Source: TPA_inf: Saccharomyces
Taxonomy: Eukaryota
DNA: 64,000 nucleotides
Assembly (NCBI GenBank): GCA_000146045.2
Contig: BK006937.2
Span: forward strand, 32,001 to 96,000
Direction of reading: 5' to 3'
Shown in pieces: positions 1-64,000 of the stretch. Within the stretch, counting starts at the first letter, position 1; the number at the start of each line of letters is the position of its first letter. The notes beneath the pieces are model-generated. The model was not told where the DNA came from. It did not search any database and saw nothing but the letters and a program-made list of their open reading frames with translations. A program made the position numbers and the translations under genes.

Positions 1-1974
1 CCACCCGCATCAAGAAATGTTTCTGCAGAAATTTTTGTAGTGTGTAAAGGTTTCAAGGCACCAAAGAGGCTGGACCCAAGATTACTGGATCCAAAAGAAG
101 TTTTTGAAGAATTGCCAGATGGGCAACAGAATATGGAGTCCAAGATTTATAATCCCGAAAAAAAAGTTAGAAAAAGACAAGGTTATGAGGAAGGTGATAA
201 TTTACTGTATCATGAAACCTCAATTTTGGATTTTGTCAGGACGGAAGACCCAATAAGCATGCTTGGAGAAATGAATAAGTTTACAATTGATGAGAATGAC
301 CATGAATGGAAGATCTTGAAGAAATTGAAACAAACCACAGACGAGTTCCGTTCCTGTATTGAAGATTTAAAAGTCTTGGGTAAAAAGGATTTTAAAATGA
401 TCCTAAGATGGAGAAAGATTGCAAGGGAAATCTTGGGCATCGAAGTTAAGGACGACGCTAAAACAGAAATTGAAGTAGTACCGTTAACAGAAGAGGAGCA
501 AATTGAAAAAGATTTGCAAGGTTTACAGGAGAAGCAGCGTCTAAATGTCAAGCGCGAAAGAAGAAGGAAGAACGAAATGAAGCAAAAGGAACTACAGAGA
601 ATGCAAATGAACATGATAACCCCCACTGATATTGGTATTGAAGCCGCAAGTTTGGGTAAAGAATCGTTGTTTAATTTGAAAACTGCAGAAAAGACTGGTA
701 TCTTGAACGACTTGGCGAAGGGTAAGAAAAGAATGATTTTTACAGACGATGAATTAGCCAAAGATAATGATATTTACATTGATGAAAACATCATGATCAA
801 AGATAAGGATTCTGCCGCTGATGCGGACGATTTAGAAAGCGAGTTGAATGCCATGTATAGTGATTATAAAACTAGAAGGTCGGAAAGGGATGCCAAGTTT
901 AGAGCTAAGCAAGCACGTGGTGGCGATAATGAGGAAGAATGGACCGGTTTTAATGAGGGAAGTCTAGAAAAGAAAGAAGAGGAAGGTAAAGATTATATCG
1001 AAGACAATGACGATGAAGGTGTCGAAGGAGACTCCGATGATGATGAAGCCATCACCAATTTGATTAGCAAATTGAAGGGACAAGAAGGTGATCACAAATT
1101 GAGTAGTAAGGCACGTATGATTTTCAATGATCCGATATTTAATAACGTTGAACCTGATTTGCCAGTAAATACCGTCAATGATGGCATAATGAGTTCCGAG
1201 TCTGTTGGTGATATTTCTAAATTAAATAAGAAAAGAAAACATGAAGAAATGCACCAGAAACAAGATGAAGCAGATTCTTCGGATGAGAGTTCAAGTGATG
1301 ACTCCGATTTCGAAATTGTGGCCAACGATAATGCATCAGAAGAATTCGATTCTGATTATGATTCAGAGGAAGAAAAAAATCAAACAAAGAAAGAAAAGCA
1401 TTCCAGAGACATTGATATTGCTACTGTTGAAGCCATGACTTTGGCACATCAGTTAGCATTGGGTCAGAAAAACAAGCATGATCTTGTTGATGAAGGTTTC
1501 AATAGATACACCTTCCGTGACACCGAAAATTTGCCAGATTGGTTTTTAGAAGATGAAAAGGAACATTCAAAGATAAATAAGCCGATTACTAAGGAGGCAG
1601 CGATGGCAATTAAAGAAAAAATAAAGGCAATGAACGCCCGTCCTATTAAGAAGGTTGCTGAAGCTAAGGCAAGAAAGAGGATGCGTGCCGTAGCTCGGTT
1701 AGAAAAGATCAAGAAGAAGGCGGGCTTGATTAACGATGATTCAGACAAGACAGAGAAGGACAAGGCTGAAGAAATTTCTAGATTGATGCGTAAGGTTACC
1801 AAAAAACCAAAGACCAAGCCAAAGGTTACTTTGGTTGTTGCCTCAGGTAGGAACAAAGGTTTGGCAGGTAGACCAAAGGGCGTTAAGGGTAAGTATAAGA
1901 TGGTTGATGGTGTCATGAAGAATGAACAAAGAGCCCTAAGACGTATCGCAAAGAAGCATCACAAGAAAAAGTAG
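1..1974 (+). CDS. SPB1: SPB1 (YCL054W) AdoMet-dependent rRNA 2'-O-methyltransferase, C-terminal ~657 codons; 5' end lies outside the window
   Basis: The reading frame is open from position 1 with no upstream stop in frame, so the listed 40..1974 ORF is only a GTG artefact. The acidic/lysine-rich C-terminal sequence matches Spb1, and a TAG stop sits at 1972-1974. Confidence 0.85.
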   Translation, partial: PPASRNVSAEIFVVCKGFKAPKRLDPRLLDPKEVFEELPDGQQNMESKIYNPEKKVRKRQGYEEGDNLLYHETSILDFVRTEDPISMLGEMNKFTIDENDHEWKILKKLKQTTDEFRSCIEDLKVLGKKDFKMILRWRKIAREILGIEVKDDAKTEIEVVPLTEEEQIEKDLQGLQEKQRLNVKRERRRKNEMKQKELQRMQMNMITPTDIGIEAASLGKESLFNLKTAEKTGILNDLAKGKKRMIFTDDELAKDNDIYIDENIMIKDKDSAADADDLESELNAMYSDYKTRRSERDAKFRAKQARGGDNEEEWTGFNEGSLEKKEEEGKDYIEDNDDEGVEGDSDDDEAITNLISKLKGQEGDHKLSSKARMIFNDPIFNNVEPDLPVNTVNDGIMSSESVGDISKLNKKRKHEEMHQKQDEADSSDESSSDDSDFEIVANDNASEEFDSDYDSEEEKNQTKKEKHSRDIDIATVEAMTLAHQLALGQKNKHDLVDEGFNRYTFRDTENLPDWFLEDEKEHSKINKPITKEAAMAIKEKIKAMNARPIKKVAEAKARKRMRAVARLEKIKKKAGLINDDSDKTEKDKAEEISRLMRKVTKKPKTKPKVTLVVASGRNKGLAGRPKGVKGKYKMVDGVMKNEQRALRRIAKKHHKKK

Positions 1975-2142
1975 TAACAAAGAGCATTATTTTTCCATTC
2001 CCTTGTATAATATTGAAAATAAAGGAAAAGAAAGCAATAGATATATTATGTATACATAGAATTAATCAAATTATCATCAAAAAACTTATAGGAAACCTAT
2101 CGTTTTGAATTCAGAAAATACGAGTGCACAGTAGAACAATTT

Positions 2143-3393
2143 TTATTCCCGTTTTACTGATCTTTTCTTCTTGTTGTTACCAAATACCTTGGAGAAAATG
2201 TATATGATGGAGATGAGTAAGCATAGTAACGTACCATTTTTGATCTTGGAATAATCCTTTGTGTCAGGCCTTGGAATTGGTACTAGAAGAGTTGTCGAGT
2301 TCAAATGGCGGAATGTAGTATCGTCTGTAAAGAGAGATTCATATCCTAGACCTTTTTTATAAAATGGATTACGGGAAACTTTATTGTCACCTGTGTCGCA
2401 GGCTAATATAACTTCTGGATCAAATGAAACTTCTAATTTATCCCCTTTATTATTAGAAGGCTCAATATATCTAGTATGCAATGTCACTTCATTCATTGTG
2501 CCGGCTTTCAATTCAAAGATACTTTCAGAACCCCATGCCTTATCTCGAAGAGAGTATTCTGGTAATTCTAAGTCGTCTTCTCCAAAAAGTAGTAAGGGAG
2601 AGGATTGGAATTTATCGATAAATAATTCTAACGGCAATTGCAGGTGCATTAGATACATGCATTTAGGGCGTTCTTCGAAATCTGTGAGATCAATCATGAT
2701 TTTTGGATGCAAACCGATAGGTTCATTCAGATATAGTGATGTCGTAGTCGTCGAGTGATTGTATGCGATATGGCCCTGTTTATACAATAAGGATGTTTTC
2801 TGACATCTTTCCATTTTACCATCGTCCATCCTCCAATTACAACGTATTCCACCAATATCGACATCACTTTCATCACTTGCATCCACAAAGAATACACCTA
2901 CTTCGAGTTTCTCATCTTTCACTCTTGCAATTGTAAATTCTTCACCCTGTTTCAACAGACGATATTCAACAATTTGGATTTGTGTGGGCTCCACTGATAT
3001 ATCATATGTAAAATCTTCTGGATTCCATGACAGATTCAAATCTACTTCGGGAGGCAAGTACTGCTCTATGTCAAACTTCTCACTGTGAAATGAATTGTAG
3101 ACTGGGTTAGTAATAAACCTTTCCGGCACATCCGAAGAATTTGAGTAAACTGAAAAGCCAGCACTCAGTTCATTTTCTATAACGCTTAAACTTCTAGCCA
3201 AGTCCGCTCTGGGCCTCCAAGTGATTCTCGTAAAGGATTTATCCAAGCTTCCAGTCCTCTCTAATAGCCACCTTTGTTGTAAAACCACACCAGAACCTCC
3301 ACGAACAGTCAAATGAGTGTCATTTTGGCGCATATGATTACCGATATCCTCAGGGGCATTGTAGAGTACAGTCACTCTATGTCTTGTCACCAT
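2143..3393 (-). CDS. PBN1: PBN1 (YCL052C) ER protein required for GPI-mannosyltransferase I / protease B processing
   Basis: The 416-aa ORF has exactly the length of Pbn1 and carries a C-terminal TM segment followed by a KKKRSVKRE tail. Its position between SPB1 and LRE1 fits chrIII gene order. Confidence 0.85.
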   Translation of the reverse strand: MVTRHRVTVLYNAPEDIGNHMRQNDTHLTVRGGSGVVLQQRWLLERTGSLDKSFTRITWRPRADLARSLSVIENELSAGFSVYSNSSDVPERFITNPVYNSFHSEKFDIEQYLPPEVDLNLSWNPEDFTYDISVEPTQIQIVEYRLLKQGEEFTIARVKDEKLEVGVFFVDASDESDVDIGGIRCNWRMDDGKMERCQKTSLLYKQGHIAYNHSTTTTSLYLNEPIGLHPKIMIDLTDFEERPKCMYLMHLQLPLELFIDKFQSSPLLLFGEDDLELPEYSLRDKAWGSESIFELKAGTMNEVTLHTRYIEPSNNKGDKLEVSFDPEVILACDTGDNKVSRNPFYKKGLGYESLFTDDTTFRHLNSTTLLVPIPRPDTKDYSKIKNGTLLCLLISIIYIFSKVFGNNKKKRSVKRE

Positions 3394-3864
3394 TACTCAG
3401 CTAGAAACGCACACTTCTTGCGTTTATTCTCCTCCCGATTTGATTATGATTAGCGTTTCCATTATTTGATCTTTTTTATCAGGGGGATCTTCAAAGAAAG
3501 GAACTTTTTTTAGGAAAAAAAAAATAATCATCTTTTATTACATGTGTAATACTTCAAGCAATCATAAACAAGAGTTAAGAAGGCAAAGTTCTGCTGTTAG
3601 TGTGTCCTCCAATACTCTTGCACGACAAAGTTTTAGTTATCCCCTTCTACGTGTATTGTTCCTCCGTGGTCGATTGTGTTCAAAGATTGGGAGCTCTTTT
3701 CGTGTTTTGCACTAAGAGCATACTGTTAATCCGCAAAGGCCACTAAAACTTACCTGCATTTGTCTACTTAAAGATACATTCCAACTATTTACATTCATTT
3801 TTATTTCTAAAAGAGCATTCTGAACCCTCGGCAATTATTTCATACTCCTTCTCAGAATAGGAAA

Positions 3865-5616
3865 ATGCCCAATACGCATACTCAACATGTGCAAATATCA
3901 GAGCCAAATCCTGTAAATACTTTGTCTACACCATCCAAAAGAGGTCACCGCCATCGCAGATCGCTAGCAATATCAGGAGATTTTGATTTTTTGAAACAGC
4001 CTGCAGCAATTGTGAATTTACCACCTCCACAGGCGGCTGAAAATTGTCCTTCAACTGCCCCAACTGCTGTATCAAGTACATTATCGCCAATACGCTACAA
4101 TAGATTTCCTTGCAAAACCAATGAAGACGCTGGAACGTTAGATTTGCCTGAACCAAGATTTTATCCGTTATCACCAAAGAACAATCTGCAAACACCAAGT
4201 CCACGATTTTTCATTAGTGAAGAGCCAAGTTTTTCATCGCCAGTTAAAGGCGTCCCAGATGCCATTATTAACCTTGACGATGCGTTGAAGACAAGGCCTA
4301 GGTCATTTAAATCACATAGAAGATCTGAATCCGCTCCTCCTGATTTGGAGGTTATGGTAGATAAGGGCAATTGTGCAGCCGGTTCTAACTCTATGATTAA
4401 AGAAGAAGAGGACTCCTTAATTGAACCAGAATCGAAAAATGAATATTATGAGCAAAAGCTTCCAACAGCACTATTATCCCCACTGCGGCCTTCCCTTTGT
4501 GTATCTGAACAGGCCATTGATGTAGATGATTCAGCTCTCAATGGGTCACCGACCCATCACAACCATGGGATGCAAAACGCCAATGCACGGAATTCCAACA
4601 CATTCAATTCGTTGAAGATCAAAGGCCAAAAGCAAAGATATTATCATTATACGAAGCAGCTACCTTTGACCGTAGGCTGTGACTCGCAATCTCCAAAAGA
4701 ACAAAGGTCGGCTGCTTCAATGACAATCAATCAGGCAATGACACCTTCTTCCCTGGCCTATACCCCTTCTAAACTAGCATCTACTCCCGCAACACCAGTA
4801 TCCTTTTATGACAGCAATGCGGACATTAACTTAGAAAGTGATAATTTTCCACTAAAAGATAACCCTAGATATGCCAAGGATGGTTATCCTAAAAAGTGCG
4901 GCAATTCACAGCTTAATCGTGTGCTGGATAGCGATAAAAGACAGGATTTTAGTGGAGAATCGAGAAGAAGAAGATCGGGCAGTCCTATCTCCCACATGCA
5001 ACACCGCAACCTGATTGATAATATGAAAGGTAGACGAAACAGTAACACGATAAACTCAATCTTCAACTACAAGAGTCAACATTATGAAATGCCATATGAT
5101 GATATGATGAAAAATGAAAACATTAATGCACAGTCCATGCCCTTTTCAGTCAACGGTGTCAACAATGAAAATAGTATCGGAGGGGTTATTACGAGAGCGG
5201 ACGATGCACCCCTTCAACACTCTGTGGTCAAATCCTGTACGCCTGATGGCAAGGAAGAAATGAATAGGCTTAAAAGTAATGACAGTAATGAATATTCCAA
5301 GTCTGAAGGGCAGATCAGAACCAATTCGCAACTAAGTAAGGACATTCTCATGGGTGAACCAGGTGATATGGTTGATCTGTCCTCTTTTGTCAACGCGCAG
5401 AGAAAAGCCTCAAATGAAACTGGTGACTTAGTCTTTAGTTTATCCCAGGATGATGACGCACTGAAAACGTTCCATGCGAGCAACAGCGCAGCAACAAGCA
5501 ATGAAAGCTGGTGTATTAGCGATGATGCGTTAGGAAAGCAGGCGCAGGACAGTGAAGTTAGGAGGAAAAGAAAATCCAAATTAGGACTCTTTAGACATAT
5601 TTTTTCAAGGAAGTAA
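3865..5616 (+). CDS. LRE1: LRE1 (YCL051W) laminarinase-resistance protein / Cbk1 inhibitor
   Basis: 583-aa S/N/P-rich low-complexity ORF with the right length and position for YCL051W. Confidence 0.8.
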   Translation: MPNTHTQHVQISEPNPVNTLSTPSKRGHRHRRSLAISGDFDFLKQPAAIVNLPPPQAAENCPSTAPTAVSSTLSPIRYNRFPCKTNEDAGTLDLPEPRFYPLSPKNNLQTPSPRFFISEEPSFSSPVKGVPDAIINLDDALKTRPRSFKSHRRSESAPPDLEVMVDKGNCAAGSNSMIKEEEDSLIEPESKNEYYEQKLPTALLSPLRPSLCVSEQAIDVDDSALNGSPTHHNHGMQNANARNSNTFNSLKIKGQKQRYYHYTKQLPLTVGCDSQSPKEQRSAASMTINQAMTPSSLAYTPSKLASTPATPVSFYDSNADINLESDNFPLKDNPRYAKDGYPKKCGNSQLNRVLDSDKRQDFSGESRRRRSGSPISHMQHRNLIDNMKGRRNSNTINSIFNYKSQHYEMPYDDMMKNENINAQSMPFSVNGVNNENSIGGVITRADDAPLQHSVVKSCTPDGKEEMNRLKSNDSNEYSKSEGQIRTNSQLSKDILMGEPGDMVDLSSFVNAQRKASNETGDLVFSLSQDDDALKTFHASNSAATSNESWCISDDALGKQAQDSEVRRKRKSKLGLFRHIFSRK

Positions 5617-5835
5617 TACAACAATATTAATAATAAGTAATAAAAAGGTGAATCGTAACCTTAACGGCATTGATTGCATGTAGTTTTAATAATAAAGTGT
5701 AGAATAATAAATATAAAATTTCAAAGTCATCAGAAATAAAAATTGAATAGACATATACATATAGAAATTACTTCTATCATTTAAATACATATATATACAT
5801 ACATGTATACGTGTATACTTGTACTTGTGAAGGAC

Positions 5836-6801
5836 TCAATAGTTGTATTCGTTTGGTTTTTGACCAGAAGTGTTTGGGAAACCACATTCCAATAAGATAT
5901 CGTTAATCAATTCAGGTTTTTCAGTAATCTTGGAGAAAACTTCATCATTTTTGGTTAAGATCATACCACAATAACCTGTGGAGTTGAAACCTATCTTCAT
6001 TTCATCAGAAAAGGCCTTCGAGCGTGGAACGACACAGATCCATTCCTTGGTTAACATAAGATTGTAGGATTTCTTTAGTTCTGGATTTTCGTTCAACCAG
6101 TCCTGGAAAAAGGTCAAAGCTCTTTGCAATATGGAGATGTAACACATAGCTAATAGGTCTTCATCAACAGTTTCTTCAGACTCCGGCATTGGCAAGACAA
6201 AATGAGCGAACGAGACTTTAGCATCTTGCAAAGGTTCAGTATTGAAAGTTGGTAGGAAATGTTCTTTACCATTACATAGTCTATCTTGGAAAGTGACGAA
6301 CTTTTCAGGCATTTGCAGAATTTGCAAATGTTTGTGGTCCAATGAAGAACCACTGGCTGGACCAGAATTGTAAAAGACCATGTGTCTCTTGTCGGATTCT
6401 TCATTGTCCAAGGCACACAGCAACTTATAAGCAGTCAATAAATCGGTTGGGGTCAAGGCATCAGTTTGATGTTGGTATTCGTTAGTTACCAATAAAGTGT
6501 GTTCAGGGATTACAGGGAATTTGTTTAATAGCAATTTATACGCTTTGTTATCGGCACCACCAAATTCTGGGATAACCGTTAATTCTTCCTCAGGTTTGCC
6601 TAGTGGATCCTCTCCTTCTGGAGTTTGGCCACGCTCTGGCTTTTCGATCAGACTTGGCATGTGACTAATCAAGTATGGCATGCTGGTTTTTGGGTCCTTT
6701 GTTTTCGTTGTTTCAGTCTGGATAAATTTTAAGTTACCATTATCGAAGGCACTTTTGTACTTGTCACTAATTAAAGATGCAATGTCAGCGGGGATACTCA
6801 T
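5836..6801 (-). CDS. APA1: APA1 (YCL050C) diadenosine tetraphosphate (Ap4A) phosphorylase I
   Basis: 321-aa ORF with the HIT-like ATP adenylyltransferase fold sequence. Length and position match APA1. Confidence 0.9.
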   Translation of the reverse strand: MSIPADIASLISDKYKSAFDNGNLKFIQTETTKTKDPKTSMPYLISHMPSLIEKPERGQTPEGEDPLGKPEEELTVIPEFGGADNKAYKLLLNKFPVIPEHTLLVTNEYQHQTDALTPTDLLTAYKLLCALDNEESDKRHMVFYNSGPASGSSLDHKHLQILQMPEKFVTFQDRLCNGKEHFLPTFNTEPLQDAKVSFAHFVLPMPESEETVDEDLLAMCYISILQRALTFFQDWLNENPELKKSYNLMLTKEWICVVPRSKAFSDEMKIGFNSTGYCGMILTKNDEVFSKITEKPELINDILLECGFPNTSGQKPNEYNY

Positions 6802-7580
6802 TTTTATTTTAATTTTTACTTTTCTGTTTGTTCTAAAATCTATCTAAACTGGCTTTCAAGATCAATCTATTGTCTTTTAAGGTAAACTTTAAATTGGAAA
6901 TAATAGTAATGTTAGTTCCTTCATTTTAACCTTGTATTGTATTTCCTTTGCGTGATGAAAAAAAAACTGAAAAAGAGAAAAATAAGAAAATCTTCTAGAA
7001 CGTTCCGAAACAGGACACTTAGCACACAAATACAGAATAGGAAAGTAAAAGGCAATATATGAATGCAGTGCTTGTAACTGGTGCTTGTATCCAAGAATAG
7101 CTTCTTGCTGTAGGTTATGGGAATATCGTGTAAGCTGGGGTGACTTTTGAGCTATTCGCGACGCCCGACGCCGTAATAACTACTTTCGACAGACCACTTA
7201 TGACAGTATTTCAGGCCGCTCTTATAAAATGACATGTTAACAAACAGTTCTGATTATTCGCCTTTTGACAGGACGATAATGTAAATAGTTGTGGTAGTAT
7301 CATTCAGGTATGTAACTGTTTACTTTGTATCGCTTGAAAAAAATAAGCATTTCAGAGCCTTCTTTGGAGCTCAAGTGGATTGAGGCCACAGCAAGACCGG
7401 CCAGTTTGAATGCTCAACTCTTCAAAAGAAATTCCTCAAATATGTCCAGTTTCATGTACTGTCCGGTGTGATTTATTATTTTTTATTTACTTTGTAGTTC
7501 TTAAAGCTAAGATTTTTTTCTTTGATAAATTCTTGTTTTCATATCCTAAAATTAAAGGGAAAATAAACAATACATAACAA

Positions 7581-7591
7581 AACATATAAAA
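7581..7591 (-). promoter_or_regulatory. Candidate ARS consensus (TTTTATATGTT, 10/11 match to WTTTAYRTTTW); proposed ARS305 A element
   Basis: 10/11 ACS match on the bottom strand, inside the 985-bp AT-rich APA1-YCL049C intergenic region where ARS305 maps in S288C. The exact A element is not remembered with certainty. Confidence 0.3.
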
Positions 7592-7785
7592 ACCAACACA
7601 ATAAAAAAAAGGATCAAATACTCATTAAAGTAACTTACACGGGGGCTAAAAACGGAGTTTGATGAATATTCACAAGATAAAAATCATATGTATGTTTCTG
7701 ATATATCGATATACAATCAAACACTTTCAAGAATTTGTTTGTAGACTTTTTGCTAGAGACCTCATCAAAGTGCTACCAACTAAGA

Positions 7786-8724
7786 TCAACTTATACTTCT
7801 TTTAGAGAAAATTTTTTTCAATGTACTCCAAAGAGATTTAGATCCTGTCTCTTCCTCTTCCTCTTCCTCGAAAGTCAAAGAAAAATCAGAGTCTCCCTGC
7901 TTATTCAGGCGGAGAGGCTCTAGGGTAGTTGCGTTTCTCTCATTGGGACACTGAACCTCATTTTCCAACATTTTGGTCATGTAAGAGGCGACAGGCTCAT
8001 CGCAGGTGGGTGCATCAACATGGTAGTACCTGGACCAAGCGCTACATTGAGTCCCTCCTGGATAAACACCGCTACAATATTGTCTTTGGACGTTTGCCCA
8101 AACCATATCTTTTGAATACCAAAGCTGGACCACATTGTATGGCCTAATCATTGGTGCTACCATAATACTGGATTGGGAAACAGTCTGGTTAATTTTTTTC
8201 AACCAATTTTTCTTATCTAGCAATGATTTAATAAACCTGAAATCTAAATTGTCTTCGTTAGCGTCTGTGTCATAATCTACAATTGAGTACTGTGACGTCC
8301 AATTATATGGCACCGAGATGGGGAATCTGTCCGGTGTTTCGTCGCTGTTATCCTTCTCCTCCCTCCAAATGCAGTCAGAGGCAGGTGCCCATTCGGTTCG
8401 CCAGTCTCCGTTATTTACTACTTGGTACTGTTCCCAATCGTAATACGTTTCCTCTGGGTTGAAGATACTTGCTCTGCTCTTGACATTGCCCATAGCCACA
8501 CCACGAGAAACATCGTGGAAGATTACGGAGCTGTTTACGATAGCAGGAGCAATGGATTTGACGAATGACACTTGATAAAAGTCTTTGGTCGAAAATACAG
8601 TATCAACGCCGTCGTGGGACTCGACCCCTGGTAGAAGAAGCAGAGCATCTAGATCAACGGTAGATGCTGCAGAGGTCAAAGCCACAAAGAGGGAAGATGC
8701 AGTTACGAGGTATTTACTAAACAT
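7786..8724 (-). CDS. YCL049C, uncharacterised protein with a predicted N-terminal signal peptide
   Basis: 312-aa ORF starting with a hydrophobic signal-like N-terminus (MFSKYLVTASSLFVALTSAAS). Length matches YCL049C. Confidence 0.8.
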   Translation of the reverse strand: MFSKYLVTASSLFVALTSAASTVDLDALLLLPGVESHDGVDTVFSTKDFYQVSFVKSIAPAIVNSSVIFHDVSRGVAMGNVKSRASIFNPEETYYDWEQYQVVNNGDWRTEWAPASDCIWREEKDNSDETPDRFPISVPYNWTSQYSIVDYDTDANEDNLDFRFIKSLLDKKNWLKKINQTVSQSSIMVAPMIRPYNVVQLWYSKDMVWANVQRQYCSGVYPGGTQCSAWSRYYHVDAPTCDEPVASYMTKMLENEVQCPNERNATTLEPLRLNKQGDSDFSLTFEEEEEEETGSKSLWSTLKKIFSKRSIS

Positions 8725-9487
8725 TGGTTCGAAGTGATTACAGATTTTTCTCTCTTGAACCCTGGAATTGCAATAGCTTGGTTCCTATTGGGACCGGACC
8801 CTCTTGCGTAAAGTATATATTTAGAAGCAGCTATTTAAATCTGAATGCAAGACGAAAAAAAGCTCGTTTATAGGAGAAAAATACCAAAAAAAGGAAAACC
8901 ATACACATTCGGGTATCCCAGCTTTGCTTGCAAAATCAATCGATGAGCAAGACAAACAGGGCCAGCTGATGCATATGTTTTGTGTTGCTTTCCTACGATC
9001 AGCTAATGCGAGTGTTATAAATATTCCCCTAGTTTTCTTCTCCTCCTTTATGTAACAATAACTTGTGGACTTCCCCAACATAAGACTAAAAGCAAAGGGA
9101 TAACAAGGGATTTATCTTATTCCATCCCTTTGCCTAGCGCACTGTTACGCAGCTGATCTTATCAACAAGTGTGGTTCTTGCCTCTAAGATTTACATTGCC
9201 TTTTCCCAAAGGGAAGGTGGGACAAAACTCATTTTCCCTAAGGGGAAACGTAAGATACCCTTTAGGGAAGATAAGGGAAGTTAGTAGATTGACGACGTAA
9301 ATCTGTGATGAGATGAAAAAAAAAGATTAGCATCTATATAAGAAAGTACATAACCTCCATTTAAGTTGAAAAAAATTTGTATGTAATGTCTTTTCTTCCT
9401 CTTTTCTTTATTTCATTCTCACCGCTAAATCGATAACGGCTAAAACAATTAAAGCTCCCTTTTCAAACCTTATACTTCCGTTAAATA

Positions 9488-9727
9488 ATGCAAATCAAAA
9501 ACATTGTCGCTGTTCTAGCTACAGTCACTGCTATCAACGCCCAAGTTGGCATTGAACCTAACGCCACTACTCCAAATGCTACGCAGCCAAATGCTACGCA
9601 GCCAAATACTACTCTTCCTACCGCTTCGGTGACTACGACAGTTTCGATTGGCGAAGCCGTAGTTAATACCATGGCGGCGGGTGCCTTTGGAGCAGCAATC
9701 GCTGCCGGTGTTGCCTTCTTATTCTAG
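9488..9727 (+). CDS. YCL048W-A small secreted/GPI-like N/T-rich repeat protein
   Basis: 79-aa ORF with a signal peptide, then PNATT/PNATQ/PNATQ/PNTTL repeats, then a hydrophobic G/A-rich C-terminus resembling a GPI-attachment signal. Confidence 0.6.
   Translation: MQIKNIVAVLATVTAINAQVGIEPNATTPNATQPNATQPNTTLPTASVTTTVSIGEAVVNTMAAGAFGAAIAAGVAFLF
9557..9616. repeat. Four tandem copies of a 15-bp unit (ccaaatgctacgcag and variants)
   Basis: Direct tandem repeat read in the sequence. It encodes (P-N-A/T-T-x)4, giving four N-x-T glycosylation sequons inside YCL048W-A. Confidence 0.8.
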
Positions 9728-10005
9728 GAACATTTTTATTTCCTTTATTTTTTTCTTTCTTTCTAATTCCATAACCGTTGTTCAAAATTGGGGAGCTTTT
9801 TAACTTTCGTTCCATTAAGCTTTTTCTTTGTTCTTTACGTTTGATTCTATTTCAACCATAATTTATTTTTTCGTTATTTAATAATTACTAATATTTAATA
9901 CTAGATGTATATACGTTGTGTGTATGCGCTACTATAGTATAGCTTAACTGTTTTATTATACCCTTTTTTTCTCTCTTTACTGTACAGAAGATGCGTCACT
10001 AATTC

Positions 10006-10028
10006 AAAAAAAAAAAAAAAAAAAAAAA
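10006..10028. repeat. Poly(dA) tract, 23 nt
   Basis: Uninterrupted A run upstream of SPS22; a likely nucleosome-excluding element. Confidence 0.9.
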
Positions 10029-10164
10029 TATAAAAAAGAAAGATTTTGGAGAAGCTATATCCTTTTGTGACATACAATAGAGAAACTTGTTCTGTTGGTA
10101 AGATATCTCATCTGAAATACAACAAGGAAAACCAAAAGCCATTTTTTCATTACTTGATCGACTT

Positions 10165-11556
10165 ATGAACCGTATTACTAGGAAAAGTTGTTTATTCGCG
10201 ATTATATTTGCATCATTATTTGTGACACATGCATTGGGTGCCGCTATTGATCCGCCAAGGCGACCACATAATGTGAAGCCTTTTCATAACGGTAATCTCG
10301 AACTTCAAAGAAGAGCAAATGAACCGTTTTTTGAAATAGATGTCAAGAGTCTGAACACAAACTCACCGATATCAGAGTTGTGTAAAAAAGATTTGCACGT
10401 CATTGAATCGTCTCATGATCTTTTTCATTTACAAAACCAATGTGAATTCATCTTGGGGTCATTAAAAGTCACAAACTATGATTCTAACATTTTGGATTTG
10501 AACAGCTTGAGGGCCATTGGTGGTGACCTGATTATTCAGGATTCACCTGAACTGATCAGAATCCAAGCCGGGAACTTGAATAAAATCGAAGGGCTCTTCC
10601 AATTACAGGGACTAACCTCTTTGGTTTCTGTTGAAATTCCAACTTTGAAATTTTGTCAGTCACTGGAGTGGAAAGTTGTTCCCATCTTGAACTACGTCTC
10701 CATGGATTCTCAGAATATTGAGATTATAAAGGATATTGTCATATCGGATACTTCATTAGCAAACATCGAGAATTTCAACAAGGTTCAGGAAATTGATACT
10801 TTCAATATCAATAATAACAGATTTTTAGAAACTATTCATTCGAACGTTAAAACCATTAGGGGACAATTCAGTGTACATGCGAACGCTAAGGAGCTAGAAC
10901 TTGAAATGCCACACTTGAGAGAAGTGGAAAACATAACGATTAGGGACACATCATTGGTCTACCTTCCACAATTAACAAAAGTGAAAAGCTCTTTAGAGTT
11001 CATCGAAAATTACTTTTACGAATTGAACCTGAACAATTTGCAGAAGATTGGTGGAACATTAGGAATTATCAACAATGTAAATTTAATAAAAGTTAATTTG
11101 GAGAACTTAACAGACATTCAAGGTGGCTTGATGATCGCCGATAACGAATCCCTCGAGGATATTACTTTCCTGCCAAACTTGAAGCAGATTGGAGGTGCTA
11201 TTTTCTTTGAAGGTTCGTTCAAAGATATCATGTTCGATAGCTTGAAACTGGTGAAAGGTAGCGCTTTTATTAAGAGTTCATCAAACGTGTTGGATTGCAA
11301 TAAATGGACAAACCCATCAAATGGAAGATCAATCATCAGGGGTGGGAAATTCACTTGTATTTCTGGTAAGAAGGAAAATACGCTGAATGTTAAACAGGAT
11401 GGTACAATCATAGAAAAAGGGTACAAAGATTTAACGCAAGAAGGTGAAGACTCCAAGAAAAGAGTGATTTCAAAATACGCGAACTCAGCAAATCCAAGCA
11501 TGCAATTGGACCCCCTTCTTTTTGGTACATGCCTTGTTGCTATGTTATTGTTTTAA
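10165..11556 (+). CDS. SPS22: SPS22 (YCL048W) sporulation-specific cell wall protein, SPS2 paralogue
   Basis: 463-aa ORF with a signal peptide, leucine-rich-repeat-like body and a C-terminal hydrophobic GPI-like tail. Length matches SPS22. Confidence 0.85.
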   Translation: MNRITRKSCLFAIIFASLFVTHALGAAIDPPRRPHNVKPFHNGNLELQRRANEPFFEIDVKSLNTNSPISELCKKDLHVIESSHDLFHLQNQCEFILGSLKVTNYDSNILDLNSLRAIGGDLIIQDSPELIRIQAGNLNKIEGLFQLQGLTSLVSVEIPTLKFCQSLEWKVVPILNYVSMDSQNIEIIKDIVISDTSLANIENFNKVQEIDTFNINNNRFLETIHSNVKTIRGQFSVHANAKELELEMPHLREVENITIRDTSLVYLPQLTKVKSSLEFIENYFYELNLNNLQKIGGTLGIINNVNLIKVNLENLTDIQGGLMIADNESLEDITFLPNLKQIGGAIFFEGSFKDIMFDSLKLVKGSAFIKSSSNVLDCNKWTNPSNGRSIIRGGKFTCISGKKENTLNVKQDGTIIEKGYKDLTQEGEDSKKRVISKYANSANPSMQLDPLLFGTCLVAMLLF

Positions 11557-11660
11557 GATTACTAGTCTAGTATAACAGAAAGTTTTTTTTGTTCCTAATA
11601 TTATCTTTATCTATATACATATATCTCCATGAAAGGCATTTGAATTTCTATCTTTCTCTT

Positions 11661-12437
11661 TCAATCAAATATTGTCTTATTATTGATCAAATAATCGTAT
11701 ATGCACAATGGCAACTCGTCTTTCAAACTCTCCACTTGCCCATTCTTCAGTTTGTTCCTAATCTCGGATGATGAAACATTTCTTAATGCTGGATAATCAT
11801 TTTGCATAACATGAATCCTAGCGCCCCATTCTCTTGGTATTACCGGTTCGAATTTTCCCTCAAGGATGTCACTGGCGTATCTTAGTTGCGATTCAGCACT
11901 GAGATGGCAATCGCCTCTCGCCAAGCAATATAATTGAGATCCCGACATGAAGCTCTCCATTACATCACTGATTTTTAAAGGATGATAATATTTTTCATCA
12001 AAGATCCTAGCAATTGTATCAAAACCAACTAAGTAGCCTATATCTGCACTGCATCCTTTAACAAATTGCTCATGTAATATTTTGTCCTTGTCGATGAATT
12101 TCGAGAAAACAGTCAACCCGACAGATACTACAGATTGGGGGAGCTTCTCCTGAAGGTAGTCAGCGAATAAGCACATCATTTCCAGACGAGTTGGAAAAGA
12201 TGCCGGCTTAGGCAACTTATCTGCATTATTCACCGCTAACAGTAATAAAACATGCGAACGGGTGTCCTTCAATTTGAAGTTTTTAATAGTCTGCGATAGT
12301 AGTTGAAAATGGGCCAGATGTGGTGGATTGAATGAAGAATCAAGGACAAATAACTTCTGACATTCTAGATGCTGGGGTCCTTTGAGAACCTGAAATAGTA
12401 AATTGCTTTTTCGAAACTGCTCGAACGTCTTCTTCAT
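11661..12437 (-). CDS. POF1: POF1 (YCL047C) NMN adenylyltransferase-like nucleotidyltransferase
   Basis: 258-aa ORF with an N-terminal FNPPHLAH nucleotidyltransferase motif (HxGH-like). Confidence 0.85.
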
Positions 12438-12541
12438 ATTAGTCTGCTAGTGCACGTACTGCTATCAACCGTCATTGATTAAGTGTCCATTTTCCAAAGA
12501 AGTAGGAGATTATATAACCACGAGTATGACGTCTTCCAGGG

Positions 12542-12561
12542 AAAAAAAAAAAAAAAAAAAA
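12542..12561. repeat. Poly(dA) tract, 20 nt
   Basis: Uninterrupted A run in the POF1 upstream / EMC1 downstream spacer. Confidence 0.9.
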
Positions 12562-12622
12562 GAAAGCCAAAATAAGGAGCCTTGAAATGTGTATCTGATA
12601 TATATAATGTGTATGTAAATAT

Positions 12623-14905
12623 CTATTTAATTAGCCATTGGGATTTCAACTTCTTGTTTGAAACAGAAGGACGGATAAAATACGTGATCACCAACAAGAC
12701 GAATATAGTAATAAGCAATTTACCCTTTTCGAAAGTAGGACTCATTAAATCAAATTGGCCCGAAGGTGTGATCCTTGTACAAAATACATCAAGGCCTAGA
12801 TCACATATAATGCTTGTGGATTCCAGATTGGTTGGGATGGAGATCAACTGCGAATCGGATCCTGGCAATAGATTTCTGAAATGAGTGATAATGAAATTAT
12901 CATTAATTGGGATAACTGGCGTGTATGGGGTAGCCATAAACTCTTTTTTCTTATCCTTGGCCATTTCTTCTGCTGGTTTACCTCTTGCATTCAATAAAAG
13001 CTTTGGTATGTAGGTGATTTGTCCATTTTCTAATTCCATAACGATTGCCTTTGTGGTAATATCATCCGTTGTCTTGGAAATGGACATTGTTTTGATAATC
13101 TCGGGAAAAATGAATTGTTTAGTTTGAAATTGAGGTTTGTTAATGTGTCCAGTCAATGGATCATAAGAAAAATTGTCGCTTGAGTTAGACAAACGCTCAT
13201 CTGGGGTTAGTGACTCATATAATTCCACCACTACTAACTTTTGTTCTGGAACAGGTTCAGAACTGAAATAGGAATAAACGACCCAATATTCACCGAAAAC
13301 AATATCCATTGGAAACCTAAAATCCGGAGAATCCTTGTGCTCTTGGGTAATGAGGATTTCTCCTGTAATGGTATCAATTAAGTTAAAAGTGATTGTATGA
13401 TGTTCTTCATTAGCGATCAGATAAGCCGCTAGGTTGGGGTACAAATATTTATAAAGAACCGATTTGTCACCTAGTGTAATACCAAGAGTGTTTAGGTTTG
13501 TTGTTTCCCTCTTGCTATATGCCACCATTTTCTCTTTCGAATTTACGGCTTTTTTCCAAGTTTGTTTTACCGTATCGTTTTCGATTATGTAGCCATAAAT
13601 GCCATTCGTGTCATGCTCTGTGACGAATATGTGGGAACTAGAATGGTTGTTGGCAACTATTGGTACATCCGTATTCTTGCCGGGATTCAATTTGAACAGT
13701 AAATGATCCTTATCCTCAAACTTAATCAGATACTGGTGATCATGTTCATTCAGCCTAATAACGGAATCAACAGTTTTCCTTTCAGATAGGGGGGATCTTG
13801 ATTTGATAATCGGTTGATCTTTAGTAACTTCAATTGTCAAATAATGCCCATCATGCGAAAAAACAACAAGTTCGTCATGGTTTTTATCCGTCCAGAACAT
13901 TTTGACGCCCTGATCAATTTCTAAATCGAGTTTCCAGATAAGTTGGCCCTTATTGACCATATCAAGGCCGCCGATAAAGCCATCATGCGTCAAAACAATT
14001 AAGATTTTGGCGAATCCGAACTTCAAATCTGATACCGTGGTATCCTTAGCGTCTAGAGCTAGGAGTTTAGTGAAGACACGTCCTGGTGAGAATTGGTTTT
14101 CTTTCAATAAGTTGATAAGGCGATTCCAATTAGTTGTCAATCTAAGCCAGTAAGCATTCCAAAGCGAATTTGAATCAAGTTCCGCTTTCATATCTTTGTT
14201 CAACTCCACATCCCTAGAATCGAAGACGTCCAATACAGCATAGTCTACCACGTTAGTCAACCATTCATCTCTTTGCCAAACGGGGATCAATTCTGTGCCA
14301 TTGGCAGAGAATCCCATATATTGGGTATCATTAACGTTCAACACTAACGCCAGGGGATCTTCACGATGAAAATATTCCACTTTATTGAACCCTTGAGGTA
14401 ACTCCAATTTCCATTCTGCCAGTTTTGACTGCTCATCGAGAATATGTAGTTCATTGTTCTTAATAGATACTTGATCGTTTAAATATGAGGATTGAGGTAA
14501 AATGGTCGTAGAAGGGGCATTATCTACGCCTTCCTCTAGTAAAAACCAATCGTGTAAATCATATTTCTGCCAATGGTTGCTTGAAGAGTTCACACAAACC
14601 ATTGCGTTATGGTCATTACTATCCAGTTGAATCTCATCAATGGTAAAGGGTAAAACGTTTCTGAAAAGAATCTGTCCGGAAGAAACGTTAAACGAAGAAA
14701 CTAAGCAGGAAGTTTCGGTAGGGTTCGATAAGATGAGAACCCTGTTGCGGTCTCGAGAATCAGGGATGACTTTCTCCCAAGGACCTAAGTTAGCCAGTTG
14801 CCAATCAGTGATAAATGCATCATCTGAAAAAACGGCTTGGACACAACTCGTGTTTAGGAAGAGTAAAATGAAGACGTACACCAAGTCTGTACACGTTATC
14901 TTCAT
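12623..14905 (-). CDS. EMC1: EMC1 (YCL045C) ER membrane protein complex subunit 1
   Basis: 760-aa ORF with an N-terminal signal peptide, a large lumenal domain and a single C-terminal TM. Length matches EMC1. Confidence 0.9.
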   Translation of the reverse strand: MKITCTDLVYVFILLFLNTSCVQAVFSDDAFITDWQLANLGPWEKVIPDSRDRNRVLILSNPTETSCLVSSFNVSSGQILFRNVLPFTIDEIQLDSNDHNAMVCVNSSSNHWQKYDLHDWFLLEEGVDNAPSTTILPQSSYLNDQVSIKNNELHILDEQSKLAEWKLELPQGFNKVEYFHREDPLALVLNVNDTQYMGFSANGTELIPVWQRDEWLTNVVDYAVLDVFDSRDVELNKDMKAELDSNSLWNAYWLRLTTNWNRLINLLKENQFSPGRVFTKLLALDAKDTTVSDLKFGFAKILIVLTHDGFIGGLDMVNKGQLIWKLDLEIDQGVKMFWTDKNHDELVVFSHDGHYLTIEVTKDQPIIKSRSPLSERKTVDSVIRLNEHDHQYLIKFEDKDHLLFKLNPGKNTDVPIVANNHSSSHIFVTEHDTNGIYGYIIENDTVKQTWKKAVNSKEKMVAYSKRETTNLNTLGITLGDKSVLYKYLYPNLAAYLIANEEHHTITFNLIDTITGEILITQEHKDSPDFRFPMDIVFGEYWVVYSYFSSEPVPEQKLVVVELYESLTPDERLSNSSDNFSYDPLTGHINKPQFQTKQFIFPEIIKTMSISKTTDDITTKAIVMELENGQITYIPKLLLNARGKPAEEMAKDKKKEFMATPYTPVIPINDNFIITHFRNLLPGSDSQLISIPTNLESTSIICDLGLDVFCTRITPSGQFDLMSPTFEKGKLLITIFVLLVITYFIRPSVSNKKLKSQWLIK

Positions 14906-15110
14906 TGCTATGGGGGAAGGGGAGGATGAAAGTGTTGATATGAATGTAGGTATTAGTTATTAATGGAGTGTATATATATATATGTTATTATATATTTGCA
15001 TATATAATATGAAATCCCAGCCATATTTTCTCTGGTAGCCGTCTGAAAAATCACGGTGTACGAAGAAGGATTTAATATACGCACGGTACAACTAAGCAAT
15101 CCGCAAAGAC

Positions 15111-16364
15111 CTAATGTGTCTTTTCATTAGTGAGAGCCTTGGGGGTAGGCCCTGGTAACGGCTGGTCCGTGCTAGTGGGTGTCTTGGTATGGGAGGGCAT
15201 GGTAGTTGGTATGAATTTGATGCTTAGCGAAGTTTCTAAGGCCAAAGTCATCCATGGATCATAAAGCGATCTTATTGTATCGAGATCAATATCTTGCGGG
15301 CCTTTCGTGTCATGGGGCAAAATGACACCTCGGGAGAGTGTGGTGCTGGATCTCTTCTTTACTGGTGCGGAAATGGAATCTCCCGAAGATGCTAAGAAAT
15401 GCAGTCTTTTTTCCACATTTTGTAGATGGAGTTTTTTGGACTCGGAAAGACCTTCAAGGCCAGTAGAAGAAGACTGCGGATTGTGGGATATGGAATTGAT
15501 GAGTTCAATGGAATTTTCTCTAATGTTTCTTTTATTTTGAAAAAACTCGAACATGTCCAAGTGAAATTCCATGCGATTGAGGTACTCGTTGAAAGACATG
15601 GGCTTGTATTCCAAGGGTCCGAACCATTTAATAATGGGATTCTGCGCCTCAACTTGCGCTCTAGCGAGAGCGACGCTTTGTTTGACCTCAGGGATATTTG
15701 TCGAGAGAGGAGTACCGTTCATAGCATCCTTGACTTTTATTTTGGTGGGGTCTATGCCCTCGTGATAATATTTGACAATATTGTTGAAAAACTTCTTGTC
15801 ACGTACGGATTTCATTTCGTCGCACCAGGGGTCGTATTTAAGAAAGTTCAGGCGAGTAAGCTCCAACAGTGACTGAGAAAGTAGCAAAGAGCCAAACAAC
15901 CCCCATAAGAGCTTTCTGACGCTGACGAATCGAGATTGGCGAGGTATGATGGGAGGAGGGGCGAGCACAATGTCACCATGGGTGGTGGAGAAGCGGTTCA
16001 AAGTTGGAAAGTCAGCAATATCCTTTTTGATTTTAGTCTTGCCATTGACAATCATTTCACTGGGTAGTTCGCCAAAGGATAAATCCGAGTGAGTGCCAGT
16101 GGCAATGCGGCGCGGTGGCGGTAGTTTGTAGAGCCTTCTCAGTCTCCAAAGGGCAAAGAAACCCACTGCAGATTGGATAGTGATTAGAGTGTATAGTCCC
16201 GGTAGGTTATCAGGAGCGGGTACGAGCGGACCCCACAGTTTTAAGCCTAAACTTGGCCTTATGTAGAATTTCTTGATATCATTATCATCTTTGTCGTGGT
16301 CATCTTGTGTGTGAGTATGGTCGGTGGAATTGCTATTACCTGATGGAGGAGTAAATACAGCCAT
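15111..16364 (-). CDS. MGR1: MGR1 (YCL044C) mitochondrial i-AAA protease adaptor subunit
   Basis: 417-aa ORF; length and position match MGR1. Confidence 0.8.
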   Translation of the reverse strand: MAVFTPPSGNSNSTDHTHTQDDHDKDDNDIKKFYIRPSLGLKLWGPLVPAPDNLPGLYTLITIQSAVGFFALWRLRRLYKLPPPRRIATGTHSDLSFGELPSEMIVNGKTKIKKDIADFPTLNRFSTTHGDIVLAPPPIIPRQSRFVSVRKLLWGLFGSLLLSQSLLELTRLNFLKYDPWCDEMKSVRDKKFFNNIVKYYHEGIDPTKIKVKDAMNGTPLSTNIPEVKQSVALARAQVEAQNPIIKWFGPLEYKPMSFNEYLNRMEFHLDMFEFFQNKRNIRENSIELINSISHNPQSSSTGLEGLSESKKLHLQNVEKRLHFLASSGDSISAPVKKRSSTTLSRGVILPHDTKGPQDIDLDTIRSLYDPWMTLALETSLSIKFIPTTMPSHTKTPTSTDQPLPGPTPKALTNEKTH

Positions 16365-16652
16365 CTTTTATTACGGTAATTGGAAAAGGAGAGGGAATGG
16401 AGGAGGATGAGATAAGTAGTTTCCTAAGCAGTAAAGCAAGTGTCCACATTTAAGTAAAAGACGATGCCATGCACTTATTATTACTACGTGGTCAATTTTC
16501 TCTTTCCCTAAGGCGTTCGTGCAGTGTGACGAATATAGCGAACAACTATTGTGTTTGAATTTTAACGTTTATCTTTTTATGATTTTTTTAAAAAAACTTC
16601 CTAGAAAATTTCTTATATATCTCTATTTAATGAAAAACCAAAGTGATCAGAA

Positions 16653-18221
16653 TTACAATTCATCGTGAATGGCATCTTCTTCGTCAGCCAATTCAGCGTC
16701 AGCATCGGCTTCCTCAGCAGCTTTTTCCTGGGCTTCTTCGTACAAGGCCTTACCGTCGACGTCGAAGTGACCGTTTTCCTTGATGAAGTCGAATAAAGAG
16801 TCCAAGGATCTTGAACCTTGGTACACAACAGATTCGGACTTCTTACCACCTGGGTATAAGACGATTGTTGGGTAACCTTCAATTACGACGCCTCTGACAT
16901 CGTTTTCAGTGTGGTCTAGTTTAGCAATCAAAACGTCGGATGTGGCGTTGGCGTAGGTATCAGCTAGTTCTTGGTAAGTTGGGGCCAATCTCTTACAGTG
17001 ACCACACCATGGGGCATAGTACAAAACAAGAACGTCCTTCTTTGGGTCGTTGACGATTTCGTCATGGTTCTTACCGACCAATTGGAAGACAGAGGAATCT
17101 TGGTTCTCGAAGATCTCTTGGGACTTCACGATTGGGGAGGCATCACCTTTCAAGAAGTCCTTAACCAAAGATTCAATAGCCTTAGACTCCAACACGATCT
17201 TGTCGCTCAATTCGTCAAACGCCTCTTCAGAGAGTTGAGGCAAACCGTACTTCAAGTCTTCAGTCATGTCGTGGATGGCAAATAGAGGGAATTGTTCCTT
17301 CATGTTCAAGTTGCCGGCGTGTCTGCCGAATTTTCTGGCATCGATGCTAACAAAGTTCATTAGACCTCTGTTCTTTTTGGCCAACTCGGTAAAGAGAGGC
17401 TTGTATTCTTCCAATTCTTCCTCGTCATTGTAGAATAAGTAACCCAAAGGCAAACCGCTTTCGACGTATTGGGCGAAAACGGAACCGTCGATTTCACCAA
17501 AGTAGGGCAAGGCTTCCACTTGCAACCATTTTTCAAAAACATCAGCGTCAGCGATATCGGCTTTCTTACCGTTGTATACTACAGGCTCGTCCATGGCGGA
17601 GGGCAAGTAAATAGAAAGCTTGAAATCATCGTCTGCGTTTTCAGCGGAGACAAAGTCGTAGTCGTTGAAGTGTTTGTTGGCCATGGAGTAAAAGGTGGCG
17701 TTGAAGTCGGCGTCAATCTTACCGGATTGGACGATAACTGGAGTGACAAAAGTCTCGTTAGCAAGGTAAGCTGGTAGATCAGCAACAACGGCGACAGCCG
17801 GTTGGCTTTGCTTGATCATGAATTGGACAATGGCCTCGGCAGTTCTAGGTCCCTCGTAATCGATCGAGTTGTTAACATCGCTGTTTTTGAAAATCTTCAA
17901 GCTTGGGAACCCTGGAATGTTGTGTTCCATACACAGATCCTGGTTTTCAGTACAGTCGATCTGGGCCAAGGTAATGTTTTTCTCAACTAAAGTCTCGGCG
18001 GCTTTAACGTATTCAGGAGCCATGTTCTTACAGTGGCCACACCATGGAGCAAAAAACTCCGCAAGCACCAAGTCGTGCGACTGAATGTACTCATTGAAGG
18101 AGTCGGTGGCCAACTTAACGACAGCGGAGTCTTCAGGGGCCACAGCCTCTTGTTGGGCGAAAACAGAGGAGGCGAGCAGCAGGGAGGACCATGACAGGAC
18201 GGCACCAGCAGAAAACTTCAT
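16653..18221 (-). CDS. PDI1: PDI1 (YCL043C) protein disulfide isomerase
   Basis: 522-aa ORF with a signal peptide, two thioredoxin APWCGHCK active sites, an acidic C-terminus and an HDEL ER-retention signal. Confidence 0.97.
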   Translation of the reverse strand: MKFSAGAVLSWSSLLLASSVFAQQEAVAPEDSAVVKLATDSFNEYIQSHDLVLAEFFAPWCGHCKNMAPEYVKAAETLVEKNITLAQIDCTENQDLCMEHNIPGFPSLKIFKNSDVNNSIDYEGPRTAEAIVQFMIKQSQPAVAVVADLPAYLANETFVTPVIVQSGKIDADFNATFYSMANKHFNDYDFVSAENADDDFKLSIYLPSAMDEPVVYNGKKADIADADVFEKWLQVEALPYFGEIDGSVFAQYVESGLPLGYLFYNDEEELEEYKPLFTELAKKNRGLMNFVSIDARKFGRHAGNLNMKEQFPLFAIHDMTEDLKYGLPQLSEEAFDELSDKIVLESKAIESLVKDFLKGDASPIVKSQEIFENQDSSVFQLVGKNHDEIVNDPKKDVLVLYYAPWCGHCKRLAPTYQELADTYANATSDVLIAKLDHTENDVRGVVIEGYPTIVLYPGGKKSESVVYQGSRSLDSLFDFIKENGHFDVDGKALYEEAQEKAAEEADADAELADEEDAIHDEL

Positions 18222-18318
18222 AACGGGATAGATGTATGTTTTTCTTTATGTAGAGCTTGGCAGCTTTAAAATTACCAATTAGACATGCTGCTTGCAACAA
18301 GAAAATGCACGCGTAACA

Positions 18319-18352
<34 letters not shown>

Positions 18353-18505
18353 CCATACGGGTTTTTCGTTTTGTTGTGGTTGTAACAGCACAACAAAATG
18401 CTACACGGTGGCAAATTGGAAAAAGAGACTAGTGAGAGAAAAGGGAAAAAGAGGCGCCGCCCGACAGGGTAACATATTATCACGTGCAGCCCAGGATAAT
18501 TTTCA

Positions 18506-18522
18506 GGACACGTGTTTCGAAA
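18506..18522. promoter_or_regulatory. UPRE-like element GGACACGTGTTTCGAAA in the PDI1 upstream region; resembles the KAR2 UPRE GGACAGCGTGTCGAAA
   Basis: The element lies about 290 bp upstream of the PDI1 ATG. Its CACGTG core and flanks resemble the Hac1 UPRE-1, and a second CACGTG sits at 18481-18486. Confidence 0.3.
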
Positions 18523-18583
18523 GGTTTGTCGCTCCGAAAAAATCAAAAAAAACAAAAAACGGGAAATAACAATAACGACAAAA

Positions 18584-18943
18584 ATGGAAAAAAAAAAAAT
18601 TTTAGACGCGGCGCTTGCACCCCGCATTATAAGTGGTGTGCCGACGGACGGTCAACCCCTTTCAGGGGGCCCCCTATCTTGGGCGTGGTGTCACACCACG
18701 CTCAAACGGTGGGCACTAATGAAAACGCGCCCATATAAATATCCGCTATCAACAGAACCCCCAACCCCCCCATCAGTGCCCAACTCAGCTTCCGTAAACC
18801 ACAACACCACCACTAATACAACTCTATCATACACAAGATGTCATTCGACGACTTACACAAAGCCACTGAGAGAGCGGTCATCCAGGCCGTGGACCAGATC
18901 TGCGACGATTTCGAGGTTACCCCCGAGAAGCTGGACGAATTAA
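18584..18943 (+). CDS. YCL042W small ORF overlapping the GLK1 promoter and start; doubtful coding status
   Basis: 119-aa ORF from an internal Met of the 143-aa six-frame ORF. It overlaps GLK1 codons 1-35 in another frame and is S/T/P-rich and low-complexity. Confidence 0.3.
   Translation: MEKKKILDAALAPRIISGVPTDGQPLSGGPLSWAWCHTTLKRWALMKTRPYKYPLSTEPPTPPSVPNSASVNHNTTTNTTLSYTRCHSTTYTKPLRERSSRPWTRSATISRLPPRSWTN
18656..18675. promoter_or_regulatory. STRE cluster (CCCCT 18656-60, AGGGG 18664-68, CCCCT 18671-75) upstream of GLK1
   Basis: Three Msn2/4 STRE cores within 20 bp, about 170 bp upstream of the GLK1 ATG. GLK1 is a textbook STRE-driven gene. Confidence 0.55.
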
Positions 18944-20340
18944 CTGCTTACTTCATCGAACAAATGGAAAAAGGTCTAGCTCCACCAAAGGAAGGCCACA
19001 CATTGGCCTCGGACAAAGGTCTTCCTATGATTCCGGCGTTCGTCACCGGGTCACCCAACGGGACGGAGCGCGGTGTTTTACTAGCCGCCGACCTGGGTGG
19101 TACCAATTTCCGTATATGTTCTGTTAACTTGCATGGAGATCATACTTTCTCCATGGAGCAAATGAAGTCCAAGATTCCCGATGATTTGCTAGACGATGAG
19201 AACGTCACATCTGACGACCTGTTTGGGTTTCTAGCACGTCGTACACTGGCCTTTATGAAGAAGTATCACCCGGACGAGTTGGCCAAGGGTAAAGACGCCA
19301 AGCCCATGAAACTGGGGTTCACTTTCTCATACCCTGTAGACCAGACCTCTCTAAACTCCGGGACATTGATCCGTTGGACCAAGGGTTTCCGCATCGCGGA
19401 CACCGTCGGAAAGGATGTCGTGCAATTGTACCAGGAGCAATTAAGCGCTCAGGGTATGCCTATGATCAAGGTTGTTGCATTAACCAACGACACCGTCGGA
19501 ACGTACCTATCGCATTGCTACACGTCCGATAACACGGACTCAATGACGTCCGGAGAAATCTCGGAGCCGGTCATCGGATGTATTTTCGGTACCGGTACCA
19601 ATGGGTGCTATATGGAGGAGATCAACAAGATCACGAAGTTGCCACAGGAGTTGCGTGACAAGTTGATAAAGGAGGGTAAGACACACATGATCATCAATGT
19701 CGAATGGGGGTCCTTCGATAATGAGCTCAAGCACTTGCCTACTACTAAGTATGACGTCGTAATTGACCAGAAACTGTCAACGAACCCGGGATTTCACTTG
19801 TTTGAAAAACGTGTCTCAGGGATGTTCTTGGGTGAGGTGTTGCGTAACATTTTAGTGGACTTGCACTCGCAAGGCTTGCTTTTGCAACAGTACAGGTCCA
19901 AGGAACAACTTCCTCGCCACTTGACTACACCTTTCCAGTTGTCATCCGAAGTGCTGTCGCATATTGAAATTGACGACTCGACAGGTCTACGTGAAACAGA
20001 GTTGTCATTATTACAGAGTCTCAGACTGCCCACCACTCCAACAGAGCGTGTTCAAATTCAAAAATTGGTGCGCGCGATTTCTAGGAGATCTGCGTATTTA
20101 GCCGCCGTGCCGCTTGCCGCGATATTGATCAAGACAAATGCTTTGAACAAGAGATATCATGGTGAAGTCGAGATCGGTTGTGATGGTTCCGTTGTGGAAT
20201 ACTACCCCGGTTTCAGATCTATGCTGAGACACGCCTTAGCCTTGTCACCCTTGGGTGCCGAGGGTGAGAGGAAGGTGCACTTGAAGATTGCCAAGGATGG
20301 TTCCGGAGTGGGTGCCGCCTTGTGTGCGCTTGTAGCATGA
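18838..20340 (+). CDS. GLK1: GLK1 (YCL040W) glucokinase
   Basis: 500-aa hexokinase-family ORF containing the LAADLGGTNFR motif. Confidence 0.95.
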   Translation: MSFDDLHKATERAVIQAVDQICDDFEVTPEKLDELTAYFIEQMEKGLAPPKEGHTLASDKGLPMIPAFVTGSPNGTERGVLLAADLGGTNFRICSVNLHGDHTFSMEQMKSKIPDDLLDDENVTSDDLFGFLARRTLAFMKKYHPDELAKGKDAKPMKLGFTFSYPVDQTSLNSGTLIRWTKGFRIADTVGKDVVQLYQEQLSAQGMPMIKVVALTNDTVGTYLSHCYTSDNTDSMTSGEISEPVIGCIFGTGTNGCYMEEINKITKLPQELRDKLIKEGKTHMIINVEWGSFDNELKHLPTTKYDVVIDQKLSTNPGFHLFEKRVSGMFLGEVLRNILVDLHSQGLLLQQYRSKEQLPRHLTTPFQLSSEVLSHIEIDDSTGLRETELSLLQSLRLPTTPTERVQIQKLVRAISRRSAYLAAVPLAAILIKTNALNKRYHGEVEIGCDGSVVEYYPGFRSMLRHALALSPLGAEGERKVHLKIAKDGSGVGAALCALVA

Positions 20341-20644
20341 TCTTTTTACATTTTTTTGGTTTGTGTACGTATCCCACCGTACTTACCATCTTCTCTCCTT
20401 TATATATATATATATATATGTATATTTTCAGTGTATATACATACATTCTTATACAATACCGTATAAGAACGTATGTATGTATGTATGATTTTCTCACATT
20501 AATGAACAATATCATCGGAAACGGGCCTTTGGTTTTTAAGGGAAAATGAAGAACAATAAATGCCTTGCTAGGTCTTCCTTTATCATTTTTGGAAGTCAAA
20601 TATGAAAAACACTTCCAAGGGGGCGTACTACTTCAACTAATAAA

Positions 20645-22882
20645 ATGTCACACACTAATAAGATCGCATACGTGTTGAACAATGACACGGAGGAAACAGC
20701 CTCGCCCTCTTCCGTTGGTTGTTTTGACAAGAAACAGCTCACTAAATTACTGATACATACTCTAAAGGAGCTGGGCTACGACTCCGCCGCTAACCAGTTA
20801 CTGCTAGAGAGCGGCGGATATCAAAATGAGTCTAACCACATCCAGACTTTCTTCAAACTCATCAAGACCGGCCAATTCCATCTTATTAATTGGCAGATTG
20901 TTTGCTCGCTGCCCCTTGCCCATAGCTCTCCGCTAAGGTCCGAATGGCTTCAAAGGCTGCTCATTCCCACGCCGACGCCCGCCACGACTTCACTTTTCGA
21001 CCACATGCTCCTGCAACTGCAATACCTGCAACAGCTGATGAGCTCTGTAAATTCATCTACTTGTTCGGACGCAGAGATCGCCACGCTCAGAAATTACGTA
21101 GAGATCATGATTCTAGTTAATAGACAAATATTCCTCGAATTCTTCCATCCAGTCACAAATTCCGCCTCTCACAAGGGCCCTCACACTGCACTGCCCGTCC
21201 TGTATTTGCGCAAAATCCTCAAAAACTTCATCGAGATATGGGATTCCCTGCTGGTGTCTAACGATCAGTTCCTAAATGAAGAAAACATCTTCAATCCGGA
21301 AACGACCTTGAGAGAACTGTCGACGTACCTGACCAACCCAAAACTAACCGCGCAGTTGAACCTCGAGCGAGACCATCTGATTGACGCCATCTCCAAATAT
21401 ATCGATCCGAACGAACTCGTTCCCAAGGGTCGTCTCTTGCATCTCTTGAAACAGGCCATCAAGTATCAACAATCACAAGACATTTTTAATATCATCGATC
21501 CGGATGATGACGCCTCTTTCTCCTCTCCACCCCACCGGATCAACCTTTTGCAGGATAACTTCTCACACGATCTGACTGTGACCTTTCAAGAATGGAAGAC
21601 TATCCAAGACACCACAGACGAAATTTGGTTTTTGACATTTTCGCCCAATGGCAAGTATTTGGCTTCTGCGACTTCCGAGTCTTCAAGAGGCTACTTCATT
21701 ACTGTTTATGATGTGGAACAAGACTTCAAAATTTATAAGACTTGCGTGAGCTTGTCACAATCCGTATTGTACCTCATGTTTTCTCCTGATAGCCGGTATC
21801 TGGTTGCTTGCCCTTTCAGCGAAGATGTTACCATTTACGACATGAATGCCACCTCCCTGCCCGATGCGTCTGCCACAGACTCGTTCCTACTATACCCTTC
21901 TACCAGGCTCTCGCCCATGGACTCGTTTAAACTGGACACCACCACGTACCCAGATGATACCGAATCATCAGCATCATCTTCCTCGAGGCCGGCAAACGCG
22001 AATTCTAATCAATCAAGAGTATGGTGCTGCGATGCCTTCCACACTGCGGAACGTGCGGGCTGGATGGTGGTTGGATCGCCCGACAGAGAAGCTATTGTAC
22101 ACTCACTCACCACGAAAGAGTCACTTTTTAGCTTAAAAGGCAGGACTTGTATCGCGTTGGGCCACGATGAAAACATCTCTGGGAGAAAATCAATCGATCC
22201 TGCAAAAGTCCTTTACAAACCAACAAGTAGCAATGGTAACTGGCAATATGTGGAGGACGACGAAACCTTTCCACGTGTGCACGACGTGAAAATCAGCTAT
22301 GACGATAAATACGTGCTTTTAATGACCCACCAGGGCGTTATAGATGTCTACGATTTCAGTGGGTTCCCCTCCAAAGAGGAGCTATCTAAGCAAACAGTGG
22401 ATCCCAAAAACTTTCTGATTCCAAGGATCGCAAGATTGGACGTGGGCAAAAACATGACTTGTATCTCATTACCGCTAAATACCACGCATCAAGGCTTCCA
22501 TAGGCAACAAATATCCGAGTCTCAACATTTGGTATTAGTTAGCCTTCAAGATAACGAATTACAAATGTGGGACTATAAAGAAAATATTCTCATACAAAAG
22601 TACTTTGGACAGAAGCAACAGCACTTTATTATCAGATCTTGCTTCGCCTACGGTAATAAGCTTGTCATGAGCGGATCAGAAGATGGTAAAATTTACATTT
22701 GGGATAGAATTAGAGGTAACCTAGTATCTGTTTTATCCGGTCATTCCACGGTAATGAGTAATTCCACAAAACCCATGGGGAAAAATTGTAACGTAGTTGC
22801 ATCAAACCCTGCAGATAAAGAAATGTTTGCTTCTGGCGGTGATGACGGTAAGATAAAAATCTGGAAAATTTCAAGAAATTAA
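20645..22882 (+). CDS. GID7: GID7 (YCL039W) WD40 subunit of the GID ubiquitin ligase complex
   Basis: 745-aa ORF with LisH/CTLH-like N-terminal region and C-terminal WD repeats. Confidence 0.85.
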
Positions 22883-22940
22883 TACTCCACCTTATATATA
22901 TACGTAAGCAAAGTTTTATGTAACAAAAAAAAAAAAAGAA

Positions 22941-24527
22941 CTAATCCAACCTTCTTTCACTTTCAGGTAAAACTTGACTGAGTTCTTCAGCCTCTCTTCT
23001 ACCTCTCTTGACATCCAAACAGTTTAGCACAGGCAATGATAGCATCAAAAGCAAAAAGAAGAAATAAAACGAATAGCGAATATTATGCGTTTTATCGGTA
23101 AGCAGTCCAACAAGGAAGGGTCCCAGGATGGACGACCCCTTATCTGTGATACTGAACATACTAAAAAACGTGGATTCTTTTCCTGGAGGTACAATCAAAC
23201 TGAAAACTGATCTTGAAACCGCGGACAGGCCACCTAGTGATAATCCATACCAAATGGCCAATAAGAACATTTCAAACTTATGCTTTAAACCGAACGCATT
23301 GAAGAAAAATCCAAGAATACCATAAAATGGTATGAAACTTGCCCAAATGATAATGTACATCAAAGTTTGACTAGAAGTCCACCGAAACTTTGTGGCAAGA
23401 AATTGTGGAATCATAAAGGCACCCAGCATTGCATTTACAACGGTCAAAACACTTATCATGATTAAATTGAGGGTACTCATGTGCAGTTCTGCCTTGGAGA
23501 ACAAAACCGCTGTAGAATTTATAGTTGTAATGGAATCACTAATAATAAACCACGCAATAAGAAAAATCATCACATCTTTCAATAGTCTGGCATGTTTAAA
23601 CGATTCGAAAAGCGAAACCCAACCATATGAAAGGTAATTCTTCCAGTTTAGTTGACCCAAGGCGTCTTGCTCACCGGGATACGGACTGCGGGCGGATGCT
23701 AATGTAGAATCGTCAACTCTTATCGGTATTGTCACATCGTCAATCAACCAGATCATGGGCAGTTGCCACACAAACCACCAAATCCCAACGAAAAGAACAG
23801 CCACTTGAACATCCTGCTTACTGCCCTTTTTAGATGCGACTAAGAACATAGATACAATCTGAACAATGAGGGCACTTGAATAACCTAAAGATGCACCTCT
23901 ACCGCTAATAACAGTAGTTAACGAGTCTACCTTATCAGGTTCATAAGCTCCTTGACTTTGACATTTCAAAGAATCCTTGACAAAAATGGGCAGAAGAGAA
24001 TTCCCAACAACATTGATAACGCCAAAACAACCATTGGCCACTATATAAAGCCCAGCCAGAGAATAAATCTGGGTATCATTCAATTTTGAAATCGCAACAG
24101 TCGACAATGCGCCCACAATACCAAACCAAACCAGAATTCTGCCTTTGAATTTAACGCTCCCCCAGAGATCTACTATCCCTGAAACGGAAATGACTATTAT
24201 AGTTTGGAATAAAACGCTAAGGGAAAAGACATATAATGCAAAACTTGAAGTATCTACGAAGATCCGATTGTTGAACAAACCAAGAACACACTTATCTGAA
24301 TCACTACCCGTTTCTGACAGGCAGGGTATGGAGTGATCGTGAACTTTTACACCATTTATACTCGCAAATTGCTGCAGTAGTAAGGGAATATACGTTGAAA
24401 CCGCAGAAACGACAAATGGTTCGCTAGAAAATGAGTAAGCGTACCATCCCTTGATATTGTTTTGGGCTTTTTTTATTCGATAGTTCGTTACCGATTCATT
24501 CATATCATTTATAGTTCCATAGCTCAT
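22941..24527 (-). CDS. ATG22: ATG22 (YCL038C) vacuolar amino-acid efflux permease
   Basis: 528-aa multi-TM MFS-like ORF. Confidence 0.85.
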   Translation of the reverse strand: MSYGTINDMNESVTNYRIKKAQNNIKGWYAYSFSSEPFVVSAVSTYIPLLLQQFASINGVKVHDHSIPCLSETGSDSDKCVLGLFNNRIFVDTSSFALYVFSLSVLFQTIIVISVSGIVDLWGSVKFKGRILVWFGIVGALSTVAISKLNDTQIYSLAGLYIVANGCFGVINVVGNSLLPIFVKDSLKCQSQGAYEPDKVDSLTTVISGRGASLGYSSALIVQIVSMFLVASKKGSKQDVQVAVLFVGIWWFVWQLPMIWLIDDVTIPIRVDDSTLASARSPYPGEQDALGQLNWKNYLSYGWVSLFESFKHARLLKDVMIFLIAWFIISDSITTINSTAVLFSKAELHMSTLNLIMISVLTVVNAMLGAFMIPQFLATKFRWTSSQTLMYIIIWASFIPFYGILGFFFNAFGLKHKFEMFLLAIWYGLSLGGLSAVSRSVFSLIVPPGKESTFFSMFSITDKGSSILGPFLVGLLTDKTHNIRYSFYFFFLLLMLSLPVLNCLDVKRGRREAEELSQVLPESERRLD

Positions 24528-25055
24528 ATCTAATGTAGAGAATATGTTATGAGCAAACTATTGCTTATAAGGGCAAAAACCGTGGTAATATAGGTACAGT
24601 TTGAAATCTTTCCTTTTGTTTACACTACGCATCTTTCAATAGCTGAGGTATTTTCGTTTAGGAAAATACCGTTTTAAGGAATTAATTTTAGCAATTTCCT
24701 AAAATTGTTGAGCGGCGCTATCAATGCCGCACAATACAACAATTAATAATCTAAGACACGTTGCATTATACATGACAGAAGCTAAAGCATGGTCTTAGAT
24801 GACAATAAAAAGGAATTTGACAGCACAAAAGAGAAAAAAAAAACTATACATAAAATTTTTTACATATGAATTGCTTAGAGTAAAATAGGCATTTTTCATA
24901 TCTTCTTCCCAATTATTAAATTAGCAAAAAATTGAATAAAAAAAGCAGGTGGTTTAAGAATTGCGCAGGGAGAAGAAAGAATATCATATCTCATGATGGT
25001 AGCCACTTAGACAGAGAGAAAACGAAGTGAGAAGAGGCTAGTATTTTTATATCTT

Positions 25056-25249
25056 AAAAAAAAAAAAAAACAAAAAAAAAAAAACATAAATATTTGTATC
25101 TTATTGCTTATGATGATAATGTACAATGAATTCAAAACATGAAAATTGTTCAAAGTTTTTATTTTTATTTTCTCTTTCGTATTAAACTGATGGAACAAAT
25201 GAAAAAAATGGATAAAAAAACAAAAAAAAAAAAAAAAACAAAAAAAAAA
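25056..25249. repeat. AT-rich block with four long poly(dA) runs (25056-70, 25072-84, 25222-38, 25240-49)
   Basis: Read directly in the sequence. It sits in the ~846-bp spacer downstream of SRO9 and upstream of ATG22. Confidence 0.9.
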
Positions 25250-25373
25250 CAGCTTTGCTGGAGGATGATTAACTTTTAATTTTTTTAATTATTAGGTTTT
25301 TCAATTTTTTATGGTTTTTTGTGTAAAATGCAATGAACGAATCCATTTTTTATTTTGCAAGTGTGAGAGGCCT

Positions 25374-26678
25374 TTATAAGGAAGACTCGGATTCACCGGC
25401 AGCAACCGGCGCAGAGTCTTCTTTGGTTTCTTGTTCTTGAGAAGCGAGTTCAGTGGATGATTCCTCTTCTTGTTGAGGAACAGGTGGTAGGGATATCATG
25501 AATTGGTCCAATGCATCGCCGACCAGTTCTTTTTCAATATTAATTTCAGTTTCAAAAGTTTCTGGTAACCAGTTTGACCAGCTCTTGGAACGAACGAAGT
25601 ACTTATCCAATGGAGATGGTTCTTTGGCTTCACCGGTAACGTTATCACCTTCCTTGGCGGCCAAAGTACCTTCTGCAACATTGACGGTAGCGGCTTCGTT
25701 AGCGACAATTTCTCTCAATGCGGCTAAAATCAGGTTAGTGTCACCTCCGAAGGACATGTTAACAACTCTGTAAAACTTAGAGATTAAAGACAATGGAGCA
25801 AAACCATCCTTGGAGAGTTTGGACCTTAAGTAATTGTCGACGGTCAAGTTTTCTTCGCTGAAATAGTATTCAATTTGTCTAGCAATGTTGTTGATGGCCA
25901 TTAACACTGGTTGGACTGGATAAAACTGTTGCTGTAATTTGACCATAGGTTGTTGAGGATGTTGTTGGTTGTGATGGAAGTGGTTGTGGTATTTAGAGCG
26001 GTTGTTGTTGTTATTACGAGCGTTGCGTCCTTGGTAAGGTTTAAACTGTGGTGGGAAGCCTTGGTTCTGAGGCATACCGGCGTTATTACTGTTGTGGAAC
26101 TTTCTCCTTTGAGGACCATTGCTGTTATGGTGATGACTGTGGTGATGATTACGGTGGTGAGGTGGTTGTTGCTGTTGTGTAGATTGACCATTTTCTTGAG
26201 AGGTAGCGTCTTTTGAATCTTCCTCACCTACTGCCGATTCAAAGCCATCTTTCTTCATTTGTTGTTGCTTCTTAGCATTATGTTGGTGATGCTTCTTTTT
26301 CCTGTTAGCATTACTCGACGATGTCGACGATGCTGCAGTTTTGTTGTTTTTGCTCTTGTTGCTGTTGCCATTACTTGCACCATTCTTGGAACCGGATCTT
26401 TTGGTGCCAGAGACGGTAATGGAGGCCTTGATGGGAACCCACTTGGTAGCAGTCGATGATTTCGGAGTGGGTGTTCTGTTCTTCTTCTTTCTTGTGGCAT
26501 CCAAGTCTTCTATTGAGATAGTAGAAACAGGGATCTCAGTAGGAGCAAGTTTCCATGGGGAAGATGTGGGCAATGGTGCCGGCGTCAAGTTGACTTGCTT
26601 GCTCTTGGAGCTCTCTTGTTCTTGCACTTCTGGGACTGGGGCAGTAGCAGTGTTTGCGGCGGCGGTTTCAGCAGACAT
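25374..26678 (-). CDS. SRO9: SRO9 (YCL037C) La-motif RNA-binding protein
   Basis: 434-aa CDS starting at the internal Met (MSAETAAANTATAPV...) of the 466-aa ORF. The upstream extension is not conserved in what I recall of Sro9, and a La motif lies near the C-terminus. Confidence 0.8.
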   Translation of the reverse strand: MSAETAAANTATAPVPEVQEQESSKSKQVNLTPAPLPTSSPWKLAPTEIPVSTISIEDLDATRKKKNRTPTPKSSTATKWVPIKASITVSGTKRSGSKNGASNGNSNKSKNNKTAASSTSSSNANRKKKHHQHNAKKQQQMKKDGFESAVGEEDSKDATSQENGQSTQQQQPPHHRNHHHSHHHNSNGPQRRKFHNSNNAGMPQNQGFPPQFKPYQGRNARNNNNNRSKYHNHFHHNQQHPQQPMVKLQQQFYPVQPVLMAINNIARQIEYYFSEENLTVDNYLRSKLSKDGFAPLSLISKFYRVVNMSFGGDTNLILAALREIVANEAATVNVAEGTLAAKEGDNVTGEAKEPSPLDKYFVRSKSWSNWLPETFETEINIEKELVGDALDQFMISLPPVPQQEEESSTELASQEQETKEDSAPVAAGESESSL

Positions 26679-27025
26679 CGTGGGCAGAGAAGTGAAAAGA
26701 AGATGAAACACGTTAGCAGGTCCAGAGTAATCCTGATGTTCTATTACCGATCTAGGATCCCAAAAGATCTTCATAAAACCGAAAAAGATGTTAAGAAATG
26801 TTTACACTTGTACTTTTCTTTCTTTGTTCTTGACCTACCAGAAGTGAAAAAAATTTTTCATTGCGTGGGTACATCCGTGCACCATTTCTGAAAAATTTGC
26901 GATGAGCATCCCTCAAAATCCGTATTATCCGCTAGTGTTTTGAGGTTCAACAAGACAACATATAAGAAGGGAAGAAGGAAAGGAGGCAATGAGAACTTGG
27001 GTCTTGCTCGAGAGTCCAGATCCAC

Positions 27026-28726
27026 ATGCAGGTTCAAAAAATGGTGAGAGATAACAGTAATAACGGTAGCGATAAAAGCGTCCATTGGGAGAGGAGGAAT
27101 AATAACGGCGCAGGCCCCCGTTATCGTTCCAGAAGCGGTAATACCGGTGCTTTGGCAACAAAACTAAGTAATGGGACGCTCTCTGTCAGAGGATTAGTGA
27201 AGGACCGAACAGGAAGCGGCAAGATCGCGGGCTGTGTGGAGGCGTTTCTGGATGCCAGGACCCAATTGAATACGCCCTGGGACCGTGCTAAGTGCAATTG
27301 GCTGGACCAGATAGATTACTATGTACAGTTGAGAAAGACCGCGTTTTCTAAGGAATTGGACCAACTAAGGAAGCCCATGATCGATGCATATGTGGCGGAG
27401 ATGAGGCAGAAGTTTGATGCCTCCTATGGACAATCCAGGGCGCAATTGGAAGCCAAACTGGCGCAGGTGGACAGTGAATGGCATATGGTACATGGTGATG
27501 TGCATGCAAAACTGGAAAAACTCGTGGAAGAACGCCGGTTTTTGAAAAGATTAAGCGACACGATCGTACCACCCAGGTCCAAAAGATCACAGCGGCTGTC
27601 TCCATTGACCAAAGAGGACCGAGCCAACTGTATCTGTCCGCAGCCCAAAGGAATGAGCGACACCGCTTGGTTCGAAGCCATTCAGAAGAAAATGTTAGGA
27701 ATGAATGGTACCATCAAGCTCCTAGAGACAGAACAGAAACTACTGGCTGACGAGAAAAACAGCGTGAGGAAGACGTTCTGGCCCATGGTGGAAGCACATT
27801 CACGCTCGAATGAATTTGCTTATCTGGAGAAATGCATCAGGCTGATGGCCTCTCAGAGAGCAATATGCTTTTGTCTTGATATAGAGGCTTTCGAAACAAA
27901 CCAGAACGTAATCACCGAAATTGGGATTTCAATTTATGACCCCAGGGAAAATATGGTGCCGTCAATGGTTCCAATTACAAAGAATTACCACCTAATTATC
28001 GAGGAGTCCCTGGAACTTAGAAACCAAAAATGGGTCTGTGACTACAAGGATTGCTACTTATTGGGAGAAAGCTATGTTTTGAGCTTGAAAGAGTGCGTGC
28101 ATTTCATTCAATCACTAATAAACTATTACTTGGTCCCGGTGACCGAAGAAGACAAGACATGGTCAAGGGCATTTGTTGGTCATCACGTGAGCGGGGATCT
28201 TAAGTGGCTGGAGACTATTGGTGTCAAATTCCCTGGCAGAGGGTATGAAGGCCATCTGGACCATACGCTGCTTTTGGCTGAAACTCCCGGTGATCTAGAC
28301 GTGTTCATCTTGGACACTGAGCAGTTTTACAGGAAATCGTATGGCGAAAAGGGCAGCAGTCTGGGCAAGATTCTGCGGTTGTTCGAGATACCGCATGCGT
28401 TTCTACACAATGCCGGTAACGATGCCTACTATACCCTGCATTTGTTCATGAAGTTTTGCGATGTTAATTTCAGGAAAATAAGCGGCATGGACGATGTTCT
28501 TAAAGTAATGGGCCAAGTAAAAGTTTGGGGAGAACGAGACGTACGAGAGCCTAAAGTGGTGCCCATGTCGTATGCCATCTCCATCGAGGAGGCAGTCAAA
28601 AATCGGACGTACCGCAAGGGCGTCAAGAGCAGTAGGAAGGAAAGAGTCTGCCAAACGGAATTCGGTGGGTTAACGTATTTCGGAACTGCTAAAGACGCCT
28701 TCACAAGCACTCTTCCGACACACTAA
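27026..28726 (+). CDS. GFD2: GFD2 (YCL036W) high-copy suppressor of a dbp5 mutation
   Basis: 566-aa ORF; length and position match. Confidence 0.8.
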   Translation: MQVQKMVRDNSNNGSDKSVHWERRNNNGAGPRYRSRSGNTGALATKLSNGTLSVRGLVKDRTGSGKIAGCVEAFLDARTQLNTPWDRAKCNWLDQIDYYVQLRKTAFSKELDQLRKPMIDAYVAEMRQKFDASYGQSRAQLEAKLAQVDSEWHMVHGDVHAKLEKLVEERRFLKRLSDTIVPPRSKRSQRLSPLTKEDRANCICPQPKGMSDTAWFEAIQKKMLGMNGTIKLLETEQKLLADEKNSVRKTFWPMVEAHSRSNEFAYLEKCIRLMASQRAICFCLDIEAFETNQNVITEIGISIYDPRENMVPSMVPITKNYHLIIEESLELRNQKWVCDYKDCYLLGESYVLSLKECVHFIQSLINYYLVPVTEEDKTWSRAFVGHHVSGDLKWLETIGVKFPGRGYEGHLDHTLLLAETPGDLDVFILDTEQFYRKSYGEKGSSLGKILRLFEIPHAFLHNAGNDAYYTLHLFMKFCDVNFRKISGMDDVLKVMGQVKVWGERDVREPKVVPMSYAISIEEAVKNRTYRKGVKSSRKERVCQTEFGGLTYFGTAKDAFTSTLPTH

Positions 28727-28840
28727 ATATATTCATCGATTTTTTTCCTGTAAATACAAACACATGCTTGTATACATATACATATACATATATATAAGCT
28801 CATTATAAACCTGTGTGCATGGAAAAAACTTTGTCTGCCC

Positions 28841-29245
<405 letters not shown>

Positions 29246-29352
29246 TTATTTTATGCTAAAGTCCCTTTTTATATTATATAAACTTTTCATTTATTTTATA
29301 TATTTACTCCTTTCAAGACAAAATTCCCACATCACGTGAATCAGGAGGCGCA

Positions 29353-29359
29353 AGGGGGG
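29353..29359 (-). promoter_or_regulatory. STRE (CCCCT on the GRX1 sense strand) with adjacent CACGTG at 29333-38
   Basis: AGGGGGG on the top strand about 180 bp upstream of the GRX1 ATG. GRX1 is known to be STRE-regulated. Confidence 0.4.
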
Positions 29360-29657
29360 TAGTAAGGCAGTAGTAGATAAAGAAAACAAGCATCGCAATC
29401 TGGAAACGCCGTTGCGGCTGCTCGTTATCTGTAGACAGCTCACTTGTGCATGAAGTTCATGTTTTATAGATGATGGAGCCATACTTCAAGGTGATAACTA
29501 TGAAACTGTTTTGACCTTGACGTGTAAAGTGATCAAGGTAATAGTTAAACTTTATATATGTTGTTTATCAATGTGGTATCCTTTCTAAGGATGAAGACAA
29601 CACGATTGTGACAGTGTGAGAGAGTGATAAAGCATTGGAGGCAGGCAAAACAAGAAC

Positions 29658-30722
29658 ATGGGGTTTCTTTCGGATCATCCGCATACAGCTATCACCGAGA
29701 CGATCTTTCGAATTGTCTCTTCAAGGGACTATACGCTAGAAGTGGAGTTAGCTCCCTTGATTCAGCTTATCAAAGCAGATCACAACGATTATAACTATAC
29801 CGTGAACCAAGAAGAAGCTGCGCGAGCACTTAGAAAGAAAATAAAGTATGGGAACCGGCTGCAGCAGTCCAGGACTCTGGACCTCTTGGATCTGTTCATC
29901 TCACAAGGCGTGAAGTTTACAGTCATGTACAATGATGACAAGCTGCTGCAAAGGCTGAGAGGGATGGCTACGAACTCTGAAAACAGCGGGTCCGGTGAAA
30001 AGTATGAGCCTAGGATTATTAAGAAGTGCGCGGCGTATGCTATCTCGTGGCTAAACTATATTACGCAGAACAACCTTGAGAATGCGAGGGCGTATTCAGG
30101 TCTTTATCAATTGGGTCAAACAGTCAAACAGAGGTACTCGAAGAGCAGCCGTTCCCGCCGTAGCGGCGGAGGCTCTGGCGGACGGTCTAACTTCATGGAT
30201 GATAGCGCCGACGACACTTTGTACCAGTCCAACTCGCTGACTAGTGCCGATAGATTGTATAGGATTCCACAGATCAACATGAACAAAGAGGCACCCAGGA
30301 TTCGGCTCATAATCAGCGATGCTCTCGCGTCTGCTGTGTCGTTACAGAACTCGCTGATCGGGCTGCCCAAGGGCAAGTTCTCCACAGACGATGAAGAGGC
30401 CACGTCCAAGTTCATCCAGGCAAGGGCGATCAGAAGGAAAGTTCTTAGATATCTGCAATTGGTCACGGAGGGTGAGTTTCTGGGTAGCTTAATTCATGCC
30501 AATGATGAACTGGTGGCTGCGTTGACTGCATACGACGACCGAAGCGCTCAGGACGATAGCAGCGATGAAAGTGATCACGGCTCGTACGATGACGGTATTT
30601 ATGATGAAAACGAGCAGGATAACAGCAGGTATATTGATAGCGAGTCCTCAGAGGAAGAGAGCTTGTCTTCTTATCAGCCGTCCACGATCTCAAACCCTTT
30701 CGGTGATCATAACAAAATTTGA
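29658..30722 (+). CDS. LSB5: LSB5 (YCL034W) Las17-binding VHS/GAT-domain protein
   Basis: 354-aa ORF; length and position match. Confidence 0.85.
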   Translation: MGFLSDHPHTAITETIFRIVSSRDYTLEVELAPLIQLIKADHNDYNYTVNQEEAARALRKKIKYGNRLQQSRTLDLLDLFISQGVKFTVMYNDDKLLQRLRGMATNSENSGSGEKYEPRIIKKCAAYAISWLNYITQNNLENARAYSGLYQLGQTVKQRYSKSSRSRRSGGGSGGRSNFMDDSADDTLYQSNSLTSADRLYRIPQINMNKEAPRIRLIISDALASAVSLQNSLIGLPKGKFSTDDEEATSKFIQARAIRRKVLRYLQLVTEGEFLGSLIHANDELVAALTAYDDRSAQDDSSDESDHGSYDDGIYDENEQDNSRYIDSESSEEESLSSYQPSTISNPFGDHNKI

Positions 30723-30775
30723 AGAAGTATGTACGTATGCATACACACATATATATATATATATATATAGTACAT

Positions 30776-31282
30776 TTAATCCTTCTTGAGGTTTAAAGAC
30801 GCACTGTTCACACAGTGTCTGGTGTCCTTGGGCAAGTTTAGCAACTGTTTCCAGCCTTCACCTTCAAACACATGTCCCAAGTGTCCACCACACCTTGCAC
30901 AACATATCTCCACCCTCGCAGGCATTAAAGAATTGTCACGATGATATGTGATGGCTCCAGGGGATACCTCTTCGTAGAATGCGGGCCATCCACAACGAGC
31001 GTCGAACTTGGCCTTGCTCGAATACAACGGTCTGTCGCAGTTGGCACAATGGTAGACACCGGACTCGTTGGTGTGTAAATACGCACCGGTGTTGGGCCTT
31101 TCAGTGGCCTTATCTCTCAGCACCATCAGCTGCAATGGTGTCAGGGCATCGTTCCACTTCACGTCATTCGATTCGTCACTCATTTTCTTGCTCTTATTCC
31201 AGTACTGCGTCAGTACAATGTTTCTTCTCCCTGGAAAAGTCCTGCGTACAGTTATAACGTACAGCCTGCTCCACTTATTCAT
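30776..31282 (-). CDS. MXR2: MXR2 (YCL033C) methionine-R-sulfoxide reductase (MsrB), mitochondrial
   Basis: 168-aa ORF with the SelR/MsrB zinc-binding CxxC pairs and the RCGWP motif. Confidence 0.9.
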   Translation of the reverse strand: MNKWSRLYVITVRRTFPGRRNIVLTQYWNKSKKMSDESNDVKWNDALTPLQLMVLRDKATERPNTGAYLHTNESGVYHCANCDRPLYSSKAKFDARCGWPAFYEEVSPGAITYHRDNSLMPARVEICCARCGGHLGHVFEGEGWKQLLNLPKDTRHCVNSASLNLKKD

Positions 31283-31440
31283 TTTTTGATATTGCTTCCT
31301 TTCTCCCTTTATTTAAACTATCATCGGCGACATATTTCCCAATAGGCAAAGCTGAAAAATACTATCGCTAATTATAACAAAGAAGCTAGGTCGAAGGACT
31401 CGAAAAGACAGAGGTCGTACTAGCAGAGATAGCAAATCAG

Positions 31441-32481
31441 ATGGAGGACGGTAAACAGGCCATCAATGAGGGATCAAACGATGCTTCGCCGGATCTGGAC
31501 GTGAATGGCACAATATTGATGAATAATGAAGACTTTTCCCAGTGGTCGGTTGATGATGTGATAACTTGGTGTATATCCACGCTGGAGGTGGAAGAAACCG
31601 ATCCATTATGTCAGAGACTGCGAGAAAATGATATTGTAGGAGATCTTTTGCCGGAATTGTGCTTGCAAGATTGCCAGGACTTGTGTGACGGTGATTTGAA
31701 TAAGGCCATAAAATTCAAGATACTGATCAATAAGATGAGAGACAGCAAGTTGGAGTGGAAGGACGACAAGACTCAAGAGGACATGATAACGGTACTGAAA
31801 AACTTGTACACTACTACATCTGCGAAATTGCAAGAATTTCAATCGCAGTACACAAGGCTGAGGATGGATGTCTTGGACGTAATGAAGACCAGCTCAAGCT
31901 CTTCTCCGATTAACACACATGGAGTGTCCACTACGGTACCTTCTTCAAACAACACAATTATACCCAGTAGTGACGGTGTGTCTCTTTCACAAACAGACTA
32001 TTTCGACACAGTTCATAACCGACAATCACCGTCAAGGAGAGAATCCCCGGTAACGGTATTTAGGCAACCCAGTCTTTCCCACTCAAAATCTTTGCACAAG
32101 GATAGCAAAAACAAAGTACCCCAAATATCTACAAACCAATCTCACCCATCTGCCGTTTCAACAGCGAACACACCGGGGCCATCACCTAACGAGGCGTTAA
32201 AACAGTTGCGTGCATCTAAAGAAGACTCCTGCGAACGGATCTTGAAAAACGCAATGAAAAGACATAACTTAGCAGATCAGGATTGGAGACAATATGTCTT
32301 GGTCATTTGCTATGGGGATCAAGAGAGGCTGTTAGAATTGAACGAAAAGCCTGTGATCATATTCAAGAACTTAAAGCAACAGGGTTTGCACCCCGCCATT
32401 ATGTTAAGAAGAAGAGGTGATTTCGAAGAAGTAGCAATGATGAACGGAAGTGACAATGTCACCCCCGGTGGAAGACTCTAA
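31441..32481 (+). CDS. STE50: STE50 (YCL032W) SAM/RA-domain MAPK pathway adaptor
   Basis: 346-aa ORF with an N-terminal SAM domain and a C-terminal RA-like domain. Confidence 0.9.
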
Positions 32482-32674
32482 TGTGCAGTTGTCATGCACA
32501 TCATCATACTAAACTTACACGAATAGGATAACATGTATGCTAGCAGAATATATATGAAAGAAAAAAATTATTGATGCCTTTAAACTTATACTATTATACT
32601 ATATTATGTTATATTATATTATTAGTTTTATAGATATATTGAGATATGTTGAATATGATGACGAGGATGGTGGT

Positions 32675-33568
32675 TTAAGTGTATGGATTGAATTTTCTCT
32701 TAGCTTTCATTACCTTGATTCTTTCTTGATCTTCCTTAAATTTACTTAACAGTTGATTGATCTCCTGTTTTTTACGTTCTCTGACCTGAAATCTATAGAA
32801 ATCTTTCTTTGCCTTTTTATCTATATTTGAAATTGGCTTGGCCTTATTTTCATGTTTGGATAATGGATTTTTGTTTAATATTTTCTTTCTTATGGAATTC
32901 AATGACTTGGTGTTCTTTCCTACAACTAATGTGAATCCATCCTCATCCACTATAGAACTTTGAACATCCTCTTGTGCTTGAGCTTCACGCTGTTCAAAAA
33001 TTGCCATATGTGTATGAATATCTTCTTTCAAATAATCAATATCCAGTGGTTTGTAGAAGTTAACAAAAGTTGTGAATGATGGAGTCGTATATGTCCATTC
33101 AAATAGTTCATTTGGATGTTTGGCATGCAAATTCGAGTATTTTTTCAAAGCATTCCAGCAGTTATTTATACTTGCAGCATCAACAAATTTTAATAGCGCC
33201 GTGTTTCTTGGTGTGTATCTCTTCTCGTTGACGTCAGTGGAGGACATCAGATCGGAGGTCAATGCCGATAAATCTACTTCATGTAATCCAAATTCATCGT
33301 TATATAGTAGTTCCTCTACATGCGATACTGTATCGTATTTCCCACAGAGCTGCCCGACAAATTTCTTCATGTGCTCTATGTTAGATAATAATGGAAGGTT
33401 GACCAAAAACAAACAGTCAGACTCGTTGGAATTTGAACTCTGGTGTCTTTTAGCAAACATGAAATGCAACGAAGCTTCCTGGCTTTTGGGTAGTGCCTTG
33501 TGATCCGGTAATTTGAACGGCACCACTATAAACCCGTTCTTCATGGCGCTAATGTCTTCAATACCCAT
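32675..33568 (-). CDS. RRP7: RRP7 (YCL031C) rRNA processing / UtpC complex protein
   Basis: 297-aa ORF with a basic coiled-coil C-terminus. Confidence 0.88.
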   Translation of the reverse strand: MGIEDISAMKNGFIVVPFKLPDHKALPKSQEASLHFMFAKRHQSSNSNESDCLFLVNLPLLSNIEHMKKFVGQLCGKYDTVSHVEELLYNDEFGLHEVDLSALTSDLMSSTDVNEKRYTPRNTALLKFVDAASINNCWNALKKYSNLHAKHPNELFEWTYTTPSFTTFVNFYKPLDIDYLKEDIHTHMAIFEQREAQAQEDVQSSIVDEDGFTLVVGKNTKSLNSIRKKILNKNPLSKHENKAKPISNIDKKAKKDFYRFQVRERKKQEINQLLSKFKEDQERIKVMKAKRKFNPYT

Positions 33569-33933
33569 CCCGTAACACTCTATCTGAGGTTGTTATCTGT
33601 TACCTAGTTCGTTCGCCCTAAATGCCTCTTGCTTTACCATCCTCTCAATGTTCTCTTCTTTTTCCTGCTTATTTCTTAGGTGACCAAAAAGTGAAAAATT
33701 TTCCAATTTAACTTACGTCGTTCGAAGTGATGACAATAAGGATATTCATTTATTAATCGCTATTTGATACCCACTCTTGCTACTACCTCTCTTTTAATCC
33801 AAAATTACAATTTTTACGTTACCATTCATTACATAGTGTATCTCTATTCATTCAAGACTGTATTTTGTTTGATATATATATGTATATATACATATTATTT
33901 TCGTTAGTGTTCGGTTTCCAAGTTAGAAATAAT

Positions 33934-36333
33934 CTACTGGAAATCCTTTGGGATCAACCCAAGCTTACTCATTCTGATTTTCACAGCGTTTCTGTGACCG
34001 TCTAGACCCTCCTTCTTGGCAACGCACATAACAGCTCTACCGATGTTTTCTAAACCTTCAGGGGTAATGTTTTGGGCAGTGATAAACTTTTGGAAGGTTG
34101 CAGTGTTGGCACCACTGTACTGCCTAGCGTAACCATAGGTTGGTAATGTATGGTTAGTACCACTTGAATAGTCACCGCACGATTCTGGAGTGTAAGCACC
34201 CACAAATACGGACCCTGCATTGTCAACCAATTTAACATAATCGTTAGCATTGGCGATTTGTAGAATCAAATGTTCTGGTGCATATTGGTTGGACATTTCA
34301 AGGGCTTCTTCGTAACCGTCACAAAGAACGATCGTACTGTGAGCAATACATTTACGAACAATATCCACACGTGGCAGTTGTAAAGCTTGATTGTGGACAG
34401 CATCTTGAATCTCTTGAATTTTCTTTTCGCTCAAGTTAACACCAACAAGGATAACTTGGGAGTCAATACCGTGTTCAGCTTGCGATAGCAAATCACTTGC
34501 AACAAAATCCACATCGGCATCTTCATCGGCAATAACCAAAACTTCACTTGGGCCAGCTGGCATATCAATGGAACATAGAGCTTGAGTGTCATTTTGAACA
34601 TACATTTTGGCGGCAGTCACAAATTGATTACCTGGACCCAAGATCTTATCCACTTTAGGAATAGTTTCTGTCCCGTAAGCCATAGCAGCAACGGCTTGGG
34701 CACCACCAGCTAGAACAATCTTGGAAGCGCCAACTTTTTCTGCGACATAAACAACTTCGGGTGAAACTTTACCATCAGATTTTCTTGGTGGAGATGCAAA
34801 CACAATCTCCTTACATTGGGCAACTTGTGCTGGAACACCAAGCATTAATGCAGTACTTGGTAAAATGGCAGTGCCACCAGGGATATACAAACCAACTTTT
34901 TCAATAGGACGAGGGAATCTGGAACACAAGACACCAGGTTGGGTTTCAACTTCAAGAGTCTCTGTTGGCAATTGAGCAGCATGGAATTTGCGGACGTTTT
35001 CAATTGAAAGGTCCAAAGCTTCCTTCATTTCCTCGGTTAAACCTTCAAAGTATTCTTCTGGGAATGGAGCATTAAGAACAGGATTGGATAATTTTACACC
35101 ATCAAACTTTTCTGTGTACTCCAAAAGGGCAGAGTTACCTTTGTCTCTAACATTTTCGATGATCGGATTGACTAAATGCATAATTTCAGAAGTCTTTTGG
35201 ATTGGTCTGCTCAAAGCCTTCTGCACACCAACTTTGTCGGAAGCCTTCACCACGTCCAAGTGAATTGGACCGGTCAGTTTTTCTTCTTCAGCCTTTGGTT
35301 GTCCAACAAACTTTGGCTTAGCATCACCTTTCCGTCTTGTAACCTTCAGATGCTTCATATTCAGATTATTCTCGACGTCCTTCAATGAAACATCGTTGGC
35401 CACTAATTTGGCCAGTGCAAAGTAGAACAAATCGGCAGCCTCCCAAGAAAGCTCCTTCTTACCCTTTGCCTCAGTCAGTTCTTCAGCTTCTTCCTTGATC
35501 TTGGCATCTAACAATGCAGAGTCGTTGAATAGTCTTCTAGTATAAGATTCCTCTGGAGCGTCCTGTAGCCTTTGTTTTAGTAAAGATTCTAGCCCCACCA
35601 AACCATGCTTGAATTCACCAAAGCAAGACATGGTCTCCAAGTGGCAAAATCCAACGTTTTCTTGTTCAACGATAAACTTTAAGGCATCCGAATCACAGTC
35701 AGTAGAGATTTGTAAAAGCTTTTGGCCATTGCCAGAAGTTTCACCCTTGATCCAGATTTCATTCCTAGAACGAGAATAATAAACGCCACGACCCAAATCG
35801 ATGGCCTTTGCTATAGATTTCTTCGAAGAATACACCAACCCTAGACAACGCTCATATTGGTCGACAACTAGGGTGGTATATAAACCGTCAGGACGGTCTG
35901 TACGTACTTCACCAAGCACTTCTTTGGTCAACATATCCTTGCTTAATTTCTTTATGGACACAATTTTATCTTGCGAGAATTTTTGTTTTACCATGAATTG
36001 ATTGGAGAAAACACCGTTCTCTTCCACAACAACACGCTCCTTTGGTACATTCAATTGTTCAACCAAGTGTTCGGCTGTTTTAGCATCTTGGCTAGCAATG
36101 AACAGAGAAGAAACTCCGTTGTTCAAGAAGGCAATGATTTCATCATCGCTGAATTTACCACTTGGCAAGGACAAAGCCACCAATGGAACTTCTTCCTCTT
36201 TGGAGAACTGGAGAATCTCTTCATTACTCAGGCTCGAGCCATCCAAAAGTACCTGACCAACAAGTGAAACGTATTCCTTCTTACTATTCCATGAGGCCAG
36301 ATCATCAATTAACGGTAGAATCGGCAAAACCAT
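33934..36333 (-). CDS. HIS4: HIS4 (YCL030C) trifunctional histidine biosynthesis enzyme (PR-AMP cyclohydrolase / PR-ATP pyrophosphatase / histidinol dehydrogenase)
   Basis: 799-aa ORF whose C-terminal half is a histidinol dehydrogenase and N-terminal part is HisI/HisE-like. Confidence 0.96.
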   Translation of the reverse strand: MVLPILPLIDDLASWNSKKEYVSLVGQVLLDGSSLSNEEILQFSKEEEVPLVALSLPSGKFSDDEIIAFLNNGVSSLFIASQDAKTAEHLVEQLNVPKERVVVEENGVFSNQFMVKQKFSQDKIVSIKKLSKDMLTKEVLGEVRTDRPDGLYTTLVVDQYERCLGLVYSSKKSIAKAIDLGRGVYYSRSRNEIWIKGETSGNGQKLLQISTDCDSDALKFIVEQENVGFCHLETMSCFGEFKHGLVGLESLLKQRLQDAPEESYTRRLFNDSALLDAKIKEEAEELTEAKGKKELSWEAADLFYFALAKLVANDVSLKDVENNLNMKHLKVTRRKGDAKPKFVGQPKAEEEKLTGPIHLDVVKASDKVGVQKALSRPIQKTSEIMHLVNPIIENVRDKGNSALLEYTEKFDGVKLSNPVLNAPFPEEYFEGLTEEMKEALDLSIENVRKFHAAQLPTETLEVETQPGVLCSRFPRPIEKVGLYIPGGTAILPSTALMLGVPAQVAQCKEIVFASPPRKSDGKVSPEVVYVAEKVGASKIVLAGGAQAVAAMAYGTETIPKVDKILGPGNQFVTAAKMYVQNDTQALCSIDMPAGPSEVLVIADEDADVDFVASDLLSQAEHGIDSQVILVGVNLSEKKIQEIQDAVHNQALQLPRVDIVRKCIAHSTIVLCDGYEEALEMSNQYAPEHLILQIANANDYVKLVDNAGSVFVGAYTPESCGDYSSGTNHTLPTYGYARQYSGANTATFQKFITAQNITPEGLENIGRAVMCVAKKEGLDGHRNAVKIRMSKLGLIPKDFQ

Positions 36334-36525
36334 TATTCAGAAAAAAAATTTTGTAAACTATTGTATTACTATTACACAGCGCAGTTGTGCTATGATATTT
36401 TTATGTATGTACAACACACATCGGAGGTGAATATAACGTTCCATATCTATTATATACACAGTATACTACTGTTCATAGTCATATCCTTTTCTTACCTTCT
36501 ATATCGAATGACTGATAAAAAAACG

Positions 36526-36588
36526 TGAGTCACTGTGCATGGGTTTAGCAATTAATTAACTAATTTACCGGAGTCACTATTAGAGTCA
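36526..36588. promoter_or_regulatory. Gcn4 response elements upstream of HIS4: TGAGTCA at 36526-32, and TGACTC on the HIS4 strand at 36571-76 and 36583-88
   Basis: Three TGA(C/G)TC cores 190-255 bp upstream of the HIS4 ATG. They lie inside the BIK1 3' flank. Confidence 0.6.
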
Positions 36589-36598
36589 GTTCGACTGC

Positions 36599-37921
36599 CT
36601 AGAAGAACTGCTGGTTGTCAGGATTGTGATGGGGGCATTCTGCTGTATTATGACCCATCGTATCGCAATGCTCACACCACTGTTGTCTTCCTGCCGTGGT
36701 ATCGACTGGTGCAGGGGGGTCGAAAATTGGCAACGATTCCACGGCTGTTTGTGCTTGAGCCTGTTCCAACTGTTTGATTTTTTCATTAGCCTCTTCAAGT
36801 TTTTTCGTTAAGGATGCCACCTCTTCCGATGAGGAATCTTGTGGTTTTGTCAAAAATAGTTCCTTGCTCAAATTTTGGTATTCTTTACTGAGCGAATCGT
36901 TATGCATTTTCAATTGTTCGCGTTCTTTAGCCCACTTTGTCTTGTGTAACTCAAATTGGTCTTCTATGTTGCGTAATTGTTCCAGCTGTTTTTTCAGGAG
37001 TTCGACATCTTCGTTGGCACCAGTGGGTTGATTATGAGAAAGATTTCTCTCTTCGTTTTCTTTGATCTCTTCGTGTAGTTGGCTTACGACAGCAAGTAGC
37101 TGTTCATTCTCAGCGTCAAAAAACTGCTTTTGTTTGGCTTGCTGTCTGCGTTCGAGCTCCAATTGTTGCTTGAGATGGTCTATCTCTTTCTCTCTTTCTT
37201 GTATTGTGGCTTCATACCTATCAAAAGTCGGTTGCACTTCTTCGAGGACCATTCTTTGGTCATCGAGTAGCCTTTTGTAGTGTAGTTGTTTCCTTTGTAG
37301 CTTTTCGATGGTCAATTGGGCTTCTCGTAATTCAATTGTAACTTCGCTGCTATTGAGGTCATTCATGTGGCCATTGTCCGGTTTCCAATCGCTGGTGGTG
37401 TTGTGATTAGCCTTTCTGTCTGATGACAGGATAGAGTCGACCTCCATTCTGTCTTCTCTGTTATCGTAACCAAATTCTTGCTGTTGATGGTGATCCGATG
37501 CCTCCTGGTCCATCGACTGTTGATTACCGCTGTGCCGACTGGTGATCCGGAAACTTCTCATGGGTGTGGGGGATTTAGGATCATCCATGGGAGAGAACTG
37601 GTTAGTGAGCCTCACAATAGATCTGTTTTTGGGTATTGATAGCGGTTCCATTGTCGTTCTTCTCGAGGTTTGCGATATCGATGCCTTCTCGATCAATGAT
37701 GCGACTTTTTGCAACTGAATAAATAGTCCACTTTGAGGATACTCCGTTTGAAAATACTTCTTCCCCATGAATGATCCATCGTTCTTACCAATGTTGGCAA
37801 GTAAGTCTACACCAGCAAACATTCCAGCTTTCGTGTCCACTGGACCCACGTATTTCAGTTGTCCGCGCCCCAAATTTGGGATTTGTATGAAACATCCTAT
37901 CTTTCTTTGATATCTATCCAT
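36599..37921 (-). CDS. BIK1: BIK1 (YCL029C) CLIP-170 family microtubule plus-end protein
   Basis: 440-aa ORF with an N-terminal CAP-Gly domain (GKNDGSFMGKKYF), a coiled coil and a C-terminal CCHC zinc knuckle. Confidence 0.9.
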   Translation of the reverse strand: MDRYQRKIGCFIQIPNLGRGQLKYVGPVDTKAGMFAGVDLLANIGKNDGSFMGKKYFQTEYPQSGLFIQLQKVASLIEKASISQTSRRTTMEPLSIPKNRSIVRLTNQFSPMDDPKSPTPMRSFRITSRHSGNQQSMDQEASDHHQQQEFGYDNREDRMEVDSILSSDRKANHNTTSDWKPDNGHMNDLNSSEVTIELREAQLTIEKLQRKQLHYKRLLDDQRMVLEEVQPTFDRYEATIQEREKEIDHLKQQLELERRQQAKQKQFFDAENEQLLAVVSQLHEEIKENEERNLSHNQPTGANEDVELLKKQLEQLRNIEDQFELHKTKWAKEREQLKMHNDSLSKEYQNLSKELFLTKPQDSSSEEVASLTKKLEEANEKIKQLEQAQAQTAVESLPIFDPPAPVDTTAGRQQWCEHCDTMGHNTAECPHHNPDNQQFF

Positions 37922-38149
37922 GGTATTTCAAACGCATACACAGCCAGCCACAGCTCAACGCCTTTTACCTTGTCCTTTGATGCCTGTCTCGTCCAAACGT
38001 TTTTGGTGTCTTGGCCAATTGCCCTTCTGAAAAATCTCACTGTCCGCAACTCATTAAAAGATACCCAAGCAAGCTACACGATAAAGAAAGGAGAAAGTTC
38101 ATTAAAAGAACGTACATATAGCGATACAAACGTATAGCAAAGATCTGAA

Positions 38150-39367
38150 ATGGATACGGATAAGTTAATCTCAGAGGCTGAGTCTCATTTTTCTCAAGGA
38201 AACCATGCAGAAGCTGTTGCGAAGTTGACATCCGCAGCTCAGTCGAACCCCAATGACGAGCAAATGTCAACTATTGAATCATTAATTCAAAAAATCGCAG
38301 GATACGTCATGGACAACCGTAGTGGTGGTAGTGACGCCTCGCAAGATCGTGCTGCTGGTGGTGGTTCATCTTTTATGAACACTTTAATGGCAGACTCTAA
38401 GGGTTCTTCCCAAACGCAACTAGGAAAACTAGCTTTGTTAGCCACAGTGATGACACACTCATCAAATAAAGGTTCTTCTAACAGAGGGTTTGACGTAGGG
38501 ACTGTCATGTCAATGCTAAGTGGTTCTGGCGGCGGGAGCCAAAGTATGGGTGCTTCCGGCCTGGCTGCCTTGGCTTCTCAATTCTTTAAGTCAGGTAACA
38601 ATTCCCAAGGTCAGGGACAAGGTCAAGGTCAAGGTCAAGGTCAAGGACAAGGTCAAGGTCAAGGTTCTTTTACTGCTTTGGCGTCTTTGGCTTCATCTTT
38701 CATGAATTCCAACAACAATAATCAGCAAGGTCAAAATCAAAGCTCCGGTGGTTCCTCCTTTGGAGCACTGGCTTCTATGGCAAGCTCTTTTATGCATTCC
38801 AATAATAATCAGAACTCCAACAATAGTCAACAGGGCTATAACCAATCCTATCAAAACGGTAACCAAAATAGTCAAGGTTACAATAATCAACAGTACCAAG
38901 GTGGCAACGGTGGTTACCAACAACAACAGGGACAATCTGGTGGTGCTTTTTCCTCATTGGCCTCCATGGCTCAATCTTACTTAGGTGGTGGACAAACTCA
39001 ATCCAACCAACAGCAATACAATCAACAAGGCCAAAACAACCAGCAGCAATACCAGCAACAAGGCCAAAACTATCAGCATCAACAACAGGGTCAGCAGCAG
39101 CAACAAGGCCACTCCAGTTCATTCTCAGCTTTGGCTTCCATGGCAAGTTCCTACCTGGGCAATAACTCCAATTCAAATTCGAGTTATGGGGGCCAGCAAC
39201 AGGCTAATGAGTATGGTAGACCGCAACAGAATGGTCAACAGCAATCCAATGAGTACGGAAGACCGCAATACGGCGGAAACCAGAACTCCAATGGACAGCA
39301 CGAATCCTTCAATTTTTCTGGCAACTTTTCTCAACAGAACAATAACGGCAACCAGAACCGCTACTGA
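38150..39367 (+). CDS. RNQ1: RNQ1 (YCL028W) Q/N-rich prion protein ([PIN+] determinant)
   Basis: 405-aa ORF whose C-terminal ~250 residues are extremely Q/N/G/S-rich, with repeated SFxALASMASSF peptide motifs. Confidence 0.92.
   Translation: MDTDKLISEAESHFSQGNHAEAVAKLTSAAQSNPNDEQMSTIESLIQKIAGYVMDNRSGGSDASQDRAAGGGSSFMNTLMADSKGSSQTQLGKLALLATVMTHSSNKGSSNRGFDVGTVMSMLSGSGGGSQSMGASGLAALASQFFKSGNNSQGQGQGQGQGQGQGQGQGQGSFTALASLASSFMNSNNNNQQGQNQSSGGSSFGALASMASSFMHSNNNQNSNNSQQGYNQSYQNGNQNSQGYNNQQYQGGNGGYQQQQGQSGGAFSSLASMAQSYLGGGQTQSNQQQYNQQGQNNQQQYQQQGQNYQHQQQGQQQQQGHSSSFSALASMASSYLGNNSNSNSSYGGQQQANEYGRPQQNGQQQSNEYGRPQYGGNQNSNGQHESFNFSGNFSQQNNNGNQNRY
38609..38665. repeat. Hexanucleotide microsatellite (GGTCAA/GGACAA), about 9.5 units, encoding (QG)n in RNQ1
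   Basis: Read directly: ggtcagggacaaggtcaaggtcaaggtcaaggtcaaggacaaggtcaaggtcaaggt. Confidence 0.9.
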
Positions 39368-39615
39368 ACGATGATTCAGTTCGCCTTCTATCCTTTGTTT
39401 ACGTATTTGTTTATATATATAACTTTATTTTTTTTTATTAATTGGGCTGCAAGACAATTTTGTTGTCAGTGATGCCTCAATCCTTCTTTTGCTTCCATAT
39501 TTACCATGTGGACCCTTTCAAAACAGAGTTGTATCTCTGCAGGATGCCCTTTTTGACGTATTGAATGGCATAATTGCACTGTCACTTTTCGCGCTGTCTC
39601 ATTTTGGTGCGATGA

Positions 39616-39649
39616 TGAAACAAACATGAAACGTCTGTAATTTGAAACA
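39616..39649 (+). promoter_or_regulatory. Pheromone response element cluster (TGAAACA 39616-22, TGAAACG 39627-33, TGAAACA 39643-49) for FUS1
   Basis: Three Ste12 PRE cores within 34 bp, 150-190 bp upstream of the FUS1 ATG. This matches the classic FUS1 UAS. Confidence 0.7.
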
Positions 39650-39802
39650 AATAACGTAATTCTCGGGATTGGTTTTATTTAAATGACAATGTAAGAGTGG
39701 CTTTGTAAGGTATGTGTTGCTCTTAAAATATTTGGATACGACATCCTTTATCTTTTTTCCTTTAAGAGCAGGATATAAGCCATCAAGTTTCTGAAAATCA
39801 AA

Positions 39803-41341
39803 ATGGTAGCAACAATAATGCAGACGACAACAACTGTGCTGACGACAGTCGCCGCAATGTCTACTACCTTAGCATCAAATTACATATCTTCGCAAGCTAG
39901 TTCCTCGACGAGTGTAACAACAGTAACGACAATAGCGACATCAATACGCTCTACACCGTCTAATCTACTCTTTTCTAATGTGGCGGCTCAGCCAAAATCA
40001 TCTTCAGCAAGCACAATTGGGCTTTCAATCGGACTTCCCATCGGAATATTCTGTTTCGGATTACTTATCCTTTTGTGTTATTTCTACCTTAAAAGGAATT
40101 CGGTGTCCATTTCAAATCCACCCATGTCAGCTACGATTCCAAGGGAAGAGGAATATTGTCGCCGCACTAATTGGTTCTCACGGTTATTTTGGCAGAGTAA
40201 GTGTGAGGATCAGAATTCATATTCTAATCGTGATATTGAGAAGTATAACGACACCCAGTGGACCTCGGGTGATAACATGTCTTCAAAAATACAGTACAAA
40301 ATTTCCAAACCCATAATACCGCAGCATATACTGACACCTAAGAAAACGGTGAAGAACCCATATGCTTGGTCTGGTAAAAACATTTCGTTAGACCCCAAAG
40401 TGAACGAAATGGAGGAAGAGAAAGTTGTGGATGCATTCCTGTATACTAAACCACCGAATATTGTCCATATTGAATCCAGCATGCCCTCGTATAATGATTT
40501 ACCTTCTCAAAAAACGGTGTCCTCAAAGAAAACTGCGTTAAAAACGAGTGAGAAATGGAGTTACGAATCTCCACTATCTCGATGGTTCTTGAGGGGTTCT
40601 ACATACTTTAAGGATTATGGCTTATCAAAGACCTCTTTAAAGACCCCAACTGGGGCTCCACAACTGAAGCAAATGAAAATGCTCTCCCGGATAAGTAAGG
40701 GTTACTTCAATGAGTCAGATATAATGCCTGACGAACGATCGCCCATCTTGGAGTATAATAACACGCCTCTGGATGCAAATGACAGTGTGAATAACTTGGG
40801 TAATACCACGCCAGATTCACAAATCACATCTTATCGCAACAATAACATCGATCTAATCACGGCAAGACCCCATTCAGTGATATACGGTACTACTGCACAA
40901 CAAACTTTGGAAACCAACTTCAATGATCATCATGACTGCAATAAAAGCACTGAGAAACACGAGTTGATAATACCCACCCCATCAAAACCACTAAAGAAAA
41001 GGAAAAAAAGAAGACAAAGTAAAATGTATCAGCATTTACAACATTTGTCACGTTCTAAACCATTGCCGCTTACTCCAAACTCCAAATATAATGGGGAGGC
41101 TAGCGTCCAATTAGGGAAGACATATACAGTTATTCAGGATTACGAGCCTAGATTGACAGACGAAATAAGAATCTCGCTGGGTGAAAAAGTTAAAATTCTG
41201 GCCACTCATACCGATGGATGGTGTCTGGTAGAAAAGTGTAATACACAAAAGGGTTCTATTCACGTCAGTGTTGACGATAAAAGATACCTCAATGAAGATA
41301 GAGGCATTGTGCCTGGTGACTGTCTCCAAGAATACGACTGA
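39803..41341 (+). CDS. FUS1: FUS1 (YCL027W) cell-fusion membrane protein with C-terminal SH3 domain
   Basis: 512-aa ORF with an S/T-rich O-glycosylated N-terminus, a single TM and a C-terminal SH3-like domain. Confidence 0.95.
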   Translation: MVATIMQTTTTVLTTVAAMSTTLASNYISSQASSSTSVTTVTTIATSIRSTPSNLLFSNVAAQPKSSSASTIGLSIGLPIGIFCFGLLILLCYFYLKRNSVSISNPPMSATIPREEEYCRRTNWFSRLFWQSKCEDQNSYSNRDIEKYNDTQWTSGDNMSSKIQYKISKPIIPQHILTPKKTVKNPYAWSGKNISLDPKVNEMEEEKVVDAFLYTKPPNIVHIESSMPSYNDLPSQKTVSSKKTALKTSEKWSYESPLSRWFLRGSTYFKDYGLSKTSLKTPTGAPQLKQMKMLSRISKGYFNESDIMPDERSPILEYNNTPLDANDSVNNLGNTTPDSQITSYRNNNIDLITARPHSVIYGTTAQQTLETNFNDHHDCNKSTEKHELIIPTPSKPLKKRKKRRQSKMYQHLQHLSRSKPLPLTPNSKYNGEASVQLGKTYTVIQDYEPRLTDEIRISLGEKVKILATHTDGWCLVEKCNTQKGSIHVSVDDKRYLNEDRGIVPGDCLQEYD

Positions 41342-41404
41342 TGAAAATAATATTGACGTTCGCATTTAATCTATACCTATAATTCTGTACTTATATACTG
41401 TTCC

Positions 41405-41986
41405 TTAATTGAAGATTTCAACATCGTTTTTGATGTAGGTCTTTTCACCTGGAGGTGCGGCTGGGGTACCGAAGACTAATTGAGCTTGTACGGTCCAAGA
41501 CTCAGGGATTTTGCTTGGCAAAGCAGCTTTTATGTAACCATTGTAGTGTTGTAGGTGACCACCCAGGCCCATTGCCTCCAAGGCAACCCACGAGTTGATT
41601 TGAGCGGCACCAGAGGTATGGTCCGCGAAACTAGGGAATGCAGCTGCGTACGCTGGGAAGTCAGCCTTTAGCTTTTCAGTTACCTTGTCGTCGGTGAAGA
41701 AGATTACAGAACCAAAGGCCTCATCCCTTGCTGAAGCAGGCCTCTTTTGACCGGCAGGGCTTTCTATAGCCTTAGTCACTTCGTCCCAAACTTTTTTGTG
41801 AGTTTCACCAGTCAAGATAACAGCGCGATTTGGCTGGGAGTTGAAAGCGGTGGGTGTTTCTTTAATGATGGTTTGGACGACGGATTGGATGTCGTTGATA
41901 GTAATTTCACCAGGTAACTCCGGTTTCAAAGCGTAAATAGTACGACGAGCAGTTAAAGTTTTCAAATAAGTTGCAACAGCAGACAT
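41405..41986 (-). CDS. FRM2: FRM2 (YCL026C-A) type II nitroreductase-like protein
   Basis: 193-aa ORF, paralogous to the ORF at 42704-43285. Confidence 0.85.
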   Translation of the reverse strand: MSAVATYLKTLTARRTIYALKPELPGEITINDIQSVVQTIIKETPTAFNSQPNRAVILTGETHKKVWDEVTKAIESPAGQKRPASARDEAFGSVIFFTDDKVTEKLKADFPAYAAAFPSFADHTSGAAQINSWVALEAMGLGGHLQHYNGYIKAALPSKIPESWTVQAQLVFGTPAAPPGEKTYIKNDVEIFN

Positions 41987-42520
41987 GATATTGGATTGTT
42001 TTTTTGTATATATGTTGATATAGGATACTTCAGTCTACGAAAAAAGTACAAATTATGTAGTCAGTTCCTTCAGTATGGTGTCCTTATATACTGTAGTTTG
42101 GACAAGGTGCAAATGCCAAGACCCTAGCCCGAAAAGCTCGAGGCACCCCAGGATCTTTTTCTTTACGTAATTTTCACGTAAAACGCCACAGTCCGATTTT
42201 TCTCGAATAATCATTAGTAAAAGCGGTATACTGGATTATTGTACGATAACAAGGTAGAGCTTTATTACTAAGCTAAGACGTTCTTACATCAATAGTGCTG
42301 TTCGTTATTGATGTTAGGAGAAGGAGCGGGTCTGGTGAATAGTGTAAGCAGTGTTTCTGAACTTTTTCTTCGTCTAAGTCCTTGTAATGTAAGGTAAGAA
42401 TGCAAGCATCTTGTTTGTAACGCGATTGTACGTTGACGTTAGTAAGTCACAAACCCAAGCTTAACTTCTTCGTGAGGAAGGAAAGTGTTGTCTCCTACTT
42501 TTTTCAAATTTTCGAATTGT

Positions 42521-42531
42521 ATTTATATTTA
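42521..42531 (+). promoter_or_regulatory. Perfect ARS consensus ATTTATATTTA (11/11 WTTTAYRTTTW); proposed ARS306 core
   Basis: Exact ACS match in the AT-rich FRM2-HBN1 spacer, where ARS306 lies in S288C. Confidence 0.45.
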
Positions 42532-42703
42532 TTTAGTACTTCTTGAGTTTACATATCCTTCGTAAAAATGCAACTTTTGTCGAAAAACACTTCCAAAAAA
42601 AAATAATAATGAATTTATGAAGCATACTAACGAGCGAGCACATCGCTGAGGTATCATTACTTCATGAGATAAATTAAGATCTCCTCATATGCGAATTTCC
42701 TGT

Positions 42704-43285
42704 TCAGTGATAAACGTTGATTACGTTATTGATAAAAGTCTTTTCTTCTGGCAAGGCAGTTGGAACACCAAAGACCAATTGAGATTGTACAGTCCACGCA
42801 ATAGGAACATCTTGAGGCAAAGCAGATTTGACGTAGTCATTATAGTGTTGCAAATTAGCCCCCAATCCCAATAGTTCGAGGGCAGTCCAAGACTGAATTT
42901 GCACAGCACCGGTCGTATGAGCGGCGCATGTTGGGAAAGCGGCTGCCAAGGCTGGAAAATCTCTTTGCAGTTTTTCAGTTGGTCCTTCATCAGTGAAGAA
43001 AATGACTGAACCGTAAGCCTCATCTCTGCAAGACTCTGGTCTCTTCTTGGCTTCAGCAGTTGGCATTGCGCTCGCAACAGCATCCCATATCCTTTTGTGT
43101 GTATCACCAACGATAATGACAGCGCGATTCACTTGTGAGTTAAAAGCTGTTGGCGTATTCTTGAGAATAACGTGTACAGTTCTCTTTACATCATCCAAAC
43201 CGACACCTTGTGGTAATTCGGGCTTCAAATTGTAGATGGTACGACGGTTTGTAATAGCGTTTAAGTAGTTTCCAGTTGGGGACAT
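42704..43285 (-). CDS. HBN1: HBN1 (YCL026C-B) nitroreductase-like protein, FRM2 paralogue
   Basis: 193-aa CDS from the internal Met (MSPTGNYLNAITNRRTIYNLKPELP...) that aligns with the Frm2 N-terminus. The six-frame ORF extends 24 codons further upstream. Confidence 0.8.
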   Translation of the reverse strand: MSPTGNYLNAITNRRTIYNLKPELPQGVGLDDVKRTVHVILKNTPTAFNSQVNRAVIIVGDTHKRIWDAVASAMPTAEAKKRPESCRDEAYGSVIFFTDEGPTEKLQRDFPALAAAFPTCAAHTTGAVQIQSWTALELLGLGANLQHYNDYVKSALPQDVPIAWTVQSQLVFGVPTALPEEKTFINNVINVYH

Positions 43286-44017
43286 TTCTTTGGCTTGGAG
43301 GTCTGGTGTTCTTGATTTTGATGGTGTATATAGCTTTAAAAAACCAAAAATGATCAACCTTTATATCTCTCTTCGATCACAACATGGGTGGAGACAAACA
43401 CAAAGTAGTGATGACCCACTCAGGTGTTAAAGTGTGTCATATCTGCAAATGACACTGTATTTTTTTTTCCTTTGCCATTTATTGTCGCAGTAAGGAAAAG
43501 CGCAGAGCAAAGCTGACAAATTGAAAAATTATTCGGAAGAGCATTGACAAATATTGATTAATAATCAAGTAACACTCGCAGACATTGTTATTTCAGAAGT
43601 AAAAATATCGCAGAACAAGTTGGTTAAACTGAATGCTTCAGTCATTCTAATGCTAATTACACCTTAACAAAATTAAAAATTCTTAACGTAGATTTTTAAA
43701 AAAGGCAAGAAGATCGTTCCTGATGCACGACGAAAACGGTTGCACCCCTACTAAGGCAAAATTGCATATGCGGATGAAATCAAACCTCTTCTGTTGCATT
43801 AAGAACAAAAGGAAATCATTTTTCTCTCACTTCATATTATTTCACTTATATTTTCCTCTCCACTTCCATCACGCAATCGTTAGTGCTTTTTATTTTTTTT
43901 CTTCGCTCATAAAGGACTAGAATTAAAATGAAAATCGTCTATCATTACACGTATGCTATTACTACAAAACAGAAGTACAAAAATGAATAAATATAAAAGA
44001 AGTAAATGCTTTTTTTT

Positions 44018-45919
44018 TTAACACCAGAAGGCAACGACCCTTTTCCAATAAGGTCCGTTCCTCAAACGTTCCCTATATTCTTCGTCTTCTTGCTTGATTA
44101 ATTCTTCATCAAAGATTTGTCTATGAGAATCTAGGTCGATCTTGTCTGCCCTGATGAACAGTTTCCAATCCTTGTGCCAGACCTTGTAGCCGACATAAAG
44201 TGCAATCAAGATTGGCATAGCCAAGTAGTTTTCGAAAAAGGCTTGTGCATCCAGCTTACCTTCACCAATGGGGGCGATAGCGACCCAAAATTGGGCAATA
44301 AGAATTAAAATCATCATAATGCAAGCGTAGGCAGATCCCCAAACACCAGTTTGAGATTTGAAACCCAATTCTCCAAGAGATCTCCCTTGGACTTTCATGG
44401 CTCTTCTAAATCTAAGATGGGATAAACAAATGGCAGTCCATGTGAAAAGCTGAGACAAACCAGAAATGGCCAATAACCAAGTGAAAACTTGTTCTTCCTT
44501 GGGAGATGCAGCACAGAAGGCAATAACGGCAAACAATGCAGAAACACCCATGGCAATCAATGGTCTACCGGCTCTGTCGATGTAGGAGAAAACCTTAGGA
44601 GCGTAACCTTGCTCGGATAGAGTTAAAAATAAACGAGCACTGGAGTAGAAGGAGGAGTTAGCCATGGACAGCACGGAAAGTAGAATAACGGCGTTAATGA
44701 AGTGTGGGACGACACGGACACCGTGGGATGCAACAGCAATGACATATGGCGAGGCTTTAGTACCACCACCGGTAGAACCCAATAATTGATCGGAATTGTA
44801 TGGCACCAAGAAACCCAGTAGAATAATGGTAGCCAAGAATAGGAATAAGATTCTGTAGATCATTTGTTTGGCCGCACCTGGAATGGCCTTTCTTGGATTA
44901 GATTGTTCTGCAGTGGTGATGGCAATAAACTCTGAACCACCAAAGGCAAAAGCAGCAGTCACTAATGTTGCAGCAACACCTTTAAATCTGTCAATGGCAT
45001 GTTTACCATTGAAAGCGCCCGGATCGTGCCAGTATTTACCACCAATAAAACCATCATTACCAGCGCCACCAACATCGATGATAATACCAAGAATGAAGAA
45101 CCCAGTCATCATCAAAATTTTGCAACAGTTGAAGAAGAACTCAGCTTCTGCATAACCACGAGCACCGAAAATATTAATAGTAATCACCAAAACATAGAAA
45201 ATAATGACGAACACATCCGGGTTCACAGATGTCGTCCAATATTTGATAGTCATGGATGCGGTCACCAATTCCAGAGGACACACACACAGCCATTGCAAAC
45301 AATAAACCCAAGCGACTGCAAACCCAAAACCATCATCCACAAGGAAACTGGGGTATGCATTGTAGCCACCAGTCAAGTTACTATACACTAGCGCCATTTC
45401 ACCACATGCTTGAATAATACAGTACAAGATAGAACCCATAATAGCGTAACCAATAAGTAGTCCAGCTGGACCCGCATGAACCAACGCGGTACCGTTACCG
45501 ACCAATAACCCAGTACCGATACCCGTACCCAACGCAATCATCAGAACATGTCTAGGCTGAATGGTTTTCTTCAGCGAGTCCGACTTATGACCTGTATTAG
45601 CGCCTATGTTGTCCGAACTTTCATTTTTTTCTAGTTCTTGAGCCTGTCTAGAAGAAGGTGAGATAGCCGACGTAAGATCGTTCATTTGTGTTGCTTCTAC
45701 TTCATCCTGTGGACCCTGATCCGCTCTTTTAAAGGAGTCGAAAAACCTACGCACGGCAGAAGTGTTATGCTGTTCGTAACCTAAATGAGGTTGTGAGGAT
45801 GGACGGTCATTGGAGCCTGTTTCGAAATATTCAATTTCATTATCCTGCCCCGTGGCATGTATTTCTGTGGAGCTATTTTTCAAGTCTTTCAGTTCGTATA
45901 GAGACTTCGACGACGACAT
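44018..45919 (-). CDS. AGP1: AGP1 (YCL025C) broad-specificity amino-acid permease
   Basis: 633-aa APC-family 12-TM permease. Confidence 0.95.
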   Translation of the reverse strand: MSSSKSLYELKDLKNSSTEIHATGQDNEIEYFETGSNDRPSSQPHLGYEQHNTSAVRRFFDSFKRADQGPQDEVEATQMNDLTSAISPSSRQAQELEKNESSDNIGANTGHKSDSLKKTIQPRHVLMIALGTGIGTGLLVGNGTALVHAGPAGLLIGYAIMGSILYCIIQACGEMALVYSNLTGGYNAYPSFLVDDGFGFAVAWVYCLQWLCVCPLELVTASMTIKYWTTSVNPDVFVIIFYVLVITINIFGARGYAEAEFFFNCCKILMMTGFFILGIIIDVGGAGNDGFIGGKYWHDPGAFNGKHAIDRFKGVAATLVTAAFAFGGSEFIAITTAEQSNPRKAIPGAAKQMIYRILFLFLATIILLGFLVPYNSDQLLGSTGGGTKASPYVIAVASHGVRVVPHFINAVILLSVLSMANSSFYSSARLFLTLSEQGYAPKVFSYIDRAGRPLIAMGVSALFAVIAFCAASPKEEQVFTWLLAISGLSQLFTWTAICLSHLRFRRAMKVQGRSLGELGFKSQTGVWGSAYACIMMILILIAQFWVAIAPIGEGKLDAQAFFENYLAMPILIALYVGYKVWHKDWKLFIRADKIDLDSHRQIFDEELIKQEDEEYRERLRNGPYWKRVVAFWC

Positions 45920-46578
45920 TGTGCGAAGCTATCTTTGTCTATATTAGCGTGCTTCTTCTATAAAGATTACATAATAAACTTGTTCTACATTGTTGTGGGC
46001 AGACCATCAAAGACAAAGCACTTATATATGTATGTAAAACAAATGAGTATTACGAGGAAAATAACAAAAAGAAACTAATCACGAAGGATATGAGTCTTGT
46101 TAGCGGACGAGGGGAAGATAGCGCAAGACACACGTATAGCCGACCTATCCTATGCATCTTAGCCGTCTTATCAGGATTGATTTGCGGTTCAGTGAAAGAG
46201 ATAACCACTGCCAAGCTGGAAGAAATGGCTAGAAGGCACTAAAAAAAGAGCCTCGCAGCGCAACTTAAGAACTGTGGACTACTAAGGAGCAGCAATCCGC
46301 TGGACGTGGGGGAGTTGAAAGTTGGCCGGATACTGCAACCTGCTTATCTATGACTCGATGAGACCGTTATTTAGTGCGATGGTGCCACTGGGAGTGCCAT
46401 CAACGGCAAAGTTGCAGCTTTTTGCAGCAGATCAGTGCCGCTTAGACGGCACCCTCAAGCGGCACTGAAGAACGGCGCGCTTTTTTTTTTCTTCTATTAT
46501 GCCGGTCAAGGAAAAAAAGAAACCAAAAAAAAATGCCGTGGGAGGCACGGATGCAAGATTTCTCCAAAGTCCCTTTTT

Positions 46579-46632
46579 AGCCGCCGAGGAAATGAGGAAA
46601 TAAGGGGTTAGCCGCCGAGTGAAGCCGCCGAG
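46579..46632. repeat. Three perfect copies of AGCCGCCGAG (46579-88, 46610-19, 46623-32) just upstream of GTATAAAAGG
   Basis: Read directly. On the AGP1 strand this reads CTCGGCGGCT x3, resembling the CGGC-containing UASaa bound by Stp1/Stp2; that assignment is an inference. Confidence 0.5.
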
Positions 46633-47161
46633 GTATAAAAGGGAGAATGCACACCTTCGTAAGAAGATTCTATTTGAAAGAGTGCTAGGTAAAGTCATCA
46701 AAAGGCTTATTGATATAATAATTGCTTTGCAAAATGGAAAACAAATGACTTTGAAAATGGGAGAAAACAAAAATTATATAGGTAATGTTGAGTTCTTGAT
46801 TTTTTTTTTGTTTCTGTCCTTGCCACAGCTCTTTTCATGGAACATTGGGCTCTAGGATAATTTTTTTATGTTTTCTGTTATGTTTGCCATGGTAGGTTGA
46901 GGTAAAGGCGCTCTTTCAGCAATGACGATTTATGCTAATATGTTTTCCTTAAAAGGAAAACATCTCGTTCTTTTTTTCGCGTGCTGTGCAAGAAAACGCG
47001 TAACGCAGTCTTAGTAAAAGGGCTCTCTTGAAAACTACATGAAAACTAAAAAAGAAGATGTAAATTTGGATACAACAGCGTAGAATAGCATAATAGAGTG
47101 TGCAATAAACGTGTATAGGCTTGATAATAGTGCTGACGTAAATTACCAGAACTACTGCAGT

Positions 47162-50100
47162 ATGACTGTGGCGAATACCGAGACCCATTCTGCTGCTAAA
47201 CCATCGAGTACTATAGGCCCATGGAAGCTTGGTGAAACACTGGGCTTTGGTAGCACCGGCAAGGTCCAACTTGCGCAACATGAGCGCACGGGCCATAGAA
47301 CAGCCGTCAAAGTAATCTCAAAGTCCATTTTCAACAACAACGGAAACCACAGTAACGACGATTCAGTGCTGCCATACAACATCGAGCGTGAGATTGTTAT
47401 TATGAAACTTTTGAGCCACCCAAACGTTCTGAGTCTTTACGACGTTTGGGAAACCAACAATAACCTGTACCTTATCCTGGAATACGCCGAAAAGGGAGAA
47501 CTGTTCAACTTGCTTGTGGACCACGGTCCCTTGCCCGAGCGTGAGGCCATCAATTGCTTCAGACAGATAATTATAGGCATTTCATACTGCCATGCGCTAG
47601 GAATAGTACATCGGGATTTAAAGCCAGAAAATCTTTTGCTCGATAGTTTCTATAATATCAAAATTGCGGATTTTGGTATGGCAGCTTTACAGACAGACGC
47701 CGACCTGCTAGAAACTTCTTGTGGGTCTCCTCATTATGCCGCTCCTGAGATCGTATCAGGTCTGCCCTATGAAGGATTTGCCAGCGACGTTTGGTCTTGC
47801 GGTGTAATCCTCTTTGCCCTTTTAACGGGTAGACTACCCTTCGATGAAGAAAACGGTAATGTTAGGGATTTGTTATTGAAAGTCCAAAAGGGCCAGTTTG
47901 AAATGCCCAATGACACCGAAATTTCCAGAGATGCACAAGATTTAATCGGCAAGATTCTCGTTGTAGATCCCAGGCAAAGAATAAAAATCAGAGACATCCT
48001 TAGTCATCCACTGCTAAAAAAATATCAAACCATTAAGGATTCCAAAAGTATCAAAGATTTACCTCGTGAAAATACCTATCTATATCCACTGGCTGACTCG
48101 AACAACCATACTAGCGCCTCTATCGATGATTCAATCCTACAAAACTTGGTGGTACTTTGGCATGGTAGACACGCCGATGACATCGTATCTAAACTGAAAG
48201 AGAATGGAACCAACAAAGAAAAAATTCTATATGCGCTACTATACCGTTTCAAACTGGACTCTGTAAGGGGATCGAATAAGAAGAACCGCAATAAGATAAA
48301 GAAAACCAAAAAAAATAAAAGATCTAGCACACTTTCGTCATCGTCATCATTATTATTGAACAACCGAAGCATACAATCTACGCCACGCAGACGTACATCC
48401 AAGAGGCATTCCAGGGAATTCTCTTCTAGCAGGAAGAGATCGTCCTTTTTACTGTCCTCGAATCCTACCGATAGTTCTCCAATACCTTTGAGAAGTAGTA
48501 AAAGAATTACACATATTAACGTAGCGTCTGCAAATACCCAAGCAACGCCAAGTGGTGTCCCGAATCCTCACAAGAGGAACTCAAAAAAACGGTCAAGCAA
48601 AAGATTATCTTATATGCCTAATACAAAAAGAAGCTCACTAACATCAAAATCATTATCAAACTTTACTAACCTAATAGATGATGATGATTGGGAGTACATT
48701 GAAAAGGATGCAAAGAGAACAAGTTCCAACTTCGCTACACTGATTGATGAAATATTTGAGCCTGAGAAATTTGAATTGGCGAAAAGAGAAAAGGCTGAAC
48801 TTCAAAGAAAAGTTCAGGAAGCAAAAAGGCAATCAGTGAATGCACAGAAGATTAATGAGGACGAGTTTGGATCCGAAGTTTCTGATGGAATGAAAGAGCT
48901 GAAAAAAATAAATGACAAAGTGTCGTCCCCGTTGATAAATTACGAATTTTCGCAACAAGAACTATTGCAAGATATAGACACCTTACTAACGAATCGTTAT
49001 CAACTTTCGTCATATACTAGGCCTATTTCGAGACTGGATCCCGGATTAACGCCTGTTACTGAGACACTTCCTAACAACCTAAAAGAAAAAACAGCTCTGC
49101 TGCAGGATACTGAAAAGAAAATAATAGAAACGATACGCAGATCCAAATTTTTAGGATCGCTACTAAATGTTAGAGGGGGACTATCGCCAGGGAAAAGTGA
49201 ACTGGCACCTATCGAAGAGTCTCCCATAGTTTCAACCACACCACTAATATATAATGATCGAATGGAACCTCGTAGGATATCCGATGTGGAAGTCCCACAT
49301 TTCACGAGGAAATCAAAACACTTTACTACTGCTAATAATCGGCGCTCAGTCTTATCTTTGTATGCGAAGGATTCAATCAAAGACTTAAACGAATTTTTAA
49401 TAAAGGAAGATCCTGATTTGCCTCCACAAGGAAGCACTGATAACGAAAGTAGGAGCGAAGATCCCGAAATAGCCGAGAGTATCACTGATTCAAGGAATAT
49501 ACAATATGATGAGGATGATAGTAAGGATGGTGATAATGTGAATAATGATAATATATTGAGCGACTTTCCTCAAGGCGTTGGCATATCACAGGAATACGAC
49601 ATGAAGGATAAAAATCCAAACCAATCTCCAATATCAAAAAGCGCAGAGCCCACACTGGTAGTGAAACTTCCGTCTTTGAGTTCTTTCCAAGGAAAAAACG
49701 CCAGTGGGTTGGGCCTATACCAAAGAGAGCCTTCTAAGGTAACCTTACCGAGCCTTACAAGTAATAACAGCAGCGTCGGAGAAAACATAGAGGATGGGGC
49801 GGAAAAAGGGACTGAGAGTGAGAAAATCGCTGCTTCCCTGTCAGACGATGACTTGAAGGAAGATAATGACAAGAAAGATAACGACACAGTGAATGCCCCT
49901 ACTACAGTAAAAAAGCCACCTAACAGCGTACTCTTGAAAAAATTCTCAAAAGGTAAAATCTTAGAACTTGAAATACATGCCAAAATACCTGAAAAGAGAC
50001 TATACGAGGGCCTACATAAACTACTAGAAGGCTGGAAGCAATACGGGTTGAAAAACCTGGTGTTTAACATCACTAATATGATCATAACAGGAAAATTGGT

Positions 50101-50275
50101 GAATGACAGTATTTTATTTTTACGATCTACGCTTTTTGAAATAATGGTTTTACCAAATGGAGACGGTAGAAGTTTAATTAAATTCAATAAGAAAACAGGA
50201 TCTACTAAAACGCTGACCAAGCTTGCTACAGAAATCCAAATTATTTTACAAAAAGAAGGTGTTTTGGACAAATAA
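47162..50275 (+). CDS. KCC4: KCC4 (YCL024W) septin-associated Nim1-family protein kinase
   Basis: 1037-aa CDS from Met (MTVANTETHSAAKP...). It has an N-terminal Ser/Thr kinase domain (GxGxxG, HRDLKPEN, DFG), a basic/serine-rich middle and a C-terminal KA1-like domain. The six-frame ORF has 17 extra upstream codons. Confidence 0.85.
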   Translation: MTVANTETHSAAKPSSTIGPWKLGETLGFGSTGKVQLAQHERTGHRTAVKVISKSIFNNNGNHSNDDSVLPYNIEREIVIMKLLSHPNVLSLYDVWETNNNLYLILEYAEKGELFNLLVDHGPLPEREAINCFRQIIIGISYCHALGIVHRDLKPENLLLDSFYNIKIADFGMAALQTDADLLETSCGSPHYAAPEIVSGLPYEGFASDVWSCGVILFALLTGRLPFDEENGNVRDLLLKVQKGQFEMPNDTEISRDAQDLIGKILVVDPRQRIKIRDILSHPLLKKYQTIKDSKSIKDLPRENTYLYPLADSNNHTSASIDDSILQNLVVLWHGRHADDIVSKLKENGTNKEKILYALLYRFKLDSVRGSNKKNRNKIKKTKKNKRSSTLSSSSSLLLNNRSIQSTPRRRTSKRHSREFSSSRKRSSFLLSSNPTDSSPIPLRSSKRITHINVASANTQATPSGVPNPHKRNSKKRSSKRLSYMPNTKRSSLTSKSLSNFTNLIDDDDWEYIEKDAKRTSSNFATLIDEIFEPEKFELAKREKAELQRKVQEAKRQSVNAQKINEDEFGSEVSDGMKELKKINDKVSSPLINYEFSQQELLQDIDTLLTNRYQLSSYTRPISRLDPGLTPVTETLPNNLKEKTALLQDTEKKIIETIRRSKFLGSLLNVRGGLSPGKSELAPIEESPIVSTTPLIYNDRMEPRRISDVEVPHFTRKSKHFTTANNRRSVLSLYAKDSIKDLNEFLIKEDPDLPPQGSTDNESRSEDPEIAESITDSRNIQYDEDDSKDGDNVNNDNILSDFPQGVGISQEYDMKDKNPNQSPISKSAEPTLVVKLPSLSSFQGKNASGLGLYQREPSKVTLPSLTSNNSSVGENIEDGAEKGTESEKIAASLSDDDLKEDNDKKDNDTVNAPTTVKKPPNSVLLKKFSKGKILELEIHAKIPEKRLYEGLHKLLEGWKQYGLKNLVFNITNMIITGKLVNDSILFLRSTLFEIMVLPNGDGRSLIKFNKKTGSTKTLTKLATEIQIILQKEGVLDK

Positions 50276-50451
50276 AAAAAAGGGAGGGATAATCGATCCC
50301 CAAATGGACAATACGATGTAACACCGTTATATAATTAATAAATGTATATATGTAACTATTTTTTGAAAAAAATAAAATGGTAATTTATTAAATATTTGGA
50401 CCGGTCAACAATCTCAGATATAGTTGAAAAAATCTTTAATTGTAATAGCAG

Positions 50452-50461
50452 AAAAAAAAAA
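50452..50461 (-). terminator. Pol III terminator (T10 on the bottom strand) for tRNA-Glu
   Basis: A10 on the top strand directly abuts the tRNA 3' end. Confidence 0.6.
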
Positions 50462-50533
50462 CTCCGATACGGGGAGTCGAACCCCGGTCTCCACGGTGAA
50501 AGCGTGATGTGATAGCCGTTACACTATATCGGA
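50462..50533 (-). tRNA. tE(UUC): tRNA-Glu (anticodon UUC), tE(UUC)
   Basis: The reverse complement reads TCCGATATAGTGTAACGGCTATCACATCACGCTTTCACCGTGGAGACCGGGGTTCGACTCCCCGTATCGGAG. This is a 72-nt cloverleaf with a GTTCGACTCC T-arm and a TTC anticodon. Confidence 0.95.
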
Positions 50534-50699
50534 TAACAAATTATTAAAATTATTTAATAAAAAGATGAACTAATGGTGTATAAAAACATCATAAAAACTC
50601 AACTCAACTGTTCCAATAAAATCTGCAATTTAAATTAATTATTCTGAAAAAACACGTAAATTGTTGGAATGGAACCCTAAAATATTTCCTCTTTAGTAC

Positions 50700-51036
50700 T
50701 GTTGGAATAGAAATCAACTATCATCTACTAACTAGTATTTACATTACTAGTATATTATCATATACGGTGTTAGAAGATGACGCAAATGATGAGAAATAGT
50801 CATCTAAATTAGTGGAAGCTGAAACGCAAGGATTGATAATGTAATAGGATCAATGAATATAAACATATAAAACGGAATGAGGAATAATCGTAATATTAGT
50901 ATGTAGAAATATAGATTCCATTTTGAGGATTCCTATATCCTCGAGGAGAACTTCTAGTATATTCTGTATACCTAATATTATAGCCTTTATCAACAATGGA
51001 ATCCCAACAATTATCTCAACATTCACCCATTTCTCA
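50700..51036 (+). mobile_element. Solo delta (Ty1-type LTR), 337 bp, flanked by an AGTAC target-site duplication (50695-99 / 51037-41)
   Basis: Runs TGTTGGAATAGAAATCAACTATC...CATTTCTCA with a perfect 5-bp direct repeat on both sides. It encodes the first codons of TYA (MESQQL...). Confidence 0.85.
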
Positions 51037-51054
51037 AGTACTATTCATGTTACT

Positions 51055-51215
51055 TGAGAAATGGGTGAATTTTGAGATAGTTGTTGGGATTCCATTGTTG
51101 ATAAAGGCTAATAATATTAGGTATACAGAATATGCTAGAGGTTCTCCTCGAGCATATAGGAATCCTCAAAATGGAATTAGCATTTCTACATAATAACCTC
51201 AATTCCCTTTTGTGG
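51055..51215 (-). mobile_element. Inverted partial/diverged delta (3' portion), tail-to-tail with the preceding delta; right boundary uncertain (may extend to ~51300)
   Basis: Its reverse complement aligns to the 3' ~150 bp of the 50700-51036 delta with a few mismatches. The sequence diverges beyond ~51200. Confidence 0.55.
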
Positions 51216-51619
51216 ATTCACATATTCTCGATCGGAACTCCTAGCATAGTGCAGACAACACTCACATAGCTCTCCCATTTATCAAGTTGGAATTCACTCC
51301 AAGAAATTTTCTTGCTTCTCTCTTTCCCACAGAAATGAAAAGGAACAGTTTGGCGGCTATTGTTTTAGCCCTTACTTTTTGGACCCTTTGAAAAAATGCC
51401 AAGAATGCGTGACGGTTTCCCTCCATGCTCGAGAACCACAAAAACCCTATGTGGTATTCGATTATGCGACTCACGGCAAATATTTGACTTGTCAAAGTTA
51501 TTCGGGATTTCCTTGAATCCCTGAGAAGTGAAATGGAAAGAATTTAAGGGCATAAATACCTTTCAAGCACCCAGAAGAACAGTAAAATAAAGCAAGGTAC
51601 GTGAAATTAATATTTTTAA

Positions 51620-51997
51620 ATGGTTCTAACCGATGCCGAAGAACTGCGCAGTCCGGTTATAACGTCTGACATGTCCTTTTTTGATTTGGAATCCAACCAC
51701 TCAAGTGACTCTGTTCATTTACTTTGCGAAAAATATACCCACAAATTGCCCATCGAAAGTGAATCGCAAACCACCTTCAGACTGGCACCGACAAAGCAAA
51801 GATTATACAGACAGAGTACTTTATACGTACCGTTAAGTCTCAAGCAAAGGGTTTTCTTATTTACTGAACGGGTAAAGAGTATCTGGGCCGGCTTGCCAAG
51901 ATGCAAACCGAATAAGTATTTCAAAGTTGCATTTGCCTTAGCCGTCCTGACACCATTGGCTATTTGGATATTTTATATTGACTTTCGTGTACATTGA
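51620..51997 (+). CDS. YCL021W-A uncharacterised 125-aa ORF embedded in the delta cluster, with a C-terminal hydrophobic segment
   Basis: Non-repetitive 125-aa ORF whose length matches YCL021W-A; there is no homology evidence here. Confidence 0.4.
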   Translation: MVLTDAEELRSPVITSDMSFFDLESNHSSDSVHLLCEKYTHKLPIESESQTTFRLAPTKQRLYRQSTLYVPLSLKQRVFLFTERVKSIWAGLPRCKPNKYFKVAFALAVLTPLAIWIFYIDFRVH

Positions 51998-52068
51998 TCA
52001 CATCGACTGTTCTATTGGCAAATGAACCACGGGCATTGACTATTTTTCAGGTTACTACTATATATTAT

Positions 52069-52294
52069 TGTTGGAATAAAAATCAACTATCATCTACTAA
52101 CTAGTATTTACGTTACTAGTATATTATCATATACGGTGTTAGAAGATGACGCAAATGATGAGAAATAGTCATCTAAATTAGTGGAAGCTGAAACACAAGG
52201 ATTGATAATGTAATAGGATCAATGAATATTAACATATAAAATGATGATAATAATATTTATAGAATTGTGTAGAATTGCAGATTCCCTTTTATGG
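52069..52294 (+). mobile_element. Truncated delta (5' 226 bp, Ty2-type LTR)
   Basis: Differs at one position from the first 226 bp of the adjacent full delta and ends in ...CCCTTTTATGG. Confidence 0.8.
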
Positions 52295-52626
52295 TGTTGG
52301 AATAAAAATCAACTATCATCTACTAACTAGTATTTACGTTACTAGTATATTATCATATACGGTGTTAGAAGATGACGCAAATGATGAGAAATAGTCATCT
52401 AAATTAGTGGAAGCTGAAACGCAAGGATTGATAATGTAATAGGATCAATGAATATTAACATATAAAATGATGATAATAATATTTATAGAATTGTATAGAA
52501 TTGCAGATTCCCTTTTATGGATTCCTAAATCCTCGAGGAGAACTTCTAGTATATCTACATACCTAATATTATTGCCTTATAAAAAATGGAATCCCAACAA
52601 TTACATCAAAATCCACGTTCTTTTCA
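52295..52626 (+). mobile_element. Solo delta (Ty2-type LTR), 332 bp, flanked by TATGG on both sides
   Basis: Runs TGTTGGAATAAAAATC...CGTTCTTTTCA and is near-identical to the Ty2 LTRs downstream. Confidence 0.85.
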
Positions 52627-52802
52627 TATGGATTCCTAAATCCTCGAGGAGAATTTATAATATAGTCTGTATACATAATATTATAGCTTCTAACGACAAT
52701 GGAATTCTAACAATTATCAAATTGTCCGCCAGTTCCTCAAAAAGATCCATGTATAATCTTCATTATTACAGCCCTCTTGACCTCTAATCATGAATGTTCT
52801 CA
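52627..52802 (+). mobile_element. Diverged delta 3' fragment (176 bp) beginning TATGGATTCCTAAATCC... and ending ...TGTTCTCA
   Basis: It aligns to the distal part of a delta but carries many substitutions and insertions, so it is an older or different LTR variant. Confidence 0.65.
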
Positions 52803-52810
52803 AATAAATC

Positions 52811-53142
52811 TGTTGGAATAAAAATCAACTATCATCTACTAACTAGTATTTACGTTACTAGTATATTATCATATACGGTGTTAGAAGATGACGCAAATGA
52901 TGAGAAATAGTCATCTAAATTAGTGGAAGCTGAAACGCAAGGATTGATAATGTAATAGGATCAATGAATATTAACATATAAAATGATGATAATAATATTT
53001 ATAGAATTGTGTAGAATTGCAGATTCCCTTTTATGGATTCCTAAATCCTCGAGGAGAACTTCTAGTATATCTACATACCTAATATTATTGCCTTATAAAA
53101 AATGGAATCCCAACAATTACATCAAAATCCACGTTCTCTTCA
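52811..53142 (+). repeat. Ty2 5' LTR (332 bp)
   Basis: TGTTGG...TCTTCA. It differs from the 3' LTR at two or more positions (TTATAAAAAATGG vs TTATTAAAAATGG; ACGTTCTC vs ACATTCTC). Confidence 0.9.
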
Positions 53143-54418
53143 TGGTAGCGCCTATGCTTCGGTTACTTCTAAGGAAGTCCCATCAAATCAAGATCCGTTA
53201 GCCGTTTCAGCTTCCAATTTACCGGAATTTGATAGAGATTCCACTAAGGTTAATTCTCAACAAGAGACAACACCTGGGACATCAGCTGTTCCAGAGAACC
53301 ATCATCATGTCTCTCCTCAACCTGCTTCAGTACCACCTCCACAGAATGGACAGTACCAACAGCACGGCATGATGACCCCAAACAAAGCTATGGCCTCTAA
53401 CTGGGCACATTACCAACAACCGTCTATGATGACGTGTTCACATTATCAAACGTCACCTGCGTATTATCAACCGGACCCACACTATCCGTTGCCACAGTAT
53501 ATCCCACCACTGAGTACTTCCTCACCTGATCCAATCGATTCACAGAATCAACACTCTGAAGTACCTCAAGCTGAGACAAAGGTGAGAAATAACGTCTTAC
53601 CACCACACACTTTAACATCAGAAGAAAACTTTTCTACATGGGTTAAATTTTACATCAGATTTTTGAAGAACTCTAATCTCGGTGACATCATTCCAAATGA
53701 CCAGGGTGAAATCAAAAGACAAATGACTTATGAAGAACATGCGTATATATACAATACCTTCCAAGCATTTGCCCCATTTCATTTATTGCCAACATGGGTA
53801 AAACAAATTTTAGAAATTAATTATGCTGACATCCTTACAGTCCTTTGTAAAAGTGTGTCCAAAATGCAAACTAACAATCAAGAATTAAAGGATTGGATAG
53901 CTCTTGCCAACCTTGAGTACGACGGAAGTACATCTGCTGATACATTTGAAATTACAGTCAGTACGATCATTCAGAGGCTAAAAGAAAACAATATCAATGT
54001 TAGCGACAGATTGGCCTGTCAACTAATACTTAAAGGTCTATCCGGTGACTTCAAATACCTACGTAATCAATATCGTACCAAAACGAACATGAAACTTTCC
54101 CAATTATTCGCTGAAATTCAGTTAATATATGACGAAAATAAAATCATGAATCTAAATAAACCGTCCCAATACAAACAACACAGCGAATACAAAAATGTTT
54201 CTCGCACATCTCCAAACACGACTAACACAAAGGTTACAACTCGTAATTATCAGAGAACAAATAGTTCAAAACCAAGAGCAGCAAAAGCTCACAATATTGC
54301 TACATCTAGTAAATTCTCAAGGGTGAACAATGATCACATTAATGAATCAACCGTTTCATCACAATACTTAAGCGATGACAACGAACTTAGTCTTAGGCCA
54401 GCAACAGAAAGAATCTAA
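53102..54418 (+). CDS. TYA: Ty2 TYA (Gag), 438 aa
   Basis: ORF begins inside the 5' LTR with [16 protein letters not shown]...; the length is typical of Ty2 Gag. Confidence 0.9.
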
Positions 54419-57400
54419 GCCAACACACACAATAGACTCGAATGACGAACTACCTGATCACCTTCTTATTGATTCAGGAGCTTCGCAAACGCTTGTCAGA
54501 TCAGCCCATTATTTACACCATGCAACACCCAATTCTGAAATAAACATAGTCGATGCTCAAAAACAAGACATTCCTATAAATGCCATTGGTAATCTTCACT
54601 TCAACTTTCAGAACGGCACCAAAACATCAATAAAAGCACTACACACACCAAACATAGCCTATGATCTATTAAGTTTGAGTGAGCTGGCTAATCAAAATAT
54701 TACTGCCTGCTTTACCAGAAACACTTTAGAAAGATCGGATGGTACAGTCCTAGCTCCCATAGTCAAACATGGAGACTTTTACTGGTTATCTAAAAAATAC
54801 CTAATTCCTTCGCACATTTCAAAGCTAACAATAAACAACGTCAACAAAAGCAAAAGCGTAAATAAATATCCATATCCGTTAATACATCGAATGCTTGGAC
54901 ATGCTAACTTCCGAAGTATTCAGAAGTCTCTTAAGAAGAATGCAGTTACATATTTGAAGGAATCGGATATTGAATGGTCTAACGCTAGCACATATCAATG
55001 TCCTGACTGTCTAATCGGCAAAAGCACGAAACATAGACATGTCAAAGGATCACGACTAAAGTACCAAGAATCATATGAGCCTTTTCAGTACTTGCATACC
55101 GATATATTTGGTCCTGTACATCACTTACCGAAAAGTGCACCTTCTTACTTTATATCGTTTACAGATGAGAAAACCAGATTCCAATGGGTGTACCCATTAC
55201 ACGACCGTCGTGAAGAATCTATCCTCAATGTTTTTACATCGATATTAGCATTTATTAAGAACCAATTCAATGCTCGCGTTCTAGTTATCCAGATGGATCG
55301 TGGCTCCGAGTACACTAACAAAACTCTTCATAAGTTCTTTACGAACAGAGGTATTACTGCATGCTATACAACCACGGCAGATTCTAGAGCACACGGTGTC
55401 GCTGAACGATTAAATCGTACTTTATTAAACGATTGTCGCACACTGCTTCATTGCAGTGGTCTACCAAATCATCTATGGTTCTCAGCAGTCGAATTTTCTA
55501 CTATAATCAGAAATTCATTAGTCTCACCAAAAAACGATAAATCCGCAAGACAACATGCAGGTTTAGCTGGACTGGACATTACTACTATACTACCTTTCGG
55601 TCAACCGGTTATAGTTAACAACCATAATCCCGACTCGAAAATACATCCTCGTGGCATTCCAGGTTACGCCTTACATCCGTCACGAAACTCTTATGGCTAT
55701 ATTATCTATCTTCCATCATTAAAAAAGACAGTAGATACTACCAATTACGTTATATTACAAGACAAGCAATCCAAATTGGACCAATTCAATTATGATACAC
55801 TCACCTTTGATGATGATCTCAATCGTTTAACAGCCCATAACCAATCTTTTATTGAACAAAATGAAACGGAGCAGTCATATGATCAAAATACAGAATCTGA
55901 TCATGACTATCAATCGGAGATTGAAATAAACTCTGATCCTCTAGTGAACGACTTCTCGTCCCAATCAATAAACCCTTTACAATTAGACAAGGAACCAGTC
56001 CAAAAAGTACGTGCACCAAAAGAAGTTGATGCCGACATATCTGAATACAATATTCTTCCATCTCCTGTACGATCTCGTACACCCCATATCATTAATAAAG
56101 AGAGTACCGAAATGGGTGGTACCGTTGAATCAGATACTACTTCACCTAGACACTCGTCTACCTTCACTGCACGAAACCAAAAGCGACCTGGTAGTCCCAA
56201 TGATATGATTGATTTGACCTCACAGGATAGAGTTAATTATGGACTTGAAAACATCAAAACTACACGTTTGGGTGGTACGGAGGAACCATATATTCAACGA
56301 AATAGTGATACAAATATCAAATACAGGACTACAAATAGTACGCCCTCAATAGATGACCGTTCGTCCAACAGTGAATCCACTACTCCCATCATCTCCATAG
56401 AAACAAAGGCTGTATGTGATAATACACCCTCCATTGATACGGATCCGCCAGAATATCGATCTTCTGACCATGCGACTCCTAATATAATGCCTGACAAATC
56501 CTCAAAAAATGTTACGGCTGATTCTATTCTTGACGACCTCCCACTTCCTGACTTAACCCATCAATCTCCTACGGACACTTCTGATGTTTCAAAAGATATT
56601 CCACACATACACTCTCGTCAGACTAATTCCAGTTTGGGTGGTATGGATGATTCTAATGTTCTGACTACTACCAAAAGTAAGAAAAGATCATTAGAAGATA
56701 ATGAAACTGAAATTGAGGTATCCCGAGACACATGGAATAATAAGAATATGAGAAGTCTGGAACCACCAAGATCGAAGAAACGCATAAATTTAATTGCAGC
56801 AATAAAAGGAGTGAAATCGATCAAACCAGTTCGAACGACCTTAAGATATGATGAAGCAATTACTTATAATAAAGACAACAAAGAAAAAGACAGATATGTT
56901 GAAGCTTATCATAAAGAAATTAGCCAACTATTGAAAATGAACACTTGGGATACAAACAAATATTATGATAGAAATGACATAGATCCTAAAAAAGTAATAA
57001 ACTCAATGTTTATATTTAACAAGAAACGTGATGGTACACACAAAGCTAGATTTGTTGCAAGAGGCGACATTCAACACCCCGATACATATGATTCTGATAT
57101 GCAATCCAATACCGTACATCACTATGCACTGATGACGTCACTGTCAATCGCATTAGACAACGACTATTATATCACACAGCTGGACATATCCTCTGCTTAC
57201 TTATATGCTGATATCAAAGAAGAATTATACATAAGACCTCCACCACATTTAGGTTTGAATGATAAATTACTACGTTTGAGAAAATCACTCTATGGTTTGA
57301 AACAAAGTGGTGCAAACTGGTATGAAACCATTAAATCATATTTAATAAATTGTTGCGACATGCAAGAAGTTCGCGGATGGTCATGCGTATTTAAGAATAG

Positions 57401-58415
57401 TCAAGTAACAATTTGCTTATTCGTTGATGATATGATATTATTCAGCAAAGACTTAAATGCAAATAAGAAAATCATAACAACACTCAAGAAACAATACGAT
57501 ACAAAGATAATAAATCTGGGTGAAAGTGATAACGAAATTCAGTACGACATACTTGGATTAGAGATCAAATATCAAAGAAGCAAGTACATGAAATTAGGTA
57601 TGGAAAAATCCTTGACAGAAAAATTACCCAAACTAAACGTACCTTTGAACCCAAAAGGAAAGAAACTTAGAGCTCCAGGTCAACCAGGTCATTATATAGA
57701 CCAGGATGAACTAGAAATAGATGAAGATGAATACAAAGAGAAAGTACATGAAATGCAAAAGTTGATTGGTCTAGCTTCATATGTTGGATATAAATTTAGA
57801 TTTGACTTACTATACTACATCAACACACTTGCTCAACATATACTATTCCCCTCTAGGCAAGTTTTAGACATGACATATGAGTTAATACAATTCATGTGGG
57901 ACACTAGAGATAAACAATTAATATGGCACAAAAACAAACCTACCAAGCCAGATAATAAACTAGTCGCAATAAGCGATGCTTCATATGGTAACCAACCATA
58001 TTACAAGTCACAAATTGGTAACATTTTCCTACTCAACGGAAAAGTGATTGGAGGAAAGTCGACAAAGGCTTCGTTAACATGCACTTCAACTACAGAAGCA
58101 GAAATACACGCAGTCAGTGAAGCTATTCCGCTATTGAATAACCTCAGTCACCTTGTGCAAGAACTTAACAAGAAACCAATTATTAAAGGCTTACTTACTG
58201 ATAGTAGATCAACGATCAGTATAATTAAGTCTACAAATGAAGAGAAATTTAGAAACAGATTTTTTGGCACAAAGGCAATGAGACTTAGAGATGAAGTATC
58301 AGGTAATAATTTATACGTATACTACATCGAGACCAAGAAGAACATTGCTGATGTGATGACAAAACCTCTTCCGATAAAAACATTTAAACTATTAACTAAC
58401 AAATGGATTCATTAG
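53102..58415 (+). CDS. TYB: Ty2 TYA-TYB Gag-Pol fusion (1770 aa) via +1 ribosomal frameshift at CTTAGGC (54392-54398); effectively join(53102..54394, 54396..58415)
   Basis: The frameshift heptamer CUU-AGG-C lies in the 44-bp TYA/TYB overlap. TYB encodes protease, an integrase zinc/DDE region, reverse transcriptase (YxDD-like [10 protein letters not shown]) and RNase H. (5313 nt = 1770 codons + stop.). Confidence 0.85.
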
Positions 58416-58437
58416 ATCTATTACATTATGGGTGGTA

Positions 58438-58769
58438 TGTTGGAATAAAAATCAACTATCATCTACTAACTAGTATTTACGTTACTAGTATATTATCATA
58501 TACGGTGTTAGAAGATGACGCAAATGATGAGAAATAGTCATCTAAATTAGTGGAAGCTGAAACGCAAGGATTGATAATGTAATAGGATCAATGAATATTA
58601 ACATATAAAATGATGATAATAATATTTATAGAATTGTGTAGAATTGCAGATTCCCTTTTATGGATTCCTAAATCCTCGAGGAGAACTTCTAGTATATCTA
58701 CATACCTAATATTATTGCCTTATTAAAAATGGAATCCCAACAATTACATCAAAATCCACATTCTCTTCA
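58438..58769 (+). repeat. Ty2 3' LTR (332 bp)
   Basis: Direct repeat of the 5' LTR, followed by the AAATC duplication. Confidence 0.9.
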
Positions 58770-58858
58770 AAATCAATTGTCCTGTACTTCCTTGTTCATG
58801 TGTGTTCAAAAACGTTATATTTATAGGATAATTATACTCTATTTCTCAACAAGTAATT

Positions 58859-58972
58859 GGTTGTTTGGCCGAGCGGTCTAAGGCGCCTGATTCAAGAAAT
58901 ATCTTGACCGCAGTTAACTGTGGGAATACTCAGGTATCGTAAGATGCAAGAGTTCGAATCTCTTAGCAACCA
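58859..58972 (+). tRNA. tL(CAA): tRNA-Leu (anticodon CAA), tL(CAA), with a 32-nt intron at 58897-58928; the SUP53 locus next to LEU2
   Basis: GGTTGTTTGGCCGAGCGGTCTAAGGCGCCTGATTCAAG-[intron]-CTCAGGTATCGTAAGATGCAAGAGTTCGAATCTCTTAGCAACCA. It has a long type II variable arm, and the intron follows anticodon position 37. Confidence 0.95.
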
Positions 58973-58975
58973 TTA

Positions 58976-58982
58976 TTTTTTT
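58976..58982 (+). terminator. Pol III terminator T7 downstream of tRNA-Leu
   Basis: TTTTTTT run 4 nt after the tRNA 3' end. Confidence 0.6.
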
Positions 58983-59125
58983 CCTCAACATAACGAGAAC
59001 ACACAGGGGCGCTATCGCACAGAATCAAATTCGATGACTGGAAATTTTTTGTTAATTTCAGAGGTCGCCTGACGCATATACCTTTTTCAACTGAAAAATT
59101 GGGAGAAAAAGGAAAGGTGAGAGCG

Positions 59126-59135
59126 CCGGAACCGG
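59126..59135. promoter_or_regulatory. Leu3 binding site CCGGAACCGG (UAS-LEU) upstream of LEU2
   Basis: Palindromic CCGG-N2-CCGG everted repeat embedded in GCGCCGGAACCGGCTTT, about 190 bp upstream of the LEU2 ATG. Confidence 0.7.
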
Positions 59136-59323
59136 CTTTTCATATAGAATAGAGAAGCGTTCATGACTAAATGCTTGCATCACAATACTTGAAGTTGACA
59201 ATATTATTTAAGGACCTATTGTTTTTTCCAATAGGTGGTTAGCAATCGTCTTACTTTCTAACTTTTCTTACCTTTTACATTTCAGCAATATATATATATA
59301 TATTTCAAGGATATACCATTCTA

Positions 59324-60418
59324 ATGTCTGCCCCTAAGAAGATCGTCGTTTTGCCAGGTGACCACGTTGGTCAAGAAATCACAGCCGAAGCCATTAAGGT
59401 TCTTAAAGCTATTTCTGATGTTCGTTCCAATGTCAAGTTCGATTTCGAAAATCATTTAATTGGTGGTGCTGCTATCGATGCTACAGGTGTTCCACTTCCA
59501 GATGAGGCGCTGGAAGCCTCCAAGAAGGCTGATGCCGTTTTGTTAGGTGCTGTGGGTGGTCCTAAATGGGGTACCGGTAGTGTTAGACCTGAACAAGGTT
59601 TACTAAAAATCCGTAAAGAACTTCAATTGTACGCCAACTTAAGACCATGTAACTTTGCATCCGACTCTCTTTTAGACTTATCTCCAATCAAGCCACAATT
59701 TGCTAAAGGTACTGACTTCGTTGTTGTCAGAGAATTAGTGGGAGGTATTTACTTTGGTAAGAGAAAGGAAGACGATGGTGATGGTGTCGCTTGGGATAGT
59801 GAACAATACACCGTTCCAGAAGTGCAAAGAATCACAAGAATGGCCGCTTTCATGGCCCTACAACATGAGCCACCATTGCCTATTTGGTCCTTGGATAAAG
59901 CTAATGTTTTGGCCTCTTCAAGATTATGGAGAAAAACTGTGGAGGAAACCATCAAGAACGAATTCCCTACATTGAAGGTTCAACATCAATTGATTGATTC
60001 TGCCGCCATGATCCTAGTTAAGAACCCAACCCACCTAAATGGTATTATAATCACCAGCAACATGTTTGGTGATATCATCTCCGATGAAGCCTCCGTTATC
60101 CCAGGTTCCTTGGGTTTGTTGCCATCTGCGTCCTTGGCCTCTTTGCCAGACAAGAACACCGCATTTGGTTTGTACGAACCATGCCACGGTTCTGCTCCAG
60201 ATTTGCCAAAGAATAAGGTCAACCCTATCGCCACTATCTTGTCTGCTGCAATGATGTTGAAATTGTCATTGAACTTGCCTGAAGAAGGTAAGGCCATTGA
60301 AGATGCAGTTAAAAAGGTTTTGGATGCAGGTATCAGAACTGGTGATTTAGGTGGTTCCAACAGTACCACCGAAGTCGGTGATGCTGTCGCCGAAGAAGTT
60401 AAGAAAATCCTTGCTTAA
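59324..60418 (+). CDS. LEU2: LEU2 (YCL018W) 3-isopropylmalate dehydrogenase
   Basis: 364-aa [22 protein letters not shown]..., unmistakably the widely used LEU2 marker sequence. Confidence 0.98.
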
Positions 60419-60776
60419 AAAGATTCTCTTTTTTTATGATATTTGTACATAAACTTTATAAATGAAATTCATAATAGAAACGACACGAAATTACAAAATG
60501 GAATATGTTCATAGGGTAGACGAAACTATATACGCAATCTACATACATTTATCAAGAAGGAGAAAAAGGAGGATGTAAAGGAATACAGGTAAGCAAATTG
60601 ATACTAATGGCTCAACGTGATAAGGAAAAAGAATTGCACTTTAACATTAATATTGACAAGGAGGAGGGCACCACACAAAAAGTTAGGTGTAACAGAAAAT
60701 CATGAAACTATGATTCCTAATTTATATATTGGAGGATTTTCTCTAAAAAAAAAAAAATACAACAAATAAAAAACAC

Positions 60777-62270
60777 TCAATGACCTGACCATTTGATGGA
60801 GTTTAAGTCAATACCTTCTTGAACCATTTCCCATAATGGTGAAAGTTCCCTCAAGAATTTTACTCTGTCAGAAACGGCCTTAACGACGTAGTCGACCTCC
60901 TCTTCAGTACTAAATCTACCAATACCAAATCTGATGGAAGAATGGGCTAATGCATCATCCTTACCCAGCGCATGTAAAACATAAGAAGGTTCTAGGGAAG
61001 CAGATGTACAGGCTGAACCCGAGGATAATGCGATATCCCTTAGTGCCATCAATAAAGATTCTCCTTCCACGTAGGCGAAAGAAACGTTAACACACCCTGG
61101 ATAACGATGATCTGGAGATCCGTTCAACGTGGTATGTTCAGCGGATAATAGACCTTTGACTAATTTATCGGATAGTCTTTTGATGTGAGCTTGGTCGTTG
61201 TCAAATTCTTTCTTCATCAATCTCGCAGCTTCACCAAATCCCGCTACCAATGGGGGGGCCAAAGTACCAGATCTCAATCCTCTCTCTTGGCCACCACCGG
61301 ATAGTAAAGGTTCTAATCTAACTCTTGGTCTCCTTCTTACATAGATGGCACCTATTCCCTTTGGACCGTAAATCTTGTGAGAAGAAATTGATAGTAAATC
61401 AATGTTCATTTCATTGACATCAATGTGAATCTTACCATAGGCTTGTGCGGCGTCAGTATGAAAGTAGATCTTATTCTTTCTACAAATTGCACCAATTTCT
61501 TTAATAGGTTGAATGACACCGATTTCATTATTGACAGCCATCACAGAGACGAGACAGGTATCTGGTCTAATGGCATCTTCCAATTCCTTCAAATCGATAA
61601 GACCTTGATCGTCCACATTTAGGAAAGTGACTTCAAATCCCTCCTTCATCATGGCCCGTGCGGCTTCCAAGACACACTTGTGTTCCGTTCTAGTGGTGAT
61701 GATGTGTTTCTTAGTCTTCTTATAAAATCTTGGGACACCCTTAAGAACCATATTATTAGATTCGGTCGCTCCCGAAGTGAATATTATTTCCTTGGGGTCG
61801 GCATTGATCATCTTTGCTACGTGAGCTCTAGCATTTTCCACAGCAGTATTTGTTTCCCAACCGTAAGAGTGAGTGTTGGAATGAGGATTACCATAAAGTC
61901 CCGTATAAAACTTCAACATCGTATCCAAAACCCTAGGGTCTGTTGGTGTAGTGGCTTGCATGTCAAGATATATGGGACGAGTACCAAAACCTGTGTTTTC
62001 TTGATAAGCATGGCTCATTGCAGTGCTACCAGAAGCTACTACAGCATCTGGGGTGGTACCGGATGCACTCGCACGGGCACTAGCCTGTGCCTTTGCAGCA
62101 GCCTGAATATCGGTATGCGTTTCCAGAGAGAAGTTGTCGTCTAACTTCACGCCTGCTGCAGGAGGGGAATAGAATCTCCTGCTTACCAAACAAGCCCTAT
62201 ATGTGGCCGCTGGAACGTTGTAAACTTGAGATAATCTTGTTATCGATCTTGTAGCAGTTGATTTCAACAT
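60777..62270 (-). CDS. NFS1: NFS1 (YCL017C) mitochondrial cysteine desulfurase
   Basis: 497-aa ORF with an N-terminal mitochondrial presequence, a class V aminotransferase fold, the PLP-lysine motif [10 protein letters not shown] and the catalytic Cys loop SGSACTS. Confidence 0.95.
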
Positions 62271-62620
62271 CTTCCAGTTGTAGCAGTTCCTTCGTGTATG
62301 CGATATATTTTAATGAAAATGATGTATCTGAAATAGAAAATATAACACACTAATGAACTCTGTCGGTCTTTACTCTGAGTGAGTTACTTAGATAGTCATC
62401 ATATATCCCTGGGCGATGGCCTTACTATTTGTCAGCGACCGTATCTAAAATTGGTAGGTCACTATCAACTATTGCGGGTAATAGGGTGCATAATAGTATT
62501 GTAATATATATAAATATATAAAGCTACTATGATAGATATTTGTTGCTATTCACGTCATCCACTATTACTTTAGTGGTTCCGCTATATATTCGCATTGCCC
62601 ATCGAAGGCAGTTTTGTGTG

Positions 62621-63763
62621 CTACCTGCTCGTGACCACGGTCTTTTTGCCCAGTCTTTTACGGCGGGCATACTTCATGATGAAACTGTCTATTTTCATAC
62701 CTCTTGAATTTAGTTCTTCAATTAGAGGCTTGATATCCTCCAAGTCCCACTGTGACTGTAGCCTAAACAGGACTTTAAACCGTTCTTTGGGGTCCATTGG
62801 TAGTGTGCTTTTCGCTATATACTGGACAGTCTTATCGGTAGGCTTGAAATGATAGCCTCGCAGCATGTCAATGTCAATGTCACATGGGAAGAAAGGTGGG
62901 AAAAGGGACTTCCACTTGATGAGGAACTCATCAATTGGCATGCTTATTCCAGAAACATATTTCCTTAGCGCTTGAATCCCGTACCACTGAGCTATAAACG
63001 GTATTCTCAAGCGCCACGTATTGTTTTCAGCCTCTTGCTCTTGAACAGCAAATTTATTCAGCACTGTTTCAATGATTTCTCTTGTGTATGGATTGAACTC
63101 GTCCTCAATGTCCTTCCCCACAGCGTGATGTGTATCCTCAACATTCAGATGCTGTAGATCGAGTGATTCTGCCATTGCGCTCATCAGTAGTACATGCAGT
63201 GCTTTGAAAAGGAAGTCTTGTGAAAGAATACACAACACACCGTCTTTCACAGATCCACCAATCTTATGCCATTTTGATATACCTTCTAGCGCAGAACATG
63301 GTGAGTTCTCAAGTAGTTCTTCCAGGGTCCCGATAACCTTTGTAGATGACCTCTTCATGATTTTGTCGGAGAAATCCAGTTCTCCGTTGTATATTGGTAC
63401 TGAATTCAAGTTCAATTCGCCATGTGTCTCTCTGGTCTCAAATTCTGATTCAGTCTTGGCGAATCCCACGACGTCCATGTACGGCTTGGACAGTCCAAAC
63501 AAGAGCGTTTCGTCGAAAGTAATAGGTTGTTCAGGAACAAATTCTCTCATTAGTAGAACTGTGTTTGAATGTTTGCGCTGCTTCAGCACCCAAGTCTTGT
63601 CGTGCGAACACAGTACAACTTCAGACTTGTCTTTGTCCAATGACTTAAACCTTAACTGGTGATTTTGAACCGGATCCTGTATTATATCCAGTAACTCTGG
63701 TGTCAACTGGATCAGCTTATAAGATGGATCATACTCGGGTGCGGAATGTAGGTTGATGGACAT
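62621..63763 (-). CDS. DCC1: DCC1 (YCL016C) subunit of the Ctf18 alternative RFC complex
   Basis: 380-aa ORF; length and position next to NFS1 match DCC1. Confidence 0.85.
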   Translation of the reverse strand: MSINLHSAPEYDPSYKLIQLTPELLDIIQDPVQNHQLRFKSLDKDKSEVVLCSHDKTWVLKQRKHSNTVLLMREFVPEQPITFDETLLFGLSKPYMDVVGFAKTESEFETRETHGELNLNSVPIYNGELDFSDKIMKRSSTKVIGTLEELLENSPCSALEGISKWHKIGGSVKDGVLCILSQDFLFKALHVLLMSAMAESLDLQHLNVEDTHHAVGKDIEDEFNPYTREIIETVLNKFAVQEQEAENNTWRLRIPFIAQWYGIQALRKYVSGISMPIDEFLIKWKSLFPPFFPCDIDIDMLRGYHFKPTDKTVQYIAKSTLPMDPKERFKVLFRLQSQWDLEDIKPLIEELNSRGMKIDSFIMKYARRKRLGKKTVVTSR

Positions 63764-64000
63764 GGTACAGGATTATTAGTGAGCAAATCTCTGGTGGATT
63801 TTTACCGTTCATCTCATAGTGCTTTTTTAGTTTATTTTTCACTTTTTTCTGGTTATACTATACGCTGCCTACTGAAGCAATAAGCAAGAAACACAACAGT
63901 ATAAAGGGACAAAGATAATAAACCGCCTACTACTAAATAATATCGCTGTGGTATGCTACTCCTAGAGATTTCGATCACCATCGTGGTGCTCTTTGTCATA

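Follow-up and report, generated by a model that had tools for sequence, protein, structure and literature searches.

Inverted Ty1 LTR sequences upstream of tE(UUC)C on yeast chromosome III: a near-palindrome probably left by two independent Ty integrations

Arrangement of LTR sequences upstream of tE(UUC)C

The window analyzed here is the whole stretch of 64 kb that comprises positions 32001–96000 of Saccharomyces cerevisiae chromosome III, and its positions 50700–51036 and 51055 correspond to SGD coordinates 82,700–83,036 and 83,055. A tRNA-Glu(UUC) gene, which is tE(UUC)C by its chromosome III coordinates, was located by ARAGORN on the minus strand at 50462–50533. It was 100% conserved in all 20 related loci (20/20) and is the Pol III-transcribed gene to which the targeting of Ty integration in this region is due. 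Upstream of it, an intact Ty1 LTR (delta) of 337 bp with the termini TGTTGG...TCTCA occupies 50700–51036 on the plus strand, flanked on both sides by AGTAC (50695–50699 and 51037–51041) as a 5-bp target-site duplication (TSD), just as the first-pass annotation of this DNA had described it. [quoted passage not shown] TG...CA termini, a length in the usual range of ~330–340 bp, the 5-bp TSD and homology to the LTRs of full-length Ty elements all identify it as a delta element. Its identity to the LTRs of the full-length Ty2 in the window (52811–53132 and 58438–58759) was 89.9%.

After a gap of 18 bp (51037–51054, AGTACTATTCATGTTACT), the intact delta is followed by a second, inverted delta sequence on the minus strand. 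The first-pass annotation had recognized the 3' end of an inverted delta of ~150 bp or more at this distance, and the blastn alignment resolved it as a truncated delta of 142 bp (51055–51196) that matches positions 197–337 of the intact delta with 92.3% identity over 142 columns and one gap. Beyond 51196, blastn detected no further delta similarity. The two LTRs are arranged tail-to-tail, with the 3' ends of the intact delta and of the fragment facing each other.

Both elements are already annotated at the left edge of a known transposition hot spot. The exact match of the coordinates identifies the intact delta as YCLWdelta15, listed at SGD 82,700–83,036 (PMC5741057), and the fragment as YCLCdelta1, listed at 83055 (PMC3937135). 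The former study mentions an "unannotated Ty1 element replacing YCLWdelta15", and the latter states that "YCLWTy1-1 ... corresponds to YCLWdelta15" in SGD. The left-arm transposition hot spot (LAHS) spans SGD 81,179–92,378 (PMC2996329) and was described by Warmington (1986, as cited in PMC2996329). [quoted passage not shown] The neighboring full-length Ty2 of the window (52811–58769) coincides with YCLWTy2-1 at SGD 84,811–90,769 (PMC5741057). Just upstream of this Ty2, at 52069–52718, lies a cluster in which one delta is split by another: positions 1–225 of the split delta are found at 52069–52290 and positions 228–316 at 52630–52718, and a near-complete delta sits between the two halves (52295–52616), matching delta2a, delta3 and delta2b of SGD. 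In a re-analysis of ChIP-chip data, the YCLCdelta1 probe had the second highest median enrichment of all probes after TEL6R, which the authors tied to the tRNA gene 519 bp away (PMC4124144). Other possible contributors to this signal are cross-hybridization of the repeat and snap-back of the palindrome.

Because the 3' ends of the LTRs face each other, the pair constitutes a quasi-palindrome with arms of 145 nt, 93–95% identity and a loop of 10 nt. Gapped local alignment, repeat search and hairpin folding agreed on a left arm made up of the final 141 nt of the delta and AGTA (50896–51040), an unpaired spacer of 10 nt (51041–51050, CTATTCATGT, 30% GC) and a right arm composed of TACT plus the truncated inverted delta (51051–51196), both arms given on the plus strand. 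The pairing thus continues for 4 bp outside the two LTR ends (AGTA/TACT). The arms of 145 and 146 nt match in 137 of 144 ungapped columns (95%) or, if three 1-nt indels are counted, in 137 of 147 (93%), which is above the ~86% taken as the mark of high-identity inverted arms. This agrees with the inverted repeat of ~150-bp arms and short spacer proposed by the first-pass annotation, and lies above the 50 bp of arm length and 80% identity that it had named as lower bounds for its claim. Seven mismatches and three indels divide the arms into perfect blocks of 20, 8, 30, 22, 5, 12, 24, 2, 0, 11 and 3 bp from the center outward. The arms have a GC content of 32%, and the AT-rich center (30–32% GC) is closed by a perfect inner stem of 20 bp about 512 bp upstream of the tRNA-Glu gene. 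Single-stranded DNA of the region folds as one long hairpin with a predicted free energy of -135.8 kcal/mol, compared with -23.9 ± 3.5 kcal/mol for shuffled sequences (z = -31.9; 0 of 100 shuffles reached as good a value).

Within the 64-kb window this pair is the only long inverted repeat with a short spacer. A short imperfect palindrome at 18295–18376, with arms of 43 nt that are 72% complementary and centered on a (TA)n run, is probably a low-complexity artifact. A genome-wide survey of inverted repeats named the Ty1/Ty2 pair on chromosome VII as the only reverse-orientation Ty/LTR pair within 76 bp (PMC2908449). The chromosome III pair, with LTR ends only 18 bp apart, contradicts this statement and was overlooked by the survey. 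An ORF of 65 aa (50996–51193) opens with the Ty1 Gag N-terminus in the delta and crosses the center of the palindrome into the inverted fragment; it is accidental, and no product of it is on record. Exact-match scans of metagenome contigs yielded no match to the palindrome center or to the left junction.

Alleles of the locus in other assemblies

Other assemblies of this part of chromosome III were found via a 125-aa ORF (51620–51997) and a 1037-aa kinase whose gene ends at 50275. The comparison set of 20 loci covers 19 haplotypes and 18 assemblies; L003 and L011 derive from a duplicate assembly. In 16 of the 19 haplotypes the fragment was present with 98.8–100% identity and with the same truncation point. 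Among the other three, L016 is N-masked but still shows the outer 43 bp of the fragment, joined to unique DNA at the same point; only the inner 39 bp are left in L017, and L014 cannot be read because of N-masking. Wherever the sequence could be read, the partner of the delta consisted of the 142-bp LTR fragment only. Fourteen of the 19 haplotypes contain the fragment alone, without the intact delta, and the fragment is thus the older of the two insertions.

The exact empty site (...CTCTTTAGTACTATTCATGTTACT joined to TGAGAAATGG) with a single AGTAC was found in 11 haplotypes, namely eight of the loci L001–L010 together with L012, L013, L015 and L020, less the L003/L011 duplicate. L017 is a twelfth haplotype in which the AGTAC site is unoccupied. 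The flanks of the empty site in L013 are 100% identical to the window, so that L013 represents the S288C haplotype before the insertion. An occupied AGTAC site was detected in only four assemblies, all of which share the S288C allele of the kinase gene; two of them, L014 and L016, are N-masked across the element and demonstrate the occupancy of the site only. In the other two, L018 (13539–19457) and L019 (13539–19462), a full-length Ty1 of 5,924 bp in plus orientation is inserted between AGTAC flanks. The spacer and the fragment that follow it are 100% identical to the window, and its 3' LTR is identical to the delta of the window to 100% in L019 and to 99.7% in L018. This Ty1 encodes an intact Ty1 Gag of 440 aa.

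The "solo" delta of the reference sequence is the collapsed form of the full-length Ty1 that is present in strains of the S288C background. The 5' and 3' LTRs of this Ty1 are identical over positions 1–317, so that any crossover between the LTRs in this range yields exactly the solo LTR of the reference. The earlier designation as solo delta is therefore appropriate for the reference sequence, but not for S288C-background strains, where the full-length Ty1 is found. The solo and the full-length form give the same palindrome because the truncated partner limits the arm length. In true S288C, the 5.9-kb Ty1 separates the palindrome from tE(UUC)C by ~6 kb. Between the reference and one independent S288C-type assembly the palindrome is identical in every base, and a second one differs at one position.

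The S288C allele of YCLCdelta1 agrees with the intact delta at one base more than the allele of most other strains (92.25% versus 91.55% identity). Homogenization of the fragment by the intact delta was considered and rejected, as the same fragment allele occurs in L008 and L013, both of which lack the delta. Two further observations concern the surroundings of the site. L013 contains a solo LTR that has inserted within another delta in the inverted orientation (14897–15565, TSD ATTAT), which gives an inverted repeat with ~276-bp arms of roughly 90% identity, separated by ~54 bp; S288C is thus not alone in having inverted LTR pairs at the LAHS. In L002 (contig k141_130431), synteny with chromosome III is lost from ~11100 onward, after a delta downstream of the 125-aa ORF, and the contig continues with genes that encode a 793-aa CBM_21 protein, a CPSF73-100_C protein and an enoyl-CoA hydratase-like protein. 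The cause of this break is either chimeric assembly through an LTR or a translocation at the LAHS.

Fragility of the inverted repeat

The first-pass annotation pointed out, rightly, that inverted Ty pairs elsewhere on chromosome III are fragile sites, FS2 being the example (PMC7999016; PMC6267110). Its further claim that the structure described here stalls replication forks, breaks and recombines is plausible in principle but not supported to the extent proposed, considering the 10-nt loop, the 145-bp arms, their divergence and the unchanged sequence of the palindrome. In our estimation, the quasi-palindrome is unlikely to be a genuine fragile site at which a hairpin or cruciform is extruded in normal cells, forks stall, and breaks and rearrangements begin at the left LAHS edge. 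Such a role would be in line with the geometry of the repeat, namely 145-nt arms of 93–95% identity, an AT-rich loop of 10 nt and a predicted hairpin of very high stability, and natural inverted Ty pairs are known as hot spots that act spontaneously or at low Pol alpha. The AT-rich center and the perfect 20-bp inner stem favor nucleation and count against dismissing fragility altogether. Elements of the LAHS including YCLCdelta1 also occur at rearrangement junctions (PMC2996329; PMC3937135; PMC5741057), but in these studies they served as homology partners for breaks induced elsewhere and not as initiators. Solo deltas are over-represented at breakpoints of LOH in general (PMC6267110).

The size of the loop argues against a genuine fragile site. 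In inverted Alu repeats (Alu-IRs) in yeast with 100% identical arms of 320 bp, a spacer of 9 nt already reduced double-strand breaks (DSBs) by 80%, no fork pausing was detectable with spacers of 9, 10 or 12 nt, and attack by MRX/Sae2 was limited to loops of less than 9 nt (PMC8053094). A passage of PMC7999016 cites fork stalling at an Alu-IR with a 12-bp spacer in yeast, in conflict with these results. With 10 nt, the loop described here exceeds the ~8 nt up to which forks are blocked and MRX/Sae2 attacks. The arms of the repeat, limited to 145 nt by the truncation of one partner, have less than half the length of the Alu arms and fall short of the ~320 bp or more of the fragile repeats tested so far, and they contain 10 interruptions. 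The rate of gross chromosomal rearrangements (GCRs) at Alu-IRs decreased ~15-fold at 94% identity and ~58-fold at 86% identity, and a single mismatch near the center already lowered the activity (PMC10164571, which is also the source from which the rules of Lobachev 1998 and 2000 were taken as relayed there). FS1 and FS2 consist of inverted pairs of full-length Ty elements of ~6 kb, whereas one partner of the pair at tE(UUC)C is a fragment of 142 bp; even HS4, with arms of 6 kb, is only ~5-fold above average. The palindrome is unchanged in one independent assembly and altered at one position in another, although stability can be judged to a small extent only from this observation, since no more than two readable assemblies carry it. 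DSB, fork-pause or break data for chromosome III at ~83 kb were not found in the literature searched.

We infer from these comparisons that the near-palindrome would be at most a weak, conditional at-risk motif in unperturbed cells, a claim that depends on rules worked out at a different locus with Alu repeats of 320 bp. Strong constitutive fragility appears improbable. Some activity is nevertheless to be expected and a weak or conditional effect is possible, because an Alu-IR with 94% identity and a 12-bp spacer still caused GCRs at a rate far above the spontaneous level (PMC10164571). In long single-stranded DNA, repeat divergence and spacing matter little (PMC10164571), and the repeat may become recombinogenic only where such DNA forms, for example under replication stress or during extensive resection. 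tRNA genes are reportedly polar fork-pause sites, a finding ascribed to Deshpande and Newlon in 1996. A bolder proposal, which we regard as doubtful, is that the junction of the Ty1-1 3' LTR with YCLCdelta1 constitutes a cryptic, conditional fragile site specific to the S288C lineage. Long single-stranded DNA arising at low Pol alpha, by resection from a distal break or during BIR would then allow the arms to fold back, and this fold-back would initiate inverted duplications or isochromosomes at chromosome III ~83,045. If this were true, some of the rearrangements that have been credited to the LAHS as a passive homology partner would have started at this junction. More generally, fragility of the repeat under replication stress would add an initiating lesion to a region that has so far been seen only as a recombination partner.

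Origin of the near-palindrome and comparison with known systems

The LTRs of the full-length Ty1 in L018 and L019 raise the question whether the hairpin has ever acted in vivo. The 5' and 3' LTRs differ by six substitutions only, which are clustered within 11 nt at positions 318–328, lie 10–20 nt from the LTR end inside or beside the inner stem, and switch the N-terminus of Gag from SNYPHIS (5' LTR) to SQHSPIS (3' LTR type). Rewriting of the last ~20 nt of the 3' LTR from the fragment by quasi-palindrome template switching could account for the confinement of all six differences to 11 nt near the palindrome center and for the identity of the 3' LTR with the fragment at five of the six positions. 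We nevertheless reject this explanation as very unlikely: the tail of the 3' LTR is the canonical Ty1 U5 that encodes the N-terminus of Gag, the same N-terminus occurs in several independent clusters of Ty1 Gag proteins (P0002, P0004, P0006 and P0026) and, with small changes, in other species, and position 321 of the 3' LTR is the canonical C where the fragment has A. No hairpin is needed if the 5' LTR was converted ectopically to the common SNYPH type, which is the simpler explanation of the six differences.

A single event that generated both halves, such as the inverted duplication of one delta end by fold-back or template switching, has a negligible probability and is ruled out by the empty-site alleles and the perfect 5-bp TSD of the intact delta: it would explain the 4 bp of complementarity past the LTR ends, which arise only by chance if the insertions were independent, but AGTA...TACT already exists at the empty site in strains without the intact delta, a complete Ty1 is present in L018 and L019, the arms differ by seven mismatches and three indels, and the fragment occurs alone in 14 of the 19 haplotypes.

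Very probably, the near-palindrome arose as a side effect of two Ty elements integrating independently at one Pol III-targeted hot spot; we infer no function for it and regard it as at most a weak at-risk motif. An old insertion on the minus strand left the 142-bp 3' fragment of a delta, YCLCdelta1, which is now fixed in the species. Much later, and in the S288C lineage only, a Ty1 integrated in the opposite orientation 13 bp from the end of the fragment, duplicating AGTAC. Real S288C-type strains have retained this full-length element of 5.9 kb (YCLWTy1-1), and in the reference it has collapsed to the solo LTR YCLWdelta15 by LTR–LTR recombination.

Further independent insertions at the same tRNA gene indicate that the close spacing of the LTRs reflects re-use of the hot spot. 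L008 carries a full-length Ty1 in minus orientation (3486–9421, TSD CTATT) that is inserted 4 bp from the AGTAC site, and L003 (identical to L011) carries a full-length Ty2 (3379–9336, TSD CAATA) 81–85 bp from the tRNA gene, which is 98.8% identical to the interior of the Ty2 in the window. In L017, a Ty in minus orientation (13589–19552) is inserted inside the fragment, with its left breakpoint 39 bp in. The orientation of the insertions appears to be arbitrary; the one in L008 gives rise to a direct repeat. As a separate observation, the Ty of L017 replaces ~1.65 kb (51094–52739 of the window), a stretch that includes the 125-aa ORF, the delta cluster downstream of it and most of the fragment. 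The insertion site of the window's Ty2 is empty in this haplotype, with 52806–52810 joined to 58770.

The arrangement of YCLWdelta15 and YCLCdelta1 is ordinary and has little importance beyond careful record-keeping. As an example of Ty1 returning to a single Pol III-targeted integration site, the locus is of textbook quality, and its alleles form an unusually clean set: an empty site, a full-length element and a solo LTR. The design of assays and the mapping of reads at 82.7–83.2 kb of chromosome III must allow for a full-length Ty1 in strains of the S288C background; GenBank GU224294 is a sequence that contains YCLWTy1-1. The quasi-palindrome with its 145-nt arms and 10-nt loop is natural in S288C-type strains and absent from most others, and this natural pair of alleles is suited for testing the rules on spacer, length and divergence that were derived from artificial Alu repeats.

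With regard to known systems, YCLWdelta15/YCLWTy1-1 and YCLCdelta1 at the LAHS are the same locus as the one described here, without differences. The LAHS literature treats the two elements as homology partners and not as a palindrome, and in the literature searched we found no discussion of the pair as a palindrome or of breaks at the pair. Clustered and nested Ty LTRs upstream of tRNA genes likewise result from repeated Pol III-proximal integration that leaves solo LTRs and fragments behind, but at tE(UUC)C the orientation and the 18-bp spacing happen to produce an inverted repeat with a short spacer. FS2 on chromosome III and HS3/HS4 on chromosome IV are similar in that closely spaced inverted Ty sequences make intrastrand structures possible. 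Their arms of ~6 kb and spacers of 25–280 bp contrast with the 145-nt arms and 10-nt spacer of the YCLWdelta15/YCLCdelta1 pair, and breakage at FS2 requires low Pol alpha. The Alu quasi-palindromes of the Lobachev laboratory belong to the same class of geometry, with arms of a few hundred bp or less, spacers of 5–12 nt and 86–100% identity. However, the Alu arms have a length of ~320 bp compared to 145 here, and the arms of the delta pair are interrupted by indels in addition to mismatches. Unlike the engineered Alu repeats, the YCLWdelta15/YCLCdelta1 pair resides in its natural context beside a tRNA gene and a Ty1.
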